Shown one piece after another: positions 1-64,000 of a stretch of DNA of 64,000 nucleotides. The position numbers were made by a program, and so were the translations under genes. Origin of the DNA: an uncultured Gammaproteobacteria bacterium. Its GTDB lineage: Bacteria; Patescibacteriota; Microgenomatia; Levybacterales; GWA1-39-11. Where the stretch lies: the NCBI GenBank assembly GCA_964651815.1, contig CAZYWG010000010.1, forward strand, positions 1,377 through 65,376. Reading direction: 5' to 3'. Below the pieces are notes generated by a model that saw only the letters and a list, made by a program, of their open reading frames with translations, was not told the DNA's origin and did not search any database. Position 1 is the stretch's first letter. Each line of letters begins with the position of its first letter.

Positions 1-976
1 TGCCCGGCATTTGAAAACGAACTGCTTCCTCTGCAACATGACGGATAAGGCGAGGATTTTCTTCAATTTGAATTGCAGTCATATCGCGATACCAAGTTGT
101 GTGTAATCCCTCCCTTTGCTTAACCAAATCAACTCCATCTGCAACTTCTGGATTTGATGGCCTCAAAATGTCATATATTTGTTTATACCAATGAACAGTT
201 AAATATTCTTGTATCATCCCAAAACCTGTCAAATGTGCATTAGTATAACCCTTACCATGTTGATGTATTCTGGACAGAACTTCTCTTTTCCTCGCATCTA
301 TTGAAGCTTGAGAATGACCGAGTTGTAAAAGGATAATTTCAAAAGGAAGTGCATGTCCTGTCTCATCCGGGTCCCAAATATCATCATTAAAATCACGAAG
401 CCAACTGCTACCGGAAGCATCTGAACCCTCGCGAAATTCTCCGGAGTAAATTGGAGTGGCACATTCCGTATATGCTGAAAGTTCAACCATTCCTTCAAAA
501 TCATTGAGCGTCATTCCTTCCGGAAGAGTCGTTACCAATTTTTTAACATCCAAGCTTTGAGAAGCTACTTCAAGTTGTTCAGGATCAATAAAATTCATTC
601 CTATCCGACTATTCTTAATATCGGCAACATATTTATTAAGTCTTTTGACACCGCGTGGGGTCATACTATAATCTTGGCTTGGCTTAATTTTCTCGGCCAT
701 CCCCTCAAATTTAAATGTCCTAGAACTTCCTGCTTTTGGAGAATCTATTTGGGCTTCTGGTCCTAATCCTCCCAATAACTGCGGTGCTCCTAATTCCAAT
801 GCTTGATTTTGTCTACTCCTTGCATACATGAGACCTGCTGCTCCAAGACCCACAGCAGATCCCACGACTAGAGCTTTTTTTAAATTTCCGTTTTGCGGCG
901 CGCGGGAAAATTCAGTTTCTGCCGGAGGAATATTTGATGGGGTGGCTTCTCTACTCACAATCCTATAAATATACAC
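1..976 (-). CDS. Hypothetical protein, N-terminal part only (C-terminus lies beyond window start). The open frame has no stop from 979 down to position 1. Possible starts are GTG at 976 (then a hydrophobic anchor KKALVVGSAVGLGAAGL) or ATG at 830 preceded by a GGAG-like RBS.
   Basis: Manual translation of the minus strand gives a continuous ORF of more than 320 aa ending ...EEAVRFQMPG at position 1. The ORF track omits it because no in-window stop exists. Confidence 0.45.
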   Translation of the reverse strand, partial: MYIYRIVSREATPSNIPPAETEFSRAPQNGNLKKALVVGSAVGLGAAGLMYARSRQNQALELGAPQLLGGLGPEAQIDSPKAGSSRTFKFEGMAEKIKPSQDYSMTPRGVKRLNKYVADIKNSRIGMNFIDPEQLEVASQSLDVKKLVTTLPEGMTLNDFEGMVELSAYTECATPIYSGEFREGSDASGSSWLRDFNDDIWDPDETGHALPFEIILLQLGHSQASIDARKREVLSRIHQHGKGYTNAHLTGFGMIQEYLTVHWYKQIYDILRPSNPEVADGVDLVKQREGLHTTWYRDMTAIQIEENPRLIRHVAEEAVRFQMPG

Positions 977-1053
977 GATTCACATCTTAAAGTAAATGTT
1001 TTAGATTACTGAAACTTCTTGATTTTGCTGCGCTAAAAAGAGATACTATTTAT

Positions 1054-1671
1054 GTGAAAGTGCTACGTGAACATTTTAAAAAAGTAGAAAAATATAAATT
1101 TCTGCATATTCTTCTGGCTTTCGTAGCCGGATTCTTAGTTGTCTTTTTACTTCTTTCTGGAATACAAGCAATTGACCGTGCACAACAAGACAAACAATGC
1201 ACCACTCACCACAAAACATCAACCGAACCTCCACATGCCTTAATGAGTGCAAACGACTATTTCACCGCAGGAAATTACTTTTATGACTTGGGTAATTGTA
1301 AACAAGCAATAACTGATTACACTGTAGCAATAAGACAGAATCCCAACTTCGCAGAAGCTTATAACAACCGCGCATACACTTATATGCGAATGAGGGATTA
1401 TGCAAATGCACTTCCAGATTTGGACCGCGCAATTTCACTCCGCCCTACATATGTTAATGCTCTTATGAATAGGGGTGATATTTACAATTTTTATTACCAC
1501 ATAGACCGCGCACAGGCGATTTCTGATTATGACCGCGCTATAGCAACAGGGCAAACTCAGCACACAAACGTCTGTGGACACAGAATTCTTGCCGCAAGCG
1601 GCGGCTGGAGTCCTATTGCTGTTGGTGTTATTATCAGGGCAATGGGATTACATAACGTCCCCGGGTGTTGA
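1054..1671 (+). CDS. TPR-repeat protein with N-terminal membrane anchor (GTG start)
   Basis: Repeated AxxYxNRAxxY motifs (AEAYNNRAYTYMRMRDYANALPDLDRAISLRP...), typical of TPR. Confidence 0.55.
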   Translation: MKVLREHFKKVEKYKFLHILLAFVAGFLVVFLLLSGIQAIDRAQQDKQCTTHHKTSTEPPHALMSANDYFTAGNYFYDLGNCKQAITDYTVAIRQNPNFAEAYNNRAYTYMRMRDYANALPDLDRAISLRPTYVNALMNRGDIYNFYYHIDRAQAISDYDRAIATGQTQHTNVCGHRILAASGGWSPIAVGVIIRAMGLHNVPGC

Positions 1672-1715
1672 AGCTCCTGTTACCCAGCAATTTTCAGTTA
1701 AATTGAAATATACAA

Positions 1716-2285
1716 ATGGACCAAAAACTTATTAAGTCAGCACTAAAACTTGAATATATAACAATTGGCTGGAACATTATTGAGGGTTTACTTTGTGTTG
1801 TGGTCGGAATCCTGACCGGGTCTGTTTCTCTAGTTGCATACGGGCTTGAATCAAGTGTTGAGGTTGCAGCATCTGGCCTTGTTGTTTGGGATTTAAAAGG
1901 GGCTGATAAAGCACGCGAAGAAAAAGCTTTAAAGTTGATAGGCGGCGCGTATCTAGTAGTTTCGTTATATATATTTATAGACGCCGCGCAGGATTTATTT
2001 CTTGGCCATCACGCGGAACGTTCTTTTTTGGGGGTAGCCTTACTCGCCGCAACATTTGTTGGCATGATGATTCTCGGACTTTCAAAACGCTCCGTTGGAC
2101 AAAAAATGAAAAGCGCAACTGTTTTAGCAGACGCAAAATTCACGCTAATTGATGGAGCACTTGCCGTAACAGTTTTGATAGGTCTTGCGCTTAATGCTCT
2201 TTTTGGGTGGTGGTGGGCAGATCAAGCTATGGCTTTATTTTTGTCAGGTGTTGCTTTTAGGGAAGGTGTCAGAGAAGTTTTTTAA
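1716..2285 (+). CDS. Short cation-diffusion-facilitator-like membrane protein (TM domain only, no C-terminal cytoplasmic domain)
   Basis: N-terminus ALKLEYITIGWNIIEGLLCVVVGILTGSVSLVAYGLESSVEVAASGLVVW resembles CDF TM1–2; only 189 aa. Confidence 0.4.
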   Translation: MDQKLIKSALKLEYITIGWNIIEGLLCVVVGILTGSVSLVAYGLESSVEVAASGLVVWDLKGADKAREEKALKLIGGAYLVVSLYIFIDAAQDLFLGHHAERSFLGVALLAATFVGMMILGLSKRSVGQKMKSATVLADAKFTLIDGALAVTVLIGLALNALFGWWWADQAMALFLSGVAFREGVREVF

Positions 2286-2297
2286 CGTCTTTCGAAT

Positions 2298-3026
2298 TTA
2301 TTTGGATGCTTTCTTCATCCAGTCGTGAGCAAAAATTTCTGCTCTTCCTTTTTCTATTCCTTCTATTAATTTTGTTGCAACAAATTCCGGCGAATCCACT
2401 GGAGGCAAACCCTCAGTACGTGTATCGACTCCCCAATTCTCATTTTCACCAATACCGTTTTTGTAAAAATCAGTTTTAGTGATGTATGGATAGATTACAC
2501 TGACGCCTATTTTATATTTTGAAAACTCTTCGCGTGCTGTCAAGCTCAGTGCAACAAGCGCTCGCTTTAACGAGGCATATGCAGCAAGACCCGGGATATT
2601 CATTAAAGCCGTCCCGGAACTCACATTTACAATATACCCTTTTCCTTGTTTTTTCATGATTGGAAAAACGCATTGCATTGCAATAAGTGGACCTGACAAA
2701 TTTAATTCAAAAAGAGCTCTATATTTTTTAGGGTCTATGGCTTCTACTTCACTTCTATAACCGCGACCGGCGTTATTTACAAGAATGTCAATTCTGCCAT
2801 AATGTTTTAAAACTTTTTTAACCATATCTTGTATCTCACTTTTCTTAGACATATCGCATGTAACAACGAACGAGCTTGGCAACTCTCCTGAAATCTTTTC
2901 AAGCTTTTTTTTTGACCGCGCAACAAGTGCCACTTTTGCAGCGCGTTTTGAAAACAAACGCGCTACGGCCTCCCCTATCCCTTCCGAAGCACCAGTCACA
3001 ATGACAACTCTATCTTTAAATTGCAT
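2298..3026 (-). CDS. Short-chain dehydrogenase/reductase (SDR) family oxidoreductase
   Basis: TGASxGIG cofactor motif (VIVTGASEGIGEAVA), NNAG, and catalytic YxxxK (YASLKRAL). Confidence 0.75.
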   Translation of the reverse strand: MQFKDRVVIVTGASEGIGEAVARLFSKRAAKVALVARSKKKLEKISGELPSSFVVTCDMSKKSEIQDMVKKVLKHYGRIDILVNNAGRGYRSEVEAIDPKKYRALFELNLSGPLIAMQCVFPIMKKQGKGYIVNVSSGTALMNIPGLAAYASLKRALVALSLTAREEFSKYKIGVSVIYPYITKTDFYKNGIGENENWGVDTRTEGLPPVDSPEFVATKLIEGIEKGRAEIFAHDWMKKASK

Positions 3027-3047
3027 GTACGCTATTATACCAGAGCC

Positions 3048-4208
3048 TTAAATTCTTTTTTTAGTTTTGATGTTCATAAATATAAAAATAGAAATGATTG
3101 CGCAAACAACGGCAAAATAAAAAGTTGCAGCAGGCGCAACAAATGACCAAAGAAGCCCTCCAATCACAGACGCGGCGAGCGTAAAAATACTAGTCACCGT
3201 ATTTAAAACGCCATACGCTATCCCTGCACGCTCCTTATCAATGAGCGAACCAACCATAGCTTTTGAAACGCCGTCAGTTAGCGCAATATAAAATCCATAA
3301 ATTCCAAATAAAGGCCACATAAGAAGCCCGTTTGTATCAAGTGCAAACCCCAGGTAAACTAGCGCAAAGATCACGATTCCCGCAATGAAAACTTTTTTAG
3401 TCCCAATTTTGTCTGATATTATTCCCGCAGGAGTAGAAGCCGCAGCGTAGACAATGTTGTAAACAATATAAGCAGAAATTACTAAAATCAAACTAAGACC
3501 TAAGGACTTTGCCCTGAGAATCAAAAAACTGTCAGAGCTATTGCCAAGTGAAAAAATAACAAGCCCCAGAAGAAAAAGACGCAATTCTCCAGGAAAACTT
3601 TTGAATGATAACGCAAATTTGGTTTTAGTTGTAATAATTTTCTTCCGGGTCTCCTTTACCCAGATGAAAAAAATAAGGCTTAAAAAAGCAGGGATTGTGG
3701 CAATGTATAAAATCAAACGAATATTGTTATGGAATATATACAAAAGCAAAAGTGCAATTGTTGGCCCAACCACAGCTCCCGCTGTATCCATTGACCTATG
3801 AAATCCAAAAATCAAACCTTTATTATTCTCTTCTGTCGCATCAAGTAGCAACGCGTCGCGCGCGCCAGTCCTGGCACCCTTCCCCATCCTGTCAACAATT
3901 CTGCCAATTAAAACAATGGGCCAACTGTAAGACGCGGCTATAATCAATTTAGATACAGCACTCCCTCCGTATCCTGCAATCACAAACGGCTTTCTTTTCT
4001 GCAATCTGTCAGACCAATAACCAAAAGCTGTTTTAAATAATGACGCGCCTCCTTCTGCAACTCCTTCAATAATTCCCACAACAAAAACCGGCGCCCCAAG
4101 GACTTGAGTCAGAAATATTGGCATAACCGGATAAAGCATTTCAGACGCAGTGTCATTGAGGAAGGAAACGAGGCTCAAAAGCCAAACTACCTTAGGAATT
4201 TTCTTCAT
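3048..4208 (-). CDS. MFS transporter
   Basis: About 12 hydrophobic helices. MFS-like loop motif GRIVDRMGKGARTGARDAL between TM2–3. Confidence 0.65.
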   Translation of the reverse strand: MKKIPKVVWLLSLVSFLNDTASEMLYPVMPIFLTQVLGAPVFVVGIIEGVAEGGASLFKTAFGYWSDRLQKRKPFVIAGYGGSAVSKLIIAASYSWPIVLIGRIVDRMGKGARTGARDALLLDATEENNKGLIFGFHRSMDTAGAVVGPTIALLLLYIFHNNIRLILYIATIPAFLSLIFFIWVKETRKKIITTKTKFALSFKSFPGELRLFLLGLVIFSLGNSSDSFLILRAKSLGLSLILVISAYIVYNIVYAAASTPAGIISDKIGTKKVFIAGIVIFALVYLGFALDTNGLLMWPLFGIYGFYIALTDGVSKAMVGSLIDKERAGIAYGVLNTVTSIFTLAASVIGGLLWSFVAPAATFYFAVVCAIISIFIFMNIKTKKRI

Positions 4209-4254
4209 AGCAGAATTATTGTATCAAAAGGTGTGTAATTTATGGGGAGAAAAC

Positions 4255-4608
4255 CTATTTTGCTTTTTTGAGTTGGAGATATTGATAAATTACGAGTACT
4301 AACGCAATTACCATTGCAACAAAAATACCTATATCATCCCCTAGCGCCTCTTTATCTGCGTGTTCTACAACTATTGCACCAAACTTAATTACTACGCCCA
4401 AAACTGTTAATACAACCGGCGCTATTGTTTTTTTGGTAGCGTTTTTCTTGTACCAAAATATTGCAACAATTCCTAAAATCAAAAACAAAACGTCATCAAT
4501 CTTATCCATTGGGTCATCCTCCATGAAAATTTCGGATATTAGCGAGAGGGAGACAATTCCCAAAAATGAGGCCACGAAGAAGTTAAGTTTTTGTGCCATT
4601 TCTTTCAT
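4255..4608 (-). CDS. Small integral membrane protein, unknown function
   Basis: 117 aa with three or four hydrophobic segments. Confidence 0.4.
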   Translation of the reverse strand: MKEMAQKLNFFVASFLGIVSLSLISEIFMEDDPMDKIDDVLFLILGIVAIFWYKKNATKKTIAPVVLTVLGVVIKFGAIVVEHADKEALGDDIGIFVAMVIALVLVIYQYLQLKKAK

Positions 4609-4780
4609 TTATTGTCTGGGTTGTAATGACTTTTTTATAGTCGGCGTTTCTAATCTTTAGTACTATTAATATACATTTTTCGGCCTGTGTCAAGCCCTTT
4701 ACAATTTTAAAAACTTTTTGTATTATATATAAAATAACTTAAGAGTCACTCCTCTTGCAAGTTTCCGGCAGAGACACCTA

Positions 4781-6535
4781 GTGTCTTTTTTTATGGCACA
4801 AAGCATTCATAAAAAATTAGGTCAGTGGGCAGCTACCGCTATTTGCGGCAATGATATCCTGAGTTCGTGTCTGTATGTCTCTGGTATTGCTGTAATTTAC
4901 GCCGGAATTTTTGCGCCAGTTGTTCTTGTAATAATTGTTGCCATACTATTCTTCTACAAGGCCGTTTACACAGAGGTTGTTGAAGCGCTTCCAATAAACG
5001 GAGGCGCGTACAATTGTCTTCTCAACGCAACTTCAAAATCTCTTGCTGCAGTAGCCGGTGTTCTAACTATTCTTTCATACATTGCAACAGCAGTTCTTTC
5101 TGGGAAAGTAAGTATTGAATATCTTCATACCATTTTTACCACAATCCCGGTCATCCCGGCAACAATAGGACTTCTTTTGTTTTTTACTGTCCTAGTAATT
5201 CTTGGGATTAAAGATTCTGCAAAAGTTGCGCTTGGAATTTTTATTCTACACATTGTAAGTCTTGTTGCTTTTGTTTCACTTGGTATTTATACGCTTCTCA
5301 CCCACCACGCTTTATTTATAGAAAATGCCATTCACACTTTCACTTTATTGCACAAAGAAGGTGGAATAGTAATTGCTTTATTCTTGGGATTTTCGGCTTC
5401 ACTTCTTGGAATCTCCGGATTTGAAAGCTCTGCTAATTTTGTGGAAGAACAAGAGGAAGGCGTATTCCGCAAAACACTTAGAAATATGTTGATAGGAGTT
5501 GCAATATTCAACCCTCTAATTGCTTTTATTATTTTGGGTCTCTCCCCTCTATCTGCAATTGTTGCGTCAAAAGATTATCTGCTTTCTCAAGAAGCGCTTA
5601 TTATTGGTGGAAAAATTTTCCAATATTTTATAGTAATCGACGCCTTTGCGGTTTTGGCAGGAGCTGTTTTGACATCATTCGTTGGAGTCTCTGGTCTTAT
5701 TTACAGGATGGCATCCGACGCTTGTTTACCGGGATGGCTTACTCATAAAAACAAGAACGGAAGCCACCCCAGAATCATCATTTTATTTTTCCTACTTTGT
5801 ACATCAATTTTGATCATGACTGGTGGAAATATTCTTTCGCTCGCCGGTGTTTATACAATTGCATTCCTGGGTGTCATGAGCATGTTTGCTCTTGGGAATT
5901 TAATTTTACGCGAAACTAGAACTGATCTTAAACGCACATATTCGGCCCCCATTCTTTTTGTTTTAGTCGCGTTCACTGCTACGCTTTCCGGAATTGCCGG
6001 AAATATTCAAATTGACAAAAACAATCTCATATATTTTGCAATTTATTTTTTCCCTGTAATAATGCTTGTTGAAGGAATTGTTTTTCAAGATGTGAATATC
6101 AGAATTCTAAGACGTCTAACACGTGGTGTTAAATTTGTTAACAAATATCTTGAGGACCATTTTGAAGACATAACTGAGGATAGAATTGTAGCTTTTGTTA
6201 ACCATGTTGAAAGACTCCACCCGCTTCTTACGTATATAAATTCTAATGAAACGGCTTGGAATATAACGCTTGTTCACTGTGCAAATCATGATAACAAAGA
6301 CGACAGGAAACGTTTTGGAGAAATTAAGCAAGCACTCCCGTATTTACAGAAAGCCGGGGCATTCCCTTATTTTAAAATAGAATGTGATTACCTTGATATG
6401 CCATTTGGCCCGGATGCAATAATTGAGGTGGCAAAAAAATATAAAGTCAGACCAAATAGAATTATGATTGGTTCAATTCACCACTTCCACCCTTTTGATT
6501 ACGACGAGCTCGGCGGCGTCCGCATAGTATTCTAG
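4781..6535 (+). CDS. APC-superfamily amino-acid/polyamine permease with about 150-aa C-terminal cytoplasmic extension
   Basis: 12-TM core with N-terminal GQWAATAICGNDILSSCLYVSG signature of amino acid permeases. C-terminal soluble domain has no recognisable family. Confidence 0.65.
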   Translation: MSFFMAQSIHKKLGQWAATAICGNDILSSCLYVSGIAVIYAGIFAPVVLVIIVAILFFYKAVYTEVVEALPINGGAYNCLLNATSKSLAAVAGVLTILSYIATAVLSGKVSIEYLHTIFTTIPVIPATIGLLLFFTVLVILGIKDSAKVALGIFILHIVSLVAFVSLGIYTLLTHHALFIENAIHTFTLLHKEGGIVIALFLGFSASLLGISGFESSANFVEEQEEGVFRKTLRNMLIGVAIFNPLIAFIILGLSPLSAIVASKDYLLSQEALIIGGKIFQYFIVIDAFAVLAGAVLTSFVGVSGLIYRMASDACLPGWLTHKNKNGSHPRIIILFFLLCTSILIMTGGNILSLAGVYTIAFLGVMSMFALGNLILRETRTDLKRTYSAPILFVLVAFTATLSGIAGNIQIDKNNLIYFAIYFFPVIMLVEGIVFQDVNIRILRRLTRGVKFVNKYLEDHFEDITEDRIVAFVNHVERLHPLLTYINSNETAWNITLVHCANHDNKDDRKRFGEIKQALPYLQKAGAFPYFKIECDYLDMPFGPDAIIEVAKKYKVRPNRIMIGSIHHFHPFDYDELGGVRIVF

Positions 6536-6583
6536 TTTTGACTTTAGCCAGGAATAAGTTTTCTGATTGGATAAGCTTTCCAG

Positions 6584-8095
6584 TTAGAACCCAGGGAAGT
6601 AGTCTGTTATTATTTGGCGGTCAGGAATTTTCATAGATTTTAATAACTCTTTTGTTGAATCTACTACTGCTTGGGAACCTGAGATATAAAACGTGCGGCT
6701 CGAATAATCAGAAACTTCGTCTTTTATCATTTGCTGCGTGAGTCGACCAACTCTCCCCCTCCAGTCACTTGTAATCGTTTTCTCATCAGTTAATGTATGA
6801 ACGACTTTTATTCCGAGTTTATCATGTGCGTCATTTAAAACATCCATGTAAACCGCGTCTTTTGCAACTTTATTTATATGAATAACAACTATGTCCCGTC
6901 TTTCATTTTTATCAACCAAATATTTAACCATACTTCTATAAGGCGTAATTCCAATCCCACCCGCAATAAAAACCAACTTTCTATTTTGGTCTTGTGGCAA
7001 AGTAAAATCCCCTGCAAGTTGTCCGGCAAGAAGCGGTGTTTTGGGTTCTAACAATATTAAGGACTTCTTGAAACTACTTCCATTTGGATAAAAACGGACG
7101 CCAAGACGTACTGTGTCTTCTGTTGGCGACGATGCAATAGTAAAGTAGCGCCTATTTCCACGGCTGTCGATTTTAGCATGAGGCAGCGTCCATTCCATGT
7201 ATTGTCCCGGAGTAAATACAAAGCCCGTTGGACGCGGAAAAATAAAATCAACAATATTTTCTCCTATTGCTACTTTTTCTTTTAACTTTAAAATGTATTT
7301 TATTTTTGGGCTAACCGCGTATGAGAAAATATTCCCAACAAGAAGCGCAATTTCAGGAGTTGTATAGTTTCCTGCAATTTTTAATTGAGGTGAAAAAAGA
7401 ATTCCAATTAAAACGCCGTAAATTATTTGTAACTTTTTTGTAGGCGGCGCGGTCAATGGTTCTGTCAACATAACAAATGCAAAGAAAAGAATTGGGGATT
7501 CTGAAAAAGTCGCCCGTATTATTGTGAATGGGTCCGACCCTTTCAGCATCGAAAGTCCGACAATTGTCGCGAGAGCCGCTATAAAATAATAAAATACCAG
7601 ATCAAATCTTCTGATTTTACGGACAACTAAAACTCCAAGGAGTGCAAAAGGAAGCATGGGCAAGGTCCCTATCCACCAAGAAGCAGACCCAATTCCTGTC
7701 AACGCAGTTACTACAATAGCAAAAGCCGCAGGGTTAAAAATATGTTTTCTTTTATACGCAATTATAAATTTTGACGACATAGACAATACTCCTGCCCAAA
7801 AAAGAAACGGCAGATCGTGATAACTATGAAGAGGCGTTATGATAAGTGCAAGAATTAATGCAGTAATATAAACTGATTCGGCGTTTGCGGGTACATCAAA
7901 TACATAAGCAAAAATTTTATTTGTTATATAACAAACTGCAGTTAAAAATAGCGTTGAGAAAATAAGTGTAAATGGATTAAATGCTAGCCAACCTAAAAAA
8001 CAGTAAACAAATGCAACACCAACAAGCAAAATAAGATAGTACAAAAGAAGCTTGTACATTGTTATAGAATTTAGAAAATTATCAATTTGTTTCAT
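6584..8095 (-). CDS. Polytopic membrane protein fused to ferredoxin-NADP+ reductase-like FAD- and NAD(P)-binding domain (membrane flavin oxidoreductase)
   Basis: N-terminal about 230 aa with about 6 TM helices. C-terminal RRYFTIASSP (RxYS FAD motif) and FIAGGIGITP (NAD(P) motif). Confidence 0.65.
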   Translation of the reverse strand: MKQIDNFLNSITMYKLLLYYLILLVGVAFVYCFLGWLAFNPFTLIFSTLFLTAVCYITNKIFAYVFDVPANAESVYITALILALIITPLHSYHDLPFLFWAGVLSMSSKFIIAYKRKHIFNPAAFAIVVTALTGIGSASWWIGTLPMLPFALLGVLVVRKIRRFDLVFYYFIAALATIVGLSMLKGSDPFTIIRATFSESPILFFAFVMLTEPLTAPPTKKLQIIYGVLIGILFSPQLKIAGNYTTPEIALLVGNIFSYAVSPKIKYILKLKEKVAIGENIVDFIFPRPTGFVFTPGQYMEWTLPHAKIDSRGNRRYFTIASSPTEDTVRLGVRFYPNGSSFKKSLILLEPKTPLLAGQLAGDFTLPQDQNRKLVFIAGGIGITPYRSMVKYLVDKNERRDIVVIHINKVAKDAVYMDVLNDAHDKLGIKVVHTLTDEKTITSDWRGRVGRLTQQMIKDEVSDYSSRTFYISGSQAVVDSTKELLKSMKIPDRQIITDYFPGF

Positions 8096-8826
8096 ACTAC
8101 AAACTTTTCAAAACCTGACGTATATGTTGCAATCCCCTTCTTATCTATCATATAACCTTCGAGATCTTTTTGTCTCTCAATAAATTCAATTCCGGTTGCT
8201 CCCATTGCAAATGCTGCAGTAGCAAAGCGGTCAGCCTCATATATATTGGGACCTATAACCGTAATACTGGCTACAGAATCAGCCTCTTTACCCGTTTTGG
8301 GGTTATATATATGAAAGCCACGCTCATATGTGCCTGACGTAGCCACACCAACGTTCGAAACAGCTATAACCTTCACATTCTCGCTAGTTTTGAATGGATT
8401 TTTTATTCCCACCCTCCATTTTTCACTTTTCGAATTTACGCCCTGCACTTCTATATCTCCACCTGCCTCTACATAAAAATTTTTAAAACCTGCCTTGTTC
8501 AAAATACATGCGGCATTATATATTGCCCAACCCTTTACAATCCCTGACGGATCAATTTTCCCGTTCCGGTAGATATCAAAAAATCCATCCGTTTCTTGCT
8601 TAGTTTTTTCAGCGAGCTTAAAAATTTCATTCATCTCATCACTGAATTTTCTTTGCTCGATTTCTTTACGGTTTATCTTTGAAATTTCGGAAGTTTTTTT
8701 ATAAGTGCTAAACTTTTCATCTACGTATTTGAAATAATCAAAAATTCGCTCAAATATTTTCTTGGAAGAACTGCCCACAATCTCAATTGTCACGGGCATC
8801 CCCATTATTATTCTTGTCTTCTTCAT
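8092..8826 (-). CDS. apbE: FAD:protein FMN transferase (ApbE family)
   Basis: IMGMPVTIEI, DPSGIVKGWA, GGD, VATSGTYERGF ApbE signatures. Start overlaps upstream stop by 1 nt, so translationally coupled. Confidence 0.75.
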   Translation of the reverse strand: MKKTRIIMGMPVTIEIVGSSSKKIFERIFDYFKYVDEKFSTYKKTSEISKINRKEIEQRKFSDEMNEIFKLAEKTKQETDGFFDIYRNGKIDPSGIVKGWAIYNAACILNKAGFKNFYVEAGGDIEVQGVNSKSEKWRVGIKNPFKTSENVKVIAVSNVGVATSGTYERGFHIYNPKTGKEADSVASITVIGPNIYEADRFATAAFAMGATGIEFIERQKDLEGYMIDKKGIATYTSGFEKFVV

Positions 8827-9329
8827 TAGCTTGCTTTTGAGAGAGCACTCTGGAGAGATAGTCTAAACGCCTCCGATGTTTGAGTGGCGCCAGTTATAAT
8901 ATCAACGTTTGCGTTCTGAGCGACAATTGCCTCTTGTTTCAGATACGGCATTGCTTGAGTATTTATCATGACAGATGTCCCGCGGTCATTTGGATATTGC
9001 AAAAAAGTAACGTCACTAATTTTCCCGCCAGTGATTGCGACTTCAACTTGAATGTTACCGTAAAACGCGTCTGTTACGTCCCCCGTATACTGCCCATCTT
9101 TATACTTTCCTGCTTGCGGCGCTGGCGTTGATGTAGGATTTAGCACAGAACCTGCTGTAGGGGGCGGTGCTGATGAAGACGCAGTTGTTGGAATTGGAAA
9201 GGAAGTCGGCTGCACTTTTTGCGGCGGAACAACGTGTGCCGCCTCTTGTTCAGAACTTTGGTGCAACAAATATATAGCAAATATGAAAATAACAAATGCA
9301 GATAAAGCAACTTTTTTCATGAGAAACAA
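8826..9329 (-). CDS. Extracytoplasmic FMN-binding domain protein (NqrC/RnfG-like), membrane-anchored with Pro/Thr-rich linker
   Basis: N-terminal TM anchor, then a PTS-rich linker, then DIITGATQTSEAF, which matches the D-x-x-SGAT-x-TS covalent-FMN threonine motif. Confidence 0.65.
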   Translation of the reverse strand: MFLMKKVALSAFVIFIFAIYLLHQSSEQEAAHVVPPQKVQPTSFPIPTTASSSAPPPTAGSVLNPTSTPAPQAGKYKDGQYTGDVTDAFYGNIQVEVAITGGKISDVTFLQYPNDRGTSVMINTQAMPYLKQEAIVAQNANVDIITGATQTSEAFRLSLQSALSKAS

Positions 9330-9388
9330 TAGTATTTCAGCTTACTGAAAAAGAGCTGAAACTTAATATACCCTTTTTATACCCTATT

Positions 9389-10132
9389 TTACTTTTCGCC
9401 TTTTTTCCAACTGGCAGAACTCAGTACTGGCGCGTAAACATCATCATCTATACTAATTTTTAGGTCGTCGATTTCCTGTTGTGTAGGATTTCGGTCTTGG
9501 AATTTTACAAACGGAACATCAGTTATTACAACAATTGGCGTCTGCTCGTTTCCTTCCCCTCCTGATAACGCTGCCGCTGCGCCCAAAGCGTCTGATATTG
9601 CAACTTTTGTCATTTTGAGTTGACGGCCAAAAATGTCAGGCGTCCCAATTAAATCGTTTAGCGCTGCAAATCCTGAATGCGCAATAGAGATTCCTGTCAC
9701 ACCCCACCTTAAAGGAGTAGTTTTGCTGTCCGTTATTATTACTCCGAATTCCTTGAGGCCGAATTTTTTAACAAAATGCTCGCGGATCGCGTTTGCACTT
9801 TTCTGCGAATCCTCTGGCCATAAAACATAAAATCCACCAGTATTTGACTCATCTATCCCGCCGGAGACTGCAAGAATATTATTTTTTATGGTAAGGAATA
9901 AATTGTATTTATTTTCTTCTTTTGGTAAATAAAAATCTGCCTCCTGTTTTATGAGTTCATCTTTATCAGAATTTTCGACTGGTGTTACTCTCCCCTCACA
10001 AATTGCAACAACTTTACTACTCACGGCCAGAATTGAACCTTCCTCAAGTTTTTCTACATATTTATCAAGCAGCTCAAATAATCCAATAGATCCCGCTTTT
10101 ACCTTTTCCGTTTTTATTGCTACAACATTCAT
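9389..10132 (-). CDS. CofE-like protein (coenzyme F420-0:L-glutamate ligase family)
   Basis: LAVSSKVVAICEGR, ITDSKTTPLRWG, GAAAALSGGEG motifs typical of the CofE/FbiB N-terminal domain. Confidence 0.55.
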   Translation of the reverse strand: MNVVAIKTEKVKAGSIGLFELLDKYVEKLEEGSILAVSSKVVAICEGRVTPVENSDKDELIKQEADFYLPKEENKYNLFLTIKNNILAVSGGIDESNTGGFYVLWPEDSQKSANAIREHFVKKFGLKEFGVIITDSKTTPLRWGVTGISIAHSGFAALNDLIGTPDIFGRQLKMTKVAISDALGAAAALSGGEGNEQTPIVVITDVPFVKFQDRNPTQQEIDDLKISIDDDVYAPVLSSASWKKGEK

Positions 10133-10165
10133 AATCTTGTCAAGCCAGGGATGACAACTGCATTG

Positions 10166-10693
10166 TCATTTAATCACCTTATATTTTAACAAAAGCGTTC
10201 CTTTTTTATTCAATTTTTCGCTTGATATAATCTCTAGGTTTGATTCAAATTCGCCTTCACTAAATAAATTTTTTCCTTGTCCAAAAATAACCGGCTCAAC
10301 TGTCAAATAGATTTCATCCACCAAATTCTGTTCTAAAAAAGACGAATAAACTTTTGCTCCACCAACAAGAAGCATTTGTTTATATGTTTTAGATAGTCGA
10401 TTTACTAATTCAACAGGAGTTTCCGAGCTAAATTCAAGCGCCCCCTCAACTTGTTCGCCTTTATATTTTTCCTGAGAACTTGTGAGTATAATTCTTAATT
10501 GTCCTTTCTTAGTTTTAAATTTACCCCGAATCACTTCGAAAGTCGAGCTCCCCATCACTATTAATTTGTTCTTTGAAAGAAGATCGAAAAATAATTTTTG
10601 GTCTTCTGGTGACGTCCATTCATAAATATCCTGACTCAAACCGCGGGTTAATTTTCCATTTAAAGATGTTACAGCAACCATTACTATTTTCAT
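10166..10693 (-). CDS. RibD C-terminal domain / dihydrofolate-reductase-like family protein (YwjB-like)
   Basis: MKIVMVAVTSLNGKLTRG...MGSSTFE...QMLLVGGAKVYSSFL, the pattern of the DHFR-like reductase fold. Confidence 0.55.
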   Translation of the reverse strand: MKIVMVAVTSLNGKLTRGLSQDIYEWTSPEDQKLFFDLLSKNKLIVMGSSTFEVIRGKFKTKKGQLRIILTSSQEKYKGEQVEGALEFSSETPVELVNRLSKTYKQMLLVGGAKVYSSFLEQNLVDEIYLTVEPVIFGQGKNLFSEGEFESNLEIISSEKLNKKGTLLLKYKVIK

Positions 10694-10715
10694 GTGGGTT
10701 ATAAATTACAAGTTA

Positions 10716-11378
10716 TTAGTTTTTCACTTTCAGCCACTTAACTCCGGCGTAGACAAAAGGGGTTTCAATAACAGACATAACGCATTTAAGAAACCAATAA
10801 GGTAAAATGAGGCTTGTTAAAAAAGAAACATTTATTCCAAAGCCTTTATCAAATGCGTAAAATGCTAAAAACATGAATATTGCAGTATCAAGGAATTCAG
10901 AAATGAAATTGGAGGCATTATTTCTGAACCACAGAGCTTTTTTGCCAAACTTCTCGCGAATCTTAACAAAAATAAAAACATCAGTAAATTCAGCAATAAC
11001 AAATGCTGTTAGAGATGCTGCGGCAATTCTTGCAGAAAGTCCAAATATAGCGTCATAATGAACTTCTGATAATCTAAATCTTGTGGATGGCGGCAACGCG
11101 GTTGAAATAAGAGAAAAAATCAGGACCAAAAAAACTACCAAAAGTCCGGATCGGACTACGCTTCTTGCTCGTGCAACACCATGAACTTCTGTAATCATAT
11201 CATTAATTGTATAAACAAGAGGAAGAATAAGTATTGCTACACTTGAGTTAAATTGATATCCAAAAACTTTCACGAGGGGGAAAGTCTTTGCACCCATGAG
11301 TTCCGATGCAGCAATACAGAAAATATAGATTGCCACAAGCAAATCAAACTTTTCAACTTTGAATAATTTCATTAACAC
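10716..11378 (-). CDS. YhhQ/Vut-family membrane transporter (queuosine/7-deazaguanine precursor transporter family)
   Basis: YTINDMITEVHGVARARSV conserved motif; 6 TM, about 220 aa. Confidence 0.55.
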   Translation of the reverse strand: MLMKLFKVEKFDLLVAIYIFCIAASELMGAKTFPLVKVFGYQFNSSVAILILPLVYTINDMITEVHGVARARSVVRSGLLVVFLVLIFSLISTALPPSTRFRLSEVHYDAIFGLSARIAAASLTAFVIAEFTDVFIFVKIREKFGKKALWFRNNASNFISEFLDTAIFMFLAFYAFDKGFGINVSFLTSLILPYWFLKCVMSVIETPFVYAGVKWLKVKN

Positions 11379-11439
11379 AAAAAGAATTTTACCACAAAGA
11401 GAATCTAAAGTCAGTTGCTAATTGCTAATTGTTTTTGAA

Positions 11440-12072
11440 CTATTGCTGGGGCGCTACAGGGACAGTAACTTGAGGATTATTGTATTTTTTCATTATTTCT
11501 TGAATTCTTGCTTGATCTGCAGCAGACGGACCTGTTTTGCTACCGGATTGCGTTGTTGTCAAATCCTGAAACTTTACGCCGGTTGGTAAATTAAACACGG
11601 AATCATCAACTGAGGCCACGTGACAATACTGTTTGTATTGCTCAAGCGAATTCATCATGTTTTGGCCTTGGCTGGCTCCAGCCTGCGCTCCGGGAGTAAC
11701 TGTAACACTTGGCATGGCCATTACAATTGCAGAAGATGAATTCCAAAAATAAACTTTACCATCTTTAATTATTACGCTGCCGGAAGTTTGAGCAGTTTTA
11801 CCTGTAAAATCGGACCTGACCATTCCGTTTTTAATGTATGCAACGGTTTTAACTCCCTTTGCTGAGTCTGTAAAATCACATTGCAAACTCAATGATTTCA
11901 TTAAAGCGTCTTTTATTGAGGTGAATGCGTTGGCGGCGGAACCTTGCGTAGGGACGGCTTTTGTTGTGGATGTCTCAATTGGAGCTTTTGAGCTTTTTGC
12001 AAGAAAATATGCAGCCAAACCCAAAATTATTACGGCAACTGCTGCCACGGCCATCATCATATTTTTACTCAT
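11440..12072 (-). CDS. Membrane-anchored secreted protein, unknown function
   Basis: N-terminal TM anchor. Ser/Thr/Gln-rich. Confidence 0.4.
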   Translation of the reverse strand: MSKNMMMAVAAVAVIILGLAAYFLAKSSKAPIETSTTKAVPTQGSAANAFTSIKDALMKSLSLQCDFTDSAKGVKTVAYIKNGMVRSDFTGKTAQTSGSVIIKDGKVYFWNSSSAIVMAMPSVTVTPGAQAGASQGQNMMNSLEQYKQYCHVASVDDSVFNLPTGVKFQDLTTTQSGSKTGPSAADQARIQEIMKKYNNPQVTVPVAPQQ

Positions 12073-12133
12073 AAACCTATGATATCAATTAATTACTGGA
12101 AGTCAAGACCCCGAGGCCAAAAAACAACTCCCC

Positions 12134-12162
12134 TTGAAATTATTATTGGTTAATAGTATATA
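12134..12162 (+). promoter_or_regulatory. Near-consensus sigma70-like promoter: TTGAAA (12134–12139), 17 nt spacer, TATATA (12157–12162). It drives a short plus-strand transcript (12166–12425) in a 358-nt gene-free region.
   Basis: Hexamers and spacing read directly. The only downstream ORF is a 60-aa basic peptide starting at 12169 (MENRANPRSLQELLAMKQQ...). A hairpin plus T-tract lies at 12392–12425. Confidence 0.4.
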
Positions 12163-12381
12163 TAAATTTATGGAAAATAGAGCAAACCCTCGGAGCCTAC
12201 AAGAACTTCTTGCAATGAAACAACAGGATGCGCGTGCAAAAAGCTCTCCGGTTGGGGGTAAATCACGTACTCCGGAAACTCAGGGGCTTCACGGTATGAG
12301 AATCAGTGGTAATAGAAGCAGAAAAAACCATATAAGGCTAAAATATACATAAAAGTAGTATTATCTAGCTTCCGAAATTCC

Positions 12382-12425
12382 AAAAAAAACAGCCCCGGTT
12401 TCCCGAGGCTATGAAACTTTTTTAA
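12382..12425 (-). terminator. Intrinsic terminator for gene 12431..12721. On the minus-sense strand it reads as hairpin AGCCTCGGG-aaa-CCGGGGCT followed by T8. It is partly bidirectional.
   Basis: GC stem with one G·U pair, followed by a U8 tract in minus sense. Confidence 0.6.
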
Positions 12426-12430
12426 AAAGT

Positions 12431-12721
12431 TTATAGATTTCCCTGTCTATTACCACAAACAGCGCTATTGTTTAGTCCTGTCTGCTCTCCGTTAGCACCT
12501 CCTGCTAGATTGTTATCTTTTCCAAAATAACCAAATGCCCCTGAACCTGCTCCTGAGTCACATTGAGCTCCAACTTCTGTGGCTTGTTGTCTTCCGGGAT
12601 TATCATTATATCTATCTATTCCCGGTGTTGAATTTCCTGCAGCGAATGCCGGCACTACCAAACTCCCACACATTACTACAGTAGCTGCTGTCGTAAATGC
12701 AATTTTTTTAATATTTAACAT
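12431..12721 (-). CDS. Small secreted Gly-rich 2-Cys protein (paralog family with 12931..13185)
   Basis: Signal peptide MLNIKKIAFTTAATVVMCGSLVVPAFAA, Gly/Asn-rich mature part with 2 Cys. Strong RBS AAAGGAGGTGAATAT. Confidence 0.5.
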   Translation of the reverse strand: MLNIKKIAFTTAATVVMCGSLVVPAFAAGNSTPGIDRYNDNPGRQQATEVGAQCDSGAGSGAFGYFGKDNNLAGGANGEQTGLNNSAVCGNRQGNL

Positions 12722-12735
12722 ATATTCACCTCCTT

Positions 12736-12784
12736 TAGAAATTCTTAACGAACTTCGTGAGTTTTAGAATTTCTTAAGTCCGCC
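12736..12784 (-). promoter_or_regulatory. Conserved cis-element, copy C: TTAAGAAATTCTAA ... ACGAAGTTCGT ... AGAATTTCTAAAGGAGG, directly upstream of 12721 start
   Basis: Shares the TTAAGAAATTCTAA and ACTTCGTG/CACGAAGT motifs with copies at 13992–14070, 16066–16140 and 16761–16817. Confidence 0.5.
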
Positions 12785-12870
12785 AATAAGAGTATCTTAC
12801 ACATTCCTTAATGCTAGCTTGTCTATGTAAGACACATATAATAAATAAGCAAGATGAATGTAAGCTAGCC

Positions 12871-12912
12871 CAAAAAAAACAACCCTCCGGGAGCGCTCCC
12901 ATTGGGCTGTTT
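12871..12912 (-). terminator. Putative intrinsic terminator for gene 12931..13185 (GGGAGCGCTCCC palindrome followed by T8 in minus sense)
   Basis: GC palindrome plus U8. The stem is short, so moderate. Confidence 0.4.
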
Positions 12913-12930
12913 TAAAACTTCACGTCAAAA

Positions 12931-13185
12931 CTATGGAGTCGGATCTCCACCACATCCAGTCTTGTATGCTTGGTTGATTGGACCGTTATCTCCGGCCCGT
13001 TGTGAAGCGTAATAACCTACTCCACCTGCATCATGACCAAGTGATCCGTTTACTACTGCATATGCTGCGCGGTCTGAACCGAAACATCCCGGGGTTGCTG
13101 GTGCTGCTGCGAATGCAGGAGCAATTAAGCTTCCCACCATCATAGTAGTTGCTGCTGCTGTAAACGCTATTTTCTTAATACTCAT
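12931..13185 (-). CDS. Small secreted Gly-rich 2-Cys protein (paralog of 12431..12721)
   Basis: Signal peptide MSIKKIAFTAAATTMMVGSLIAPAFAA is nearly identical to its neighbour's. RBS AGGAGGTGAATAAAAAATG. Confidence 0.5.
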   Translation of the reverse strand: MSIKKIAFTAAATTMMVGSLIAPAFAAAPATPGCFGSDRAAYAVVNGSLGHDAGGVGYYASQRAGDNGPINQAYKTGCGGDPTP

Positions 13186-13243
13186 TTTTTATTCACCTCC
13201 TGCCTTACCGGCCATACGGCCGGGGTTTTATTCAAATCATATC

Positions 13244-13975
13244 CTACGGAGTTACTGTAGGACCTGCTCCTAAGTTTTTGCCTTGTGTGGCAAAGAAACT
13301 TACGCAATCTCCCTGATTCTTAAATTTGTGACCTTGACCATCGTTAAGATTTTTCCAGCCATCTTTCTTACAGTCATTAACAGTTGGCAAAATCTCTGTT
13401 ATTACTACATTATCCAAAGCAGGACCAAAAGCGCCAGGGATAGTACTTGTAAAACTGAGCGTTGAACTCGTTCCGGTTGCTACAAAAGAATATGAGTGAT
13501 TTTCCCACATCATATTGGTAAGACTATTCCCTTTTGCACTTGTGTCATAGCTATAAGTTGCCGGTGAACCTCCACCGGTTGCATTAATAGTTACTTGTTT
13601 ATTGCTTGGACTATAATAAGGATCGTTCACATCCGAACGGCTATCCGGATTTCCAGACAAATCAAAAGTGACATTGTATTTTCCTCCAGCAACAGTTGTA
13701 AGGGTTTGACTAATAGATCCTGTTGTTAAACCATTAAGATCTATACTCCGTTGTAAATCAGATGCAACCCAATAATTACCGATCCAATCTACGCTACCAG
13801 TATCCACATTCCAACCAGCAATACTGCTGTTGGGGGCGACAAGTGTATCGAATGTCTGCCCTGTGTAACTGCCTTCAAAACTTCCATTAGAACCAACAGC
13901 AAAAGCTGCTCCCGCAACGCTTCCAAATAAAAGTGCTGATGCGGCTGCACTTATTAAAATTTTCTTTATATTCAT
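13244..13975 (-). CDS. Secreted DUF642 / choice-of-anchor-C-like domain protein
   Basis: Signal peptide MNIKKILISAAASALLFGSVAGAAFA. NGSFE...GW.VDTGSVDWIG...DLNG pattern typical of DUF642. Confidence 0.5.
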   Translation of the reverse strand: MNIKKILISAAASALLFGSVAGAAFAVGSNGSFEGSYTGQTFDTLVAPNSSIAGWNVDTGSVDWIGNYWVASDLQRSIDLNGLTTGSISQTLTTVAGGKYNVTFDLSGNPDSRSDVNDPYYSPSNKQVTINATGGGSPATYSYDTSAKGNSLTNMMWENHSYSFVATGTSSTLSFTSTIPGAFGPALDNVVITEILPTVNDCKKDGWKNLNDGQGHKFKNQGDCVSFFATQGKNLGAGPTVTP

Positions 13976-13991
13976 TTTTTATTCACCTCCT

Positions 13992-14070
13992 TTAGAAATT
14001 CTTCCGATTTTAAACTTTGTTTGAAGAGGATTAGAATTTCTTAAGTTCTGCAACTCGTAATGTTGCAGAA
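13992..14070 (-). promoter_or_regulatory. Conserved cis-element, copy A: hairpin CTGCAAC-tcgtaat-GTTGCAG, then TTAAGAAATTCTAATCCTCTTCAAACAAAGTTTAAAATCGGAAGAATTTCTAAAGGAGG, then ATG of 13975
   Basis: Near-identical 45-nt core with copy B (16066–16140). Possible -35 TTCTAA / -10 TAAAAT. Confidence 0.55.
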
Positions 14071-14171
14071 CCATGCGCTAAGAATTCTTTCCGAACAGTT
14101 AACTTTATTCTTTATAGAGACAGATTGTCAAGACGGGCAAAACATGACTTTTTATATCAATCTGACAAAGA

Positions 14172-15122
14172 TTAAAGAGAGATGAGGTCCAGGAATCTGT
14201 TGAAAATATTTTCACTTGTTCCCGTAATATCTCCTGTATCAGCAGATACCGTAACGGTTTTACCTACAGATACGGGAATAAAGCCAAACAACTTTTTATC
14301 AAGAGAGCCTTTAACTTTATAAACAGGCGCTCCGTTTTCTTCAGTCAATTCTATATTGTCATTTGTTACGCTTGATATTGACTGCCCGTCAGATGAGGAG
14401 GTAGTAAACAAGACTCCGCTGCCGCTTGAACTTCCGCCAGACTCTTCTGCAGAACTTGAGGCAATGTGTCCCCCGATTTTGCTTATTATCCCTTTTGTCA
14501 AAATATTTTCCACTGCACGGTCCGGCAGAATAGTAACAACTTTTGTACCGGCAGGCGTTGTAATAATAAGCGCGTTTGTTGTGGGGTCAATTGAAATTGG
14601 AAAGTGGGATATTGCCCCCAAATGTTTACCGTGTACATCAAAGCTTCCTCCGTTAGTTGCAATATCAACATTCTCCAACTCATTCCCAACTTCAACTTCA
14701 TGCTCAACTGGTGTAGGTTTAATTAAATTTCCAATTACGGATCTTCCGTGAGTCCCAACATTCTCCGCAGAGACTTGAGTATTTCCACGGACCGAATCAC
14801 TACCAGAGCCGTGACTATCCGAATTTGATGCCGGTGGATTATGTGAACCCGATTCTATAGAATTCAATCCACCATGCTCTCCACCACTTCCACCACCGCC
14901 GATATCATCTCCGCCACGAGCCAAAAAAGAACTTGCTCCCAATACGTTTGGCTGCAAAAGCATTGTCGAAATTTTGAAAGTTACTCCTCCGAACAAAACC
15001 ATAAGAACAGATACAATTACAATTCTAAAAAGTACGCTTTGAGATTTCTTTTGTGGAGATTTTTTTCCTTTTCTTTGAGTTGACATATATATAATTTGAC
15101 ACAAAAAGCAATAGTTTGTCAA
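14172..15122 (-). CDS. Membrane-anchored Gly/Ser-rich protein of unknown function. The likely true start is the internal Met at 15086 (MSTQRKGKK...).
   Basis: Basic N-tail plus one TM, then a GGGGSGGEHGG low-complexity region and a Ser/Thr-rich C-terminal. Confidence 0.4.
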   Translation of the reverse strand: MTNYCFLCQIIYMSTQRKGKKSPQKKSQSVLFRIVIVSVLMVLFGGVTFKISTMLLQPNVLGASSFLARGGDDIGGGGSGGEHGGLNSIESGSHNPPASNSDSHGSGSDSVRGNTQVSAENVGTHGRSVIGNLIKPTPVEHEVEVGNELENVDIATNGGSFDVHGKHLGAISHFPISIDPTTNALIITTPAGTKVVTILPDRAVENILTKGIISKIGGHIASSSAEESGGSSSGSGVLFTTSSSDGQSISSVTNDNIELTEENGAPVYKVKGSLDKKLFGFIPVSVGKTVTVSADTGDITGTSENIFNRFLDLISL

Positions 15123-15192
15123 TACATACGAGGTAAACGTTTACCAATCGAATTAAAATATTAGATTATTCGAAATTGAAAGTAGTTTAAAT

Positions 15193-15741
15193 TTAGAAGG
15201 GGTAACCTTTGAGGCCTTGGACTCCTTTGATAGCAGAAATTTCTCCCGTCAAATGGGCTGCGTGCGCTATAACAAAATTGCTAATTAGCATAGCCCTAGA
15301 ACTTTTTCCCATCGGCCCCATATCTATTTCTTCATCTAAATCTTCTTCTTTAAGGGTTGCCAGATAGTCATCTGACTGTTTGTAAACTTTTTGCGCAAAC
15401 GATTTAAGTTTTGCCAAGTCAATTTTTACAGTTTTAACCCAAGCGGGATATGTTGAAAAATCGCCGGTTGGCATAGGGATAGAAAGCCCGGTGTCGGCTC
15501 CTTCCGTCATCATTTTTTTCTTCATTAGCATTTGCGAAACAATCATGTCTTCAGAAATTACAGCGTGGGCATAGGAAGCTCCGACAGATTGTGCTTTTCC
15601 GGTGTCGGAAAAATCAGCGACTTCAGGGGTAACATCATTCATAGTCCCTTCAAGGACTTCATGGTTTGATTTTAATTGGTCACGCAATAACTGAACGGTA
15701 TTCATACCACTCATTATATTAGTAGAATAAAAGCAATACAA
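15193..15741 (-). CDS. DinB/YfiT-like (DinB_2 superfamily) protein
   Basis: C-terminal SNFVIAHAAHLTGEISAIKG, reminiscent of the DinB-family His motif. Uncertain. Confidence 0.4.
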   Translation of the reverse strand: MYCFYSTNIMSGMNTVQLLRDQLKSNHEVLEGTMNDVTPEVADFSDTGKAQSVGASYAHAVISEDMIVSQMLMKKKMMTEGADTGLSIPMPTGDFSTYPAWVKTVKIDLAKLKSFAQKVYKQSDDYLATLKEEDLDEEIDMGPMGKSSRAMLISNFVIAHAAHLTGEISAIKGVQGLKGYPF

Positions 15742-15778
15742 TAAGAAAAATGTAATCTTTCCGTATCAATTTTATATC

Positions 15779-15949
15779 TTAGTTCTTGCGCATGAAATCA
15801 AGTGCTCCTGCAATAACAACTATTACTACTCCAACCAAGACGCTAGCAAGTGATGGCACAAGTGCTGCCAAAATAAGACCGAGACCAAGACCAACTGCAG
15901 AATGCATAATTGCGTGCGGCGTAAAACATTCTTTCATTTTTTTATCCAT
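15779..15949 (-). CDS. Small membrane protein (56 aa) missed by the ORF track: MDKKMKECFTPHAIMHSAVGLGLGLILAALVPSLASVLVGVVIVVIAGALDFMRKN
   Basis: Manual minus-strand translation. RBS GGAGGTGATAATAAATG. Lies downstream of conserved element copy B. Confidence 0.45.
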   Translation of the reverse strand: MDKKMKECFTPHAIMHSAVGLGLGLILAALVPSLASVLVGVVIVVIAGALDFMRKN

Positions 15950-16065
15950 TTATTATCACCTCCAATCTTTTTTCGTCCCTAGAAATAATATGAAGAAAAA
16001 GATTGGACACTGAGCACCGAGGTGCGAAGTGTAACCTATTTCTTTTGGGACTAACTATTTAATTA

Positions 16066-16140
16066 TATTCTTTCCGATTTCAAACTTTGTTTGAAGAGGA
16101 TTAGAATTTTTTAAGTCCTGCAGCACTTCGTGTGCAGGAC
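16066..16140 (-). promoter_or_regulatory. Conserved cis-element, copy B: hairpin GTCCTGCA-cacgaagtg-cTGCAGGAC, then TTAAAAAATTCTAATCCTCTTCAAACAAAGTTTGAAATCGGAAAGAAT
   Basis: 45-nt core matches copy A with 2–3 differences. Possible -10 TGAAAT. Confidence 0.55.
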
Positions 16141-16191
16141 TACAGTTAATTTTTACATATCTCTTCGATCTCTTGTCAATACTCAAAACTG

Positions 16192-16566
16192 CTATGAATT
16201 TCTCTCTAGGAATTTCTCGAGTGCATCTAGTTGCCTAGTCCAAAATTCTTTGTAAAACTCAACATAGCGATATGCGTCTTTTAATGGCTGCGGATGGAGA
16301 TGAATTATATGCTCTCTTCCCATTTTTTGACGTCTGATAAGTTTTGCTTTTTCCAAAACTTTTAAATGTTTACTGACTGCAACCAGTGACATTTTATAAG
16401 GCTCTTTAATTTCTGTGACAGTAAGAGGTTTTTTAGTAAGTCTCTCAAGAATTTTTCTTCGCGTCGGGTCTGAAAGAGATTGAAATATCAAGTCTAATTG
16501 CGGGTTGCTGTAAAGATGCTTAACCATTTGGTTAAACATAATACCAGAGGGGATTTTGGATGTCAA
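16192..16566 (-). CDS. ArsR/SmtB-family winged-helix transcriptional regulator
   Basis: LSDPTRRKILERLTKKPLTVTEI...VSKHLKVLEKAKLI HTH signature. Confidence 0.7.
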   Translation of the reverse strand: MTSKIPSGIMFNQMVKHLYSNPQLDLIFQSLSDPTRRKILERLTKKPLTVTEIKEPYKMSLVAVSKHLKVLEKAKLIRRQKMGREHIIHLHPQPLKDAYRYVEFYKEFWTRQLDALEKFLERNS

Positions 16567-16578
16567 GTGTAAGAATGC

Positions 16579-16752
16579 TTAATTTGGCTGGGGGACTTTT
16601 GCGCCTTCTCTTCTCGCCTCGGATAAACCTATGGCAATTGCCTGTTTTCTGGATTTTACTTTCTTGCCACTCGTACCCATTTTGAGCTTCCCCGCTTTCA
16701 TTTCCTTAATTGCGCGCTCTACTTTTTTTCCTGCTTTTGGTCCATATTTCAT
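16579..16752 (-). CDS. Small basic protein (57 aa): MKYGPKAGKKVERAIKEMKAGKLKMGTSGKKVKSRKQAIAIGLSEARREGAKVPQPN. It resembles a widespread small 'KGG/general-stress-like' family.
   Basis: Manual translation. Below the ORF-track size cutoff. Directly preceded by element copy D. Confidence 0.45.
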   Translation of the reverse strand: MKYGPKAGKKVERAIKEMKAGKLKMGTSGKKVKSRKQAIAIGLSEARREGAKVPQPN

Positions 16753-16760
16753 AAAAAATA

Positions 16761-16817
16761 TTTCCGAACTTCAGTGAGGATTAGATTTTTTTGCTTCAGA
16801 CACGAAGTGACTGAAGT
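16761..16817 (-). promoter_or_regulatory. Conserved cis-element, copy D (shortened): TTTCCGAACTTCAGTGAGGATTAGATTTTTTT plus hairpin GCTTCAG-acacgaagtga-CTGAAG
   Basis: Shares TTCCGA, GAGGATTAGA, an A/T tract and a hairpin with a CACGAAGTG loop with copies A and B. Confidence 0.45.
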
Positions 16818-16829
16818 TACCTTCTCCTC

Positions 16830-17078
16830 TTAAAAATCATGTATCCATATTTTTTGGGGGGATGAGAAAACTTCCCTGTTTAAAACAGCAAACAACGCAA
16901 ATTCAGAATCCGGAAATGGTTCATCTCTTAGTTCATCTGCGGCGATGAGTAAATCTTTCCTTTCGCCTTCATCTATGTTTTCGGCATGGCTCTCGAGCAA
17001 GACTTCCAACTCTTCCCAACACCTAAGTTGCATATCATTCCATAGTAAACCTATATCTTCACGCGAAACCTTTGACAT
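16830..17078 (-). CDS. Acidic hypothetical protein (82 aa)
   Basis: ORF only. Confidence 0.35.
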   Translation of the reverse strand: MSKVSREDIGLLWNDMQLRCWEELEVLLESHAENIDEGERKDLLIAADELRDEPFPDSEFALFAVLNREVFSSPQKIWIHDF

Positions 17079-17139
17079 ATGGCATACTTTAGACCCCGGG
17101 ATTCAAGAACACAAAAGAATGTTGTAAGGAAATAGAAAG

Positions 17140-17475
17140 TTATGACTTTTTGTGAGCTTGTATCGCTTTTTCAATCCATTCTTCTAGAGACTCACTGTCC
17201 TCCACAATATCCTCTGGGACTTCCCAATATGATAATGTCTGCTCTCGCCCGTTGTGGGCCTTAAAAACATATGGTTTTAAGCCACGAGATTCATAGTCAG
17301 ATTTGTTCGACTCTCCAACTTTGAAAAACAATTTTCCTTCCGCAACAATTCCAAAAATTTTCCCGTTTTTATAGTACCCATACCCTCCAAACATAGATTT
17401 AGAACTTATCCCGTCCATTCCAGCAAAAACGTCATTCATTAAATATTCATGGAAAGATTTATTGCTGTTTGTCAT
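17140..17475 (-). CDS. TfoX/Sxy N-terminal-domain protein
   Basis: SKSMFGGYGYYKNGKIFGIV matches the TfoX_N core (MFGG.G.Y). Confidence 0.5.
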   Translation of the reverse strand: MTNSNKSFHEYLMNDVFAGMDGISSKSMFGGYGYYKNGKIFGIVAEGKLFFKVGESNKSDYESRGLKPYVFKAHNGREQTLSYWEVPEDIVEDSESLEEWIEKAIQAHKKS

Positions 17476-17834
17476 ATTCCGCTTGGTTCGTTGGGACGCA
17501 TATTAAGTACCACTTGTCTTTCGTGAGTCCTGCCAATTTGTTTTAGTATAACCGCGCGTTGGCCCACCTTCAATTCTATATCAGAAGTTTTGTTCCATAC
17601 TTTACCCTTTGTATCTTCCGGCTTACTAAAAACTATAATTTCCGTATCTTTACCAAGACCGGTCGGCTTGATGCTTGCAGAATTATCAGTTACGGTAATA
17701 TTAACTTTTGAATTAGAAGAGAGTTTCATACTCAGGGATTCTTCCGTATCAATCCATTTTTCACGCTCTCTTATAATTCGGATTCCGTGACGTGGGGCAT
17801 GGCGCACTAAATAATCTAATGTCTCAAGACTCAT
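17472..17834 (-). CDS. Hypothetical protein (120 aa), 4-nt overlap with the TfoX_N gene
   Basis: ORF only. ATGA-type coupling. Confidence 0.35.
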   Translation of the reverse strand: MSLETLDYLVRHAPRHGIRIIREREKWIDTEESLSMKLSSNSKVNITVTDNSASIKPTGLGKDTEIIVFSKPEDTKGKVWNKTSDIELKVGQRAVILKQIGRTHERQVVLNMRPNEPSGI

Positions 17835-17926
17835 AAGGAGAATATTTTACAAGATAATTGCGGCAAGTTCAAACAATTCGCTTTACGGTAAGATAGAAGG
17901 ATCTAATACCTGCCGAACCAGACATA

Positions 17927-18106
17927 TTAAATCAGAGTGTAAATGAATGGGGCGACACCCGTGGCCGTTGCAAGGAATAAAATTGCTGCAAAAATTAAAA
18001 GTATTACTATAAACGGAATTATAAACCACATTTTTGCCTTCCACAAAAATGCTATTAAGTCACTTGTTTCGCCGCTTCTTGTTTTTACATTTTTTACAAC
18101 ATTCAT
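17927..18106 (-). CDS. Small membrane protein (59 aa) downstream of carbamoyltransferase (DUF5989-like)
   Basis: Manual translation MNVVKNVKTRSGETSDLIAFLWKAKMWFIIPFIVILLIFAAILFLATATGVAPFIYTLI. Confidence 0.4.
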   Translation of the reverse strand: MNVVKNVKTRSGETSDLIAFLWKAKMWFIIPFIVILLIFAAILFLATATGVAPFIYTLI

Positions 18107-18177
18107 GTGCCGACCTTAAAATATTATGGCATCCTTAGGAGTCCCGATTTGATCGGGACGACGTACAGGATTTACCA

Positions 18178-19962
18178 CTATATATCTTCTTTCAAAACGA
18201 CGTAATTTTCAAGTGCTAAAATATCAAGGCCTGATGTTTTAAAAGTGTTAAACGCATTTTCAGGACTATTTACAACCGGCTCTCCCTTCAAATTAAATGA
18301 CGTATTCATAAGGACGTAGACTCCTGTTTTTTTCCCAAACGAGGAAATTATATCGTAATAGCGTGAATTTTGCTTCCTGTTGATAATTTGGACGCGCCCA
18401 CTTCCGTCAACGTGAGTCACAGCAGGAATGATTTTTCTTTTTGATATTTTAACCGGAAAAACACCAAGCATAAATTGAGTCAAATATTTATGTTCTAATT
18501 TTCCTACTTCAAAGTAATCGCCGATTTTTCCTTCGAGAGTTACCGGTGCAAAAGGCCTATATGGTTCCCTGAATTTTATTTTTGTATTAACAATTTCCTT
18601 CATTTCTTCAGTTCTTGGAGAAGCCATAATAGACCGCGCTCCAAGCGCTCTTGGACCCCACTCGGCTCTACCATGAAAAAATCCAATCACTTTTTCTTTT
18701 GCTAAAGCGTCCGCCAGAAAATTCACGAGCTTTTTTTCATCAGGGATTTTTGTGAATTTTATTTTATTTTTGCGGAGAAACTTTTCTATCTCGGAATTAT
18801 CATATCCAATCCCAAAATAACAATTGTCTTGGACGAATTTCCGGGGATTATTTAGAATAGTGTGATACACAAATAATGCAGCACCCATTGAAGCTCCGTC
18901 ATCCCCTGCTGCCGGTTGGACAAATACTCTTTTGAAAGGTCCTTCCTGCAATAATACCCCGTTTGCAACGCTGTTAAGCCCCACTCCACCCGCGATAACC
19001 AGATTTTCCATTTTTGTTTTATTATGTAATTCATTCGCAAGGTTCAAAAGTTGTTCTTCAGTAAATTTCTGGATTGATGCGGCAATGTCTGCGTATTTTT
19101 GGTTTAAACGGCAAAGTTCTTCATAATTTTTAGGCTTGTCACCAAAGTATGAAGGATACCCTGAAGATTTTGTGAAGAAATATAAATCATGCGGACGGGG
19201 CTTCCCAAAAAGCTTTGCAAATTTTGCGTTGTAAGATTTATCAGCTGATTTGTGAAAACTAAAATATTCCATCTTTAAAGAATAAGAGCCGTCAGGATGC
19301 GAGTTTATGAGTTTGCGAACTTTTTCTAAATATTTTGGTTTTCCGTATGGCGCCATTCCCATAACTTTGTATTCCCCATCATTTACTTCAAACCCAAGAA
19401 AAGCTGTAAAAACAGAATACAAAAGTCCTATGCTATGTGGAAATTTTATTTCTTTTAAAACCGTAATTTTTTTACCTTTTCCTACACCCAAAGTTGTTGT
19501 AGTCCATTCTCCCACACCGTCAACTGTCAAAATTGCTGCTTCTTCAAAACCTGACGGATAAAACGCGGACGCCGCATGTGAAATATGGTGTGGGACAAAT
19601 AATATTTTTGAGGGGTCTATTTTTAGCTTGTCGGAAATGATAGATCTGACCCAAAGTTTGTCAGTTAAAAAATTTACCATTCCCTTTGCAAAAAGGCGGC
19701 TTGATACTGGATATGTTGAGAGCGCTGACATTAAAACCCTCTGGAATTTCCAAAAAGGTTTTTCATAAAAAACAATATGCTCTACGTCTTTTATTTTTAT
19801 TCCGGCAAACCTAAGACAAAAATCAATGGCAAGTTCCGGAAATTCACTGTCATGTTTTTTACGGCTGAATCTTTCTTCTGCACTGGCCGCAACAACGCGG
19901 CCGTCCTTTATAAGACAGACCGCCGCTTCATGATAAAAACAAGAGATTCCAAGAATATACAT
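18178..19962 (-). CDS. Carbamoyltransferase (NodU/CmcH/TobZ family). Start taken at the internal Met (MYILGISCFYHEAA...), not the first ATG at 20016.
   Basis: N-terminal ILGISCFYHEAAVCL...AASAEERFSRKKHD, and C-terminal YRPFAPV, VTHVDGSGRVQ, VLMNTSFN motifs. Confidence 0.75.
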   Translation of the reverse strand: MYILGISCFYHEAAVCLIKDGRVVAASAEERFSRKKHDSEFPELAIDFCLRFAGIKIKDVEHIVFYEKPFWKFQRVLMSALSTYPVSSRLFAKGMVNFLTDKLWVRSIISDKLKIDPSKILFVPHHISHAASAFYPSGFEEAAILTVDGVGEWTTTTLGVGKGKKITVLKEIKFPHSIGLLYSVFTAFLGFEVNDGEYKVMGMAPYGKPKYLEKVRKLINSHPDGSYSLKMEYFSFHKSADKSYNAKFAKLFGKPRPHDLYFFTKSSGYPSYFGDKPKNYEELCRLNQKYADIAASIQKFTEEQLLNLANELHNKTKMENLVIAGGVGLNSVANGVLLQEGPFKRVFVQPAAGDDGASMGAALFVYHTILNNPRKFVQDNCYFGIGYDNSEIEKFLRKNKIKFTKIPDEKKLVNFLADALAKEKVIGFFHGRAEWGPRALGARSIMASPRTEEMKEIVNTKIKFREPYRPFAPVTLEGKIGDYFEVGKLEHKYLTQFMLGVFPVKISKRKIIPAVTHVDGSGRVQIINRKQNSRYYDIISSFGKKTGVYVLMNTSFNLKGEPVVNSPENAFNTFKTSGLDILALENYVVLKEDI

Positions 19963-19963
19963 T

Positions 19964-20197
19964 TTAATATGGCTTTCGCGCCATCTCCAGACTTTCTTCA
20001 GGGTGTTCCCATTCATTAAAATTAGATTTTCTGTTTTTGGGTTTTATGTTAAGTGGATCAGAAAAATAACGGAGTATTAAACCTACAACGGACAGGACAA
20101 TAAAATAAAAAACTGTAAACAAAACTTGGGCTTGAAAATTTCCAATGATGTGGGCAAAACTAAGCCATTTCTTCCATGCACTTTTTAATAACTTCAT
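19964..20197 (-). CDS. Small membrane protein (77 aa) of the type commonly encoded next to carbamoyltransferases
   Basis: Single TM with a basic tail. Tightly coupled to neighbours on both sides. Confidence 0.45.
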   Translation of the reverse strand: MKLLKSAWKKWLSFAHIIGNFQAQVLFTVFYFIVLSVVGLILRYFSDPLNIKPKNRKSNFNEWEHPEESLEMARKPY

Positions 20198-21327
20198 TTC
20201 TTCATATCTCTTAGACTTTTTACGATTGGGACAATTTTATCATAAAGTTTGTCTGCCGCAAGAGCATGGACGTACTCATTTGGATGGGAATCAAAATTAT
20301 TTACCATAAGGCTGGTATTTTTTGTTTTAACAAGATATGGCTCGAGGTCTATAACCTCGTCATTCTGCTTTTTAAAATATGCATCCATTGTGTGATGAAT
20401 CCCAGCCGCCGGGTAATTTTTGTTGAGCAAAAAAAGGAATGGGAAAACAACAACAACTACCTTGTGTGTTGTGGTATTTTGTTGTAATACCGCTGAGAAA
20501 GTTGCTACATCATCAAGGTGCATACGCAGAACAGGCGAGTTTGTGAATTGTGAAAGATCTGCAATTCTCAAATCGCGGAATGTATTGCCGTATGTTGGGG
20601 AAAGTTTCCAATAAGCGTAGTCAAAGAAAAAAGACTGATCCAAGAAAAAATGCATGACCGGATTTATGCTATTAAACCTTTTTAAGATTATGCTTCCACC
20701 AGTACTCCCTTTACACGGCTGAATATCATTTGGGTAATACTCCCAAACTATCAGGTCAAAATTTAGTTGTTTGACGCGGTTAAATTCTATGATTTCAGAG
20801 CATGTATCAAGACCTGAAACACCCATGTTAAAAACTTCTGTTTTAAACCCGTGATCATTTAATTTTTTCTCAAGCAAATTTGAAAAACGGTTGTTTACAT
20901 TTTTGATCCCGTACCCCATTGCTAAAGAATCTCCAACAACACCAATCCTTATGACCCCAGCCTTTTTGGCGAGTTGAAAATCGCGGTCGCGATAACCGTA
21001 GGTATTAAAAACTACGTGTCTTGCCATCCATCTAACATTTGTGTCAAGAAATCCAAGACCGTCGGACTGGTCGTATCTGTAACGGAAATAAGCCTCAAAT
21101 CCACTGAAGATTAAAATTAAGAGAAAAAGTGCAAAAAACGCCGCAATTAGTTTTTTTTTACTCTCTTCTGAGAGCCTAGACTTGAAGATTTTATTGGCAA
21201 AATAAATTAGGAAAACAAATGACGCAAAAATAAGGACCAGGAAAACTTTAAAATCATTCAAAAAATAAGATAAATGCGCCCAAATCTTAAACATCATAGA
21301 ATCCCTAAATGATAGATAAATACCCAA
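20194..21327 (-). CDS. Membrane-anchored SGNH/GDSL-family hydrolase or acyl-esterase
   Basis: IGVVGDSLAMGYG (GDS(L) nucleophile motif) after an N-terminal TM. Confidence 0.55.
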   Translation of the reverse strand: MGIYLSFRDSMMFKIWAHLSYFLNDFKVFLVLIFASFVFLIYFANKIFKSRLSEESKKKLIAAFFALFLLILIFSGFEAYFRYRYDQSDGLGFLDTNVRWMARHVVFNTYGYRDRDFQLAKKAGVIRIGVVGDSLAMGYGIKNVNNRFSNLLEKKLNDHGFKTEVFNMGVSGLDTCSEIIEFNRVKQLNFDLIVWEYYPNDIQPCKGSTGGSIILKRFNSINPVMHFFLDQSFFFDYAYWKLSPTYGNTFRDLRIADLSQFTNSPVLRMHLDDVATFSAVLQQNTTTHKVVVVVFPFLFLLNKNYPAAGIHHTMDAYFKKQNDEVIDLEPYLVKTKNTSLMVNNFDSHPNEYVHALAADKLYDKIVPIVKSLRDMKK

Positions 21328-21391
21328 AGCAAATCAAGAGCCTCTTTGACAACAAATTCTAGTAAAAATTTGCTACAATTGATATTCCCGA

Positions 21392-22633
21392 ATGGATAAT
21401 TCAACCGAAGGTCGATACCCCGCCTTAAAATATTCAGACTTTAGATATTTCTGGTTTGGGCAATTTGTCTCCAATATTGGGACGCAGATGCAGATTGTCG
21501 CGCTCAATTGGCATATTTATGTCCTGACCGGATCAGCCGTTGCGCTTGGAATAATTGGCCTCTCCAGATTTATTCCAATTGTAATTTTTTCCCTAATTGG
21601 TGGAAGTTTTGCAGACGTACACAATAGAAAAGTAGTTCAATTCATTACACAAAGCACTCTCGCTTTTCTCTCTCTGGTTCTGGCTTTCACAACTTTTACT
21701 CATACCGTAAATCCTTTGATAATTTATGCTGTGACAATTTTATCTGCAGTAGTTTTATCTTTTGATATGCCGGCGCGTCAGTCTTTAGTCCCAAATTTAG
21801 TTGATAAAAAACATCTTCCCTCTGCTATGAGCCTTAATTTTATTATGTTTCAGACAGCGCTTGTCATTGGACCTGCGATTGGCGGATTCCTCATTGGTTA
21901 TGCGGGTCTTGCACCAATATACGGAATTAACGCGATTTCTTTTGGCGCAGTAATAATATCTCTACTGCTACTTAAAAATAACGGCGAACCAATCCACCGC
22001 GGCGAAGCACCTACAATTTCTTTTGCTTCAATGTTTGAAGGTCTCAAATTTGTCAGAAGTAAAACTCTCATTTGGTCAACAATGATCCTTGATTTCTTCT
22101 CAACTTTTTTTGCGTCAGCAACTGTTATTCTTCCAATTTTTGCAAAAGATATTTTAAAAGTTGGACCTGAAGGCCTTGGAATTTTATATTCAGCCCCATC
22201 AGTTGGCGCTGTTTTAATGGGTCTTGTACTTGCCAACACTCACAAAATGAAAAACCAGGGAAAAATTCTTTTAGTCTCAGTTGCCGTTTTTGGCGTCGCA
22301 ACTATTGTCTTTGGACTTTCCCATAATTTTCTGCTTTCTGTTGCGGCACTTTCTGTAGTAGGTGCTGGAGATTCTGTCTCGACTATTATTAGGAATGTTA
22401 TCCGCAATATAGAAACTCCCGATTCAATCCGTGGACGCATGACTTCAATCAACATGATTTTCTTTATGGGAGGGCCCCAACTTGGAGAATTCGAGGCAGG
22501 AATTTTGGCTGCTGCCGTTGGGGGACCATTGTCTGTTGTTGTAGGAGGAATTGGGACTTTAATAGTAGTGAGCGCCGTAACCTTTTTTATTCCGCAAGTC
22601 AGGGCCTACCAAAACCATGAAGATAAAAGCTAG
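21392..22633 (+). CDS. MFS transporter
   Basis: 12 TM with N-terminal FRYFWFGQFVSNIGTQMQ signature. Confidence 0.65.
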   Translation: MDNSTEGRYPALKYSDFRYFWFGQFVSNIGTQMQIVALNWHIYVLTGSAVALGIIGLSRFIPIVIFSLIGGSFADVHNRKVVQFITQSTLAFLSLVLAFTTFTHTVNPLIIYAVTILSAVVLSFDMPARQSLVPNLVDKKHLPSAMSLNFIMFQTALVIGPAIGGFLIGYAGLAPIYGINAISFGAVIISLLLLKNNGEPIHRGEAPTISFASMFEGLKFVRSKTLIWSTMILDFFSTFFASATVILPIFAKDILKVGPEGLGILYSAPSVGAVLMGLVLANTHKMKNQGKILLVSVAVFGVATIVFGLSHNFLLSVAALSVVGAGDSVSTIIRNVIRNIETPDSIRGRMTSINMIFFMGGPQLGEFEAGILAAAVGGPLSVVVGGIGTLIVVSAVTFFIPQVRAYQNHEDKS

Positions 22634-23592
22634 GCTGCTTCTTGGGCTTGCGAAGATGAAGCTCTTTTTGCCAATCTGCCTTCAATCCACCATCTTGGAT
22701 AAGTCAGCTCGGTCTTTGGATTTCTAACTTTGTGTTCATCCCCTAATTTTCTAATTGATGAAATCAGTCCTTGGCTTTCTCTTGCAATTAAACGTTCGTG
22801 ATAATTATCTCCTGCAGGGACTTCTTCCTCCGGTACAATAAAATCTCCACACATTCCTTCAACAAAAGTCTCATAGCCGGAAATGCTTTCCATAAGTGGC
22901 ACGCCTACATGAACCAACTCGTCGTGTCTTGAAATCATTCTAAAACCTGCATTATTAAACTGTTTTGCATAATGGATCAAAGGAAGCGGATTAAAAGATT
23001 TTTCCCGGTCGCGTCCCGCTTTAAGTTCTTTTCTGGTTTCTACTTTCCACCTACCCCAATAAGACATAACATCCTGTGGCATAGATTCTTCCATAAATGT
23101 GCTATTCCAAATTAATACTCCGTCATCTGCCAAATATTCAGCAAGCTCTTTTAAATCTTCCTCTCTTTCTTCATCGGGAATTTCATGAATGGCGTTACCT
23201 ATAACAATTACATCCAGGCTCCCTTTCTTTATATGTCCTGAAAGATCTTTTGCAGTACCTTGAAAAAAACTTACCTCCCTTTCTCCATCACTTTTGACGG
23301 TTTGCCGCGCCACTTCTACTGATCTAGCATTGGGATCACACCCCATGATTGTTGCTTTTCCCCAAGATAAGTCACGAGCGAGACTTGCCATAAGTCCTGT
23401 CCCACAACCGTAGTCAAGAACTCGGACACCGGGTTTTTGGAAAAGATCGGCATTGCGCCTCATAAAACTCTGATTTATGGAAACATATTGGGGATCTTCT
23501 GCGGTTGTTTCATACTTAGGCTCAACACGGTTAATTCCACCTGTACCTTCTACTGGTCTTCCTGGTTGTGCTGCACTTTTTTCTGTTGTCAT
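22630..23592 (-). CDS. Class I SAM-dependent methyltransferase
   Basis: VLDYGCGTGLMASLA motif I; DVIVIGNAIHE motif. Confidence 0.65.
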   Translation of the reverse strand: MTTEKSAAQPGRPVEGTGGINRVEPKYETTAEDPQYVSINQSFMRRNADLFQKPGVRVLDYGCGTGLMASLARDLSWGKATIMGCDPNARSVEVARQTVKSDGEREVSFFQGTAKDLSGHIKKGSLDVIVIGNAIHEIPDEEREEDLKELAEYLADDGVLIWNSTFMEESMPQDVMSYWGRWKVETRKELKAGRDREKSFNPLPLIHYAKQFNNAGFRMISRHDELVHVGVPLMESISGYETFVEGMCGDFIVPEEEVPAGDNYHERLIARESQGLISSIRKLGDEHKVRNPKTELTYPRWWIEGRLAKRASSSQAQEAA

Positions 23593-23626
23593 AATGTTTT
23601 GTTTATATCAATCTTAGGATTTGAAA

Positions 23627-24664
23627 TTAAGCATATATCAATAGCCCTGAATCATCAACTCGAGGTTCTTCACCTTTTCCTACCATTGGTAAAACAAATC
23701 CGGTTTCCGTCATATTCGGACTAAGTAAATGGGCGATCACTTCCCCAACTTCACCACGTTTAAGACCTCTTTCTGCATCTGTTGCTATTCGTATATCTTC
23801 TGCTTGCTCGGGTGTAACATCAGCAACCAGTTCTGTGCCAGGAACAAGTCCAGGCGCAAGAATATTAATCCCTATTTTCTCTGTTGGAGGAAAATTCTTA
23901 AGCTCAAGTGCTACGTCTTTCAGAAGACTCTCAAAAAACGCCTTTGGCGGACCATAAGAAGGTTGAACAACAGTGTGTGCAGCTGCAACGCTCGAAATAT
24001 AAACAAATCTTCCACTTCTCTGCTTGACCATTTGTTTTATAACTGCATGTGTTAGCTCTAATGGGGCATTCAAGTTAATCACCAATTCAGCTTTAAATTC
24101 ATCAAGTGGAAAACGGAAAAACGCTTTATCCTTTCTGCGGGCGGCAACCTGAACAAATCCATCAACCCTTTCAAATTTGTTCAAAGTAACTTCCATTATT
24201 CTTTCAGTCTCGCCGGGTTCTGTAATATCTGATGGAATCCATAATGAGTCTCGCCCGCTAAGTTTAGAAGCTTTACCCATAAGCTCTTTTACATCATCAG
24301 ATTCACTTGACTGTCTTGAAACTCCAACTACTCTTGCGCCGCGGCGTGCAGCTGATAGCAATCCGGCTTCACCTATCCCTCCTCTTGCTCCAATAAAAAG
24401 AACAACTTGATCAGCAAGATCCTGAGTAACAATTGCCTCTTTATTTCTGGCGTGTGAATATCCCGTGTCTTCTAATTGTCGATCGTAATATGGAGTATTT
24501 ATACCATATAATGTATTAGGTACTGCCTCAAACAATGGTTTTTCACCAAATGGAGAGGGCCTTCTTCCGCCTCTTTCGCGTCTTGCTTCACCCCGGGTTT
24601 TTGCTTGAGATTGTTCCGCTCCGTCTGGTGCACCTGGTTGCGGCATGTCTTTTGGCATTGTCAT
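23627..24664 (-). CDS. SDR-family oxidoreductase with charged N-terminal extension
   Basis: VLFIGARGGIGEAG Rossmann motif; YGPPKAF (YxxxK). Confidence 0.55.
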   Translation of the reverse strand: MTMPKDMPQPGAPDGAEQSQAKTRGEARRERGGRRPSPFGEKPLFEAVPNTLYGINTPYYDRQLEDTGYSHARNKEAIVTQDLADQVVLFIGARGGIGEAGLLSAARRGARVVGVSRQSSESDDVKELMGKASKLSGRDSLWIPSDITEPGETERIMEVTLNKFERVDGFVQVAARRKDKAFFRFPLDEFKAELVINLNAPLELTHAVIKQMVKQRSGRFVYISSVAAAHTVVQPSYGPPKAFFESLLKDVALELKNFPPTEKIGINILAPGLVPGTELVADVTPEQAEDIRIATDAERGLKRGEVGEVIAHLLSPNMTETGFVLPMVGKGEEPRVDDSGLLIYA

Positions 24665-25551
24665 TATTGACTCCCTCCTCTTAAGCTTTCTGCTCGTGCT
24701 ATCTCCCTTTCGATAACTTTATTTAATGTACTCGCAGGAAACATTAACATATCCATTCTTTTAACTTCCGCAATTTTTCCTCTGGATGAAAATGTAGATG
24801 TACCACCTGATACTACCCTGTCTACTTTACTTACGACAGGTCTCATGACAAGATAATCCCCTAACTGTGCTCTTGAGGAAAATGTTGCATCATAAAAATC
24901 CGTGAACATAGGAAGATTAGCAAGAGCACTATCAAAATCACCGTTTGCTGTCCCCGCTGCTTGTGCTGCGCGTTCAATTTCCTGAGTTGGGAGGGTTCCC
25001 GTAAGCCCTTCATATTCTGCAAGATCAACTACCTTAAACTTCATGCCCTCAATAGTTGAAAGCTTTGAATTAGTATTTGTTTTAACAGTTGCATTATACA
25101 CCGGACGCTCCAGATCATTTACAGTTCTTTCCAGGTCTATCCCCATCATTGCACCTTCAACAATTATATTTTCAAAGTGTCCGTGTTCAATACTTTCCGG
25201 CATTAAAGTTTTTCCCGGATGTACATTCTGATATCTATTTTGAGCGAGCTCAATAGCAGCTTGTGTCCTTTTCCATGCCGGCACAACTCTAAAATGACCT
25301 ACAATAAGATCCGGGGTGATTAAAATTTGTGTTGAGGAACCCGCAGTATTTCCTTCCGCATTTTTTACAAACCTTATACCTGACTCTGCAATTTGATCTG
25401 CGGTTACTGCTGCTTGTACAAAATCTCTTCCCCAACCTCTGTCAACGTATATTGCGCTCTCTGCTTGATATATTCCACCCAGAACAGTTCTTAGATTTAC
25501 TCCGCTTGGGATTTCTGGGTGTGCTCCGGGTATTTCTCCTGTCATTGTCAT
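24664..25551 (-). CDS. Hypothetical protein (295 aa)
   Basis: No recognisable motif. Co-oriented and abutting its neighbours. Confidence 0.4.
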   Translation of the reverse strand: MTMTGEIPGAHPEIPSGVNLRTVLGGIYQAESAIYVDRGWGRDFVQAAVTADQIAESGIRFVKNAEGNTAGSSTQILITPDLIVGHFRVVPAWKRTQAAIELAQNRYQNVHPGKTLMPESIEHGHFENIIVEGAMMGIDLERTVNDLERPVYNATVKTNTNSKLSTIEGMKFKVVDLAEYEGLTGTLPTQEIERAAQAAGTANGDFDSALANLPMFTDFYDATFSSRAQLGDYLVMRPVVSKVDRVVSGGTSTFSSRGKIAEVKRMDMLMFPASTLNKVIEREIARAESLRGGSQ

Positions 25552-25593
25552 ATTAATTTTGTGTTTATATCAATTTATCCTATCTTTGTCAAT

Positions 25594-26664
25594 TTACAGA
25601 GGTATTTTTACTTTATAAATCGAGCTATCCTTTGGTAATTCATGCGCTATTTGTCCTCCAGGTCCAAATACATACAATTCTTCTGGGTATGAACCCCATT
25701 TTGTGGGGTCACTTTCAAGAACCATTCTCGTTGCCTTTGCCATATCTTGTTTTAGGATAAAACCTTCCTCCGCCTGCACCCTCTCCTCAGGAGATAACAA
25801 TTTAAAGAAAACCCCTAGATTACCTCCCACACCTGTGTCTACAATTAAGTGTCCTGGAATAACTGCTAAATATTTCTTCTTTTCTGCATAACTTGGTGCA
25901 ACCTCTCGAATCCATGAATGGAGCTTGAATTTTGGACCCTCTATTACGTGATAAAAGTTTGGAACTACCATACCATCCGGCCTTGCTCCCCAAATACTGT
26001 TATAGTCTATCCCCATTCCACCCTCAGGTAGCATTTCAAGTACTCCCTCAAATAATGCTTTAGGACCGTTGAAATTTACATCAAGTGAACCAGGCATACT
26101 CTCTTCGACTCCTGCTTGAATTATTTCATGAACAGGAGCGAGTCTTCTATCTCTTTCTTCCCCTTGATACCTTGAAGCAACTTCTATTTGAAGAGGAATT
26201 CTCCTTAAGAAACCACCCATTCCACCTGCTGCTGAATGCACAAAATCTGTTATGCCGCTTCTGCTCAAAATATCAAGAGTGCTATTAACCTGATCCATAT
26301 CGCCCAAATTAGCAGCCAAAACTGGAACATCTCGTCGTCCCAGAGTCACTAACGCAGGGACTATATTTTCACTTCCTACAGAACTTGCACCAAGAATCAA
26401 TTCTCCACCTAACGCATCTATCATTTGGGCTGTGAATAAACCGCTCCCTGATGTTCCTCCAGAAACAAATATTTTTCTCCCGGCAAGTGGTCTTCTTTCA
26501 CGGTCCTCCTGAGATACAATTCTGTCTATAAATGATAATTGCACGTTTCTTCTTTCTTTAGCACTTCCAGCTTTGGGTACAATTTTCCTAGCTTCTATTT
26601 CAGCTGAAAATTTTGAAGCGGCATCACCTAATCCTGCATATTCTGGGCCAATTAACATTGTCAT
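25594..26664 (-). CDS. Rossmann-fold protein with weak resemblance to trans-2-enoyl-CoA reductase (FabV/Ter)-type N-terminus
   Basis: KIFVSGGTSGSGLFTAQMI resembles the FabV GASxGYGLA motif. Weak. Confidence 0.35.
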   Translation of the reverse strand: MTMLIGPEYAGLGDAASKFSAEIEARKIVPKAGSAKERRNVQLSFIDRIVSQEDRERRPLAGRKIFVSGGTSGSGLFTAQMIDALGGELILGASSVGSENIVPALVTLGRRDVPVLAANLGDMDQVNSTLDILSRSGITDFVHSAAGGMGGFLRRIPLQIEVASRYQGEERDRRLAPVHEIIQAGVEESMPGSLDVNFNGPKALFEGVLEMLPEGGMGIDYNSIWGARPDGMVVPNFYHVIEGPKFKLHSWIREVAPSYAEKKKYLAVIPGHLIVDTGVGGNLGVFFKLLSPEERVQAEEGFILKQDMAKATRMVLESDPTKWGSYPEELYVFGPGGQIAHELPKDSSIYKVKIPL

Positions 26665-26951
26665 AGAATACGTTTATATCAGTAGGACAGGCTAAAATCA
26701 AGAGGTAGACATTACCAATTTTATGGAAGCAATATTACAGAAACCCGCTCTTAAAATTCTTGCATTTGCAACAAAGGGCGTTTACCCTGAGAGGATTCGA
26801 AGGGTTAAGATTTTGGAGTGACTGATTCAGGGGGACGCCCAACGAACTGTTGGAGGGGGAGGCTTTCCCCCGATGAGGGAACGAGAAAATTAGCCCGACT
26901 TGCAAGCAAGAGAGCTTTTGGTTCTTTTGTCGGCACAAAAGAACAAGAAAA
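26665..26951 (-). ncRNA. GC-rich, highly structured 287-nt leader or independent RNA upstream of 25594..26664 (candidate riboswitch or ncRNA)
   Basis: Nested GGGGGA/TCCCCC, AGGGT/ACCCT and GCCGAC/GTCGGC stems in an otherwise AT-rich genome. Only junk ORFs overlap it. Confidence 0.35.
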
Positions 26952-28661
26952 CTACCTCGTTACAAACGTTTCGCAGAATTTTTGTGATGATAGATTTTCA
27001 ATTGAAAAATCTGAGATTTTAAGATTTTGAGGATAGTTATTTAATCCATAGCTTGAGCAAAGTGTGTCATTATAAATTCTATAAATTTGTCCTCCATCAG
27101 TAAGCCTTGCAATTTTTAGATATGGATTTTTTGTGTCAAAGGCTCCACACAGCTCACTTTGGTAAATAGTTGTAATATTCGAATTATAACTTTTTGCAAT
27201 ATCCCCACAATTAAAGAAATTAACTTTCCCCAAAACATATTTATTTGAGTTAACCGAATTCTTAATCTCTTCAAAATTGGTGCCACTAAAACTATTTGTG
27301 TAATAAATATATTTCCTGTAAAAATCTTCCGGATTCTTAACAAAAACGTTGACTTTTTCAGAGTCATTCGATGCGAGCATTACGTAATGAGAAAGCGTTC
27401 TTGACGGAAAATCAAAGCTACCCTGCAACGGAAATTGAAAGAAATATATAAAAGCGAAATTCGCGGCAGATACTATATAGACCAAAATTATCGAGTACAT
27501 GATTAATTTATTTTTGAATGAACCGATCAATTCAGAAATCCCATATGCAATTGGAATAATCAAAAACGCCATAAAAAGCGCCAGGTGAGGCGTAAAAATT
27601 TCAGTTGTTACATAGTGCAAAACATGTGGCAAGGTTGAAATTAAAATGAGCGAGAAGAGAAAAATTGCTGCTTTAATTTTCTTTGCGAACAAAAAGCCTA
27701 TTCCGATGACTAAAAATAACGCGTCGATAACATAAAACATTCCGTGTCCATATAAAGATGTAAAAGTATCCCCCTCAACAAATAAATAACTAGGGGAAAA
27801 TGATTCTACCGTTTTTGTTGCAAGTAATTTAAAGTAGATGGTGAATTTATTTTCAAAAATATTGGTCAGAGAATTGGGCGAGATTGAATTTTTCCGCGCA
27901 ACGTCAACTTGTCTTGAAATCTCGGGATTTGAAGGTGATGCAATTTCGCCTACCCTATTTGTTCCGCCGGAAATCCTAAAAACAAAAAATAAAACGAGTA
28001 GAACACAAATTGCATTTAAAATTAAATATTGCCCGCCAAACTTTTTCTTATTTTCAAAATATGCAAATATTGAAGCTGATATTACTATTGGAAGGAAAAT
28101 TATTTTAGTCCCTATGTATGAATAAAATGCAAAAATAAAAAGAGGAAGAGCTAAAAAAATTCTATTTCCTTTTTCTTTGATTAAAAAATAAATAGCGGTG
28201 ACAAAAAAGAATGTCGCTGGGACAGTTTCATAAGTCGTACGTCCCATAAAGACCTGCCAAGGATTAATTGCAGCTAAAAATCCGGCAACAATTCCTGCGC
28301 GTCGCCCTAATAATTTTTCCGTGAGGAAATAGATAGCAAAAACAGTGGCAATTGAAATAATTACATACGTAATTCTGGTTGTAAAAAGTCCGAGCGGCAA
28401 AAATGCAATCGCAGGATATAGTAAAAAATACGGGAGTTCTGCTTGGGGAAACGTTGTGGGATAAGAAAATATAAGTGACTGGAAAATGCTCCAATTCCCA
28501 GAAAAATTATGCCCTGAAAGCGCAATTGCTTTTATTGGAATAATATATGTAAGCTCGTCTCCAGTTATTGCGCCGGGAACACTACCAAGCCAAATTAAAC
28601 GAAAAGCCGCGGCTACTAAAAATAAAATTACTAATAAGATAATATCCTTTTTGAATTTCAT
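26952..28661 (-). CDS. GT39/ArnT-like membrane glycosyltransferase (dolichyl-phosphate-mannose protein mannosyltransferase-like)
   Basis: Polytopic. N-terminal ...GSVPGAITGDELTYI... (DE motif in loop 1) typical of the PMT/ArnT family. Confidence 0.55.
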   Translation of the reverse strand: MKFKKDIILLVILFLVAAAFRLIWLGSVPGAITGDELTYIIPIKAIALSGHNFSGNWSIFQSLIFSYPTTFPQAELPYFLLYPAIAFLPLGLFTTRITYVIISIATVFAIYFLTEKLLGRRAGIVAGFLAAINPWQVFMGRTTYETVPATFFFVTAIYFLIKEKGNRIFLALPLFIFAFYSYIGTKIIFLPIVISASIFAYFENKKKFGGQYLILNAICVLLVLFFVFRISGGTNRVGEIASPSNPEISRQVDVARKNSISPNSLTNIFENKFTIYFKLLATKTVESFSPSYLFVEGDTFTSLYGHGMFYVIDALFLVIGIGFLFAKKIKAAIFLFSLILISTLPHVLHYVTTEIFTPHLALFMAFLIIPIAYGISELIGSFKNKLIMYSIILVYIVSAANFAFIYFFQFPLQGSFDFPSRTLSHYVMLASNDSEKVNVFVKNPEDFYRKYIYYTNSFSGTNFEEIKNSVNSNKYVLGKVNFFNCGDIAKSYNSNITTIYQSELCGAFDTKNPYLKIARLTDGGQIYRIYNDTLCSSYGLNNYPQNLKISDFSIENLSSQKFCETFVTR

Positions 28662-28695
28662 ACTAACAGCTATAAGCTAAAAGCTATTAGCTAAA

Positions 28696-29328
28696 CTAAT
28701 ACTCTCGTCTTCCCTCAAGCGCTCGTTCAATTGTCACTTCATCAGCATATTCTAAGTCGGCTCCAATTGGAAGACCGCGGCCAATCCTTGTGATTTTTAA
28801 ACCATTCGAGCCATTTTGCCCATTCATTTTATTTCCAAGTTCCCGAGTTATGTAAAGTGCGGTTGCCTCCCCCTCCATTGTTGGGTTGGTTGCCAAAATT
28901 ATCTCCTTAATTTCTGATTCATTCTTCCTTATTCTGTCCATAAGCTGTGGAATATAAATATCATCAGGTCCAATACTGTTAAGTGGATCAATTATTCCGT
29001 GCAAAACGTGGTAAACACCTTTGTATTTTCCGCTGCGTTCTATTGCAAGTAAATCAAGAGCATCCTCAACTATGCAAATTATTGAATTGTCACGCCCCGG
29101 ATCCGCGCAAATAAAACAAGGGTCTGATTCACCAATATTAAAACAAATAGAACACAACGTTGTCTGTCTTTTCAATTCTGATAAATTAGTGGCAAACGCG
29201 TCCAGATCACTCTGCGGCACGTGAAGTAAGTAAAACGCCAGCCGCTGCGCGGTCTTTGGCCCAATTCCGGGAAGTCTCTCAAAGTTTTCAACAATTTTTT
29301 CAATAGCTCTAGGGAGTTTCATATTCAA
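28696..29328 (-). CDS. recR: Recombination protein RecR
   Basis: LPGIGPKTAQRLAFYLL HhH, C4 zinc finger CSICFNIGESDPCFIC, Toprim. Confidence 0.85.
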   Translation of the reverse strand: MNMKLPRAIEKIVENFERLPGIGPKTAQRLAFYLLHVPQSDLDAFATNLSELKRQTTLCSICFNIGESDPCFICADPGRDNSIICIVEDALDLLAIERSGKYKGVYHVLHGIIDPLNSIGPDDIYIPQLMDRIRKNESEIKEIILATNPTMEGEATALYITRELGNKMNGQNGSNGLKITRIGRGLPIGADLEYADEVTIERALEGRREY

Positions 29329-29517
29329 ACCATTATACTAAAAGTTGACGTGAAGTGTACTTTTTTGAAGACAACTGAAAGTCGCGAAGATCAAGTTAAT
29401 TTTTAGATGACCAAGAATATGCGACTTTCAATTAGCGAAGGAGACTAAGTTTAAAAATCGTACTAATTATCTGAGCGGGTCTGAAAAGAATGTGCACAAG
29501 CGGCAACGAAAAACTAA

Positions 29518-30078
29518 TTACAGCGTCATCAATTCACGCTCTTTTTCCGCGAGTACCGTGTCAATTTTTCCCGTAAAATCATCAGTTAATTTTTGAATTT
29601 CGTGCTCTATTCTTTTGACTTCATCCTCAGAAATGCTTTCATTTTTAGCAAATTTTTTTGCATCTTCAATTCCTTCATGCCGCACTTGCCGCAGGACAAC
29701 CTTTCCGCTTTCCGATTTTTGTTTAATAAGCTTTACAAACTCCGCCCTTCTTTCTTCAGTTAAAGGTGGTAAATTGATTCTCAAAATATCCCCGTCAACA
29801 ATAGGGTTAAGCCCCACATTGGCAGATGAAATTCCCTTTTCAATTTCCGCTGTAATCGACTTGTCAAAAGGTGCAATCACTAGCGTATTGTTATCTTGAA
29901 TATGAATTGTGGCAAGCTCCAAAACTTTTAAAGGCTGCGTCCCGCCATATGCCTGGATCACGATATTTTCCACTAGCGTTGGAGAAGCCTTGCCGGTCCT
30001 AACAGTTGCAAAATCTTCCCGCAAAACGTCAATCGCTCTCTGCATTCTATTTTTAACTTGTAAAATTATATCTTCCAT
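29518..30078 (-). CDS. frr: Ribosome recycling factor
   Basis: 185 aa, RINLPPLTEERR motif. Confidence 0.85.
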   Translation of the reverse strand: MEDIILQVKNRMQRAIDVLREDFATVRTGKASPTLVENIVIQAYGGTQPLKVLELATIHIQDNNTLVIAPFDKSITAEIEKGISSANVGLNPIVDGDILRINLPPLTEERRAEFVKLIKQKSESGKVVLRQVRHEGIEDAKKFAKNESISEDEVKRIEHEIQKLTDDFTGKIDTVLAEKERELMTL

Positions 30079-30109
30079 TCTATTAACTATTATCTAATAA
30101 CTACTTCCG

Positions 30110-31297
30110 TTACATTTTAGGCAACAGCGTCTGGCCCGGAATAAGTTTTACAACGTCAAAGAAAGTAATTAACAAAATCAGACAAAGCAAAACGGCAAGC
30201 CCAATTGCGTGCGCGGCCGTCTCATATTTTGCCGGAACCTTACGGCGTGTTACAAGTTCTATCAATATAAAAAATAATCTTCCACCGTCAAGCGCCGGGA
30301 TTGGTAAGACGTTGAAAAATGCCAATGAAATTGAAAGTAAACCTGCAAGATTTAAAACCTGCGTAAATCTTTCTTTGATATCCGGAATGCTCAAGAGATC
30401 TGTAATTATTCTGTAAATTCCAACAGGCCCGGAAAAACCCTCTGTCACAAGCCCCGCATTATGACTTGCGAATGAAAATTCAATAACCTTTTTAATTGCA
30501 TAAAGATTGTAAGCCATGAGATTTATTGGATGGATAAAACCTGAAAACAATTTCTGAATTGGAGTTGCATATGTAAGCTCAGCATTTTCATCAAGAGCAA
30601 TACCTATTGGCCCCTGCCCTTTTGGGGGATTTTTCCTTGGCGTCACAGTGAAGTGGACCATTTTGTAAGTGATTAGATTTTCCGCATCAACGCTAGTTGG
30701 CCGCCCGCGATTCTCACTGATAATTTTAATAACATTCTCAGTTGCGGTTGGCGTAATACCCGCAACTTTTATGATTTTTAAAGGAGGCCGCATACCGGCT
30801 TGGTCAGCGGGTGATCCTTTTTCTACAAAGCCAACAACATTTGCGAGATTTGCCTGGTTAACACCAAAAAATTTATAATCACCAATTAATGGAATTTCTG
30901 CCTTAAAACCTGTGATTAAAAAATAAGTGTAGAAAATAAGTGCCGCCAGGAATAGATTCATGACAACTCCGGCCAAAATAACTACAGCTCGTTGCCACGC
31001 GGGACGCGCAAAAAACGCACGTTTTAAATCATATTCCTTATCTTCTGAGGTTTTTACCTGAACGCTGCCACCGCCTGCTTCATCTTCCCCATAAAGTTTG
31101 ACGAACCCCCCAATAGGCAACCAATTAATTGAATAAAGTGTCTCGCCTATTTTTTTGCCAAGCGCGCGTGGTGGAAAACCAAACCCAAATTCTTCAACTT
31201 TTATTCCAAACTTTTTGGCTGTCAAAAAATGCCCGAGTTCGTGGATTATTACAAGGATAGAAAGTATAACCAAAAAAACAATTAGAGAAAATATCAT
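30110..31297 (-). CDS. rseP: RIP site-2 zinc metalloprotease RseP-family
   Basis: HELGHF zinc motif in TM1, PDZ region, C-terminal LDGG. Confidence 0.8.
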   Translation of the reverse strand: MIFSLIVFLVILSILVIIHELGHFLTAKKFGIKVEEFGFGFPPRALGKKIGETLYSINWLPIGGFVKLYGEDEAGGGSVQVKTSEDKEYDLKRAFFARPAWQRAVVILAGVVMNLFLAALIFYTYFLITGFKAEIPLIGDYKFFGVNQANLANVVGFVEKGSPADQAGMRPPLKIIKVAGITPTATENVIKIISENRGRPTSVDAENLITYKMVHFTVTPRKNPPKGQGPIGIALDENAELTYATPIQKLFSGFIHPINLMAYNLYAIKKVIEFSFASHNAGLVTEGFSGPVGIYRIITDLLSIPDIKERFTQVLNLAGLLSISLAFFNVLPIPALDGGRLFFILIELVTRRKVPAKYETAAHAIGLAVLLCLILLITFFDVVKLIPGQTLLPKM

Positions 31298-31336
31298 CTT
31301 GCTAGATTATACAGAATAAATCTGGAGAGTAAAAGC

Positions 31337-31645
31337 TTATCCCTCTTTTCTTCTGAAGCTTACTACACTAATATTTGGCTCTTTGGGATCAATGGGAGAT
31401 TCAAATTTTCCTATATTTCTTGCAACATAATCTCTAATTTCAGAATCGGGCGCAGATGTTGAAAACATAATTCCTAATGCTTCTTGAAATCTATTTTGCC
31501 GACCATCTATTTGAGAGTCTGTATTCTCTGATGACTTGCGCAATGCCCTTTCCTGAGCACTTATTGCCTTTTTTCCACCTTCAACCACGTGTGATAATTT
31601 TGCCTGTCGTTGTTTTTGTTGTCGCGAACCTGCAGCTGATGTCAT
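31337..31645 (-). CDS. Basic hypothetical protein (102 aa) between rseP and tsf
   Basis: ORF only; 1-nt overlap with tsf. Confidence 0.35.
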   Translation of the reverse strand: MTSAAGSRQQKQRQAKLSHVVEGGKKAISAQERALRKSSENTDSQIDGRQNRFQEALGIMFSTSAPDSEIRDYVARNIGKFESPIDPKEPNISVVSFRRKEG

Positions 31646-32100
31646 TATTTTCCTAGTTCAATGCGGTTGATACGGCCTATTGTTATGTTCTCGCCTAACT
31701 TTGCTATAGTTTCTTTTACCAAGTCGCTTATTGTTTTTGCTGGGTCGCGGACATATTCTTGCTTTTCAAGCGCTTTTACATCTTTTGGATTCATAGATGA
31801 AACCTGCAAACAAATTTCATGTGCCAAAGTATTAAATTCATCAGTTCTTGCCACAAAATCCGTTTCGCAAAGAAGTTCAACTATTACCCCCACTCTTCCC
31901 ATATGAATATAAGAATCAATTAATCCTGAGTTTGTCTCGCGGTCGCTTTTCTTGGCAGCCTTTTCAAACCCTTTTTTCTTGAGGTAATCTTCTGCTTTCT
32001 TAAAGTCATTTTTTGAGACTTCAAGCGCTTCACGACAATCCGCAATTCCCGCGCCTGTCTTTTCTCTAAGTTGTTTTATTAATGAAACGTCAACGCTCAT
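31645..32100 (-). CDS. tsf: Elongation factor Ts (short form)
   Basis: MSVDVSLIKQLREKTGAGIADCREAL UBA-like N-terminus. Confidence 0.75.
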   Translation of the reverse strand: MSVDVSLIKQLREKTGAGIADCREALEVSKNDFKKAEDYLKKKGFEKAAKKSDRETNSGLIDSYIHMGRVGVIVELLCETDFVARTDEFNTLAHEICLQVSSMNPKDVKALEKQEYVRDPAKTISDLVKETIAKLGENITIGRINRIELGK

Positions 32101-32121
32101 GTTTGAATGATAAAATTGTGA

Positions 32122-32934
32122 TTACGAATTGTGCCTTCTGTTTATTAACTCTGCTTCTTCTTTTTTTGCTTTCGCTGCGGCTGCGGCTTTCACTTTTTCT
32201 TCTTCCTTCATTCTCGTTTCTTCATTCTTGTTTCTAATCTTGGCTCCTTCTATCCACGCATCAACCAAATAGCTTGTAATTAATTTAATTGAACCAACAG
32301 CGTCATCATTTGCGGGAATTGGATAATCAATTACCGTTGGGTCTGCATTTGTGTCGGTTATTCCAACCGTTGTAACGCGGTTTGAAATAGCCTCGTGTAC
32401 TGCTGTTGTTTCAAGTTGTGTCCCAATTATTACTAGAGCATCAGGAAGCCTATCTAAATCCATGATTCCCTCATAATAGTCTTTCAACTTGTCGCGGTCT
32501 CGAGTAAACAACAAAACTTCTCGCTTGGTGTATTCTTCTTTTTTATTGCCGGTAAGAAATTCGTTTAGATCTCTGAGCTTTTTAAAATTCTTTGAAACTT
32601 CAGGAAAATTTGTAAGAGTTCCACCAATCCATCGGAAAGTAACGTGGAAAATTCCTTTTGCGTCTACAGCGCGTGCGCGGTCAACTTCGTCCGTTACAAT
32701 CTGCTTTGCTTGTCTTTTAGTCCCTACAAAAATTACATATCCACCTTTTTGGGAAAGGTCTTTTAGGTATTGCCCAGCAGCAATTAAACCTTCACGAGTT
32801 TTTTCAAGATTGATAATGTGGATGTTTGACCTGGCCTCAAAAATGTATTCGTCGGCGCGTGGATTGCGACGGTTTACCTGATGTCCAAAATGACACCCTG
32901 CAACCAATAATTCTTCAAGAGTAATATCTCGCAT
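32122..32934 (-). CDS. rpsB: 30S ribosomal protein S2
   Basis: GCHFGHQVNRRNP, FVGTKRQA, with a Lys/Glu/Ala-rich C-tail. Confidence 0.9.
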   Translation of the reverse strand: MRDITLEELLVAGCHFGHQVNRRNPRADEYIFEARSNIHIINLEKTREGLIAAGQYLKDLSQKGGYVIFVGTKRQAKQIVTDEVDRARAVDAKGIFHVTFRWIGGTLTNFPEVSKNFKKLRDLNEFLTGNKKEEYTKREVLLFTRDRDKLKDYYEGIMDLDRLPDALVIIGTQLETTAVHEAISNRVTTVGITDTNADPTVIDYPIPANDDAVGSIKLITSYLVDAWIEGAKIRNKNEETRMKEEEKVKAAAAAKAKKEEAELINRRHNS

Positions 32935-33084
32935 AATTTGTTCTTTTTACCTCCGTTTGGGGTTCGAATAATTCGAACAGAACATTATCCAAACGTGTTA
33001 AGATTTCATTATTATACTCGAACACGAGTGAAAAAACAACATTTCTTTGACAATATCAAAATTTATATACTAAAATGAATATTA

Positions 33085-34173
33085 GTGAGAAAAAAACCTG
33101 CCAGACATCTCAAAAAACATTTTAGGAAATACAAAAAGCACTTAGGTTTTGTTACTATTCTACTGCTTTTTATAATAATCGCACTCGCACTTCTACTGAC
33201 AGGATCATATTTAACTGGCAAAGATTTATCAACTCCAGTTCCAGGTGCGCCCGGGATTCCCGTAACTCCAGCAATAAGCGGACAGCAACAAAATCTCCAA
33301 TTAAAAACTTTTGGTTTTACAACTCCGGAACCAACAAAAACGTGCGCATATGATAGCGAAATGTCCGGTTGTTCTTGTCCTGACACATCCAAATGGGGGA
33401 ATTTCTATACGGACAAGCCTGAAGAAGTTTGTAGCTCTACCAACAATTGTCCTTTTGTGCAATTGTGTAAGGATACATGTGGCTGGAATTCTATCCAATG
33501 CGTAATACCAGATACTCTTGCCGGAAATCCTATTGGTCCACGACCTGATCACGGATACGCTATAAATTGTCAAGTTATAGGCACTTTACTTCAAAGCGGT
33601 AAAACATTGTGTGTTGGAAAACCCGTAATTTATCTCTATCCTGAAAAATCTACTCTTGTGGACGTGACACTTGAAATACCCGGCGAGATTTATATTAGTA
33701 TTCCAAAGTATCCGACTGAAGGATGGAAGAATGTTTTAGCCCAACCTAGCGGAACATTAACTTATCAAGGTCAAAATTATCACGAACTTTATTACGAATC
33801 AAAAGTTAAATCGAATATCAAACCCACCACTGGAATTATTATCCCTTCTTCACTACTCGCGGAAAAATTATTCGAACTGACCGGAAAACTTGGACTAAAA
33901 CCCACCGAACAAAAAGAATTTTTGGAATATTGGCTACCAAAACTAAAGGCACTTAATAAGCCGTACATTCTATTTTCCGTTTTGACTCGAGCTGAAAAAG
34001 AAAGTATTGACCATGTTGACATTAATCCAAAACCGGATGTTTTCATTAATTTCTTGGCTTACTTTAAAGGCCTTGACCTTCCGGTCGCTATTGAACCCCT
34101 TATAATCCCTCCCCAGCCTACTCGAACCGGTTTTACTGCAGTTGAATGGGGAGGAACAATTGACTCCGATTAA
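33085..34173 (+). CDS. Membrane-anchored secreted protein, paralog 1 of a tandem three-member family with a conserved about 200-aa C-terminal domain
   Basis: GTG start. Signal anchor. The C-terminal GKPVIYLYPEK...WK.VLA.P.G.L.YQ...Y.ELYYESKV...VEWGGTID is shared with 34219 and 35317. Confidence 0.55.
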   Translation: MRKKPARHLKKHFRKYKKHLGFVTILLLFIIIALALLLTGSYLTGKDLSTPVPGAPGIPVTPAISGQQQNLQLKTFGFTTPEPTKTCAYDSEMSGCSCPDTSKWGNFYTDKPEEVCSSTNNCPFVQLCKDTCGWNSIQCVIPDTLAGNPIGPRPDHGYAINCQVIGTLLQSGKTLCVGKPVIYLYPEKSTLVDVTLEIPGEIYISIPKYPTEGWKNVLAQPSGTLTYQGQNYHELYYESKVKSNIKPTTGIIIPSSLLAEKLFELTGKLGLKPTEQKEFLEYWLPKLKALNKPYILFSVLTRAEKESIDHVDINPKPDVFINFLAYFKGLDLPVAIEPLIIPPQPTRTGFTAVEWGGTIDSD

Positions 34174-34218
34174 ATCGGGGTTGACCCCAATTAATCAAGA
34201 TTCGGCAACTAAAAGACT

Positions 34219-35286
34219 TTGAGCAAAGATAAATCACTCAAAAATAACAGGAATTCCAGGGGGCAAATGATAATTGCCGCCGTCATTGTCGTCTTAATTA
34301 TTGGTTCGGTATTAATGGCCGGAGGTCTTAAATACAAAAAGGTGACTCCGTTTCCGGGCGCAATTCCCTACAGTCAAGACGATATCCTTACGCCTCCAGC
34401 CTCCCAATCAAAGAAAAATTTACAGCTCGATACTTTCAAATTCTGCACAAGAGCTCAAGGTGATGACGGAGTATGTTACGCTCAAAATTCTGGAATCTGC
34501 TGCCCCAACCAAGCTTGGGCAAAAGTTTTGTGTGAGAATAAAAAGTGCGTAGGAGTTGTGGATGATGCGCCTGGTAAGTACGTAAAGGGTCTGGCTGAAA
34601 AAGCCGGGATGAATGTTTGTGACTGGCTTGAACATCCCTCTGGAGACCCGGGAAATCATCCATCTATGCCGATAAGCGAATGGTGCTCGGCTTGCAATGC
34701 TACACCTGGATTTATGTGTTGGGGCAAACCGGTTATTCTCCTCTACCCTGAAAAACCAACACTTGTGAATGTTGAGGTTAAAACATTGGGTGAAATATAT
34801 GTATCTGACCCACTGTATCCGGCTGGTGGGTGGAAAGAAGTTTTAGCAAACCCTAACGGTTCTCTAGTTTATCAAAATAAAAAGTATAACGAACTATTTT
34901 ATGAATCTAAAGTAAAAAATTACGGAATGCCCGAAAATGGATACGTTTACAAAACGAGCGAACTTGACAATAAGATTCCCGAACTTCTTTATAATCTTGG
35001 TCTAAACAATACTAAGTCTGAAATTCCTGAGTTTATGGATTTCTGGCTTCCAAAACTTAATTCGCTTAACTCACCATATATTTTTGTTTCTCTAATTGAA
35101 AAAGAGATCAAAGAGAAAAATGACAAAGTTGTCATAAAGCCTGAACCTGATACACGAATCGAATTGATAGTTTATTTCAAACCTCTTGAATATCCTTTAC
35201 AGGTCAAACCCCTGACCATACCCACACGTCCGGAAAGGCGTGGTTTCACTGAGGTTGAATGGGGAGGGACAATTGATCTCGATTGA
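34219..35286 (+). CDS. Membrane-anchored secreted protein, paralog 2 (Cys-rich middle region)
   Basis: As paralog 1. Variable region has about 10 Cys. Confidence 0.55.
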   Translation: MSKDKSLKNNRNSRGQMIIAAVIVVLIIGSVLMAGGLKYKKVTPFPGAIPYSQDDILTPPASQSKKNLQLDTFKFCTRAQGDDGVCYAQNSGICCPNQAWAKVLCENKKCVGVVDDAPGKYVKGLAEKAGMNVCDWLEHPSGDPGNHPSMPISEWCSACNATPGFMCWGKPVILLYPEKPTLVNVEVKTLGEIYVSDPLYPAGGWKEVLANPNGSLVYQNKKYNELFYESKVKNYGMPENGYVYKTSELDNKIPELLYNLGLNNTKSEIPEFMDFWLPKLNSLNSPYIFVSLIEKEIKEKNDKVVIKPEPDTRIELIVYFKPLEYPLQVKPLTIPTRPERRGFTEVEWGGTIDLD

Positions 35287-35316
35287 ATCGAATTAGATTG
35301 TTTAAACTTTTGAAAA

Positions 35317-36576
35317 ATGACTACTATAAAAAATTCGAATCAGGGTCAAATGATGATAGCCGCGATAATAATTCTTTTGGCGGTGGGCTCATTAATGATG
35401 GCCGGAGGATTAAGGTACAAGAAACCAAATGCAAAATCCATTCCCGTCAACCCTTCCAACTACACCTGCTGTGACTCAGGTGACGGAGATACATGCAAAC
35501 CAAGTTCAACTGATAAATTTATGTGGAAAGGTACCAATGCACAACCTGAGGAGTATGCATTAATCAAATCCAACGTTATGCTCACTGAAGGGAATGGCCA
35601 CATGGCGCATGCAGTGGCGCCGGACGATAAAACACCAGACGACAAACCAATATTCATAGATACTTCTGAAAATGCCGGAGAATGCGGAGGCGGAAGTCAG
35701 GATCAGGTTTTTGGAAGCGGTTTAATGTGTGTTGCTATTCCGAATGATGAATTAATTTACGTCTGTGAAAAAAATTGCGACCAAAGTCTTAGTCAACCGG
35801 GCGTTTACGACGCGTATTACCGGACAAAAGATACTCCAATCCCTGATGTAATTAAGAACTGCACCAAGTCCCCTATAGCTCCAAATAGTAGCGGACAAAA
35901 AATAGTTTTTAATGGATCTAATTCCAAAAATAATTTACAACTCAATACTTTTAAAATAATAAATGACCAAACTCCTGCCCCTTGGCTTTCCCCATACTGT
36001 AAGCCTGCTATCTATCTTTATCCTGAGGAGAAATCTTTTGTTACGGTAAAACTTATTTCAAGCGAGGCGTTGACATATTCTGAGCCTCCCTACCCTATAA
36101 ATGGCTGGGGAGTTTTGGCAGATTCGTCTGGCCTTATTGATTACAACAATAAATTTTACGACTATTTGTATTATGAAACAAAGGTTGCAGATGATAATCT
36201 AGAAATTCCAACAAAAGGTTTTGTTGTAGAAAAGTCCGGTCTCAAACAATTGTTCGAGAATATTCTTCCAAGGCTTGGGTTAAATATTAAAGAAACGCAG
36301 CAATTTGAAGATTACTGGAACGGAAAACTTCCGCAGTCCCCTTATTATTTTGTAGGAATTATCCCACAACAAAACCTTGATAACTTAACGTCACTTAATA
36401 TAGCACCAAATCCGCAAACTGAAATCCGTGTCACACTTTACTTTAAACCGCTACAACAAAAAGTTTCAATGGAACCCCCAACAATAGTTACGCCCAAGCG
36501 GTCAGGATTTACGGTTGTTGAATGGGGCGGGATTTTCAAGAAAGACGTAAGCCATAACCTTTCCTGCTATCAATAG
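35317..36576 (+). CDS. Membrane-anchored secreted protein, paralog 3 (longer Cys-rich middle region)
   Basis: As paralogs 1 and 2. C-terminal PAIYLYPEEKSFVTV...VEWGGIFKKD. Confidence 0.55.
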   Translation: MTTIKNSNQGQMMIAAIIILLAVGSLMMAGGLRYKKPNAKSIPVNPSNYTCCDSGDGDTCKPSSTDKFMWKGTNAQPEEYALIKSNVMLTEGNGHMAHAVAPDDKTPDDKPIFIDTSENAGECGGGSQDQVFGSGLMCVAIPNDELIYVCEKNCDQSLSQPGVYDAYYRTKDTPIPDVIKNCTKSPIAPNSSGQKIVFNGSNSKNNLQLNTFKIINDQTPAPWLSPYCKPAIYLYPEEKSFVTVKLISSEALTYSEPPYPINGWGVLADSSGLIDYNNKFYDYLYYETKVADDNLEIPTKGFVVEKSGLKQLFENILPRLGLNIKETQQFEDYWNGKLPQSPYYFVGIIPQQNLDNLTSLNIAPNPQTEIRVTLYFKPLQQKVSMEPPTIVTPKRSGFTVVEWGGIFKKDVSHNLSCYQ

Positions 36577-36606
36577 TCTTATAAGTACTTGACATCTTAA
36601 TATAAA

Positions 36607-37953
36607 TTGATACTATTGGTAATGAAAATGGTGAAGAGTTTAAAACAATCAGATCCCCGAATATTTGAATTAATAAAGGAAGAAGAAAAACGCCAAAGAG
36701 ACGTCCTTGAAATGATCCCCTCAGAAAACTACGCTTCATCTGCAGTCCTGGAAGCACTTGGAACGGTACTCAACAACAAATATTCAGAGGGATATCCCAA
36801 AAAAAGATATTACCAGGGAAATGCGGTTGCTGATGAGGTTGAACAACTCGCTATAGACCGCGCAAAAAAACTATTTGGTGTACCTTATGTAAACGTACAG
36901 GCTCTTTCAGGTAGTGTTATGAATCTTGCAGTATATTTTGCAACGCTTGAGCCTATGAAAGGAAAAATTATGGGTTTATCTCTCTCCTTTGGAGGACACC
37001 TAACCCATGGCGCAAAACTTACCGCTTCAAGCACATTTTATAAGTCGGTCCAGTACACTTTAGGCCGCGACGGGCAGCTTGATTTTGATCAAATCGAAAA
37101 ACAGGCAATTACAGAAAAGCCCAATATAATTGTCTGTGGATTTACAGCATATCCCCGAGTTATAGATTTTGAAAAGTTTTCAAAAATTGCAAAAAAAGTG
37201 AACGCACTTTTACTTGCTGACATTTCTCATATTGCCGGGCTCGTTGTAGGAGGAGCACACCCCTCTCCGGTGCCGTATGTTGACATAGTAACCACAACTA
37301 CTCACAAGACTCTTCGCGGCCCTCGTGGCGCTCTTATCATGGTCACAGAAAAAGGTTTGAAGCGTGATCCGGATTTAGGTGCAAAAATTGACAGAGCAAT
37401 TATTCCAGGGCTTCAAGGTGGCCCGCATGACAATCAAACAGCTGCAATTGCCGTTGCACTTCTTGAAGCATCCCGTCCAGAATTTAAAAAATATGCTTCA
37501 CAGATAGTAAAAAACTCCCGAGCCTTGGCTGAGGCGCTTACAAGCTATGGATTTGACTTAGTAAGTGGTGGGTCTGATAATCATTTGATATTAATTGATC
37601 TGCGGAACAAAAAAGTAAGTGGAAATGTTGCAGCCCTCGCTTTAGAACGGGCAGGAATTGTGCTTAATAAAAATGGGGTGCCGTATGATACAAATCCACC
37701 ATTCTACCCCTCAGGAATAAGACTTGGAACCCCGGCAATAACTACACGCGGACTCAAGGAGGGCGATATGAAAAAGGTAGCCACGTGGATTAATAAAGCC
37801 GTAGATTTAGTATCTCCAAACGAGGCACCGTCTGAAAAAGAAGCACGGACCGCTTGGTGGAAGGAAGAAAAAAAGAAAATTATGGCGAATAAAGAGTTAC
37901 TAAAAATTGGAAAAGAAGTAAAATCTTTCGCTTCAAAACTTCTTTTACCCTAA
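36607..37953 (+). CDS. glyA: Serine hydroxymethyltransferase
   Basis: PSENYAS, TTTTHKTLRGPRG (PLP lysine), GGPH. Confidence 0.9.
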   Translation: MILLVMKMVKSLKQSDPRIFELIKEEEKRQRDVLEMIPSENYASSAVLEALGTVLNNKYSEGYPKKRYYQGNAVADEVEQLAIDRAKKLFGVPYVNVQALSGSVMNLAVYFATLEPMKGKIMGLSLSFGGHLTHGAKLTASSTFYKSVQYTLGRDGQLDFDQIEKQAITEKPNIIVCGFTAYPRVIDFEKFSKIAKKVNALLLADISHIAGLVVGGAHPSPVPYVDIVTTTTHKTLRGPRGALIMVTEKGLKRDPDLGAKIDRAIIPGLQGGPHDNQTAAIAVALLEASRPEFKKYASQIVKNSRALAEALTSYGFDLVSGGSDNHLILIDLRNKKVSGNVAALALERAGIVLNKNGVPYDTNPPFYPSGIRLGTPAITTRGLKEGDMKKVATWINKAVDLVSPNEAPSEKEARTAWWKEEKKKIMANKELLKIGKEVKSFASKLLLP

Positions 37954-38846
37954 GAGGCAATTGCTAGAGGGTCTGATCTGTAAGCAACAATCGCAGGAAC
38001 TGTAACATGAGGACCTTTAAGATACACACTGTGAGGAGGAGGAGTTAAAACTACTCTTATAATATCGTATTTGGCAAACAGAGGATCTATTATTGCTGCC
38101 TGCCTGCTATCTAGGTTTGGGGTTTGGTTCTCTCTATGAAAAGCACAAAAAGTAAACCTGCCATCAGGCTTTAATTTTGTAACTAATAGATTTGGCTGGA
38201 GTAAATCGTTAATTCCAAGTTCTTCCGGGCGTAGCTGATGTGTATCGGAAAAGAGTAAACTTATTGATCCATCTGGCATTTTAGCCAGCTCTTCATCTGC
38301 ATCCCCATTTATAACGTTTATTTCTACATTAGGTGCCCCGGGAAATCTACTTCTCAACTCTGCGCGCTTTTGGTCTGCCCATTTCTGTGCGTATTTGAAA
38401 TTACCTTCATTTAATTCTACTATTGTGTGTGTACCACCCTCTGCCCTCAATCTATCATATATTCTATCTGCAATTTTCCCAAGTCCAAATCCTCTTTCAA
38501 CTACATTTTGAGGGCCATTTTTACCTTGGAACATATGGCGAACCGTCGCGTCAACCCATGGGGTCTCAAAATCATCCATTACTTGCTCATTGTCAATTAA
38601 AAGGATTCTGCCACCACCGTAAGGGGTTCCGTCAGGATATTCTCCTTCTCCATATACAGTAATTTTAGATTGTGATTTTCTCCATTTATCTTGCAATATC
38701 TTTCTGTCTACTAATTGTGCGTCTTTCCCATTTATTGAAAAGCCGGAGGCATACGTCTGGTCACCTACCACAGTAATATCTCCCGGCTGAGGACCCGAGT
38801 TTGCATTAAAAAACCTTCCTAATATAGGAAGTCCTTCGTGAGTCAT
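37950..38846 (-). CDS. Hypothetical protein with a class-I methyltransferase-like or spermidine-synthase-like fold signature
   Basis: VERGFGLGKIADRI (GxGxG-like). Weak. Confidence 0.35.
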   Translation of the reverse strand: MTHEGLPILGRFFNANSGPQPGDITVVGDQTYASGFSINGKDAQLVDRKILQDKWRKSQSKITVYGEGEYPDGTPYGGGRILLIDNEQVMDDFETPWVDATVRHMFQGKNGPQNVVERGFGLGKIADRIYDRLRAEGGTHTIVELNEGNFKYAQKWADQKRAELRSRFPGAPNVEINVINGDADEELAKMPDGSISLLFSDTHQLRPEELGINDLLQPNLLVTKLKPDGRFTFCAFHRENQTPNLDSRQAAIIDPLFAKYDIIRVVLTPPPHSVYLKGPHVTVPAIVAYRSDPLAIAS

Positions 38847-38909
38847 ATTTTCTCACGAGATTATATCATAGCTTGAGTTCGAAATAAAGCTTATAGTTGA
38901 AAAAAAAGA

Positions 38910-40127
38910 TTGATATGCTACAATACCCTCAGAATGAAAGTTAGGGATATAATGGAGCAAAACGTTATCAGCGCCTCACCTAGTACCTCCGTTAACCAGA
39001 TAGCAAACATAATTTTTGGCCACGAAATAACAGCAGTACCCGTTATTGATACCAGAGGTAAACTTGTGGGGATAGTAAGCGAAACTGATATTTTAGACAA
39101 TTTTTTCCCAATTGAAAAACTCAAATCCGACGGTACTAATAAAGTTCTTTCCTCATCGGCAGAGGAAATAATGAGCCCAAAAGTAATCACAGTAGAAAGT
39201 GAAGCAAATGTAAGCGAAGCATATTCAATAATGGAAAAAAATAAGATAGTAAGTTTGCCTGTTTTGGACAAAAACGCTAAAGTCATTGGCATTATCTCAA
39301 AGACTGATATATTCAAATCTATTGTAGACAATCAATTCTTTTCTTCGTGGGGACAGGAAGAATTTCACGAATGGCTCGCAACCTATTTTGATAAGTATGT
39401 ATCCTGGCAAAAAAGGCTTATTAAGGAAATTGCATTTATAAAATATCAACTCAAAGGACGTTCTAAAAAGATTATTGACGTTGGTTGCGGAACAGGTGAG
39501 CATTCAATTGCGCTTGCAAGACAAGGGTTTGAAGTCTTGGGAATAGATAAAAGCTCAAGTATGATTGCAATTGCAAACAATAAACTTGAATCTTTACCGG
39601 AAAAGTTACGGAAAAAAGTCTCATTTAGAAAAGTAGGCACAGACGAACTCGCAGATAAATTAAATGAGAAATTTGATGCGGCAATTATACTTGGAGGAGT
39701 AATATCACACTACTTTGATTTGGCAAAATATCTTAAAGGCATACAATCTGTTCTCAACAGCACGAATACAATTATAATTCAGGTTCCAAATTATGAACAC
39801 ATTCTTGAAGAGAAAAATAGGTTTAGCAGTCTTAGTTTTATAAAACCTTCACCTAAAAGCCAAGAAGAATCTGCTCTCTTATCTTTTTTTGACTTTCGGG
39901 ATGACGGACTTATCAATTTAAATACTGCCGAATTTGAATTTATTGGTAAAACGTGGGAAACAAGAGGGGTTGCAACAACAGTTCTTAAACCTTATACAAA
40001 ACGTCAATTAATTCTTGTGTTAAAAAAATTAAACTACACCAAAATTGAAAGTGCGAGAGACAGGTCCCATGCTATGTTTAATCCCGATGAAGAAAAATCG
40101 GGACTTTTTATTGTTGCTAAGATTTAA
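38910..40127 (+). CDS. CBS-pair domain fused to class I SAM-dependent methyltransferase
   Basis: Two CBS motifs (ITAVPVIDTRGKLVGIVSETDIL; IVSLPVLDKNAKVIGIISKTDIF), then IIDVGCGTGEHSIALARQGFEVLGIDKS. Confidence 0.6.
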   Translation: MICYNTLRMKVRDIMEQNVISASPSTSVNQIANIIFGHEITAVPVIDTRGKLVGIVSETDILDNFFPIEKLKSDGTNKVLSSSAEEIMSPKVITVESEANVSEAYSIMEKNKIVSLPVLDKNAKVIGIISKTDIFKSIVDNQFFSSWGQEEFHEWLATYFDKYVSWQKRLIKEIAFIKYQLKGRSKKIIDVGCGTGEHSIALARQGFEVLGIDKSSSMIAIANNKLESLPEKLRKKVSFRKVGTDELADKLNEKFDAAIILGGVISHYFDLAKYLKGIQSVLNSTNTIIIQVPNYEHILEEKNRFSSLSFIKPSPKSQEESALLSFFDFRDDGLINLNTAEFEFIGKTWETRGVATTVLKPYTKRQLILVLKKLNYTKIESARDRSHAMFNPDEEKSGLFIVAKI

Positions 40128-40150
40128 ATAATACTTGACAAGCAACATTC

Positions 40151-40807
40151 TTGTCAGGCAATATTAATTTAATGGCATCCACCAAAAAATCCCACTCCTT
40201 TTCAATATCTGCTGCAATTACTTATGGATGGAATGTGGCTCTAAAAAATCTTTGGTTTTTTGTGGTTTTACTTTTAATGATTCTCGCAACTAATATAGTA
40301 CCAAGTATTCTTGCCTCAATTATTGATAATGGGCGGGCTACACTTTTTGGCTTTTTAGTAAAACTAATTGGATGGATTATACAAATTGCAATCTCAATGG
40401 GTGCAATTGGTATTGCGCTTCGTCTTTACGACAAAAAGAAAGCCGAATATAAAAATCTGCTTGATTATACTCATCTTATCATCCCCTATTTTCTTGCTTC
40501 TATCCTTTATACTTTGATTGTGCTTGTTGGATTAATCCTCTTTATTATCCCGGGCGTTATCTGGTCACTTAAATTCAGGTTTTATTCATACTTTATTGTT
40601 GACCGCGGAATGGGACCAATTGAGGCGCTACGTGCAAGTTCAAAAATTACTCGTGGAAATAAGTGGAATTTGTTTTTCCTAGGGATAATACTTGGACTTA
40701 TAGATATAGTTGGCGCACTTGCATTACTGATAGGTCTTTTTGTAACAATGCCGCTTTCAATGATGGCCGAAGCGTACGTATTCCGCAAACTTTCCGCAAA
40801 GAAATAA
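40151..40807 (+). CDS. Integral membrane protein (DUF975-like)
   Basis: Six hydrophobic helices, 218 aa. Confidence 0.4.
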   Translation: MSGNINLMASTKKSHSFSISAAITYGWNVALKNLWFFVVLLLMILATNIVPSILASIIDNGRATLFGFLVKLIGWIIQIAISMGAIGIALRLYDKKKAEYKNLLDYTHLIIPYFLASILYTLIVLVGLILFIIPGVIWSLKFRFYSYFIVDRGMGPIEALRASSKITRGNKWNLFFLGIILGLIDIVGALALLIGLFVTMPLSMMAEAYVFRKLSAKK

Positions 40808-41290
40808 TTAGCGCGTAAGGTCTACAAACTCATATTCCAATCCGTCGTCATTGTGCTTTTCTGAAAAAACTACATTTTTAAAATTGGAATAATCCGGAAA
40901 AAATGCGTCCGCCATAGGTGCTTCTGCATTAATTTTTGTTAAATAAAGCTTGTTTGCCTCGCCTATCATCTGTTCAAAAATTTGCGCGCCGCCGAGAATA
41001 AAGATTTCTTCTGATCCTTCCGAGTTTTTTGCAATTTCAACGGCTTCTTCAAGGGAGGTTGCAACTTGTGCTGCTTCGATTTTTTTATAACTGTCTCGAC
41101 TCACAATTATGTTAGTCCTATTTGGTAATATTCTGCCTATTGATTCAAAAGTTTTTCTACCCATAACAACTGGGTGTCCCAAGGTTAATTCCTTGAATCT
41201 TTTTAAATCATCGGATATTCTCCAAATTAGTTCATTCCTCTGGCCTAATTCGCGATTTATACCAATTGCCGCGATCATTGAAATTTTCAT
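40808..41290 (-). CDS. folA: Dihydrofolate reductase
   Basis: ISMIAAIGINRELGQRNELIWRISDDLKRFKELTLGHPVVMGRKTFESIG. Confidence 0.8.
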   Translation of the reverse strand: MKISMIAAIGINRELGQRNELIWRISDDLKRFKELTLGHPVVMGRKTFESIGRILPNRTNIIVSRDSYKKIEAAQVATSLEEAVEIAKNSEGSEEIFILGGAQIFEQMIGEANKLYLTKINAEAPMADAFFPDYSNFKNVVFSEKHNDDGLEYEFVDLTR

Positions 41291-41718
41291 GTGGTGTTTG
41301 CTGCGCGGACCGCTTCAAGAGTATTTGGTAGAAGTTGGTCTTCATCCGCAAGCGCATAAAGCATGTCTATTTCTATCCATTCAGGAATTGTTTCACTACT
41401 CTCTTTTAACTCCCCGGAAAAGTTTTTAACCTTAAAAACGCGCCATGCAAAATTAATTTCTGTTCCATCTTTTCTGGGGATTGAAGCTTCAAAAAAATTA
41501 TTTGGGAATTCGGAAAAATCCTTTACGTCCGATTTTAAACCAGTTTCTTCCTCAAACTCGCGATGTGCCGCGTCTATTTCCGCTTCATCAGATCCCACGC
41601 GCCCGCCCGGTAACCCAAAAATTCCCGTTATGTGTTCTGCCTGGTCTGTATGCTGTACCAAAAGCACTTTTCCGTCATTTATTGCAACTATTCCAACCGA
41701 TTTAGTCTTATCTTGCAT
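41287..41718 (-). CDS. NUDIX hydrolase
   Basis: Nudix box GLPGGRVGSDEAEIDAAHREFEEETG. Confidence 0.75.
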   Translation of the reverse strand: MQDKTKSVGIVAINDGKVLLVQHTDQAEHITGIFGLPGGRVGSDEAEIDAAHREFEEETGLKSDVKDFSEFPNNFFEASIPRKDGTEINFAWRVFKVKNFSGELKESSETIPEWIEIDMLYALADEDQLLPNTLEAVRAANTT

Positions 41719-42687
41719 TTATTTTTCCTCGTAAAAACCGCCTGCTATAGTTAATTCTCCTTTTATCATTGGGTGTGGATCATAATTTTCAAGAATTATT
41801 TTGTCGGGAGTAAAGTCTGAAAGCTTTTCCATTTTTCCTTCTATTCTGACCGTTGGAAAAGGTTTTGGCTTGCGTTTTAACTGTTCTTTAAACTGTTCAA
41901 TATGATTTTCATAAATATGGACATCTCCAAACGTGTGGATAAATTCCCCCGGTTCAAGCTTTAATATCTTAGCAAGTATCAAAGTTAATAAAGCGTAACT
42001 AGCAATGTTAAACGGTACACCTAAAAATAAATCTGCGGATCTCTGATAAAGCTGGAGCGACAATTTGTTTCCTCGTCTTGAGATTTGATACATATTGTGA
42101 CAAATTGGGAAACGGCTTGCGTCTTCTTTTGTGGCCATTGTATATAAATACTCGGGATTCCAGGAGTTAACAATTACATTGTGTGCGCTTGGATCATCTT
42201 TTAATTCTTTGATTGCCCATGCAAGTTGATCAATAGTCCTGCCGGAGCGCGTAGGCCAAGCTCTCCACATTTCGCCATAAATTCTTGGGAGATTCCCCCA
42301 CTCTTTTGCGAATTTAGAATCGGTTTTTATTTTCTCGATGAACTCATCTTTATTTTTAATTTCGGATTTTGAATTTCGAATTTTAGATTTTTTTTCCAAA
42401 AAAATCTTGTACGGATAATCATCCCAAATGTGGACATTATTATCCACAAGATATTTAATATTCGTTTGGCCGGAAAAAAACCAGTAAAGTTCGTGAATTA
42501 CGCCTTTCCAATATACTTTTTTTGTGGTCAAAAGAGGAAAGCCCTCTGACAAATCATATCTATGCTGCCTCCCAAAAAGACTGAAGTCCGCAACTTTAGT
42601 CCCACGGTCAACTTGCTTTATTCCATCGCGCAAAATTTCTTTTGCAAGATCTAAGTATTGATATTCCTGATGCTTTTGCTTTGCCAT
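41719..42687 (-). CDS. thyA: Thymidylate synthase ThyA. Start taken at the internal Met (MAKQKHQEYQYLDLAKEIL) to avoid a 113-nt overlap with dcd.
   Basis: RFPICHNMYQ (active-site Cys), GVPFNIASYALLT. Confidence 0.85.
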   Translation of the reverse strand: MAKQKHQEYQYLDLAKEILRDGIKQVDRGTKVADFSLFGRQHRYDLSEGFPLLTTKKVYWKGVIHELYWFFSGQTNIKYLVDNNVHIWDDYPYKIFLEKKSKIRNSKSEIKNKDEFIEKIKTDSKFAKEWGNLPRIYGEMWRAWPTRSGRTIDQLAWAIKELKDDPSAHNVIVNSWNPEYLYTMATKEDASRFPICHNMYQISRRGNKLSLQLYQRSADLFLGVPFNIASYALLTLILAKILKLEPGEFIHTFGDVHIYENHIEQFKEQLKRKPKPFPTVRIEGKMEKLSDFTPDKIILENYDPHPMIKGELTIAGGFYEEK

Positions 42688-42688
42688 A

Positions 42689-43228
42689 TTAAACTTGAAC
42701 TTCTTTTTTTGTTGCCGAAACTCTTCCCCCTTGCCATTGACCTCTGTACTTATTTCCCCCGCCCGCAACTTCTGAAAATTGTATATGAACAAACCTTGCA
42801 CCCATTTCTATTTCAACTATGATCGGCCCCGCATTATACAGACCGAACGTCAAACCCCCGCAATATCCCGGCGGCACATTGCCCACTCGCAAGACCAAAC
42901 CACTTCTATAAGTCGTGGATCGAGGCGTAATTGACGCAGTTAAATTTTCCGGCATATTGACTGATTCAATAGTTTTGACAAGAAAAAAGTCTCCGGGCTT
43001 TATTTTTACGGAAGTAGTTTTGGATTTGTCGTATTTTTTAACTAGTTTTATGTCTGGTGTGTGACGCTCTGTCACTCCCAAAAATGCTTTTCCTGAAATT
43101 TTGTAGACTTCATCCAACCTGAGGTCAAATCCCGCGCCTTCCGGGTTTGTTAATTCACGCTCTGACAATCCTTCAACCAGCTTTTTCTTTTTGACGAGTT
43201 CGAGTATTTTTGTGGGGCCCAATATCAT
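42689..43228 (-). CDS. dcd: dCTP deaminase / dUTPase-family protein
   Basis: GAGFDLRL, GxxxxGYxGxL (PPGYCGGLTFGLYN) trimeric dUTPase-fold motifs. Confidence 0.7.
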   Translation of the reverse strand: MILGPTKILELVKKKKLVEGLSERELTNPEGAGFDLRLDEVYKISGKAFLGVTERHTPDIKLVKKYDKSKTTSVKIKPGDFFLVKTIESVNMPENLTASITPRSTTYRSGLVLRVGNVPPGYCGGLTFGLYNAGPIIVEIEMGARFVHIQFSEVAGGGNKYRGQWQGGRVSATKKEVQV

Positions 43229-43367
43229 AATTTGAAATTTTTAATTTTAAATTTTCAATGAAATACAAATGTTTGAAAATTAAATTTTAAAAATTCACTT
43301 CAAATTTCAAATTTCGAATTGAAAATTGTTAGATAATACTAAACAAAACCGTGCGGCTTTTCAAGTG

Positions 43368-44030
43368 TTACTTTAACTTTTCATTGACTTTATTTAGAAG
43401 ATCTCGAGAGACTTCTTCAATATATTTATTTGCGTCTAAGATTTCCAATTCACTGGGAAACTTTTCAATAAGTTTTTTGTATGCCGTATCTATATTAACG
43501 AGCTTTTTTTTATCATCATAAATTTCTTTGTGTTTGTGGCTGCCTTCAATACGCTTAGCTGCTTCATCCACATTAACATCTAAAAAGAATGTGTAATCTG
43601 GACGTATAAATTGGTTATAAAAAGATAAAACCGAAAACGCTACCAGATAGAAATCAGCATTCCCATCTAAATCTGAAATTCCATATGCAACAGCTGACCA
43701 AAAATAGCGGTCCGTGACAACAATTTGCCCTTCCGATAGATACTTTTCGAGCGTAATTTGATGTTCAGCACGGTCTGCACAAAATAAATATTGCAAAGCA
43801 ATTGGAGTAATCTTTATTTCGCCGCTCAAAACGCGCCTGATCAATTTTCCCACTTCTCCGTCTGTTGGTTCTTTTGTGTAAATTGCTTTTTTACCTTCCT
43901 TTTTGAGATTCTCGACTAAAAGCTCGGCCTGAGTAGTTTTACCGGACGCATCAATCCCTTCAATTGCAATCAATTTCCCTGGGTATTTATGTTCTCTCAA
44001 TTCTAGTTCGAAGTTAATAGGATATTTCAT
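43368..44030 (-). CDS. tmk: Thymidylate kinase
   Basis: IAIEGIDASGKTTQ P-loop, DRY motif (VVTDRYFWSAVAYG). Confidence 0.85.
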   Translation of the reverse strand: MKYPINFELELREHKYPGKLIAIEGIDASGKTTQAELLVENLKKEGKKAIYTKEPTDGEVGKLIRRVLSGEIKITPIALQYLFCADRAEHQITLEKYLSEGQIVVTDRYFWSAVAYGISDLDGNADFYLVAFSVLSFYNQFIRPDYTFFLDVNVDEAAKRIEGSHKHKEIYDDKKKLVNIDTAYKKLIEKFPSELEILDANKYIEEVSRDLLNKVNEKLK

Positions 44031-44875
44031 TATCTCCTTATATATTCAGGTTCTTCACCTGCAATTAAGTCTACATCTCCTACTTGTTGTTGCTCGTTCT
44101 GTAAAGCCAATTTATCTGCATAATATCCTCTATATTGCTCTGGGAGAAGATTTGCTACATCTAGCATGACACTGTCTATCATGGCTGTTCTGCCTACTCT
44201 GTTCTGCATTCCAAAACCTGGTAGTTCTGATGCTTTACGCAATTTTCCAAAAGCCAAATAAACAGGGCCTCTTTTTGGCAAACCTCTTTTTACGGGTAGC
44301 CTTTTTTCTGTCTCCCAAATTGCCATAGGCATTACCTCCAAGTCATCAGCAATGTTTAGATATTCGCCGGTTCCCGGCAGTCCTTTGTTAAGTTGGCCAT
44401 CCCGACTTCTCCCTCCTTCAGGAAAAATTACTAATAAACGCCCTCCATTTAAAACCGCTCTGCTTGCGTTGAACGCTTTTTCGTTCATAGCTTTTTTCTG
44501 TTCTTCCTCCTTTGCGTTTCTTGCTCTTAATGACGGGGGCCAAACCGGAATTATGTTGGCTCCGCGATGAAGAGCGTTTGTAACAGGATTTCTAGTAAGT
44601 TTTATCCCAAATATAAAAACAGGGTCTATAATACCTGCCCTGCCCAAGACTGTATTAAATAACGGTCCATCAGCATTACTTAAATGGTCACCAACGCCAA
44701 GTATAGGGACTCCGGCGTCAAGCTTTGCTTTTGCTTCCGCCAGATTTTCAAGTCCATAAATATTTATCTCTGACGCCCCAAATTTAATAAGTCCTTCGAT
44801 TATTGTCCTTCTAACTTCACTCTCCGGCAATACACCGTTTGCTTTAAAATCTTTCTTTGCTAGTCTTTCTCCCAT
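44030..44875 (-). CDS. Lysophospholipid/glycerol-3-phosphate acyltransferase-family protein
   Basis: GDHLSNADGP matches the HxxxxD acyltransferase motif; FPEGGRS motif. Confidence 0.5.
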   Translation of the reverse strand: MGERLAKKDFKANGVLPESEVRRTIIEGLIKFGASEINIYGLENLAEAKAKLDAGVPILGVGDHLSNADGPLFNTVLGRAGIIDPVFIFGIKLTRNPVTNALHRGANIIPVWPPSLRARNAKEEEQKKAMNEKAFNASRAVLNGGRLLVIFPEGGRSRDGQLNKGLPGTGEYLNIADDLEVMPMAIWETEKRLPVKRGLPKRGPVYLAFGKLRKASELPGFGMQNRVGRTAMIDSVMLDVANLLPEQYRGYYADKLALQNEQQQVGDVDLIAGEEPEYIRR

Positions 44876-44878
44876 AAT

Positions 44879-45481
44879 TTATTTCTCCCTGTCGAGTTTT
44901 GATTCTATCGGGTTGCTTTGCCCAACGTATTTTGCGCCCACCTTTTTATAATAAGGTACGTCAGCTTTAGAACTCATTTGCATAAACGCTATAGCGCAGA
45001 TTCTCATCCCGGGATATAAAGCAACGGGCATTTTACCCATATTTGCGAGCTCTAAAGTGATTTTGCCGCGAAAGCCGCACTCAATTGACGCTGCGGTAGA
45101 ATGTACTATTATACCAAGTCTTCCAATGCTAGATCTACCCTCTAATGCCCCTACTAAATCATCGGGCAATTCCACGTATTCTACCGTAGTCCCCAATACA
45201 AAATCCCCGGGCTGAATTATAAATGGCTCTGTCTTACTTTTCCTAATTTCGCGCGTAACTTCTTCACCGATATTTTTTTTGAAAGGGTCAATAAATGCGT
45301 ACTTTGAGTGGTCAAAAATTCTAAAAGTGTTTCCAAGACGCAAGTCTATAGAGTTTGAACCAAGCTGTTCTTCTAAATTCAATGCGGGGCGTATTTTTAT
45401 TCTTTTTGTGGCAAGTGCCTCTTTTATATCGCGGTCTGACAAAACCATAATTGTCTGGACATTATACCAGATACTTTTCAT
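44879..45481 (-). CDS. dcd: dCTP deaminase-family protein (second paralog)
   Basis: IDLRLGNTFRIF...GFRGKITLELAN motifs of the Dcd/Dut fold. Confidence 0.65.
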   Translation of the reverse strand: MKSIWYNVQTIMVLSDRDIKEALATKRIKIRPALNLEEQLGSNSIDLRLGNTFRIFDHSKYAFIDPFKKNIGEEVTREIRKSKTEPFIIQPGDFVLGTTVEYVELPDDLVGALEGRSSIGRLGIIVHSTAASIECGFRGKITLELANMGKMPVALYPGMRICAIAFMQMSSKADVPYYKKVGAKYVGQSNPIESKLDREK

Positions 45482-45557
45482 ACCTACTATTTTTCAAACC
45501 AACCAATTGACTTACGCGCTTTTACGAGGTAATCTATAAATAGTTACTTAAAATATT

Positions 45558-46163
45558 ATGGATTCTAATAACCAAGATTCAAAAAATGACATTGCCGGAA
45601 AAGGGCAAAGCGGCGCGCCTGAAGGGACAATTGAAAATATCTCTCCAAAAGAACCAAGCACTGTTGTTATTCCCCATGTAGACAAATTTGGTTCTGGTTT
45701 GTTTTCTATTTTCCAAAAATCAGCAGGAACCATATTTCTCTTGCTAATTGTTTTAACTGTTCCGGTAACTGTTGCCCTTCTTTCAAAAGAACAAGACGTC
45801 CGACAACGCGCGAGTTTTGAACCTACTGCAGCCCCCACTCCTGCAAAATTTAATATATCGGGAAATGTTTATGAAGACACTAACAATAACGGCGTGCATG
45901 ACAATTGGGAGCTTGGACCGGGAGGCGTAAAACTTGACTTAATTAGCCAAAATATCAAAATAGAAATCTCAACTGATAAATATGGCAATTATTCTTTTGA
46001 AAAATTTGGTGGACTAGTAAGCGGAACATATACTATCACGCTTGTTGCTCCCGCCGGTTTTACGCCAATATCTACAACTAGTGTGAATGTAAATCTTGGA
46101 CCTGACGCCGTAGTAGACTTTGGTCTCAAGAAATCCACAGCTCTTCCAAAACCTACTATTTAA
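45558..46163 (+). CDS. Membrane-anchored protein with SdrD-B/Cna-B-type beta-sandwich domain
   Basis: ISGNVYEDTNNNGVHDNWELGPGGVKLDL...TDKYGNYSFE, the classic SdrD B-like repeat. Confidence 0.5.
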   Translation: MDSNNQDSKNDIAGKGQSGAPEGTIENISPKEPSTVVIPHVDKFGSGLFSIFQKSAGTIFLLLIVLTVPVTVALLSKEQDVRQRASFEPTAAPTPAKFNISGNVYEDTNNNGVHDNWELGPGGVKLDLISQNIKIEISTDKYGNYSFEKFGGLVSGTYTITLVAPAGFTPISTTSVNVNLGPDAVVDFGLKKSTALPKPTI

Positions 46164-46237
46164 AAAGTGAGTAAATCTTTTATTTTAGTTATGCAATTTT
46201 TCTTAAGATTTGCCGCCTGTTGACATATTGAAAGAAA

Positions 46238-47572
46238 TTGCTTATTCTAAGTTCAAGGCATTTTATGCAAAAGTTGCGAGGCGGTATTGAATTTATTTTA
46301 TCTTCATCTAAATGGGCTTCGCTGCTTCTTATTATCATCGCGCTTTTACTTATTTCCTCAATATTTCTTAAAAATGGGAATAAAGCATCCGCACAAGAAG
46401 CCATTGCAAAACCCAATCTTACTGTCACTCAAGTTCAGCTCAGAAGAAACGCGTACCCTAATGCAAATTGTAGCAACGGAACATTAGTCACAGAGGGAAT
46501 GATGCTTAACCCCGGCGAGACTATAGAGGTCTGTATGGTTTATTCAAACAATGGAACTGCTGTTTCATCGTCGAATTTTAAAATTGACAATTACATAAAC
46601 CAAACAACACAACCCGCTGCCGGAACGCGGGGTTATCAATCATATCCTTATCCGCTTGGCTCACTTGGGCCAGGCGGAAGTTATACGTTGGAAATTGGAA
46701 GTATAGTCCCAAGCACTTCCATATGTTCATCTAATTGTCATGCCGGAGTATTTATTGATAGCGACAACACCGTAAGCGAGTCGAATGAAAGTGACAACTT
46801 TGCATATTCAGTTTCCTACAGTCTCCCAGCTGTTACTACTAGCTTCTGCGTTTCATGTGCTGCTCCACCCGATGGATGTAGTTATACAGGTGGCAGTTGC
46901 CAAAGCTGTGGCACTGTGGTCTGTACCACTTCAACTCCTGCGCCAACCTGTACCCCACGTCCTGCTTGTTCTCTACCCGGTGCTAATCCTATATGCGGAC
47001 TTGTAGAACTTACCGGCGGTGGAACATATTGTCCTCTTACCACACTTGCCCCTACAACAGTCGGCGGAAATGGTGCTCAATGTAGTGTTTCTCTAGCGCA
47101 GGGCGCAAGCCAGCATGGCTCATGTCAAAGTGCATATATTTGTCAGATTAACGCGGCATCTGCTTGTACAGATTCTATGCCAGGTTCCTGCACCGGTACT
47201 TGTGTTGTAACAACTACTCCTCCAATTTGCCCTCTTCATAATTCAGGTGACGCAAACTGCGACGGAAAAATTGATATAGAGGACTTTAACGTATGGAAAG
47301 CCGATTTTCTTTCTACTTTCGGAAGTGGTAATAATCCCGGTGATTCACTTGGACTAGCAGATTTCAACAATGACAATAAAGTGGATACTGATGATTTTAA
47401 TATTTGGCGGGATGGATTTATAATAAAAAGCGCTAAAACTGGCTCATGTAGTGCTGTACCTGACGCAAATGGCGTATGTCCGGCAGGATGTGTAAACTAC
47501 GGGAATCCACTTGGATGTGTAACACAACAATATTATGATGAATGCCAAACGCAAGGAGGCTGTCCCAAATGA
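46238..47572 (+). CDS. Secreted Cys-rich protein with two dockerin-like calcium-binding repeats
   Basis: DANCDGKIDIEDFNVWKADF and DFNNDNKVDTDDFNIWRDGF match the dockerin D-x-N-x-D-G-x-x-x-x-x-D pattern. About 40 Cys in a Thr/Pro/Gly-rich region. Confidence 0.5.
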   Translation: MLILSSRHFMQKLRGGIEFILSSSKWASLLLIIIALLLISSIFLKNGNKASAQEAIAKPNLTVTQVQLRRNAYPNANCSNGTLVTEGMMLNPGETIEVCMVYSNNGTAVSSSNFKIDNYINQTTQPAAGTRGYQSYPYPLGSLGPGGSYTLEIGSIVPSTSICSSNCHAGVFIDSDNTVSESNESDNFAYSVSYSLPAVTTSFCVSCAAPPDGCSYTGGSCQSCGTVVCTTSTPAPTCTPRPACSLPGANPICGLVELTGGGTYCPLTTLAPTTVGGNGAQCSVSLAQGASQHGSCQSAYICQINAASACTDSMPGSCTGTCVVTTTPPICPLHNSGDANCDGKIDIEDFNVWKADFLSTFGSGNNPGDSLGLADFNNDNKVDTDDFNIWRDGFIIKSAKTGSCSAVPDANGVCPAGCVNYGNPLGCVTQQYYDECQTQGGCPK

Positions 47573-47598
47573 TAAAACATATTTTTTAAGAGAGAACT

Positions 47599-50118
47599 AT
47601 GGAAAATAATATAAAAGTACATTTACCAAATATAGATACACCAAATGTTTTAAAACAACTTGGGAGATTTAAATTTTTAATAGGTGTTGTGGTTTTGGCA
47701 ATTTTGGCAATCTCAATTCCTTTGACTCTAAATCAAGTTAAAAAATTCCAGGAAAGCCGCTCCCATGCCGCCGCAGGTGAGGTCTCCATAAAGTTAACCC
47801 CATATGGAGAACCATTCCATGTCGGTGACCGTGTTTCATTGGTGGCTACTGTAGAAGATCAAAATCCAAATTATGACATTTCAGCAATTGATATAACAAT
47901 TGATTACGATAAAAATCTATTGGAACCCATGCCTATATGTGCAACTCCTGAATCCGGACCGCCACCTACTACCCCAGTGGAAGGTTGTCCCGCCGGACAA
48001 ATTGTTACACAAGAGGTCTTTGATACTAACGGCTTGGGTTTTACTACTATAGTTAAAAATATAAATAAAGATACCGGCACAGTTCATTATGTAGGTGTTA
48101 ACCCCACTTCACAGATACGAAATGGCGGAGTTGGTAAAGCTGTTACATTTGGAGGTCTCAACTTTAAAGCAAAAGCGCCCGGGAGTGCCACTGTCGGCTT
48201 TTCAAATATTCACATAAACGCAGCGGGAGTTACGGGTGCCCTTCCAATTGATACAACCAACACAAAAATCGGCACATACACAATTAGCACCGGGGCACAA
48301 ACTATCAGAGAATACATGAAAGGTAATAGTGGTAAACATATTGTAACTTTTAAATGCGACTCAAACTGCAATGGGCTCACCGGGCAATCAATTCCGCTCG
48401 CCATAATTCAGGATACAGCTGACATGCTAAAGGGATATTATGACAATGACACCACAAAAACCGTGCGCCTTTTCAACGCACCAGGACTTGACGGTAATGA
48501 ATCCACATTCTCTCTTGCCACAGGGTCTGACGTTGCATCCACTATCATTCTTACCGGTTCTGCCAAATTGTCAGACGGTACATTACATGGAGACGCAAGA
48601 ACTAGCTCCGGCCAAATTCTTGAATGGGAAATGGACTCCTCCACTGGAACTACGTCTCCGGACTTACGAGGAAATTACAGACTTGCCGGAACCTGTGTCA
48701 CTGGCTGTACCGGAGATTTTATACATATTATGAAAATTACAGCCATGGACGGTGAAGTATTTTCAGGAACCGGATATTATATTGCTGATCCGTCAATAAC
48801 TTGGACAGTAACAGGAACCGTAAATCCCGCCACCAAAGTAGTCCTATTTCATATAGTCTATACCGGAACAACTGCAGGTTACTCATCAGAATTCACGGGT
48901 ACTTTAAAGAGCGATGGAAGCATGTCTGGGACTAACACTTCAAGCCAAAACCAAACCGGCACATGGATTTTAACACCTTTAAAAAGCCTAAAAGGTCTTT
49001 ACAATTTAGATGCCACCTGCACAATAAATTGTACAGGTGATTATATTCATACTGTGAATATTACGGATGAAAATATAGACACAGGAACCTTTTCCGGAAA
49101 AGGAATCTATAATGGCGATACTTCAGTTACGTGGGATATTACAGGTACTGAAAATTGGGTCAATAAAACTATGACTTTCCACTTAAATTACACTGGCACA
49201 GGCGCCGGCTATAAAGCAGATGGAACAGGGAAAATCCGTGATGACGGAACTATGGATGGAACTGACACCACTAGCCAAAACCAAACCGCCAATTGGAAAA
49301 TGACACCTATTAAACCTACTCACTGTGGAGGAAATACTGCAAATCCGCTCACTTGCCAGGCCGGCCAAGTTTGTATTCCAGTTCCAGGGCAAAATGCACC
49401 TGCGGGGGATGTTGGCGGAATTTGTGTCGTCTCCGAACAACCACAGTCATGCACAGATGATTCTTCATGTCCAGCAGGATACACCTGCAATGTAGTTGCA
49501 GTTGCGGGAGCTGTACCTGGCACAAATGGCACAGGTGGAGTTAACAGTTCTGAATTAAAACAGTGCGTACTCACAGGTGGAACGTCATTAAGCCTTTCTT
49601 TGAAGCTTCCTGGTGTAGGCAATGGCGCTGCCAGCCTGCAACTTAATGCAAACCCTAAAAGACTAGAAAGGGGTGTAACTATAGTTTTGTCTAATTCACA
49701 AAATCAGCAATTGGAATCTGTCACTGGAAAATTACTCTACGATAGGACAAGTGGCTTATATAAAGGAATTATAAATCTCGGCAAAACTATACAAACGGGC
49801 GCATATCTTATAAAAGTCAGTGTTGACAATAGCTTGCGCAAATCCCTACCTGGAATCCAAAATATTACGGTAGACACAATCAATCAGAGTTCAACCATAG
49901 AATTTCTTCAGGGGGATATAGTTGCAAGTGACGGAACGGCACAGCAAGATAACGTTATAGATGTAGCCGACTATACAACATTCCTTGCGTGCTACCGCAA
50001 AGCAACATCGTGTACAGCGGAAATTAAATCAAGGGCGGATTTCACAGATGATGGTGTAGTTGACGATAAGGACCTGAACATCCTTTATACTGCCTTTAAG
50101 GCAAGACAAGGAGATTAA
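47599..50118 (+). CDS. Large surface protein with an N-terminal cohesin-like segment, two internal about 105-aa tandem repeats, and a C-terminal dockerin-like repeat
   Basis: IDITIDYDKNLLEP is cohesin-like. The repeat units start RGNYRLAGTCVTGCTGDFIH... and KGLYNLDATCTINCTGDYIH.... C-terminal DFTDDGVVDDKDLNILYTAF is dockerin-like. Confidence 0.5.
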   Translation: MENNIKVHLPNIDTPNVLKQLGRFKFLIGVVVLAILAISIPLTLNQVKKFQESRSHAAAGEVSIKLTPYGEPFHVGDRVSLVATVEDQNPNYDISAIDITIDYDKNLLEPMPICATPESGPPPTTPVEGCPAGQIVTQEVFDTNGLGFTTIVKNINKDTGTVHYVGVNPTSQIRNGGVGKAVTFGGLNFKAKAPGSATVGFSNIHINAAGVTGALPIDTTNTKIGTYTISTGAQTIREYMKGNSGKHIVTFKCDSNCNGLTGQSIPLAIIQDTADMLKGYYDNDTTKTVRLFNAPGLDGNESTFSLATGSDVASTIILTGSAKLSDGTLHGDARTSSGQILEWEMDSSTGTTSPDLRGNYRLAGTCVTGCTGDFIHIMKITAMDGEVFSGTGYYIADPSITWTVTGTVNPATKVVLFHIVYTGTTAGYSSEFTGTLKSDGSMSGTNTSSQNQTGTWILTPLKSLKGLYNLDATCTINCTGDYIHTVNITDENIDTGTFSGKGIYNGDTSVTWDITGTENWVNKTMTFHLNYTGTGAGYKADGTGKIRDDGTMDGTDTTSQNQTANWKMTPIKPTHCGGNTANPLTCQAGQVCIPVPGQNAPAGDVGGICVVSEQPQSCTDDSSCPAGYTCNVVAVAGAVPGTNGTGGVNSSELKQCVLTGGTSLSLSLKLPGVGNGAASLQLNANPKRLERGVTIVLSNSQNQQLESVTGKLLYDRTSGLYKGIINLGKTIQTGAYLIKVSVDNSLRKSLPGIQNITVDTINQSSTIEFLQGDIVASDGTAQQDNVIDVADYTTFLACYRKATSCTAEIKSRADFTDDGVVDDKDLNILYTAFKARQGD

Positions 50119-50239
50119 GAGAATTTCGAAATTAGAATTTAGAATTTGGGGTTGAAAATTAAGACTTTACAAAAATTAAAATAAGTACTAACCTATTATT
50201 AGCGTTCTATTCTAGATTCTAAACTATAAATTATTAAAT

Positions 50240-50890
50240 ATGCCTAAAAAAACTACAGTTCTTATAGCAATTCTTGCAGTTGTCACAGTGGTTCTTTTGG
50301 GTCTTGCGCTTATCCAGAGCCAAAAACAAAATACACTTATGACAAGTATCTCGCCTACTCCAAAACCGGTTGAAAAAACAGCCAAAATTTTCTTTAACCC
50401 TGGGACGTGGGATTCAACTTCTGCTACAACTCCAACTGCGTCAGTTGACATCATTATAGACTCTGGAAATAGTGCTCTAGCAGGTGCGCAAGTAGAACTT
50501 CAATATGATCCAAAAGCACTTAGTAATGTAAAAGTTGCGCCAGACGTGAGTACAAACAGTTTTTTTGGTGGCACGGCCAACGTTTTATTTAATGAAAATA
50601 CACAAAGCTCAGGAAAAGTTGAATTTGCTATCGGAATTCCTCCTACTGGGACCGCAAAAAAGGGCTCGGGAAAAATTGCAACATTATCATTTCAAAAATT
50701 ACCGGGCACAACAGAGGCTTCTACTACTATAGTTTTCCTTAACAAAACCTTGGTCTTAATGCTTGATTCTTCACAATCCGTCTTGAAAGATACAACTCCT
50801 CTCATGATAACGCTTGGACAAGCACAACCCAACAAATATCTCCCTCCAACAACCCAGGCACCTTCCAAATCTACCGCCCCTTCTTATTAA
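50240..50890 (+). CDS. Membrane-anchored cohesin-like domain protein (minimal scaffoldin-like)
   Basis: Signal anchor, then SVDIIIDSGNSALAGAQVELQYDPKALSNVKV...GKIATLSFQKL, the type-I cohesin beta-sandwich pattern. Confidence 0.45.
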   Translation: MPKKTTVLIAILAVVTVVLLGLALIQSQKQNTLMTSISPTPKPVEKTAKIFFNPGTWDSTSATTPTASVDIIIDSGNSALAGAQVELQYDPKALSNVKVAPDVSTNSFFGGTANVLFNENTQSSGKVEFAIGIPPTGTAKKGSGKIATLSFQKLPGTTEASTTIVFLNKTLVLMLDSSQSVLKDTTPLMITLGQAQPNKYLPPTTQAPSKSTAPSY

Positions 50891-50980
50891 TAACCCACAA
50901 CCCTGAAAATCATCAAGTGTTGAGTTTGGGCACGCTTCTCTGTTAAAATATGTAATTCCGGCAAAAAGCGAATATTGCTG

Positions 50981-51052
50981 GGGTCGCTAGTTCATCGGTA
51001 GAACGCTTTCCTGATAAGAAAGAGGTGCTAAGTTCGACTCTTAGGCGACCCA
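50981..51052 (+). tRNA. tRNA-Ile (anticodon GAT)
   Basis: Hand-folded: acceptor GGGTCGC/GCGACCC, D-arm GTTC/GAAC with GG, anticodon stem CTTTC/GAAAG with loop CTGATAA, T-arm CTAAG-TTCGACT-CTTAG, discriminator A. No CCA encoded. Confidence 0.85.
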
Positions 51053-51077
51053 CACTGAAAAATGTTTCATTTTTAAG

Positions 51078-51110
51078 TAGCCCAAGCATTTTAATGCTTG
51101 GGCTACTTCT
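51078..51110 (+). terminator. Perfect 13-bp hairpin (GTAGCCCAAGCAT-ttta-ATGCTTGGGCTAC) downstream of tRNA-Ile; a weak U tract (TTCT) follows
   Basis: Read directly. Putative terminator or processing hairpin. Confidence 0.45.
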
Positions 51111-51239
51111 AAACCAGACGAAGCATCATTCTGGAACGTACGCTTAAACAACGTTATTTTCGATTATTATAGAACTCAAACTCTTGACAACAACTTCATT
51201 CGTCGCTTAAGCTAGATAAACATTAGGGAATATTTTCTT

Positions 51240-52859
51240 ATGAAAAAAAAACCGCTATATATTTCTGTTGTCTTTTTAATTGCTTCACTGGTCGCGATTT
51301 TCCTTGATAAATTTTCTGATTTAACAACTATTTTTGAGATCCTTTCCGTACTCATATTAGTTTCAATTATTCTTCTTAGGGTAAATATTAAAAGGCTAAA
51401 GTTTAACGTGTTAAACAACCCTATTTCAAGCTCCATTCTTTTATTCTCTCTTTCTCTTTTTATTATCCTTCTAATTACTTCAACCGGCGCATTTTTTAGT
51501 CCTCTCCTTATTACGCTTCACATTACAACTCTTTGTATAGCTTTTCTGCTTTCATTTCCGCTTGCTATGGTATTTTTGTTTTCCGGAGTTCTTGCACTAT
51601 CTATACATTCTTATACAATTTATGCTTCACACGCGGCTACTTTTGACCCTGCACTACTTATAATTCAGCTGGCATCAATAGTTGGAATCATACCTTTTTC
51701 CTCAATTGCGGCAACACGTTACCATGTTCGTGAGAAAATTGCAGATTATTTTTTTGCAGAACTATCCCTCAGTAAATCGGAAGAAAGTTTGATTCTTGAT
51801 AATATTGCCGAGGGAGTTATAACTATGAATAGAAAATTTTCTATAGTCAAAATTAATAAAATTGCGGAAAACTTGTCCGGATTTAAACCTGAAGAATTAG
51901 CGGAAAAAGATTTTTTTGAAGTTTTTAAATTATATGACATTAAAAAAGATTTAATTACAAAAGATCAATTTCCGATACATGACCTTCTCAACCATCAAAC
52001 AGGATTTTCAGAATCGGGTCTTTTTATGCAAAAAAAAGACAGCGAGCTTTTTAATATAGATTTTAAATTTTCATCAGTTGTTGGGGCTGAAGGAAAAATT
52101 GAGGCTTTTTTGTTTGTTTTTAATGAAAGGCAAAGAAACTTGGCGAGCTCCTTACCCGTTTCTGTTTTGCAAGGAAGTTTTGATAAATTTCAACGCTTAA
52201 TTAGCAGCTTAAATGAAAACATTACAACTCTAGAACAAAATTCCGACCTGTCAAGCAAGGATATAGTTACAAATCTCAATAAAAACTCAAAAAGGATGCT
52301 CCATGCATATAAAAATCTTCATACGCTTTACGAACTTTCAATGGGTGAAATTCCAGGACTTCTCTCAGACCTTGATGTAGGTAAAACAGTTGTTAAAATG
52401 ATTGATGAAGCGGGAGATCTTGCAAAACAATATAATGTATCCTTAATCAACTCCGCACCAATTGCACCCTCTCTTCCAATTAAAACTAACAAAATTATTT
52501 TTGAAGAAGCTATTGGGAAAATAATTGAGCTTGGAATTTTTATTGCCTCTTCTTCTCAAGATCAATTTATAATTGTTTCCATTGGATCCTCCCAAGATAA
52601 TATTTTTGTTTTTGTGAAAGCGGCGGCTTACGAAAATTTTCCTTGGTCCGCCGCGGACGAACTGTTAAAACCGTTTTTTGGGACGCTTTCTGATACACAC
52701 GAGTTATCAGAGGCAAGTGGACTTGAAGGATATCTTGCAGACCGCCTTCTTAAGGAAAAAGGAATATCAGGAGGAATAACAGCGGCAAAATTCGAAGACG
52801 GACTAAACCATCCCCAGCTTATTCTCACTGTTATTTTACCAAATTCCGAAAGTACATAA
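51240..52859 (+). CDS. Membrane sensor protein with a PAS domain and a degenerate histidine-kinase-like C-terminus
   Basis: 6 TM. LILDNIAEGVITMNRKFSIVKINKIAENLSGFKPEELAEKDF is PAS-like. G1/G2 ATPase boxes are degenerate. Confidence 0.45.
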   Translation: MKKKPLYISVVFLIASLVAIFLDKFSDLTTIFEILSVLILVSIILLRVNIKRLKFNVLNNPISSSILLFSLSLFIILLITSTGAFFSPLLITLHITTLCIAFLLSFPLAMVFLFSGVLALSIHSYTIYASHAATFDPALLIIQLASIVGIIPFSSIAATRYHVREKIADYFFAELSLSKSEESLILDNIAEGVITMNRKFSIVKINKIAENLSGFKPEELAEKDFFEVFKLYDIKKDLITKDQFPIHDLLNHQTGFSESGLFMQKKDSELFNIDFKFSSVVGAEGKIEAFLFVFNERQRNLASSLPVSVLQGSFDKFQRLISSLNENITTLEQNSDLSSKDIVTNLNKNSKRMLHAYKNLHTLYELSMGEIPGLLSDLDVGKTVVKMIDEAGDLAKQYNVSLINSAPIAPSLPIKTNKIIFEEAIGKIIELGIFIASSSQDQFIIVSIGSSQDNIFVFVKAAAYENFPWSAADELLKPFFGTLSDTHELSEASGLEGYLADRLLKEKGISGGITAAKFEDGLNHPQLILTVILPNSEST

Positions 52860-52881
52860 AGTTTTTAAAAGCAAAGGCTTC

Positions 52882-52911
52882 TTGACAATTGCATAATTTT
52901 CGTTTCATAAT
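52882..52911 (+). promoter_or_regulatory. Sigma70-like promoter TTGACA–17–TCATAAT upstream of the GH5 gene (TTG start at 52938, short leader)
   Basis: Hexamers and spacing read directly. Confidence 0.4.
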
Positions 52912-52937
52912 GAATTCAAGGCATACTTTTCACAACC

Positions 52938-54452
52938 TTGAAGAATTTATTAACGCACTACAGAAAATCCATCAATCCCCCATATGGCGGAAAAGATTAT
53001 CCCGCTATCGCAGCAACCTTATTGTTTCTTCTAGTTTCATTAGTTGTAATAATAAGTCTTCCCAATAAGCTAAACCAAAACGCTTATCCAAAAAGCGGCT
53101 CTGCACAAACTGTTACAAACAGAATAACATGGCAAGGAAACAACTGGTATATTCACGGCGCAAACGTTCCATGGTACAACTGGGGGTGTGATTTTGGGTG
53201 TAACTCAACAAATGGGAAAAGCGGCGGCGTTTCGAACAACCTAAGCAATCTCACTGTAGCATTCCAACAGGCAAAAAATTCAGGAGTTCATGTTTTAAGG
53301 TGGTGGGTTTTTCCGGGTGATCCGTGGCAAATCACGCGTGACAGCGCGGGCCCAACCGGAATTGATCCTGCCGTATATCCTGATTTTGATGCGGCTTTAA
53401 ATCTTGCAAACCAATATGATATGTACTTTAATTTTATGTTGTTTTCTGCACCCACTGCTATGCCAAGTGCATGGGAGACTGATACAACCCAGAGAGGCAA
53501 ATTAGTTCAAGCGCTCAGCACTCTTTTTGCGCATTATGCCGGCAATCCAAGAATACTGTCTTGGGAAATTTACAACGAACCGGAAAATGACATTTGGAAT
53601 AATAGGATAGCTCAACAACCCGTTGTTGATACCGGTACTGCTATTGCAACTGCAGTCCACTCAAGTTCTCCAGGGACGCTTGTCACGGTAGGAAGTTTAT
53701 TTGCTGATGGAATGAAAATGTGGCTAAATGCTGGACTTGACTACTATTCTCCTCACTGGTATGACTACATGAGCGGTGGCGATTATTGCATGATTTGTCA
53801 CAATTATAGTTATTATTCTGCTTGGGGAGTAACAAAACCAATTGTAGTTGGTGAATTTTATTCGGGAACAAGCGCAACGACACCGACATCTTCAAACAGG
53901 TATGATTATTGGTATAACAACGGCTATGCTGGCGCGTGGGCTTGGTCATTATTCCCAAGTCATACTAGCGACGGTTTGCAAATTGATTTTACTGCTGCAA
54001 CAAATTTTGCTTCTCAACATGCAGATATTGGGCCAATTGCCGGATTTTCCTCAACCCCAACGCCTACTCAGGCCGTATCCTTGACACCTACCCCCGCAAT
54101 CTCACAGGCACCATCTTCTACTCCCACACCATCGCCAAGCCTTACTCCTGTACCGACAGTAGGATCAAATGACGCAACCGCTCCAACTGTGACTATCACC
54201 TCGCCTTTAGCCGGCTCAACTGTAGCTGTTAGGAAGAATGTAACAATTCAAGCAACTGCCTCTGACAACGTTGGAGTTTCGAGGGTAGAATTCTATATCA
54301 ATGGAACGCTGACCTGTACCGACATTTCGAGCCCCTACTCTTGTTCTTGGAAAGTTCCTGGCTCAAAGAACAGAACTTACAAATTGTCTGCCAAGGCGTC
54401 GGATGCTGCCGGTAATAATTCAACAAGCTCAATTAGTGTTACTGCAAGATAA
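52938..54452 (+). CDS. Glycoside hydrolase family 5-like (cellulase/mannanase clan GH-A) with a C-terminal Ig-like domain. Signal-anchored with an N-terminal YRKSINPPY motif.
   Basis: WEIYNEPEN (GH5 acid/base NEP motif), then a Thr/Pro linker and a 95-aa Ig-like domain shared with four neighbours. Confidence 0.65.
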   Translation: MKNLLTHYRKSINPPYGGKDYPAIAATLLFLLVSLVVIISLPNKLNQNAYPKSGSAQTVTNRITWQGNNWYIHGANVPWYNWGCDFGCNSTNGKSGGVSNNLSNLTVAFQQAKNSGVHVLRWWVFPGDPWQITRDSAGPTGIDPAVYPDFDAALNLANQYDMYFNFMLFSAPTAMPSAWETDTTQRGKLVQALSTLFAHYAGNPRILSWEIYNEPENDIWNNRIAQQPVVDTGTAIATAVHSSSPGTLVTVGSLFADGMKMWLNAGLDYYSPHWYDYMSGGDYCMICHNYSYYSAWGVTKPIVVGEFYSGTSATTPTSSNRYDYWYNNGYAGAWAWSLFPSHTSDGLQIDFTAATNFASQHADIGPIAGFSSTPTPTQAVSLTPTPAISQAPSSTPTPSPSLTPVPTVGSNDATAPTVTITSPLAGSTVAVRKNVTIQATASDNVGVSRVEFYINGTLTCTDISSPYSCSWKVPGSKNRTYKLSAKASDAAGNNSTSSISVTAR

Positions 54453-54500
54453 CATATTCAATAGTCTAGAAACTAGCTACTGGCAAAATACGGCAGGGAA

Positions 54501-56747
54501 ATGAAATTGAAACAACTTATACAAACATATAGAAAAGGGATTAATCCACCATATTCTAAAAAAGATTTCCCAATTGTTGCAGGTACTCTACTCGTTTTGC
54601 TTATTGTTACTCTTGTTGTAGTTATTCTTCCTAATCAATATAAGAGTAAACAAACAGAAAACACTCATGCACAGGAAGTAAAAAAGATTGAGGTACAAGC
54701 TGCACCAGACGAAATTTTAGTAAAATTTAAACCAGGGGCAACAGAACGGATTAAAAATTCTGTCAGGCGGGCATTTGGACTAACCAAAAAAGATGAACTT
54801 ACGCAAATTGGTGTTGAAGTATTGAAAACAACTCCGGTGAACCGGGATCACATCGCCGAAGCGTTAAATAAACGACCTGAAGTTCAGTTTGCGCAACTCA
54901 ATTTTATTACTAAACCTGCAATTGTACCAAATGACACTAATTATTCTACACAATGGCACTTACCTGATATTTCTGCAGATAGAGCTTGGGATGTTGCAAA
55001 AGCTACTGGAATCCTAATAGGAATGTGTGATACAGGAGTAAATCAAGTTCCGGATCTAGCCCCGGTCTTGCGGACAGATCTTGGTTGGAACGCGGTTGAT
55101 GGATCTAGCAACTTCAGTGACCCCATAGGGCACGGAACCGGTACGGCGGGTGCGGCTGCGGCAGCAACAAACAATGCTCTTGGGGTAGCTGGCGTTGCTT
55201 GGGGAGCACAAATTATACCTGTTAGAGTCAGCAATCTTTCGGATGGTTCCGCGTATACAAGTGATATTGCAAAATGTATTAATTATTCGGCAGATCATGG
55301 AGCAAAAGCTATCAATGCTTCCTACGGTGTAGCCGGCGACTCAACTATCAATTCAGCCGGACTTTATGCACAGAGCAAAGGAGCATTGCTTACTATTTCT
55401 GCCGGAAATAGTGGTTTGGATCCAGGATGGTCTAACTTGCCAGGTATTATTGCAGTTTCCGCTATGGACACTCTTAACAATCCTGCTACCTTTACAAATT
55501 TCGGAAATTTTATTGATGTGGCAGCCCCAGGTGCAAGTATTTATACTACAAAAAATGACGGAAACTATTGGTATACTGCAGGTACGTCTTTTAGCGCGCC
55601 GATTGCAGCCGGAGTGATTGGCCTTATTTTCGGCGCAAAACCCTCATTAACTGCAGCTCAGGCTCAGGATATTTTGTTTAAAAATTCGGATGATCTTGGG
55701 ATCTCTGGATGGGATAAATATTTTGGATGGGGACGAGTTAATGCGCTCCGCACTGTAGATGCAGCCCTGGGTCTTGCACCGGACACTACGGCACCCATTG
55801 TTTCCATTACCAATCCTATAACAAATTCTACTGTTTCCGGCCAATCTGTATCAATTAGTACACAAGCTTCAGATAATTTTGGAGTAACTAAAGAAGAACT
55901 TTATATAGACAACGCTCTAATTGGAACAACGACCTGGTTCTTCTCCGGTGGAACTGCATCGTTCACTTGGGACTCAAGAACCGTTCCAAATGGATCACAT
56001 ACTATCATCGCCAAAGCTTATGATGGGGCAGATAATGCTGGAACTTCAACATCTGTAATAATCAATGTTGTGAATTCTTCCGATATCACTGATCCCACAA
56101 TTTCAATCACAAGTCCGGCAAACAACACCACTGTTTCCGGAACTATAAATGTTGCAGCAATAGCATCAGATAACATTGGTGTAGTAAAAGTAACTTTTGA
56201 TAAGTTTGGTGCACCGTTACAAACATTTACTAACCCTCCTTATTCTTTTTCCTGGGACACAAATGCCGCATTGGCGAGCCAATGTCCAACCACATGTATA
56301 ACAAATATTCAGGCGACAGCATATGATGCCGCTGGAAATTATGCATCTGCAAACGTAGGTATAACTTATAACAATAGTGGTGTAACTACCTCTCCTACAG
56401 CAACACCAACAATTGGTTTATCTCCCACAAATACTCCCATTCCATCCCCTACACCTTCCTTAACAGATCATACTTCGCCAACTGTAACTATCTCCTCTCC
56501 TCTCGCGGGGTCAACAGTAGCGGTTCGTTCAAATGTAAATATCCAAGCAACAGCTTCTGACAATATTGGAGTTGCCCGAACAGAGTTCTATGTCAATGGA
56601 ACTCTCACTTGTAGCGATACGAGCTCACCCTACTCTTGTTCTTGGAAAGTGCCGGGAGCTAAGAATAAAAGCTATTCGATTAGTGCAAAAACGTATGATG
56701 CTGCTGGAAATAATTCAACAAGCTCAATTAGTGTAACGGCAAAATGA
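54501..56747 (+). CDS. Subtilisin-like serine protease (peptidase S8) with I9 propeptide and three C-terminal Ig-like domains. N-terminal YRKGINPPY motif.
   Basis: Catalytic triad contexts GMCDTGVN (Asp), HGTGTAG (His), GTSFSAPIAAG (Ser). Confidence 0.8.
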   Translation: MKLKQLIQTYRKGINPPYSKKDFPIVAGTLLVLLIVTLVVVILPNQYKSKQTENTHAQEVKKIEVQAAPDEILVKFKPGATERIKNSVRRAFGLTKKDELTQIGVEVLKTTPVNRDHIAEALNKRPEVQFAQLNFITKPAIVPNDTNYSTQWHLPDISADRAWDVAKATGILIGMCDTGVNQVPDLAPVLRTDLGWNAVDGSSNFSDPIGHGTGTAGAAAAATNNALGVAGVAWGAQIIPVRVSNLSDGSAYTSDIAKCINYSADHGAKAINASYGVAGDSTINSAGLYAQSKGALLTISAGNSGLDPGWSNLPGIIAVSAMDTLNNPATFTNFGNFIDVAAPGASIYTTKNDGNYWYTAGTSFSAPIAAGVIGLIFGAKPSLTAAQAQDILFKNSDDLGISGWDKYFGWGRVNALRTVDAALGLAPDTTAPIVSITNPITNSTVSGQSVSISTQASDNFGVTKEELYIDNALIGTTTWFFSGGTASFTWDSRTVPNGSHTIIAKAYDGADNAGTSTSVIINVVNSSDITDPTISITSPANNTTVSGTINVAAIASDNIGVVKVTFDKFGAPLQTFTNPPYSFSWDTNAALASQCPTTCITNIQATAYDAAGNYASANVGITYNNSGVTTSPTATPTIGLSPTNTPIPSPTPSLTDHTSPTVTISSPLAGSTVAVRSNVNIQATASDNIGVARTEFYVNGTLTCSDTSSPYSCSWKVPGAKNKSYSISAKTYDAAGNNSTSSISVTAK

Positions 56748-58207
56748 TTAGAGAGATGAAAAAGTTATTAAAAGATTATAGAAAGGCAATTAATCCTCCG
56801 TACTTAAAAACGGATGTTCCGATTATAAGTGCTACCCTGCTCATTCTCCTGCTCGCAGTCATCCTGATCCTAAATTTACCGGATGTATTCAATTCAAAAA
56901 AAATTACTGAATCTCATGCGGCAGTTGATTGCGGAACATCACTTCAGACAAAAATTGATGGGGCTCTATCGGGTTCCACAGTGGACCTGACCGGTTGCAC
57001 ATATAGCGGGACTAATATTCAGATTTCAAAACCCTTAACAATAATCGGGGGAAGTTTTAACTCAACTTCAACTGATCGCTGGAGCAATGCTTTTGTAATT
57101 AATTCAGATAACGTAACTGTTCAGAAATGGACATTTGCTGGAGGTGGTCAAATTATTGCGGATCTTGGACACTCAAATGTAAATATTCTCAACAACAGTT
57201 TTTCCAATCAATTAGGCTCCTCTGTAGCGCTCTGGGGAGCATCAAACAACGTAATAATTGACGGAAATAAAATTGTTCAATCTGTAACAAATCAAGTTTC
57301 ACCTATAATAGCAAGAGCATCGGAAGATTGCTCTGTCTATCTTAAAAACTTAATAATAAGAAACAACTATATGGATCAGGGACCGGCCGGGGTAGGTTGG
57401 TTTGGTATAGAACTAAAATGTAATGATGGTGTCCTAATTGAAAATAATACGCTCCATGGTGGAGAAACCTTAGTCTCTCTCCCGGATACTAATAATGTTC
57501 AGGTTAAAAATAATACATTTGACATGACCGGAGATGCTTATTGGGGGGTGGAAATAGCCCATGCAAACAACGTGACAGTCGCTGGAAATACATTTTTCGG
57601 AGATGGGCCTTCTGGCACAGATCATGCGGTATCAGAAAACAGCGGCAGTCAAAACTCCTATATATCCGGTAATAATGTGCATGATATTAGAACTCTTGTT
57701 GATGTAGGTGGGGATTATATCTCAATAACTGATAATTGCCTGGTAAATGTGTTGAGGGTAACGGAATATGATAGTTCGGGAACTCATGTAATATTGTCAA
57801 ACAACGGTCCGTGTCCTTCTCCTTCTGTTACACCAACGGGTGTAATTACTACTCCATCAACGACTCCGACACCCGCACCAACTGTGACTGCATTCCCAAC
57901 TCCCGCACCAACCGTGACCTCAAACGACACAACATCCCCTAGCGTTAGGATAGATTCCCCGCTTAACGGATCAATAATAAAAGCAAAATCTACAACGTCA
58001 ATTACCGCGTCGGCTTCAGATAATTTGGGAGTGACAAGAGTTGAATTTCTAGTCAACGGTACGCTCATCTGTTCGGATACCACTTCGCCTTACACGTGCT
58101 CATGGAGAGTACCAGGTTCAAGAAATAGAACATATACTATTTCTGCCAAAGCATATGACGCCGCCGGAAATAATTCAACTAGTTCTATTAGTGTCACGGC
58201 AAAGTGA
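56744..58207 (+). CDS. Right-handed parallel beta-helix (pectate-lyase-like) protein with a C-terminal Ig-like domain. N-terminal YRKAINPPY motif. ATGA overlap with the S8 gene.
   Basis: Repeated NN(x)F/I...G..N beta-helix rungs (NVNILNNSF, NNVIIDGNKIV, IIRNNYM, IENNTLHGG, VKNNTFDMTGD, VAGNTFFGDG). Confidence 0.5.
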   Translation: MIREMKKLLKDYRKAINPPYLKTDVPIISATLLILLLAVILILNLPDVFNSKKITESHAAVDCGTSLQTKIDGALSGSTVDLTGCTYSGTNIQISKPLTIIGGSFNSTSTDRWSNAFVINSDNVTVQKWTFAGGGQIIADLGHSNVNILNNSFSNQLGSSVALWGASNNVIIDGNKIVQSVTNQVSPIIARASEDCSVYLKNLIIRNNYMDQGPAGVGWFGIELKCNDGVLIENNTLHGGETLVSLPDTNNVQVKNNTFDMTGDAYWGVEIAHANNVTVAGNTFFGDGPSGTDHAVSENSGSQNSYISGNNVHDIRTLVDVGGDYISITDNCLVNVLRVTEYDSSGTHVILSNNGPCPSPSVTPTGVITTPSTTPTPAPTVTAFPTPAPTVTSNDTTSPSVRIDSPLNGSIIKAKSTTSITASASDNLGVTRVEFLVNGTLICSDTTSPYTCSWRVPGSRNRTYTISAKAYDAAGNNSTSSISVTAK

Positions 58208-58300
58208 GGTTAACTCTTGACAAAATTACAGTATTAATACAACAATTAACTTGTTAAGCATTTGAGAAAAACTTATTTTCGACTAATTAAATAAAAAACC

Positions 58301-59620
58301 GTGGAAGAACAAAAACTTAAATTACCAAAAAAAGATTCCTCAGTTCAATTTCACGCTTTTGCTTATGTTATAGTTGGAGTTTTTATTGGTCTCATAGTAG
58401 GTTTCTTTAGTGCGTTTTTGTATCTTAAAAACATCGCGATCTCTCCAAACGTTGCAATAACTAAGACTGAAGAAAGTGCTCCTGCAGAACTTCCACCACA
58501 AGCTGCACTTCACGTACCGGTGTGCATTCCAAGAGGACCACAAGCTGTGAAATGTCATGCCCAAGTGGTAATCAATAAAAGTGGACAACCTGATTTGACA
58601 AGCGTACCTCAAGGATATGGCCCCGTACAATTCCAGACAGCATATAGCCTTTTGGGGAAAAGTTCTTCCGGAAGAATTGTTGCAATAATTGATGCATATG
58701 ATAACCCAAATATTAAGCCTGATCTAGACACATATAGCGGTGCGTTTGGGCTTCCTGTTCTCCCAACATGCCAAACAACAATTAAAGATTCCGCAACTCC
58801 TTGTTTTCAAAAAATTGATCAAAGAGGGGGAACATCCTACCCAGCTGCCGATTCTTCATGGGCTCTTGAAATTGCACTGGATACTGAAGTAGTACACGCT
58901 GCCTGCCCCGACTGTAAAATTCTTCTTGTGGAGGCAGACAGTAATACTTATGACAGTTTGTTGGCGGCAGAGGATAAGGCTGTTGCTCTTGGAGCTTCTG
59001 TTGTCTCAAACTCCTACGGTTCAGGCGAATTCAGCTCAGAAACATCATTTGACAGCCATTTCAACGTTGCGGGGGTAGCTTTCACCTTCTCCTCAGGAGA
59101 CGCGGGTTACGGGAGTACATATCCCGCAGCCTCACGTTATGTCACAGCGGTTGGCGGGACTACCCTTCTTTTAAACTCTAATAATACGTATAAAAATGAA
59201 ACTGCCTGGAGCGGCGCAGGAAGCGGTTGTTCAAATTTTGAAATTAAGCCAACATGGCAAAGTGATAAAGGATGCCCTATGAGGACAATTGTTGATGTCT
59301 CAGCTGATGCTGACCCTTCAAGTGCTGCTGCAGTTTATGATACGGTTCCTTACGGCGGGACGGGTCAAACAGGTTGGTTCCAGGTTGGCGGGACAAGCCT
59401 TGCTTCACCGCTCGTCGCTGCTGTATTCGCACTCAAAGGAGTGCCACCAGGCACACAAGCAAACTCTCTCCCATATCTTTCCGCTACCACCGGATTAAAT
59501 GACGTGACTAGAGGTTCAAACGGTGGGTGTCCTCAAAAAAACAAATATTTATGTAGTGCAGTCGTGGGCTATGATGGACCAACGGGTCTCGGGACTCCAA
59601 AGGGAATAGGTGCATTTTAA
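58301..59620 (+). CDS. Peptidase S8/S53 (sedolisin-like) family serine peptidase, membrane-anchored
   Basis: SGDAGYGSTYPAASRYVTAVGGTTL and GGTSLASPLVAAVFALKG (Ser nucleophile), typical of S53/S8. Confidence 0.55.
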   Translation: MEEQKLKLPKKDSSVQFHAFAYVIVGVFIGLIVGFFSAFLYLKNIAISPNVAITKTEESAPAELPPQAALHVPVCIPRGPQAVKCHAQVVINKSGQPDLTSVPQGYGPVQFQTAYSLLGKSSSGRIVAIIDAYDNPNIKPDLDTYSGAFGLPVLPTCQTTIKDSATPCFQKIDQRGGTSYPAADSSWALEIALDTEVVHAACPDCKILLVEADSNTYDSLLAAEDKAVALGASVVSNSYGSGEFSSETSFDSHFNVAGVAFTFSSGDAGYGSTYPAASRYVTAVGGTTLLLNSNNTYKNETAWSGAGSGCSNFEIKPTWQSDKGCPMRTIVDVSADADPSSAAAVYDTVPYGGTGQTGWFQVGGTSLASPLVAAVFALKGVPPGTQANSLPYLSATTGLNDVTRGSNGGCPQKNKYLCSAVVGYDGPTGLGTPKGIGAF

Positions 59621-59643
59621 TCTCTTCTCATAGAAGAAAATAT

Positions 59644-60012
59644 TTAGATAAGTTCTTCTAGCTCCTCAGGTGCATCATGGTCTTCAAAAACTCCTTGCTC
59701 ATCCCAAATAAGCGCTTGAAGTAGATATTCTTTCAGAAGACGAAGACGTTTTATTTCTTTTAGCAATTTTGTTGCTTTTTGAGGGTGGTTGCGGACTAAT
59801 TGATAGAAAAGCGATTCGAGTTGCTGTAATCTATTTGAAATTGCCTGATGAGTTGCAATAATTTTTCCCTGGCGGCTCCTCTTTCTGTATGTTTTAAATT
59901 CACGTAACCGCTGCCACTCGCCGGCCTGAATTTCGCGATTCAAATCTGAATCTACAACATCATCGCGCTTTTCTTGAGTACTGGACTTTTCTTCTTTATT
60001 TTTTTTCTCCAT
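59644..60012 (-). CDS. Hypothetical charged protein (122 aa)
   Basis: ORF only. Confidence 0.3.
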   Translation of the reverse strand: MEKKNKEEKSSTQEKRDDVVDSDLNREIQAGEWQRLREFKTYRKRSRQGKIIATHQAISNRLQQLESLFYQLVRNHPQKATKLLKEIKRLRLLKEYLLQALIWDEQGVFEDHDAPEELEELI

Positions 60013-60015
60013 GAA

Positions 60016-60222
60016 TTATCTTACTACTTCTGCAAGTTTTTCCGGAAGGTCTATTCCTGTACGCACAAGCCCAGAACCCACAGCGCCCCCCATTTTACGT
60101 GCGATGTTGTAATAAATCCACTTATCTTTCCTGCGAATTGCCGCAAGATAATCAAAAATATCCCAGTTTTGTGTATTGTATTCTCTTTCCATATTATTGT
60201 TTAATTTTTTGGCTCCCGCCAT
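60016..60222 (-). CDS. Hypothetical small protein. Start is ambiguous (Met at 60222 or 60192), and it overlaps a second small minus-strand ORF at 60201..60356 encoding a 51-aa membrane peptide.
   Basis: Two overlapping small frames; neither verified. Confidence 0.25.
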   Translation of the reverse strand: MAGAKKLNNNMEREYNTQNWDIFDYLAAIRRKDKWIYYNIARKMGGAVGSGLVRTGIDLPEKLAEVVR

Positions 60223-60427
60223 CGTCCAATAAAAAATATCGCAAGCCCAACTGCTACCATCGGATAGTCAACGCTTATAACACCCAAAAGCGTGAGTGCG
60301 CCTCCTAGTCCTTTTTCAAAAATTGATTCAGCTTTTCTGTAGGTTTCTTTTGCCATTTGATGTAATTATATAACTTGAACAAAAATAATCTTCACGAATA
60401 AATAACAATATTGTGATAAAGTAGATT

Positions 60428-60682
60428 TTAGGCGTGCGCTGGCATTACTTGGGCTCGTGTATTTCTTCCACCAGCTTCCTCTGGATTAAGCTTGCGATGT
60501 AAAAGGTACCTCATAACTCCAAGCCCTGCGCCAACAATTGGCAAAAACTGGGCTGCCAACCATCCATACAACACAAAACCAATAGCAATCGATACATCGA
60601 GAGGACCCTTTCCCTCAATTTCGCGAACCGTGTTTTTTACTCGACCCCAAAAGCTATCAGTATGCGAACCTCTCTCTTGCAT
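60428..60682 (-). CDS. Small membrane protein (84 aa)
   Basis: One or two hydrophobic helices; ORF only. Confidence 0.3.
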   Translation of the reverse strand: MQERGSHTDSFWGRVKNTVREIEGKGPLDVSIAIGFVLYGWLAAQFLPIVGAGLGVMRYLLHRKLNPEEAGGRNTRAQVMPAHA

Positions 60683-60779
60683 TAAAGAATATTATACTAC
60701 CTATAGGATACTTTTAGCAAATCGCGGGCATCCTAAATGTATTGCTTGTTAATATTTCTTTGACTATACTATATACATT

Positions 60780-62753
60780 ATGGATTATAGAATTCCTCCG
60801 CCTGGACAAAGCTATAATTCATTCCACGAAAAAGAAACTAAAAAAATAGACCGCGAAATTAATAAAAGCTTTATTTTCCTGACTATCTTCTCTATTTCCA
60901 TCTTTGTGATATCCACAATCTTAATCAAACAGAGCCAGGATTTAAGACAAAGAGCTGAAACCCCTTCTATTAACCAAGACGCGGCCCCTGACGAGATTCT
61001 TCTTAAATTTAAGCCGGGGGCAAAACAAAATATTAAGAATAAAATACTCTCGCTACATGCGCTCTCTGTCAAAGAAGAAATTAAACAAATTGATGTAAAA
61101 GTAGTAAAAGTTGCGCCGACTTCAAGAGATTACGTTGTTGAAGCGCTGTCTCATAACCCGGCAATAGACTTTGCAGAAACAAACAAAATTCTTAAAACTC
61201 AACTTGTTCCAAATGACCCTTATTTCAGCCAGGAATGGCACCTTGCTGATATACAAACACCCGCTGCATGGGATAGCACAAAAGCCACGGGTGTTCTAAT
61301 TGCGATGTGTGATACTGGAGTTAATCAAGTTGCTGACCTGACGCCGGCTTTACGGACAGATCTTGGCTGGAATGCAGTTGACGGAACGAGTGACTGGTCT
61401 GATCCAATTGGACATGGGACAAGCACGGCGGGAGTAATAGCTGCCGCAACAGATAATGGAATAGGTGTTGCAGGAGTCGCCTGGGGAGCACAAATTATTC
61501 CAGTTAGAGTAAGTAATTTATCCGGGGGAAATGCATACATAAGCGATATTATAAAATGCATAAATTATGGCGCAGATAATGGAGCACGCGTCATTAATGT
61601 GTCCTATGATGTTGCAGGAGATAGCGGCGTTGATGCGGCCGGACAATACGCCCAAAGCCGCGGCGGACTACTTTTTGCTGCCGCAGGCAATAGTGCATCA
61701 GACCCTGGTTATCAAAATTACCCTGGTATTATTGCCGTATCGGCAACTGCCGGAACAAATCTTACAGGGTTCTCTAGCTTTGGAAATTTTATTGATCTTT
61801 CAGCGCCTGGAACAAATATATATTCAACAAAATTTGACGGTACATTTTGGCCTGTCAGTGGAACTTCTGTTGCGTCGCCTGTTGCAGGTGGTGTTGCGGC
61901 ATTAGTATTTGGAATAAAACCGCAATTTACCGCTCTGCAAGTGCAAAATATTCTCTTCCAAAACTCTGACGACCTTGGAGCGCCGGGATACGATGTGCAA
62001 TTTGGCTGGGGAAAAATTAATGCGGCAAAAGCAGTTGCAGCGGCTTTAGGAACTACACCAACTGACACCACCGCACCTGCTACAAGTATAAGCTCACCTA
62101 CCAGCGGAAGTACAATAAGTGGACTAGTCCCTATCAACGCTGACGCAACAGATAATGTTGGGGTTGCAAGAGTTGAGCTCTATTTTGAAAACCCCGGCGG
62201 AACTCCATACGCAGTTGACACCACGTCCCCGTATTCATTTATTTGGGATACAACTCAGGTATCGAATGGCCAGCATCTCATATATACAAAGGCATATGAC
62301 ACTGCCGGTAACACTACTACGTCAAACGGCATTTCATTGACCGTAAATAACACTCTGCCCACACCAACGCCTACTATAACACCAACTTTTGCTCCAACCT
62401 CAACTTTAGCCCCAACTCAAACTCCATTTCCAACGGCAACAATTAAACCAACACCCACTACCACTTCACAAGATAAAACTGCGCCGGTTGTTACTATAAT
62501 TTTTCCACTGGCAGGTTCAACTGTTGGGGTTAGAACAAATATTAATATTACGGCAACAGCAATAGATAACGTGGGAGTAACAAAAGTAGAATTTTATGTA
62601 AACGGAACATTAAATTGTTCTGATTCCGCATCTCCTTACACATGTGGCTGGAAAGTACCCGCATCAAAGAATAAAACCTATACTCTTGCGGCAAAAGCAT
62701 ATGACGCAGCAGGAAATTTCTCAGGGGGAAGCATTAGCGTGACCGCAAAATAA
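60780..62753 (+). CDS. Subtilisin-like serine protease (peptidase S8), paralog of 54501..56747, with two C-terminal Ig-like domains
   Basis: AMCDTGVN / HGTSTAG / GTSVASPVAGG triad. Same I9 propeptide pattern (ILLKFKPGAKQNIKN). Confidence 0.8.
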   Translation: MDYRIPPPGQSYNSFHEKETKKIDREINKSFIFLTIFSISIFVISTILIKQSQDLRQRAETPSINQDAAPDEILLKFKPGAKQNIKNKILSLHALSVKEEIKQIDVKVVKVAPTSRDYVVEALSHNPAIDFAETNKILKTQLVPNDPYFSQEWHLADIQTPAAWDSTKATGVLIAMCDTGVNQVADLTPALRTDLGWNAVDGTSDWSDPIGHGTSTAGVIAAATDNGIGVAGVAWGAQIIPVRVSNLSGGNAYISDIIKCINYGADNGARVINVSYDVAGDSGVDAAGQYAQSRGGLLFAAAGNSASDPGYQNYPGIIAVSATAGTNLTGFSSFGNFIDLSAPGTNIYSTKFDGTFWPVSGTSVASPVAGGVAALVFGIKPQFTALQVQNILFQNSDDLGAPGYDVQFGWGKINAAKAVAAALGTTPTDTTAPATSISSPTSGSTISGLVPINADATDNVGVARVELYFENPGGTPYAVDTTSPYSFIWDTTQVSNGQHLIYTKAYDTAGNTTTSNGISLTVNNTLPTPTPTITPTFAPTSTLAPTQTPFPTATIKPTPTTTSQDKTAPVVTIIFPLAGSTVGVRTNINITATAIDNVGVTKVEFYVNGTLNCSDSASPYTCGWKVPASKNKTYTLAAKAYDAAGNFSGGSISVTAK

Positions 62754-62769
62754 ATTAAAATCCATCAAA

Positions 62770-63065
62770 TATTTGAGGCGCGGAAGGGAATCCCTTCACT
62801 TCGCTTCGCGCAGGGTAAACGAACCCTCGCATAAAAGTTTTGTCCTAGAAATTGCAGATGTTTTAATTGAGACACGGAAGGGAATCGGACCCTCGCATAG
62901 AGGTTTTGCAGACCCCCGCGTTACCACTTCGCCACCGTGTCAAAAACATCTTGCAATTTCAGGATCCCGTACATCTAAGTTAATTTTATCAAAATTAACA
63001 AGATGGTACTGGGACAGACTCCCGCGTTACCACACTTTCAGTGCCACCGCGCCATACAGGAATTC
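62770..63065 (-). repeat. Cluster of degenerate tRNA-derived fragments around the tRNA-Cys-like gene. A 5'-half-like copy (63020–63060) and a 3'-half-like copy (62776–62835) have complementary outer acceptor arms GGCGCGG/CCGCGCC.
   Basis: CCCGCGTTACCAC occurs twice on the plus strand; so does ACCCTCGCATA(R)AG(G)TTTTG; so does CGGAAGGGAATC. Confidence 0.45.
62869..62940 (-). tRNA. tRNA-Cys(GCA)-like gene (possibly pseudo). Cloverleaf has U73 discriminator, anticodon loop CUGCAAA, and GG in the D-loop, but C instead of U at position 55 of the T-loop.
   Basis: Hand-folded on the minus strand: GACACGG|TG|GCG-AAGTGGTAA-CGC|G|GGGGT-CTGCAAA-ACCTC|TATGC|GAGGG-TCCGATT-CCCTT|CCGTGTC|T. Confidence 0.45.
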
Positions 63066-63174
63066 AGAAATTGAAGATTCAGAATTACCACCGAACCCGC
63101 AATAGAACTCAGTTTAACACAAATCGAGCCTAAAAGCGATTGAAAATAGGAACATATTTTGAATGTGATGAGAC

Positions 63175-63693
63175 TTATTTACCTTGTGCAGTAAAGCTTA
63201 TCTCAGCAAGAGGATGAAATACTTGTGATGGAGTAAATTGCCAATAATAAAGGGTTGCTACGCAATTCGCTGCGCCATTGTGCCAAAGCCAAACAGATGT
63301 TGTGCCGCCAAGAAAGGTTTGATCTGCAGGGCCCGCCTCGCCGTATACTACAGGATCTGTTTGTGTTTGTGTCACTCCATTACCATCAACATAAGTAAAA
63401 GGTACGGGTTGAGTACAAATTACCTGTATTCTAGGAGCCTTCACTGTTTTTGGGTATGTAGTTGTGAATGTTAAATAATCTCCGAGTTTGGGGTTGGCGT
63501 TATTTAATACTATTGTGCCTGTTCCCATGGTATTTACGGTCTTATTTCCTGCAGCGTCACTTGGTGTTTGTTTTGATGTATCTTTAAGCTTATTTGGAAG
63601 AGAAACAATAGCATAAAATGCAATCAATAGAGCAATAAGGGTAATTCCTACCAAAACAAAGTCTTTCTGTGAGGATGCTGATTTTGAAGCCAT
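63175..63693 (-). CDS. Membrane-anchored secreted protein, unknown function
   Basis: N-terminal anchor VLVGITLIALLIAFYAIV, then a Thr/Gly-rich beta-type domain. Confidence 0.4.
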   Translation of the reverse strand: MASKSASSQKDFVLVGITLIALLIAFYAIVSLPNKLKDTSKQTPSDAAGNKTVNTMGTGTIVLNNANPKLGDYLTFTTTYPKTVKAPRIQVICTQPVPFTYVDGNGVTQTQTDPVVYGEAGPADQTFLGGTTSVWLWHNGAANCVATLYYWQFTPSQVFHPLAEISFTAQGK

Positions 63694-63765
63694 AATTTAT
63701 TCTTGCACAGCAATTCACTTCTTGTCAATAGTTATTAAAATACAAATATTGAGGTAAATTGCCAC

Positions 63766-63794
63766 AAAAAATCCCGCGCTCGGCGGGATTTTTC
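63766..63794 (-). terminator. Bidirectional intrinsic terminator AAAAATCCCGC-gctcg-GCGGGATTTTT, about 160 nt downstream of the 16S 3' end
   Basis: Perfect 7-bp GC-rich stem flanked by A5 and T5. Confidence 0.65.
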
Positions 63795-63950
63795 ATAAAG
63801 CTGTTAATTTTTTAGCAACTCTGATAGTGGTAGGAATGGTTTAGCCTCTCCTGCTCTTTCGAACAATCGAGAGGGCTCCATTCCTTTTGTACTAAAAGGT
63901 CCGAGAGCAACGGAAATTTACGCCTAAACTAATGTCTAGGTTTAAATTAG

Positions 63951-64000
63951 AAAGGAGGTGATCCATCCTCAGCTTCGGCTAAGGATACCTTGTTACGACT
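63951..64000 (-). rRNA. rrs: 16S rRNA, 3'-terminal part only (gene continues beyond window end)
   Basis: Reverse complement reads ...AGTCGTAACAAGGTATCC...GGATCACCTCCTTT, i.e. the 1492R/1541R region with the anti-SD CCUCC. No 23S follows. Confidence 0.85.

What the first reader, a model, noticed from the sequence alone, without database searches (positions are those of the whole stretch)
33085..36576. Tandem triplication of a membrane-anchored secreted protein family with a conserved C-terminal domain and hypervariable Cys-rich middle
Three consecutive plus-strand genes encode proteins with signal anchors and a shared about 200-aa C-terminal domain (GKPVIYLYPEK...GGWK.VLA.P.G.L.YQ...Y.ELYYESKV...L.P....FVS.........KPEPD....L..YFKPL......P..IP..P.R.GFT.VEWGGTID). 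The regions between anchor and domain differ completely (0, about 10 and about 14 Cys). A diversifying N-module with a constant C-module suggests host or surface-interaction proteins under selection. The C-terminal domain matches no family recognisable by eye.
Basis: seen in the sequence. Interest (0 to 1): 0.6.

Follow-up and report, generated by a model that had tools for sequence, protein, structure and literature searches.

The report
Ancient paralogues sharing an undescribed exported domain
Three neighbouring genes of a candidate-phyla-radiation bacterium encode membrane-anchored exported proteins that end in the same roughly 185-residue domain, which belongs to a very large, unnamed family with no detected match among solved structures; they are old, conserved paralogues, not a fast-diversifying surface-antigen set.

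Summary
The three plus-strand genes exist: A 33085-34173, B 34219-35286, C 35317-36576. Each has one N-terminal membrane anchor and a significantly similar C-terminal domain of about 185 aa (pairwise E 8e-32 to 3e-72). All three proteins have exactly 10 Cys, not 0, 10 and 14. A and B align over their full length. The middle modules are conserved between orthologues (48-63% identity) on a fixed Cys framework, so they are not hypervariable. Each paralogue is closer to orthologues in other genomes (45-66%) than to its neighbours (38-40%), so the duplications are ancient. The array lies in a syntenic slot between rpsB and glyA that holds at least 2-5 copies in related genomes. The C-domain hits no Pfam, NCBIfam, PHROG, PADLOC or PDB entry. 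It nevertheless has 6,913 cluster representatives at 50% identity, spans many Patescibacteria lineages, and occurs alone as a lipoprotein in Clostridia (hhalign 100%). AlphaFold models are confident (pLDDT 85-88) but have no Foldseek match in the PDB. K, Ser/Thr, E, E, R, E and three Trp are kept in over 97% of 587 copies. Best reading: a conserved extracytoplasmic catalytic or ligand-binding head on paralogue-specific disulfide modules. Its biochemical function is unknown.

The parts
33047..33076 (+). Promoter-like site (TTGACA, 18 nt spacer, TAAAAT; 11 of 12 matches) ending 8 nt before the GTG start of gene A. Candidate operon promoter.
   Evidence: Consensus match only; the total number of such sites in the region is not above the shuffled expectation.
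33085..34173 (+). Gene A (362 aa, GTG start): basic N-region, membrane anchor, Pro-rich linker, NLQLKTF motif, 10-Cys module, C-terminal domain.
   Evidence: The orthologue P0047 is 66% identical over the full length, including the N-terminus.
33145..33210 (+). A: single hydrophobic anchor (about aa 21-42) after an N-region with 8 Lys/Arg.
   Evidence: mean Kyte-Doolittle value up to 3.2; no second hydrophobic segment.
33292..33312 (+). A: NLQLKTF motif (aa 70-76).
   Evidence: L and Q nearly invariant in 116 relatives.
33343..33612 (+). A: Cys-rich module (aa 87-176, 10 Cys).
33613..34170 (+). A: conserved C-terminal domain (aa 177-362), from KPVIYLYP to GFTAVEWGG.
   Evidence: domain HMM E=2.6e-84.
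34219..35286 (+). Gene B (355 aa from TTG 34219; the source annotation starts at ATG 34267, giving 339 aa). Same architecture as A.
   Evidence: The upstream start keeps the family's 'RGQM' N-terminal motif.
34267..34329 (+). B: hydrophobic anchor (aa 17-37).
   Evidence: AF2 helix at residues 2-17 of the 339-aa model.
34417..34437 (+). B: NLQLDTF motif (aa 67-73).
34444..34719 (+). B: Cys-rich module (aa 76-167, 10 Cys), predicted folded (block-mean pLDDT about 69-93).
34720..35283 (+). B: conserved C-terminal domain (aa 168-355).
   Evidence: block-mean pLDDT 84-98; E=3.6e-85.
35317..36576 (+). Gene C (419 aa, ATG): anchor, distinct conserved beta-rich N-module with 8 Cys, linker with NLQLNTF, C-terminal domain, short conserved Cys-containing tail.
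35350..35412 (+). C: hydrophobic anchor (aa 12-32).
   Evidence: (helix 10-28).
35449..35871 (+). C: subfamily-specific N-module (about aa 45-185; motifs CCDSGDG, IPNDE.IYVC, GIPD.IKNC).
   Evidence: invariant C51 C52 C123 C150 C182; pLDDT mostly above 84; no PDB match.
35932..35952 (+). C: NLQLNTF motif (aa 206-212), here about 15 residues before the Cys that precedes the C-domain.
35998..36546 (+). C: conserved C-terminal domain (aa 228-410).
   Evidence: E=9.2e-60.
36547..36573 (+). C: subfamily-specific tail carrying the tenth Cys (C417; subfamily consensus HPFSC.M).

Best explanation
The three genes are probably one operon. They encode single-pass membrane proteins with the N-terminus inside and the rest exported. 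From the membrane outward each protein has a Pro-rich linker, a short conserved NLQLxTF motif, a disulfide-rich module and a C-terminal alpha/beta domain of about 185 residues. That domain is the working part. It belongs to a very large family that no searched library describes, present across Patescibacteria and, as a bare lipoprotein, in Clostridia. It carries an almost unchanging set of polar and aromatic residues: Lys5, Ser/Thr31, Glu64, Glu103, Arg175, Glu182, Trp40, Trp111 and Trp183. I infer that these residues form a catalytic or small-ligand-binding site that acts outside the cytoplasmic membrane on a conserved target, most plausibly a component of the cell envelope. I also infer that the disulfide modules are accessory parts specific to each paralogue that position or target the head. 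A, B and C are ancient, non-redundant paralogues kept in a syntenic rpsB-to-glyA slot, not a recent triplication and not a set of variable antigens. Shown: gene structure, homology, family size and spread, residue invariance, orthology, synteny, and the lack of any match in the family and structure libraries searched. Inferred: outward topology, disulfide bonding, co-transcription, that the invariant residues form a single site, and the nature of the target.
For: Architecture and homology. Exported location: even Cys counts (6, 8 or 10) in 111 of 116 relatives; some relatives replace the anchor with a lipobox (P0072, P0104, and Clostridial and Erysipelotrichaceae forms); an MdbA-like disulfide oxidoreductase is reported as enriched in the CPR (PMC6744442). 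The domain works as an independent unit: minimal lipoproteins consist of lipobox plus domain; hhalign between the CPR and Clostridial profiles gives 100% probability, E=1.2e-46; fusions exist to VWA, SdrD_B/CarboxypepD_reg and ankyrin repeats, sometimes with three domain copies per protein. Family size and spread: 6,913 representatives at E<=1e-3; 5,756 Clostridial-branch clusters; at least 553 loci among species-representative genomes. Not described in the libraries searched: Pfam, NCBIfam, PHROGs, PADLOC and PDB sequence profiles all negative. Confident AF2 models (pLDDT 87.8 and 85.2) have no Foldseek PDB match (best E 0.6 and 0.26, TM<=0.15). Fixed residue set: K5 584/585, E64 584/584, E103 583/584, W111 584/584, R175 582/583, E182 578/582, W183 582/582, S/T31 571/586 among 587 distinct copies; all are present in A, B and C. 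Ancient paralogy and synteny. Operon: gaps of 45 and 30 nt, no terminator-like site between the genes, strong promoter-like site upstream of A.
Confidence: 0.55

Rival explanations
1. These are host- or surface-interaction adhesins whose Cys-rich middle or N-module diversifies under positive selection, while the C-domain is a constant scaffold.
For: The middle modules are the least conserved folded part: family-wide mean pairwise identity is 0.28 (0.19 without the Cys columns) against 0.54 for the C-domain, and their length ranges from 60 to 162 aa. They look like variable loops on a disulfide scaffold. Copy number varies between related genomes. Fusions to VWA and SdrD_B-type adhesin modules exist. 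CPR bacteria are thought to live attached to hosts (PMC6744442).
Against: Orthologues keep these modules at 48-63% identity with every Cys aligned. C's N-module is about as conserved as its C-domain. No cassettes, repeats or signs of gene conversion were found. The same domain works without any Cys module in free-living gut Clostridia. The best-conserved part is the end farthest from the anchor.
Confidence: 0.15
2. A non-catalytic structural assembly. The paralogues, together with the PsbP-like partner where present, form a hetero-oligomeric complex or layer on the outer face of the membrane, and the invariant residues mediate subunit contacts or folding.
For: Distinct paralogue types (C-type with B- and A-like types) co-occur in the same locus in several genomes. 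A convergent PsbP-like membrane protein accompanies the genes in 14 of 80 representative loci and in L001, L002, L005, L006 and L008. Short gaps between the genes suggest co-expression. Tandem copies occur within single polypeptides.
Against: 72 of 80 representative loci carry a single copy within 6 kb on either side. Clostridial genes stand alone. This window has no partner gene. Interface residues are rarely this invariant across phyla.
Confidence: 0.15
3. Pilin-like proteins. The [KR]-G-[Q/F] sequence before the hydrophobic helix is a class III (prepilin-type) signal, and the proteins are displayed on a type IV pilus or pseudopilus as large tip subunits.
For: Many relatives have a basic leader ending in Gly, followed by about 21 hydrophobic residues. 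A-type proteins read '..LG|FVTILLL', which resembles G|FTLIE. Type IV pili are widespread in the CPR (PMC6744442). From general knowledge, some minor pilins such as GspK lack Glu5.
Against: There is no Glu at position +5. No pilin globular fold follows the helix; AF2 predicts a coil or Pro-rich linker. Other members use a plain anchor or a lipobox. The window has no canonical prepilin motif and no pilus genes among the ORFs scanned.
Confidence: 0.05
4. Protective inhibitor or immunity proteins. These would be membrane-tethered binders that neutralise an external hydrolase or toxin, as lysozyme-inhibitor lipoproteins and immunity-gene arrays do.
For: The domain is small, exported and membrane-tethered. 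Relatives form tandem arrays with variable copy number. Two Clostridial loci sit next to BlaI/BlaR1 stress-sensing pairs.
Against: The BlaI/BlaR1 neighbourhood was absent from four further loci. No toxin genes are adjacent. Conservation is very high across phyla and the genes sit in a housekeeping syntenic slot. There are no PADLOC hits.
Confidence: 0.05

Closest known systems
Poorly annotated membrane-associated protein families enriched in the CPR (Meheust et al. 2019, PMC6744442)
   Same: Proteins with a single membrane helix, a predicted extracellular location, poor annotation and wide distribution in the CPR. The paper also reports a CPR-enriched disulfide oxidoreductase, which suits Cys-rich exported proteins.
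   Different: I could not map this family to any of that paper's family numbers. This domain is not restricted to the CPR: it has a very large Clostridial branch.
Modular cell-surface proteins of Gram-positive-type bacteria, such as SdrD-type proteins with B repeats and VWA-containing surface or pilus-tip proteins
   Same: Exported and modular. Some family members carry VWA, SdrD_B or CarboxypepD_reg modules upstream of the domain, and a VWA protein sits directly upstream in L001.
   Different: A, B and C have no VWA, SdrD_B or LPXTG motif. They are tethered by an N-terminal anchor. Their shared domain matches none of those families.
Type IV (pseudo)pilins with class III signal peptides
   Same: A short basic leader ending in Gly, followed by a hydrophobic helix of about 20 residues, is seen in many members.
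   Different: No Glu5, no pilin fold after the helix, and the anchor is interchangeable with a lipobox or plain membrane helix.
Single-domain extracytoplasmic lipoproteins of Firmicutes (general class)
   Same: The Clostridial and Erysipelotrichaceae relatives consist of a lipobox followed directly by the domain, about 205 aa in total.
   Different: No sequence or Foldseek similarity to any solved lipoprotein. The window's proteins use a membrane helix plus Cys-rich modules instead of a lipobox.
Uncharacterised Terrestrivirus protein A0A3G4ZNZ8 (BFVD predicted structure)
   Same: The only significant structural match found: Foldseek E=4.3e-9, probability 1.00, TM 0.43 over 210 columns, 19% identity.
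   Different: It is itself uncharacterised and comes from a giant-virus metagenome bin, so it adds no functional information.

Membership tests
Unnamed 'KPxIYLYP...GFTxVEWGG' domain family (defined here by profile A3) | N-terminal strand motif K-P-x-[IV]-Y-L-Y-P | tested here: met
   A has KPVIYLYP, B has KPVILLYP and C has KPAIYLYP. K and P are kept in at least 584 of 585 copies.
Unnamed 'KPxIYLYP...GFTxVEWGG' domain family (defined here by profile A3) | Invariant Glu64, Glu103, Trp111, Arg175 and the G-F-T-x-V-E-W-G-G C-terminal strand | tested here: met
   All are present in A, B and C and in at least 99% of 587 copies. Domain HMM E-values for the window copies are 9e-60 to 4e-85.
Unnamed 'KPxIYLYP...GFTxVEWGG' domain family (defined here by profile A3) | Extracytoplasmic location (signal anchor, signal peptide or lipobox upstream) | tested here: inconclusive
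   Each window protein has a single N-terminal anchor, relatives have lipoboxes and Cys counts are even. No topology predictor or experiment was available.
Any Pfam-A, NCBIfam, PHROG or PADLOC family | Score above the curated cut-off or a significant E-value | tested here: not met
   No hits for A, B, C, for 33 domain sequences or for 9 non-CPR relatives.
Any family with a solved structure (PDB) | Sequence-profile or fold match | tested here: not met
Type IV pilin or pseudopilin (class III signal) | Gly at -1, hydrophobic N-terminal helix with Glu at +5, followed by the pilin alpha-beta fold | tested here: not met
   A Gly-then-hydrophobic pattern is present in many members, but there is no Glu5 and the helix is followed by a coil or Pro-rich linker. 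The window has no canonical prepilin motif.
Bacterial lipoprotein | Lipobox [LVI][ASTVI][GAS]C at the end of a signal peptide | tested here: not met
   A, B and C have no Cys before residue 51. Lipoboxes occur only in relatives.
Variable-surface-protein or contingency locus | Hypervariable region between close relatives, with repeats, cassettes or recombination tracts | tested here: not met
   Orthologues are 48-63% identical in the middle modules, with Cys positions conserved. The only DNA repeat is the stretch encoding GFTxVEWGG. Strain-level data were not available.
VWA-domain surface proteins | von Willebrand factor A domain | tested here: not met
   Absent from A, B and C. Present only in some relatives (P0067, P0228) or in neighbouring genes.

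The most novel reading that the evidence does not exclude
The C-terminal module is a new protein fold with a new extracytoplasmic catalytic or ligand-binding site (Lys, Ser/Thr, three Glu, Arg, three Trp). It would be among the largest domain families of monoderm-type bacteria (CPR and Clostridia) still missing from the domain libraries searched here. In Levybacteria-like CPR it has expanded into an ancient set of A-, B- and C-type paralogues, often with PsbP-like partners, that carries out a core envelope or cell-contact function specific to these very small cells.
Probability: 0.3. Interest if true: 0.7.

Novelty: new variant of a known kind. Interest (0 to 1): 0.45.

Why it matters
If the inference holds, thousands of 'hypothetical' exported proteins in Patescibacteria and in gut and rumen Clostridia share one module with a sharply defined candidate active or binding site and a confidently predicted fold that has no detected match among solved structures. 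The minimal form is a roughly 205-aa Clostridial lipoprotein, which should be easy to express. Structural and biochemical work on that form would therefore annotate a very large unannotated family at once. It would also say what CPR bacteria, whose surface biology is mostly unknown, do with three to five copies of this domain kept beside a core housekeeping cluster. For this window specifically, the result removes the suggestion of an antigen-variation or diversifying-selection system.

Tried and rejected
1. Known-family assignment. Pfam, NCBIfam, PHROGs and PADLOC were run on A, B and C; Pfam was also run on the domain alone and on non-CPR relatives. Nothing was found.

3. BlaI/BlaR1 association. 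It was seen in L082 and L058 but was absent from four more Clostridial loci, so I rejected it as coincidence.

4. Pilin hypothesis. Rejected because there is no Glu5, no pilin fold, the anchors are interchangeable, and the window has no prepilin motif and no pilus genes among the ORFs scanned.

5. Recent duplication or gene conversion. Rejected: DNA identity between the C-domains is 49-60% and only the motif-coding stretch repeats.

6. Partner gene in the window. No homologue of the PsbP-like partner was found.

7. Disulfide machinery. No thioredoxin-type CxxC candidate was found in the window by pattern search.

8. RNA regulatory elements. None found.

9. Literature. Two searches and two papers gave only general CPR context and no description of this family.

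10. dN/dS on the variable region. Not attempted, because the nearest orthologues are at most 66% identical and synonymous sites would be saturated.

11. Mapping invariant residues onto the models. Not possible, because model coordinates are not exposed to the scripts.
Full report
**What is there.** The window reads as a CPR (Patescibacteria) genome. On the minus strand, recR, frr, rseP, a small ORF, tsf and rpsB end at 32934. Three plus-strand genes follow, then glyA, a CBS-methyltransferase gene, a DUF975 gene and a gene cluster that includes thyA. The three genes are A 33085-34173 (362 aa, GTG start), B 34219-35286 (355 aa from a TTG; the source annotation starts at ATG 34267 and gives 339 aa) and C 35317-36576 (419 aa). 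An independent assembly carries the same locus with the same gene calls.

The gaps between the genes are 45 and 30 nt, with no terminator-like site between them. An 11-of-12 sigma-70-type match ends 8 nt before A's start. A three-gene operon is therefore likely, but it is inferred.

**Checking the observation.** The shared C-terminal domain is real and highly significant: A-B E=3e-72, A-C E=8e-32, B-C E=6e-39. The window contains only these three copies. Each protein has one N-terminal hydrophobic segment followed by a Pro-rich stretch.

Four details in the finding are wrong.
- All three proteins have exactly 10 Cys.
- A and B align over their full length at 38% identity and share one Cys framework. 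Only C has an unrelated N-module.
- The Cys positions are invariant or nearly invariant in 116 relatives, and Cys counts are 6, 8 or 10 in nearly all.
- DNA identity between the C-domains is only 49-60%, and the only DNA repeat is the stretch encoding GFTxVEWGG.

**The paralogues are ancient, not a recent triplication.**
- A is 66% identical to P0047 over its whole length, with every Cys aligned.
- B is 60% identical to a gene in L007.
- C heads a subfamily of more than 115 relatives conserved over the full length, with its own motifs and a conserved Cys-containing tail.
- A, B and C are only 38-40% identical to each other.

Related genomes have the same recR-frr-rseP-tsf-rpsB block followed by an array of family genes. 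L006 has 5 copies and L008 has 4. L007, which runs off the end of its contig, has at least 3, plus a frameshifted copy and a partial copy at the contig end. In all three the C-type gene comes first. In L006 the array is followed by glyA, DUF975, DHFR and thyA. The window has a contracted version of this array with a different gene order.

Between orthologues the Cys-rich module is 48-55% identical where the C-domain is 73-78%. C's N-module is 53-63% identical against 64-69% for its C-domain. The middle evolves about twice as fast as the C-domain, but it is not hypervariable.

**The domain family.** A, B, C, 33 domain sequences and 9 non-CPR relatives hit nothing in Pfam. A, B and C also hit nothing in NCBIfam, PHROGs or PADLOC. 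The family is nevertheless very large.
- An exhaustive profile search found 6,913 cluster representatives at 50% identity with E<=1e-3, and 2,704 with E<=1e-30.
- A scan of species-representative genomes confirmed at least 553 loci. They cover many Patescibacteria lineages, plus bins labelled Clostridia, Oscillospiraceae, Ruminococcus, Erysipelotrichaceae, Mollicutes, Spirochaetaceae, Bdellovibrionales, Brumimicrobium, Planctomycetota and one 'archaeon'. Some record titles, such as 'uncultured Gammaproteobacteria' on CPR-like contigs, look unreliable.
- In Clostridia and Erysipelotrichaceae the minimal protein is a lipobox followed directly by the domain, about 205 aa. That branch alone has 5,756 clusters at 90% identity, all hypothetical.
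- hhalign between the CPR profile and the Clostridial profile gives 100% probability, E=1.2e-46.

The domain also occurs after VWA and SdrD_B modules, and in three copies interleaved with ankyrin or CarboxypepD_reg repeats. It is therefore an independent, portable, exported module. The Cys-rich parts are additions specific to particular lineages and paralogues.

**Structure.** AlphaFold2 models built on deep alignments are confident: B has mean pLDDT 87.8, with the C-domain mostly 84-98, and C has mean pLDDT 85.2. The C-domain is predicted as about a dozen beta-strands (eight of three or more residues before the first helix) with two long helices and one short helix.

**Clues to function.** In 587 distinct domain copies gathered here, a set of residues is almost never lost:

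| Residue (profile A3 numbering) | Copies retaining it |
|---|---|
| K5 | 584 of 585 |
| S or T at position 31 | 571 of 586 |
| W40 | 582 of 585 |
| E64 | 584 of 584 |
| E103 | 583 of 584 |
| W111 | 584 of 584 |
| R175 | 582 of 583 |
| E182 | 578 of 582 |
| W183 | 582 of 582 |

All of these residues are present in A, B and C. Such invariance across phyla, at about 35% overall identity, is what a catalytic or specific ligand-binding site looks like. I therefore take the C-domain to be the functional head, acting on a conserved extracytoplasmic target. That step is inference, because I could not inspect coordinates to see whether the residues cluster.

Genomic context gives no help. Clostridial neighbourhoods are unrelated to each other, and a BlaI/BlaR1 adjacency seen twice was absent in four more loci. 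The CPR context is housekeeping genes.

In the closest CPR relatives a convergent PsbP-like membrane protein of about 210 aa accompanies the genes (14 of 80 representative loci). This window lacks it. Of the 80 loci, 72 have a single copy within 6 kb on either side. Arrays and partner genes are therefore elaborations specific to this lineage.

**Rival explanations.**
The loops between Cys residues are poorly conserved family-wide, copy number varies, and adhesin-type fusions exist. Orthologue conservation and the absence of any cassette or repeat machinery argue against it.
- *A structural hetero-oligomer* of the paralogues, with or without the partner, is possible.
- *A pilin-like reading* of the [KR]-G-[Q/F] N-terminus fails on Glu5, on fold and on the interchangeability of anchors.
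- *An immunity or inhibitor role* has no specific support.

**Verdict.** The genes are ordinary in kind: modular, membrane-tethered exported paralogues. They carry a domain that none of the family libraries searched describes, that is very widespread, and that appears structurally novel, with a sharply defined candidate functional site. I rate interest as moderate (0.45). It would be higher if the fold and an activity prove new.

Noticed in passing
L001:9062-9742, L002:9090-9704, L002:10795-11406, L005:9617-10276, L006:7881-8519/10608-11189/12332-12973, L008:9053-9697 (all minus strand): In the closest CPR relatives, family genes are often followed by a convergent membrane-anchored gene of about 190-230 aa. 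These genes are homologous to each other (BLASTP E 1e-6 to 4e-29) and weakly PsbP-like (PsbP_2 E=3.9e-5, below the curated cut-off). The gene is present in 14 of 80 representative loci and absent from this window.
   Followed up: partly
window 52938-62753 (+): A second cluster of exported proteins shares a constant C-terminal module. Four of its genes end in Big_7 Ig-like domains: two S8 subtilases with a fervidolysin-type prodomain, a beta-helix protein and a 504-aa protein. A fifth gene, a weaker S8 subtilase match at 58301-59620, has no Big_7 hit.
   Followed up: partly
window 46238-50118 (+): A CARDB-domain protein (444 aa) is followed by an 839-aa protein with no significant Pfam match (only faint Lustrin Cys-rich and cohesin hits). 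These may be further surface proteins.
   Followed up: no
window 6584-8826 (-): An ApbE flavin-transferase gene lies next to a protein combining an NQR2/RnfD-like membrane domain with an NAD-binding domain. This looks like a small extracytosolic flavinylation or redox module in a CPR genome.
   Followed up: no
window 34219 vs 34267: The start codon of gene B is ambiguous. The source annotation uses the ATG at 34267, which has an AGGGGG Shine-Dalgarno-like sequence 3 nt upstream. That start removes the basic N-region and the 'RGQM' motif that relatives keep. The TTG at 34219 restores both.
   Followed up: partly
window 33047-33087: The strongest promoter-like site (11 of 12 matches) ends only 8 nt before A's GTG start, and there is no Shine-Dalgarno sequence. 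This implies a leaderless or nearly leaderless mRNA starting at a GTG, which would be unusual.
   Followed up: no
A aa 70-76 (33292-33312), B aa 67-73 (34417-34437), C aa 206-212 (35932-35952): A nearly invariant NLQLxTF motif sits before the Cys-rich module in A and B. In C it sits after the N-module, about 15 residues before the Cys that precedes the C-domain. Its role is unknown; it could be a docking strand or a processing site.
   Followed up: partly
P0121 (Spirochaetes bacterium GWB1_36_13, OHD11522.1), L004:8001-11363: A 1,120-aa secreted protein is built from three nearly identical units, each made of ankyrin repeats plus this domain. P0245 similarly interleaves the domain with CarboxypepD_reg repeats.
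   Followed up: partly
BFVD A0A3G4ZNZ8 (Terrestrivirus sp.): This is the only significant structural match to the domain. It is an uncharacterised 406-aa protein from a giant-virus metagenome bin. It may reflect horizontal transfer or binning contamination.
   Followed up: no
L007:6227-7969, L008:4589-6345, L005:10539-11300: In several related genomes uppS (Prenyltransf), in two of them together with a polyprenyl synthase gene, lies inside or beside the family array. This echoes the bacterial rpsB-tsf-frr-uppS-rseP envelope-biogenesis cluster (general knowledge). No uppS was found among the window ORFs that were scanned.
   Followed up: no
window 37950-38846 (-): A 298-aa ORF convergent with glyA has only a weak precomputed hit to a guanidinoacetate N-methyltransferase-like family and no hit in my own Pfam scan.
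   Followed up: no

Follow-up and report, generated by a model that had tools for sequence, protein, structure and literature searches.

The closest described system to the locus reported here is found in Clostridium thermocellum, where the X module–type II dockerin of the scaffold protein CipA (X-DocII) docks into the type II cohesin of SdbA or OlpB (PDB 2b59, 3kcp, 4fl4). Cohesins and dockerins are also used outside cellulosomes, as in the glycosidase/toxin complexes of Clostridium perfringens (PDB 2ozn, 2jh2, 2w1n, 2vo8) and in the cohesin of Archaeoglobus fulgidus (2xdh). ANME archaea and their syntrophic sulfate-reducing partners have cohesin/dockerin 'adhesins' with CARDB, fibronectin and Ig-like domains, for which a role in cell–cell association has been proposed (PMC10553843). 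In the saccharibacterium Southlakia epibionticum, an essential envelope protein with a dockerin domain, SEML1_0315, has been suggested to target host glycans or to act in adhesion (PMC10633639). Here, we analysed a 64-kb stretch of DNA (the window) from an ultra-small, Levybacteria-like Patescibacterium with a very small genome. Four of its genes are predicted to form a surface-protein operon with a two-tier cohesin–dockerin core, in which a membrane-anchored cohesin (cohA) holds an adaptor through an X module–dockerin dyad (X-Doc), and the adaptor holds a dockerin-bearing cargo protein. We assign this reading a probability of about 0.6. No description of this operon was found in the literature on its leader motif and on the cohesins and dockerins of CPR bacteria.

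The four genes and their modules

The four open reading frames are co-directional, on the + strand, and encode proteins of 201, 444 (or 435), 839 and 216 residues, with 74, 26 and 121 nt between successive genes. Each protein has one N-terminal hydrophobic segment, as seen by hydropathy. A scan for promoters and terminators gave nothing informative. The features are as follows.

45558..46163, + strand: 201-residue SdrD_B protein, first gene of the cluster (Pfam, leader motif, hydropathy)
46238..47572, + strand: 444-residue protein (435 residues if the start is the ATG at 46265), proposed cargo
47246..47401, + strand: type-I-like dockerin of the 444-residue protein, residues 337-388 (Dockerin_1, profile A3)
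47599..50118, + strand: 839-residue adaptor or scaffoldin-like protein
47761..48303, + strand: cohB, the N-terminal cohesin of the 839-residue protein, residues 55-235 (Pfam on the fragment, orthologues, profile A4)
48664..49308, + strand: two tandem repeats of ~107 residues in the 839-residue protein, residues 356-460 and 464-570 (BLASTP between copies)
49564..49908, + strand: X module, an Ig-like β-sandwich that packs against the dockerin, residues ~656-770 (AF2 model, profile alignment)
49909..50115, + strand: type-II-like dockerin of the 839-residue protein, residues 771-839
50240..50890, + strand: 216-residue anchor protein with cohA (Pfam, AF2, Foldseek, alignment A1)

The 201-residue protein has a long N-terminal region, the lineage-specific leader, in which a hydrophobic segment (residues 57-75) is followed by KEQDVRQRAS. 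The first-pass annotation had tentatively counted this protein as part of the scaffold. Its SdrD_B domain, residues 102-173, is well supported (44.4 bits, Pfam cut-off 29.7), but Pfam finds neither a cohesin nor a dockerin in it, and it is therefore a hypothetical participant in the assembly at most.

The 444-residue protein begins with a signal or anchor segment (residues 26-44) that is followed by ...KASAQEA. It is then composed of a CARDB domain (residues 91-188; 33.9 bits, Pfam cut-off 22.7), a Cys-rich region, a dockerin and a Cys-rich tail, and it has 28 cysteines overall. A dockerin was defined as two tandem segments of ~22 residues, each made of a 12-residue Ca loop, D-x-[DN]-x-[DN]-G-x-x-[DN]-x-x-D, and a helix. 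The repeats of this dockerin read DANCDGKIDIEDF and DFNNDNKVDTDDF, with both Ca loops canonical, and neither of the two Ca-loop/helix repeats is missing (DANCDGKIDIEDFNVWKADF and DFNNDNKVDTDDFNIWRDGF). Dockerin_1 (PF00404) gives 21.0 bits on the whole protein and 26.1 bits (E=9.9e-6) on the isolated module, where it passes the cut-off of 22.9; the duplicated Ca-binding repeats that had been noticed in this Cys-rich protein thus belong to a dockerin. Dockerin_1 matches 11 of the 14 members of the family (best E=2.7e-9), and the best PDB match of the family profile, A3, is to type I dockerins (3ul4_B, E=5e-5).

The 839-residue protein consists, from N- to C-terminus, of a leader, cohB, an uncharacterised region, the two tandem repeats, a Cys-rich linker, the X module and the dockerin. 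It has a single cohesin and no CBM match in Pfam. The assignments of its cohesin and its dockerin are weak from its own sequence and are confirmed at the level of the sequence families. CohB scores 14.4 bits against Pfam Cohesin in the whole protein and 20.0 bits as a fragment, below the cut-off of 24.1, but its orthologues score 40.7, 27.8 and 24.3 bits. Profile A4, made from this family, matches PDB cohesins with E=1.5e-5, and hhalign relates it to the family of the 216-residue protein with a probability of 96.7%, so that the cohesin previously proposed for this N-terminus stands. The two tandem repeats are 50% identical (E=3e-37, BLASTP of one copy against the other) and match no Pfam family. 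Their domain recurs in P0018, P0031, P0041 and P0162, and the repeat region is the variable payload of the adaptor.

At the C-terminus, the dockerin claimed by the first-pass annotation is there, but it does not stand alone: together with the X module it makes up a dyad of the type II kind, as found with profile A2 (X module and dockerin). This therefore points to a two-tier hierarchy and not to one scaffold that docks everything. Loop 1 of the dockerin has a 7-residue insertion (GDIVASDGTAQQDNVIDVADY) and retains GD...N-x-I-D-x-x-D-Y; the insertion is seen in the window's own protein, while the family consensus is canonical, GDLDQDNxLDxxDY. Loop 2 is canonical (DFTDDGVVDDKD). A Cys pair, C798 and C805, and a C-terminal R-x-G-D are conserved. 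The protein reaches 14.3-14.4 bits with Dockerin_1 (cut-off 22.9) and 23 with NCBIfam dockerin_GC (cut-off 29), whereas relatives attain 26.2 and 26.6 bits with Dockerin_1, which matches 10 of 15 X-Doc members (best E=1.3e-6). The best match of profile A2 in the PDB is the X module–type II dockerin of CipA from C. thermocellum (2b59_B, E=4.5e-8; then 3kcp_A, 1.7e-7; 4wi0_B, 4.7e-6; 4u3s_B, 8.8e-6), and the alignment spans the X module and the dockerin without a break. An AF2 model, whose input alignment was built from the matches of a representative-sequence search, shows strands between residues 13 and 119 of the fragment and apparently three helices in the dockerin region, with a pLDDT of 93 and a pTM of 0.86, the latter suggesting a rigid two-module dyad. 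Foldseek searches with this model returned generic Ig-like matches and no X-Doc structure, and the X-Doc fragment had no match in a word-indexed homologue search. X-Doc defines a large unannotated protein family, with 828 clusters at 50% identity (E<=1e-10). The dyad is the exact C-terminal end in 127 of 133 representative X-Doc proteins; an N-terminal cohesin is found in 72 of 148, and two cohesins in 4 of 148.

The 216-residue protein is composed of an invariant MPKKTT, a transmembrane (TM) helix (residues ~7-29), a short linker, cohA (residues ~45-194) and a Pro/Thr-rich tail. Pfam and NCBIfam give no SLH or LPXTG match in it; the anchor is the N-terminal TM helix. The cohesin fold is a nine-stranded β-sandwich (jelly-roll). 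CohA scores 30.2 bits against Pfam Cohesin (PF00963; cut-off 24.1), and the AF2 model of the protein (pLDDT 84) finds cohesins throughout its best 50 PDB matches in Foldseek (best E=2.8e-9, TM to target <=0.77). The earlier proposal of a membrane-anchored cohesin, which had been made dependent on a predicted cohesin fold, is thus upheld on both counts. The sequence matches of cohA lean towards types II and III, non-significantly, while its structural matches lean towards type I, and Foldseek places it no farther from type I than from type II cohesins. We therefore left cohA untyped, as type I and II labels transfer poorly, and its assignment as a type II cohesin was dropped.

Apart from those of the 444-, 839- and 216-residue proteins, regular expressions and four family HMMs detected no cohesin or dockerin in the window. 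Relatives have a second TM-cohesin; at the syntenic site of the window, 40151-40807, a multi-pass membrane protein is encoded instead.

Gene order, co-occurrence and the proposed assembly

We compared 22 loci: the window, 18 loci from Patescibacteria/Levybacteria MAGs found by cohA homology, and 3 from a search seeded with X-Doc. In all 22, which come from related and phylogenetically non-independent genomes, the gene directly 5' of the TM-cohA gene ends in X-Doc. The converse was seen in the X-Doc-seeded search, where the gene directly 3' of the Coh+X-Doc gene encodes an MPKKTT-TM-cohA protein in 3 of 3 cases. Four loci (L010, L016, L021 and L022) retain X-Doc and cohA alone, and this pair is therefore the minimal conserved unit. 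A gene for a type-I-like dockerin is present in all 14 loci with a cohesin on the X-Doc protein and in none of the 4 without. Two X-Doc proteins without a cohesin, P0130 and P0146, have no adjoining cohA gene, which counts against the model. The docking of dockerin proteins by a membrane-anchored cohesin, as predicted in the first-pass annotation, is strongly supported by this conserved order and co-occurrence, from which the pairings were drawn.

In the proposed assembly, the 216-residue type II membrane protein would display cohA just beyond the membrane. The X-Doc dyad at the C-terminus of the 839-residue adaptor would dock into cohA in the way that CipA X-DocII docks into SdbA or OlpB, and cohB of the adaptor would take up the type-I-like dockerin of the 444-residue CARDB/Cys-rich protein. 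The leader QQDIRQRA is found on X-Doc and cargo proteins and never on cohA proteins, which fits a permanent anchor in cohA. The leaders may be cleaved; if that of the adaptor stayed as an uncleaved anchor, the adaptor would have both ends at the membrane, in a different geometry. The payloads would be binding modules and not enzymes: the adaptor would contribute its tandem repeats and its Cys-rich modules, and the cargo protein its CARDB domain. The modules that can be recognised on cargo proteins of relatives, VWA, SdrD_B, fn3, TIG, PKD, CAP and Tectonin, are of adhesion or lectin types. The most likely role of the operon is the display of exchangeable adhesins or lectins at the cell surface. 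Attachment to hosts and surfaces is largely obscure in CPR/Patescibacteria outside a few cultured Saccharibacteria, and the display plausibly serves attachment to a host cell or a substrate.

Some relatives divide the dockerin between two polypeptides. An example is L008 (5379-6443 and 6449-6778), in which the second, a mini-protein, has a leader and a linker in front of half a dockerin and nothing else. We tentatively consider, as a possibility well short of even odds, a lineage-wide, modular TM-cohesin/X-Doc 'adhesome' in which the X module with the first F-hand can be carried by one protein and the second F-hand by another with its own leader, so that a complete dockerin, and with it anchoring, would need the heterodimer. 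If this were true, the split dockerin would be a three-protein junction, and the adhesome an attachment apparatus of ultra-small Levybacteria and related Patescibacteria. To our knowledge, no such junction is described for any cohesin–dockerin system.

Alternative readings

The modules could also be unpaired, serving as stand-alone β-sandwich and Ca-binding parts of adhesins for glycans, host proteins or the cell wall, with the operon a cluster of secreted proteins. We know of no demonstrated partner for many non-cellulosomal cohesin- and dockerin-like modules, which is in favour of this. The type-I-like dockerin profile also reaches EF-hand proteins at E~1e-3, and the cohesin and dockerin of the 839-residue protein are under the Pfam cut-offs. 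We nevertheless regard it as unlikely, as the X-Doc and cohA genes adjoin in 22 loci, the type-I-like dockerin and cohB are present or absent together, and the whole X-Doc dyad is homologous to a dyad structurally proven to bind a cohesin. Furthermore, the half-dockerin mini-proteins of relatives, such as that of L008, are sensible only as parts of an assembly.

Slightly less probable still is a head-to-tail polymer, in which the X-Doc of one Coh+X-Doc protein would sit in cohB of the next, giving a non-covalent fibre that starts at cohA and is capped or decorated by type-I-like dockerin proteins. The occurrence of an N-terminal cohesin and X-Doc in one chain (72 of 148 representatives; 4 have two cohesins) speaks for it. 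CohA and cohB are homologous, so that cross-recognition is conceivable, and a protein of L025 with cohB and a type-I-like dockerin might lengthen such chains. However, the separate type-I-like dockerin gene tracks cohB strictly (14 versus 4 loci), which points to this dockerin as the partner of cohB; the two dockerin families are set clearly apart by their sequences, and cohA is retained in X-Doc loci without cohB.

A genuine minimal cellulosome, tethering polysaccharide- or protein-degrading enzymes to the cell, is highly improbable: the secreted S8 proteases (subtilases), β-helix protein and 504-residue secreted protein that lie 2-12 kb downstream carry Big_7 modules and no dockerin or cohesin, Pfam finds no catalytic domain in the dockerin-bearing proteins of 23 loci, and the adaptor has one cohesin (two in just 4 of 148 relatives) and no CBM. 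Several cargo proteins are without recognisable domains and might be novel enzymes, so that an enzymatic role is still conceivable. Of the minimal cellulosome-like architecture first suggested, the assembly logic survives and the enzyme cargo does not, as no dockerin-bearing hydrolase was found in the window, where the neighbouring hydrolases had been named as candidates, or in the loci examined. Judged by its domains, the system is not a cellulosome.

Comparison with known cohesin–dockerin systems

The two-tier core resembles the CipA system in several respects. In both, the scaffold bears a cohesin and has at its end an Ig-like X module and a dockerin, homologous over both modules (E=4.5e-8), and the anchor is a separate small protein with a single cohesin. 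A second, type-I-like dockerin/cohesin pair for loading cargo onto the scaffold is predicted here as well. The locus differs in that its anchor has an N-terminal TM helix and no SLH repeats or sortase signal, its scaffold lacks a CBM and bears a single cohesin or, rarely, two, and its cargo is without enzymes. In addition, its X-Doc dockerin has the conserved Cys pair and the C-terminal R-x-G-D, cohA is equally near type I and type II, and the host is a small-genome Patescibacterium.

The cohesins of C. perfringens and A. fulgidus, to which cohA and cohB also gave matches, share the non-cellulosomal setting. Their systems link enzyme to enzyme or have partners that are not established, and they lack an anchor–adaptor–cargo operon and an X-Doc dyad with a TM-anchored cohesin. 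The ANME archaea and their partners provide a precedent for adhesive, non-cellulosomal cohesins and dockerins with CARDB and other such domains (PMC10553843); they are of other lineages, the basis there is domain inventories and expression data, and neither a two-tier operon nor an X-Doc dyad nor a split dockerin is described. SEML1_0315 is likewise a dockerin-domain surface protein of a Patescibacterium, set beside the present proteins by its description; it is a single protein from a Tn-seq screen for which a cohesin partner or an operon is unreported. The operon is a small, widely conserved gene set whose predictions, two Ca-dependent pairs, can be tested cheaply, and natural split dockerins are potential parts for engineering. 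It would carry X module–dockerin/cohesin anchoring beyond the cellulolytic Firmicutes, into a setting with a membrane anchor and without enzymes.

Modules of the operon proteins

The four genes lie on one strand and are followed by a tRNA gene:

45558-50890, + strand, four ORFs (in order 201, 444, 839 and 216 aa), separated by 74, 26 and 121 nt
50981-51053, tRNA-Ile, 3' of the operon

The 444-aa ORF encodes 435 aa if begun at ATG 46265. By hydropathy, each of the four proteins has a single N-terminal hydrophobic segment.

Pfam matches in the window (score; cut-off)
201-aa protein, SdrD_B: 44.4 bits; 29.7
444-aa protein, CARDB: 33.9 bits; 22.7
444-aa protein, entire, Dockerin_1: 21.0 bits; 22.9
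444-aa protein, module alone, Dockerin_1: 26.1 bits; 22.9
216-aa protein, Cohesin: 30.2 bits; 24.1

The first-pass annotation had placed a cohesin in the 216-aa protein, and the Pfam score bears this out. The AF2 model (15-sequence alignment, pLDDT 84) consists of an N-terminal helix followed by a β-sandwich, and its 50 best Foldseek matches in the PDB are all cohesins (best E=2.8e-9). The duplicated Ca-binding dockerin claimed for the 444-aa protein was also recovered: both repeats have the canonical Ca-loop/helix pattern, the isolated module exceeds the Dockerin_1 cut-off, and the best PDB matches of its family profile are type I dockerins (3ul4_B, E=5e-5). For the 839-aa protein, single-sequence scores are weak, but family profiles uphold the cohesin and the C-terminal dockerin proposed there. 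Its N-terminal cohesin scores 14.4 bits alone and 20.0 bits as a fragment (Pfam Cohesin), while orthologous N-termini reach 40.7 bits; the family profile matches PDB cohesins at E=1.5e-5 and the 216-aa family with an hhalign probability of 96.7%. The dockerin alone gives 14.4 bits for Dockerin_1 and 23 bits for NCBIfam dockerin_GC (cut-off 29). The profile of the C-terminal 190 residues of the family has its best match in C. thermocellum CipA (X-module–type II dockerin; 2b59_B, E=4.5e-8), and then in further such dyads (3kcp_A, 4wi0_B, 4u3s_B), with an alignment that spans X module and dockerin without a break. This dyad is hereafter referred to as X-Doc, and the cohesins of the 216-aa and 839-aa proteins as cohA and cohB.

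X-Doc family proteins nearly always close with R-x-G-D (RQGD, RNGD, REGD and so on; window 50104-50115), and a conserved Cys pair sits between helices 1 and 2 of the dockerin, two features absent from classical dockerins. The N-terminus MPKKTT (window 50240-50257) is invariant in all members of the 216-aa family, including those of L024, L025 and L027, also where overall identity is just 32-40%; a contact in the cytoplasm or a signal in translation could account for it. The 839-aa protein also has Cys-rich segments and two tandem repeats of ~107 aa, 50% identical (48664-49308), which match no Pfam family. The repeat is found also in unrelated architectures (P0018, with HYR/DUF4082, P0031, P0041 and P0162) and probably represents an as yet uncharacterised domain for extracellular binding.

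Conserved order and proposed pairing of the modules

We consider a two-tier cohesin–dockerin assembly, read from the sequences, to be the main explanation, with a probability of about 0.6. The minimal conserved unit is X-Doc with cohA, and the second unit the type-I-like dockerin with cohB. The 444-aa cargo would bind the 839-aa adaptor, which in turn would bind the 216-aa anchor, a predicted type II membrane protein holding its cohesin ~15-20 residues off the membrane.

The 216-aa protein was used to scan one genome per species; relatives are encoded in 18 loci from MAGs labelled Patescibacteria, Levybacteria or Parcubacteria, or labelled, evidently wrongly, "uncultured Gammaproteobacteria" though of like gene content. 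Every ORF was annotated with HMMs made from the window's modules. With the window included, X-Doc ends the gene directly upstream of cohA in 19/19 loci. Such invariant adjacency is hard to square with modules that do not interact with each other, an improbable alternative that also fits poorly with mini-proteins that have nothing beyond leader, linker and half a dockerin. In 14 loci, the X-Doc protein starts with a leader and cohB (for L013 and L015 on the strength of the Pfam call in L013), and exactly these 14 have a 444-type dockerin gene just upstream, a perfect association that carries no formal probability because the genomes are related. In L010, L016, L021 and L022, the HMMs found an X-Doc protein with no cohesin and no 444-type dockerin gene. 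This coupling argues for cohB having a partner of its own, and a head-to-tail polymer of the cohesin–X-Doc proteins is slightly less probable still.

In the reverse direction, the 839-aa protein was searched against 1.84 billion representatives. It had 1489 matches at E≤1e-3, of which 828 reached E≤1e-10, and nearly all fell in the X-Doc region. Among the 148 matches listed, 133 have a complete X-Doc, exactly at the C-terminus in 127 and mostly with R-x-G-D, and 72 also have an N-terminal cohesin. Contig look-ups of three cohesin–X-Doc proteins (L024, L025, L027) showed in each case an MPKKTT-TM-cohesin gene after and type-I-like dockerin genes before; look-ups of two X-Doc proteins lacking a cohesin showed no such neighbours.

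Many relatives have, 5-9 kb upstream, another paralogue with a TM anchor and a single cohesin. In the window, the syntenic position (40151-40807, between CBS-methyltransferase and DHFR genes) is taken by a multi-pass membrane protein.

Second TM-cohesin paralogues
L004 4594-5271; L011 1671-2411; L012 1022-1714; L013 3200-3868
L015 2801-3520; L016 3880-4557; L018 163-876; L020 964-1659

In L025, the protein at 4624-5988 has a leader, a cohB-type cohesin and a type-I-like dockerin in place of X-Doc, which indicates putative additional adaptor tiers in some relatives. Ten contigs titled "uncultured Gammaproteobacteria bacterium" (L007, L011-L013, L015-L017, L019-L021) have the Patescibacteria-type operon, the leader motif and flanking genes as in Levybacteria MAGs; their submitter taxonomy is probably wrong.

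Split dockerins and the N-terminal leader

In L005-L009, the five loci nearest the window, the dockerin of X-Doc is split. The X module with repeat 1 closes one protein, right after the conserved Cys pair, and repeat 2 ("...FDFNDDGxIDExDLNILYxGFxxRxGD") closes another with its own leader: a cohB protein (L005/L006), a TIG protein (L009) or a 109-aa mini-protein of leader, PT linker and half dockerin (L008).

Split dockerin pairs
L005 6327-7928 and 9122-9892
L006 6292-7866 and 9187-9957
L007 267-1175 and 1178-1675
L008 5379-6443 and 6449-6778
L009 8058-9179 and 9181-9858

Both halves occur together in 5/5 split loci, and HMM annotation found no half dockerin in loci with a fused one. Their constant co-occurrence on separate proteins suggests a dockerin rebuilt from two polypeptides. 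Half dockerins are present in at least 13 representative clusters, and P0054 has ~150 residues inserted between the halves.

X-Doc proteins, most cargo and many other secreted proteins, 63 ORFs altogether, share the leader (L/I)P(V/I)T(I/L)...QQD(I/L)RQRA. Its n-region is charged and is followed by a hydrophobic stretch of ~20 aa with (L/I)P(V/I/L)T(I/L), and then by xxQQQD(I/V/L)RQRA(S/A). Sixty of these ORFs lie in L004-L022 and three in the window:

45558-46163, leader at aa 57-90
47599-50118, leader at aa 26-58
60780-62753, leader at aa ~40-62

Pfam and NCBIfam gave no match to the leader, and its motif did not turn up in the literature searched; it may be a signal for sorting or processing that is peculiar to this lineage. 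It is never present in cohA proteins, which have the MPKKTT and TM N-terminus instead. This fits a scheme in which leader-bearing proteins would be released, by putative cleavage, and then retained solely through their dockerins.

Proposed display and comparison with cellulosomes

Upstream, on the minus strand, lie genes of nucleotide metabolism (dCTP deaminase, thymidylate kinase, ThyA, SHMT), common to L027 and L004, and an acyltransferase. Downstream lie a membrane PAS protein and a cluster of five secreted proteins (52938-62753): three S8 subtilases, a β-helix protein and one of 504 aa in which Pfam found no catalytic domain. Big_7 modules stand at the C-terminal end of nearly all of them (Pfam), with one to three of these Ig-like modules terminating 4/5. 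Big_7 may be a second surface-retention or binding module of this organism, independent of dockerins.

The neighbouring hydrolases had been suggested as further dockerin proteins; Pfam and the family HMMs found Big_7 on them and no dockerin. The dockerin-bearing proteins of all loci have no catalytic Pfam domain. Their recognised modules are CARDB, SdrD_B, VWA, fn3, PKD, TIG, CAP and Tectonin, alongside many orphan regions. Hence, the minimal cellulosome-like architecture first proposed would resemble a cellulosome in its assembly logic only; a true enzyme complex, having no support in the visible sequence, is very unlikely. For the two-tier assembly, our best inference is that the operon would display adhesins or lectins. 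Consistent with a display role, an adhesin function has been proposed for cohesin/dockerin proteins of ANME–SRB consortia (PMC10553843), and a cultured Saccharibacterium has an essential dockerin-domain envelope protein (PMC10633639).

A literature search found no description of a cohesin–dockerin operon in CPR bacteria. What is new lies in how known parts are arranged: a cohesin anchored by a TM segment, an X-Doc adaptor with one cohesin, cargo of adhesin type, an operon conserved in Patescibacteria, and split dockerins. In C. thermocellum, enzymes carry type I dockerins, CipA carries type I cohesins and an X-module–type II dockerin, and the anchoring protein carries type II cohesins; the operon repeats the same logic.

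Follow-up and report, generated by a model that had tools for sequence, protein, structure and literature searches.

A conserved N-terminal leader with an INPPY core, probably an export signal, on diverse secreted proteins of Microgenomates-group Patescibacteria

Results

Three adjacent genes on the + strand of the window (the whole 64,000-nucleotide stretch of DNA that was analysed) begin with the sequence YRKxINPPYxx[KT]DxP followed by a hydrophobic helix, as an earlier note on this DNA had observed. A six-frame search of the window finds YRKxINPPY at three places and no others, 52959-52985, 54528-54554 and 56777-56803, and a back-translated pattern of the motif gave 3 matches against 0.00 expected from 100 dinucleotide-preserving shuffles. 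The features of the locus are the following.

52882..52911, + strand: sigma-70-like promoter candidate (TTGACA, 18 nt, CATAAT) upstream of the three-gene array
52938..54452, + strand: gene 1, ORF of 504 aa with a TTG start, beginning MKNLLTHYRKSINPPYGGKDYPAIAATLLFLLVSLVVIISLPN..; INPPY leader, GH5 beta-mannanase-like domain, Pro/Thr linker and C-terminal Big_7 (residues 416-485)
52938..53105, + strand: leader of gene 1, residues 1-56; 95 bits against the three-sequence profile; subfamily alignment
52959..53003, + strand: motif YRKSINPPYGGKDYP of gene 1; six-frame search and shuffle-tested pattern
54501..56747, + strand: gene 2, ORF of 748 aa, beginning MKLKQLIQTYRKGINPPYSKKDFPIVAGTLLVLLIVTLVVVILPN..; INPPY leader, fervidolysin-type prodomain, Peptidase_S8 and three Big_7 domains
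54501..54671, + strand: leader of gene 2, residues 1-57, ending ..THA before Q58; 98 bits; subfamily alignment
54528..54572, + strand: motif YRKGINPPYSKKDFP of gene 2; six-frame search and shuffle-tested pattern
56744..58207, + strand: gene 3, ORF of 487 aa, beginning MIREMKKLLKDYRKAINPPYLKTDVPIISATLLILLLAVILILNLPD..; INPPY leader, right-handed beta-helix (Beta_helix/NosD-like), Pro/Thr linker and Big_7
56744..56920, + strand: leader of gene 3, residues 1-59, ending ..SHA before A60; 94 bits; subfamily alignment
56777..56821, + strand: motif YRKAINPPYLKTDVP of gene 3; six-frame search and shuffle-tested pattern
63175..63693, - strand: small secreted protein of 172 aa, with a hydrophobic helix and SLPNKLK resembling the h/c part of the leader

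The assignment of the three products as a GH5 enzyme, an S8 protease and a beta-helix protein holds, with PDB matches for GH5 (the gene 1 cargo resembles the beta-mannanases 2c0h, 3vup and 5y6t) and with Peptidase_S8 and Beta_helix/NosD for the other two. Their description as unrelated enzymes does not hold for the proteins as a whole, since all three carry the same C-terminal Big_7 Ig domain, ending in ..SISVTAK/R, after a Pro/Thr-rich linker. Neither an LPXTG motif nor a C-terminal TM segment, nor any other obvious anchor, was found in the three window proteins. The stop of gene 2 and the start of gene 3 share 4 nt, and a protein identical to the gene 2 product is present on two Logan contigs. 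An S8 paralog at 60780, put forward in the earlier note as a looser copy of the motif, does contain YRIPPPGQSY and yet is detected by neither the whole-leader nor the n-region profile; we therefore do not count it as a member of the family.

The promoter candidate upstream of gene 1 agrees with the consensus at 11 of 12 positions and is the best promoter-like site in 52700-60900, an interval whose 22 such sites do not exceed the level of shuffles (mean 17.7). TTGACA-N17-CATAAT-like boxes also lie directly upstream of many leader genes at other loci, and in many leader genes the -10 box ends ~11-14 nt before the start codon and no clear Shine-Dalgarno sequence is present.

The 5' ends of the three window genes are only 56-57% identical in DNA, and in pairs among the genes 12-17 of the 21-23 shared leader residues are encoded by different codons, so that the likeness is not that of a recent local duplication, the origin that the earlier note had named beforehand as the one that would undo its proposal. 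Among 69 distinct DNA copies of the leader, the conserved R, L+18, T+14, P+22 and A+38 are encoded by every synonymous codon. The motif is translated and under selection at the level of the amino acids, not of the DNA.

A profile of the three window N-termini retrieved 83 protein clusters at E<=1e-3 among 1.84 billion (1.84e9) representatives, and the match begins within the first 30 residues in nearly all of them; because this profile contained TM residues, the apparent conservation of such residues in the 83 matches is inflated. A degenerate DNA pattern located 72 further sites in 58 metagenome contigs, where in nearly all loci the leader profile puts the site at most ~20 residues into an open frame (2 loci had no profile match). 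In all, at least 140 non-identical leaders were collected. They occur at several sites within one genome, and leader genes elsewhere often form tandem arrays. Named sources, available for a few hits only, were Patescibacteria and Candidatus Woykebacteria. A search of genome contigs returned a single locus, in a syntenic Patescibacteria MAG (L001), with a strict pattern that demanded K/R at the third position and D-x-P, features absent from most family members; the viral contigs scanned for the pattern gave 0 matches. The closest relative of the ribosomal protein S2 encoded in the window is from Candidatus Levybacteria.

The sharing of the motif by differing secreted cargo, proposed from the window, is thereby confirmed far beyond this locus. 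Across 47 cargo proteins we counted 47 Pfam families, including Big_7, dockerin, S8, cohesin, NHL, fn3, DUF4185, FG-GAP, PA14, C1, M11 and GH5, with dockerins in 15 of the 47 proteins; judged by these domains, the cargo is heterogeneous and of a predicted extracytoplasmic kind. Leaders within one genome are more alike than leaders of different genomes (identity 0.53 vs 0.47), even on unrelated cargo, a difference reached by 3 of 2000 permutations. In addition, the orthologous GH5 proteins of the window and of locus L004 are 51% identical in their domains and only 34% in their leaders, their homology restarting ~8-10 residues past the conserved Ala of the leader. Because leaders resemble their genomic companions more, and the GH5 leaders resemble each other less than the domains that they precede, the small within-genome excess would fit co-evolution with a shared trans-acting reader.

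The alignment also enlarged the conserved unit. The 15-residue motif is indeed conserved, but only as part of a whole leader of ~53-60 residues, in which conservation stops sharply at [S/G/T]-[R/K/Q]-A. The proteins frequently start M-R-A-x-D-L-[FL], and the n-region (median 22 residues) is basic and amphipathic, with a net charge that is always positive (+1 to +8, mean +3.6, 140 leaders). Its core, Y-R-[KQE]-x-I-N-P-P-Y-x-x-[KR]-D, stands at a fixed distance from the hydrophobic helix and places the invariant P-P at residues ~14-20; position -4 is R in 77/83 and position -3 is K, Q or E (R in only 6/83), while the residue at the n/h junction is Asp in 77/83. The helix that follows spans ~21 residues with a mean Kyte-Doolittle hydropathy of 2.55 (140 leaders) and contains nearly fixed T and L residues and a mid-helix P. 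AlphaFold2, run on 77 aligned leaders, returned a helix at 2-12, a break at 13-17 and a second helix at 18-40 (pLDDT 86.9), NPPY being the predicted turn between the helices.

Beyond the helix lies a polar, charged stretch of 9-10 residues in the main type and of ~15 in the window sub-type, where it reads LPN..(~12 residues)..[S/H]-A. A single sub-type is carried by the three window genes; in gene 1 the n-region helix and the NPPY turn are followed by the hydrophobic helix (18-40), by LPN and by a polar stretch to ..GSA, after which comes Q57. In the main type conservation ends with S/G/T at +36 (60/101), R/K/Q at +37 (80/101) and Ala at +38 (87/101), and the information content drops to background past +39. 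Position +36, which would be -3 of the putative cleavage site, is Pro in 16/101, and this site is farther from the helix than usual.

The h/c part of the leader also appears apart from its n-region. The small protein at 63175..63693 scored 20.3 bits with the whole-leader profile and E = 0.0065 with an h/c-only profile and had no match to the n-region profile; lacking the YRKxINPPY n-region, it looks like a partial relative of the leader. Other secreted proteins of the same genomes likewise have a similar h/c region without the INPPY n-region, and since such proteins make do with a similar h/c region, the INPPY n-region would not be needed for export as such.

No known signal model accounted for the leader. 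No ESPR match came from Pfam scans run on the full proteins or on the leaders by themselves (E<=10), the leader-alone matches being noise, and an NCBIfam scan of seven leaders (E<=10) likewise gave noise only, with no YSIRK, KxYKxGKxW or TAT match. Searches of full texts for a signal motif INPPY or NPPY, or for signal-peptide motifs of CPR, turned up nothing of relevance. Since no Pfam or NCBIfam model matched the motif and no paper on it was found, the claim that it is undescribed is supported.

Discussion

We consider it probable that the motif is the conserved core of a ~53-60-residue N-terminal export leader, a module that Microgenomates-group Patescibacteria (CPR) use on many of their secreted proteins; the likeness among the three genes is most likely due to an extended export signal not described before, and not to local duplication. 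In our reading the leader is a Sec-type signal peptide of extended length whose conserved n-region is cytoplasmic, its cleavage and function being predictions from sequence. It would insert N-in via the Sec translocon, leaving the n-region at the cytoplasmic face, where some targeting or translocation component may read the invariant residues; signal peptidase I would then cut past the conserved Ala and free the cargo, which its own dockerin or Ig-like modules could keep at the surface. The n-region likely sets the route, timing or place of export, by analogy with YSIRK/G-S and with the extension of autotransporter signal peptides.

The leader has the n-h-c layout of an ordinary class I Sec signal peptide, with a mid-helix Pro in the hydrophobic core and an end that resembles a small-x-Ala site, and the 140 leaders show the expected order of a positive n-region and then a hydrophobic h-region. 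It differs in being about twice the usual length and in having a 15-residue nearly invariant n-region motif, conserved h-region positions and a long charged c-region. Akin to YSIRK/G-S (TIGR01168), it is a conserved n-region motif of what would be a Sec signal peptide, found on some surface or secreted proteins of monoderm bacteria that are otherwise unrelated, and the residue make-up (Y, R, K, S, I) is similar. Sequence and spacing are different, YRKxINPPYxxKD being set ~5 residues ahead of the helix and YSIRKxxxGxxS continuing into it; moreover, TIGR01168 does not match, the cargo (in the three window proteins) is without LPXTG, the lineage is CPR and the hydrophobic helix is itself conserved. 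YSIRK is described as directing septal secretion by a mechanism still unclear (PMC5962339, PMC11898559).

A second likeness is to ESPR (PF13018), also a conserved N-terminal extension before a normal n-h-c signal peptide on large secreted proteins. This extension modulates targeting or the kinetics of translocation. Signal sequences of the ESPR type are ~50-60 residues long and belong to autotransporters and two-partner secretion proteins (PMC2805444). PF13018 matched neither the full proteins nor the leaders alone, and the cargo of ESPR consists of diderm type V secretion passengers, as opposed to the CPR enzymes and cohesin/dockerin/Ig proteins that follow the leader; no autotransporter or TPS domain is among the 25 most frequent of the 47 families in the 47 cargo proteins. 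ESPR also has a hydrophobic segment of its own, whereas the INPPY n-region is an amphipathic helix with a turn. KxYKxGKxW (TIGR03715), in turn, is a lineage-restricted N-terminal signal-peptide motif of a specific class of surface proteins, the serine-rich glycoproteins of Lactobacillales, and is tied to that one cargo class and to an accessory Sec system; TIGR03715 did not match, the cargo of the leader is very diverse, and no accessory secA2 or secY2 was seen near the leader genes.

The earlier note had called the hydrophobic helix a membrane anchor, and we think it somewhat unlikely that the leader is an uncleaved signal anchor, which would make the cargo type II membrane proteins with a conserved cytoplasmic tail of 20-25 residues (amphipathic helix plus NPPY) binding a partner. 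Such a partner could be cytoplasmic or membrane-bound and could hold the enzymes at a particular place on the cell, for example a site of division or of host contact. The length and hydropathy of the helix suit a TM segment, its nearly invariant T, L and P are absent from ordinary signal peptides, a long, charged polar stretch precedes the conserved Ala, and the window proteins have no other obvious anchor; the helix and this stretch are also long for a substrate of signal peptidase I. Conservation nevertheless stops at a signal-peptidase-like small-x-Ala site ([S/G]-[R/K]-A), as expected of a cleaved module, and the helix is more reminiscent of the h-region in a long signal peptide that can be cleaved, a putative cleavage placed solely by where conservation ends. 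Dockerins, present in 15 of the 47 cargo proteins, offer these another means of retention. In S8 cargo, furthermore, a prodomain sits between the leader and the catalytic domain, separating helix from enzyme, and because subtilase prodomains are removed, the leader presumably cannot be a permanent anchor of these enzymes.

A translational control, in which the invariant Pro-Pro would cause an EF-P-dependent pause soon after the start codon on mRNAs with very short 5' leaders and so co-regulate exoprotein output instead of acting in targeting, draws on the fixed place of P-P early in the protein and on the -10 boxes close to start codons without a clear Shine-Dalgarno sequence; we regard it as improbable, since it explains neither the Y, R, I, N, Y and D that flank P-P and are just as invariant nor the fixed spacing to the helix and the conserved residues within it. 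Another known route (Tat, class III prepilin-like or lipoprotein) is suggested by the R-K pair in a polar n-region, by the abundance of type IV pilus genes in CPR bacteria and by a very weak NCBIfam match of one leader to the pilin UpsA (E = 0.066). We consider it very improbable, since the leader matches no model for TAT, pilins or lipoproteins and the cargo consists of large multidomain enzymes. For Tat (TIGR01409) there is no RR, the second position being R in so few leaders, and the basic pair lies ~10 residues before the helix, not at its edge; a class III prepilin-like signal is at odds with the Asp at the junction, where there is no conserved Gly, and with the lack of Glu at +5; and no conserved Cys occurs anywhere in the leader, hence no lipobox L-x-x-C. 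Hardly credible, finally, is that the likeness has no function and only reflects gene conversion or a recent tandem duplication of gene starts at this locus. The genes are adjacent and also share the C-terminal Big_7, and tandem arrays recur elsewhere, but synonymous sites are largely randomised at the DNA identity given above, the conserved residues use all synonymous codons, and many samples contain the leader, on at least 140 distinct proteins and at several sites of a single genome, with a sequence divergence that excludes the matches elsewhere being assemblies of the same organism.

A large part of bacterial diversity belongs to the CPR/Patescibacteria, which are mostly uncultivated and are thought to live on or from other cells. 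The export and placement of their surface enzymes are central to their biology and, to our knowledge, almost unknown. An extended export signal of the kind preferred here would improve the annotation of gene starts and signal peptides in CPR genomes, its profile would serve as a sequence handle for listing the hydrolase and cohesin/dockerin/Ig exoproteome in metagenomes, and it offers a concrete peptide, MRAADLFKQYRKSINPPYSRKD, with which a partner could be fished out. Should a specific factor read the n-region, this would be a new example of sorting encoded in a signal peptide, in a lineage whose envelope biology is poorly understood.

A bolder reading, unlikely as it stands, is that the INPPY n-region and the T/L/P helix are the address tag of a Microgenomates-specific sorting step that acts through a cytoplasmic or membrane receptor on hydrolases and cohesin/dockerin/Ig proteins. 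The destination could be a site of host contact or, beside MreBCD-PBP2, the zone where the wall grows, and the step would be a new N-terminal counterpart to systems of the sortase, exosortase and YSIRK type. The dedicated export, processing or sorting system envisaged in the earlier note stays conjectural: clustering of 382 neighbouring genes and signatures of signal peptidase and sortase revealed no receptor, protease, sortase or other partner gene recurring beside leader genes, a sortase adjoining only 1 of ~58 leader loci. What recurred in the clustering was housekeeping synteny only: PBP2 (9 loci), GT1 (7), GH94 (5), MreC (4), a Pfam-less membrane protein of 114 aa that we read as MreD-like (4) and cupredoxin (4).

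The leader shared by three genes of the window, an N-terminal stretch running from a YRKxINPPY n-region through a hydrophobic helix and a polar stretch to a conserved Ala, is a homologous module of ~55 residues under strong selection. It is laid out like a Sec signal peptide and is fused to many unrelated secreted proteins of one bacterial lineage.

Three window genes share a leader kept at the protein level

The earlier note had reported a shared motif on three consecutive genes for a GH5 protein, an S8 protease and a beta-helix protein, and both the motif and the cargo assignments were borne out. Six-frame translation of the whole 64-kb window gave exactly three copies of YRKxINPPY, those of the genes below, and the back-translated pattern matched three times as opposed to 0.00 expected from shuffles.

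52938-54452, + strand: gene 1, ORF, 504 aa, GH5 beta-mannanase-like; N-terminus MKNLLTHYRKSINPPYGGKDYPAIAATLLFLLVSLVVIISLPN
54501-56747, + strand: gene 2, ORF, 748 aa, S8 protease; N-terminus MKLKQLIQTYRKGINPPYSKKDFPIVAGTLLVLLIVTLVVVILPN
56744-58207, + strand: gene 3, ORF, 487 aa, beta-helix protein; N-terminus MIREMKKLLKDYRKAINPPYLKTDVPIISATLLILLLAVILILNLPD

Genes 2 and 3 overlap by 4 nt. The gene 1 product matched GH5 beta-mannanase structures (PDB structure search), and Pfam assigned a fervidolysin-type prodomain, Peptidase_S8 and three Big_7 domains to gene 2 and a beta-helix/NosD-like domain to gene 3. No leader profile detected the YRIPPPGQSY of a further S8 paralog (60780-62753), which had been regarded as a looser copy.

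Recent duplication of the gene starts, which the note had named as the finding that would undo its claim, is refuted by a codon-anchored pairwise comparison: the three leaders are only 56-57% identical in DNA, and 12-17 of the 21-23 identical residues per pair are encoded by differing codons, so that their likeness is kept at the protein level. Every synonymous codon occurs at conserved leader residues, with Arg encoded from both of its codon families and Leu by each of its six codons; what is selected is therefore the peptide rather than an RNA or DNA element.

Four window proteins (GH5, two S8, beta-helix) have in common a Big_7 Ig domain at the C-terminus, preceded by Pro/Thr-rich linkers, at 54183-54392, 56478-56687, 57938-58147 and the 3' end of 60780-62753 (Pfam). 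These copies share 63-80% protein identity but only 61-74% DNA identity. With N- and C-terminal modules in common around differing catalytic cores, these proteins are therefore modular.

The leader occurs widely outside the window

A 50-position profile of the three window N-termini, searched with HMMER against 1.84 billion representative proteins, matched 83 at E<=1e-3 and 11 at E<=1e-10; in almost all of the 83 (67-1575 aa long) the match starts within the first 30 residues. A degenerate DNA pattern (Y-R-x-x-I-N-P-P-Y-x3-D-x6-T) gave 72 matches in 58 JGI metagenome contig stretches and none in 2.9 million viral contigs. For nearly every locus, the leader profile puts these matches no more than ~20 residues from the start of the open frame and ahead of a hydrophobic helix; L042 and L056 have no profile match, the pattern match being taken to sit at the locus edge. 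The protein and metagenome sets together contain 140 non-identical leaders. A stricter pattern found only one locus in genome contigs, a syntenic MAG (L001), a result accounted for by its wrong requirement for K/R at position 3 and D-x-P.

Named sources of the matches are 'Patescibacteria group bacterium' and Candidatus Woykebacteria, and the ribosomal protein S2 of the window is 74-78% identical to Candidatus Levybacteria proteins; Levybacteria and Woykebacteria both belong to Microgenomates (CPR). Leader genes number at least four, spread over two sites, in one Woykebacteria assembly; a second such assembly has a five-gene array with two strict leaders and one degenerate, and contig L011 has five consecutive profile matches, four strong and one weak (30.9 bits, INPPY core lost).

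Anatomy of the leader

Conserved positions, counted from the N of NPPY (N = 0), with residue counts per 83 proteins

-5 to +7, n-region core: Y-5 78/83, R-4 77/83, [K/Q/E]-3, I-1 80/83, N0 82/83; P+1 82/83, P+2 83/83, Y+3 83/83, [K/R]+6, D+7 77/83
+8 to ~+29, hydrophobic helix: I+11, T+14 78/83, L+18 74/83, P+22 56/83, T+24
+30 to +38, polar stretch of the main type: Q+30, R+32, [S/G]+36, [R/K/Q]+37, A+38

Beyond +39 information content is at background level. Many leader proteins start with M-R-A-x-D-L-[F/L], often from a GTG codon, and insertions are tolerated only between this block and Y-R. The n-region (median 22 residues) carries a net charge of +1 to +8, and for its part ahead of NPPY the helical hydrophobic moment is 0.57 (shuffled: 0.36). 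AlphaFold2, given an alignment of 77 leaders headed by that of the window GH5, predicted helices at 2-12 and 18-40 with a break at N13-G17 (mean pLDDT 86.9). Main-type leaders read ..I-P-L-T-V.. and then Q-x-R-x-x-x-[S/G]-[R/K]-A; in the window sub-type (16 distinct members) [L/I]-P-N-[R/K]-[F/Y]-K comes after the helix, with a conserved Ala at +42/+43, the window leaders ending ..GSA|Q, ..THA|Q and ..SHA|A (genes 1 to 3).

Cargo and leader relatedness

The motif had been said to sit on differing secreted cargo, and a Pfam census of 47 representatives (each >=230 aa) confirmed this with 47 families, extracytoplasmic throughout.

Cargo counts (n=47, Pfam)

Big_7: 26
Dockerin_1: 15
Peptidase_S8: 8
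Big_13: 7
NHL, cohesin, fn3: 4 each
DUF4185, FG-GAP, PA14, beta-helix, F5/8C, papain-like C1, M11: 2 each
GH5 cellulase, DUF2961, sortilin: 1 each

Outside the window, too, no cargo domain of leader proteins is more frequent than Big_7 (26/47). Its role may be wall or partner binding.

S8 cargo carries either leader sub-type, and GH5 cargo has an LPN-type leader in the window and an IPLTV-type leader in locus L004; the catalytic domains of these two GH5 proteins are 51% identical, their leaders only 34%. Inside one locus leaders are 50-55% (window) or 58% (L004) identical. Among 75 leaders identity was 0.53 within a genome, also for unrelated cargo, and 0.47 between genomes, a small but consistent effect (observed value reached in only 3/2000 label shuffles).

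Genomic neighbourhood and promoters

No partner gene recurs beside leader genes. The co-occurring protease or sortase-like gene that the earlier note proposed to look for did not emerge: a sortase adjoins leader genes once only, no signal peptidase I signature was found beside them, and the only recurrent neighbours are PBP2 (9 loci), GT1 (7), GH94 (5), MreC (4), cupredoxin (4) and a 114-aa membrane protein lacking a Pfam match, read as MreD-like (4). Woykebacteria leader arrays lie between mreBCD-PBP2 and guaA/topA, and in Woykebacteria-like genomes they resemble a variable island of exoprotein genes that occupies a fixed place in the chromosome. Arrays in L004, L066, L013 and ~9 metagenome loci adjoin mreB-mreC-mreD-PBP2(-cupredoxin), before guaA/topA.

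A consensus TTGACA-N17-(C)ATAAT promoter stands in front of many individual leader genes (e.g. L011, L022, L025, L040, L050, L052, L053, L054, L058, L061, L064). In metagenome leader genes the -10 box ends only ~11-14 nt ahead of the ATG/GTG, and there is no clear Shine-Dalgarno sequence; the window counterpart (52882-52911) ends 27 nt ahead of a TTG start. For the metagenome genes this layout suggests near-leaderless mRNAs with a very short 5' UTR, and that genes inside an array are transcribed separately. Directly upstream of the window array lies:

51240-52859, + strand: 539-aa polytopic membrane protein with a weak PAS domain

It has a same-position counterpart in the syntenic MAG (L001 213-1778, - strand) and may act as a sensor that governs the exoenzyme genes.

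Proposed function of the leader

Judged by its positive-inside charge, the leader would insert N-in. Cleavage would follow the conserved Ala, because conservation stops there at a small-x-Ala site and cargo homology returns 8-10 residues later. The chief alternative is that the leader stays uncleaved, as a signal anchor whose cytoplasmic tail is functional, a reading favoured by the long helix with its conserved residues and by the long, charged c-region. The removable prodomain that follows the leader in S8 cargo, and the dockerins found in a third of the cargo proteins, argue instead that the leader acts during export. The n-region would be recognised on its cytoplasmic face, given its invariant residues, its fixed distance from the helix and the way in which leader type tracks the genome. 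A translational pause at Pro-Pro is possible but a weak explanation, as it leaves the conservation around Pro-Pro unaccounted for. The residue pattern rules out Tat, prepilin-like and lipoprotein signals.

By analogy, the leader may function like YSIRK/G-S signal peptides, of which YSIRK is described as steering septal secretion by a still unclear mechanism (PMC5962339, PMC11898559), or like the signal-peptide extension of autotransporters (long signal sequences; PMC2805444). Membership in either family fails, because no Pfam or NCBIfam model matches; literature search and model scans returned no model or paper for this leader. Compared with known extended signal peptides bearing conserved motifs, it is new in sequence and lineage and unusually conserved through the hydrophobic helix. 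Robust and general, it can serve in annotating CPR exoproteomes, and it raises the question of what reads the n-region.

Related signal peptides and other window features

In the genomes that carry leader genes, further secreted proteins show a similar helix and Q..R..RA end without the INPPY n-region, and degenerate n-regions occur (CREAITSPY, INYPY, KPPY); the n-region is therefore an add-on that only some secreted proteins carry. A second and broader type of signal peptide, typical of the lineage, with (A)IP(L/V/I)T(V/I) in the helix, then Q-x-Q-[D/E]-x-R-x-R-A and no INPPY n-region, is found at:

window 45558-46163, 47599-50118, 60780-62753
L001 2712-3038, 4124-5467
L004 6782-9916

It has the look of a parent type, INPPY leaders being set apart from it by their n-region, and it too appears undescribed. 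The secreted-protein cluster at 45558-50890 has cohesin-like and dockerin-like modules (by eye), suggesting a cellulosome-like surface assembly in the window bacterium. Three paralogs of 362, 355 and 419 aa lie in tandem at 33085-36576 (+ strand); all have a hydrophobic segment at the N-terminus and a common C-terminal domain ending ..GFTxVEWGG..
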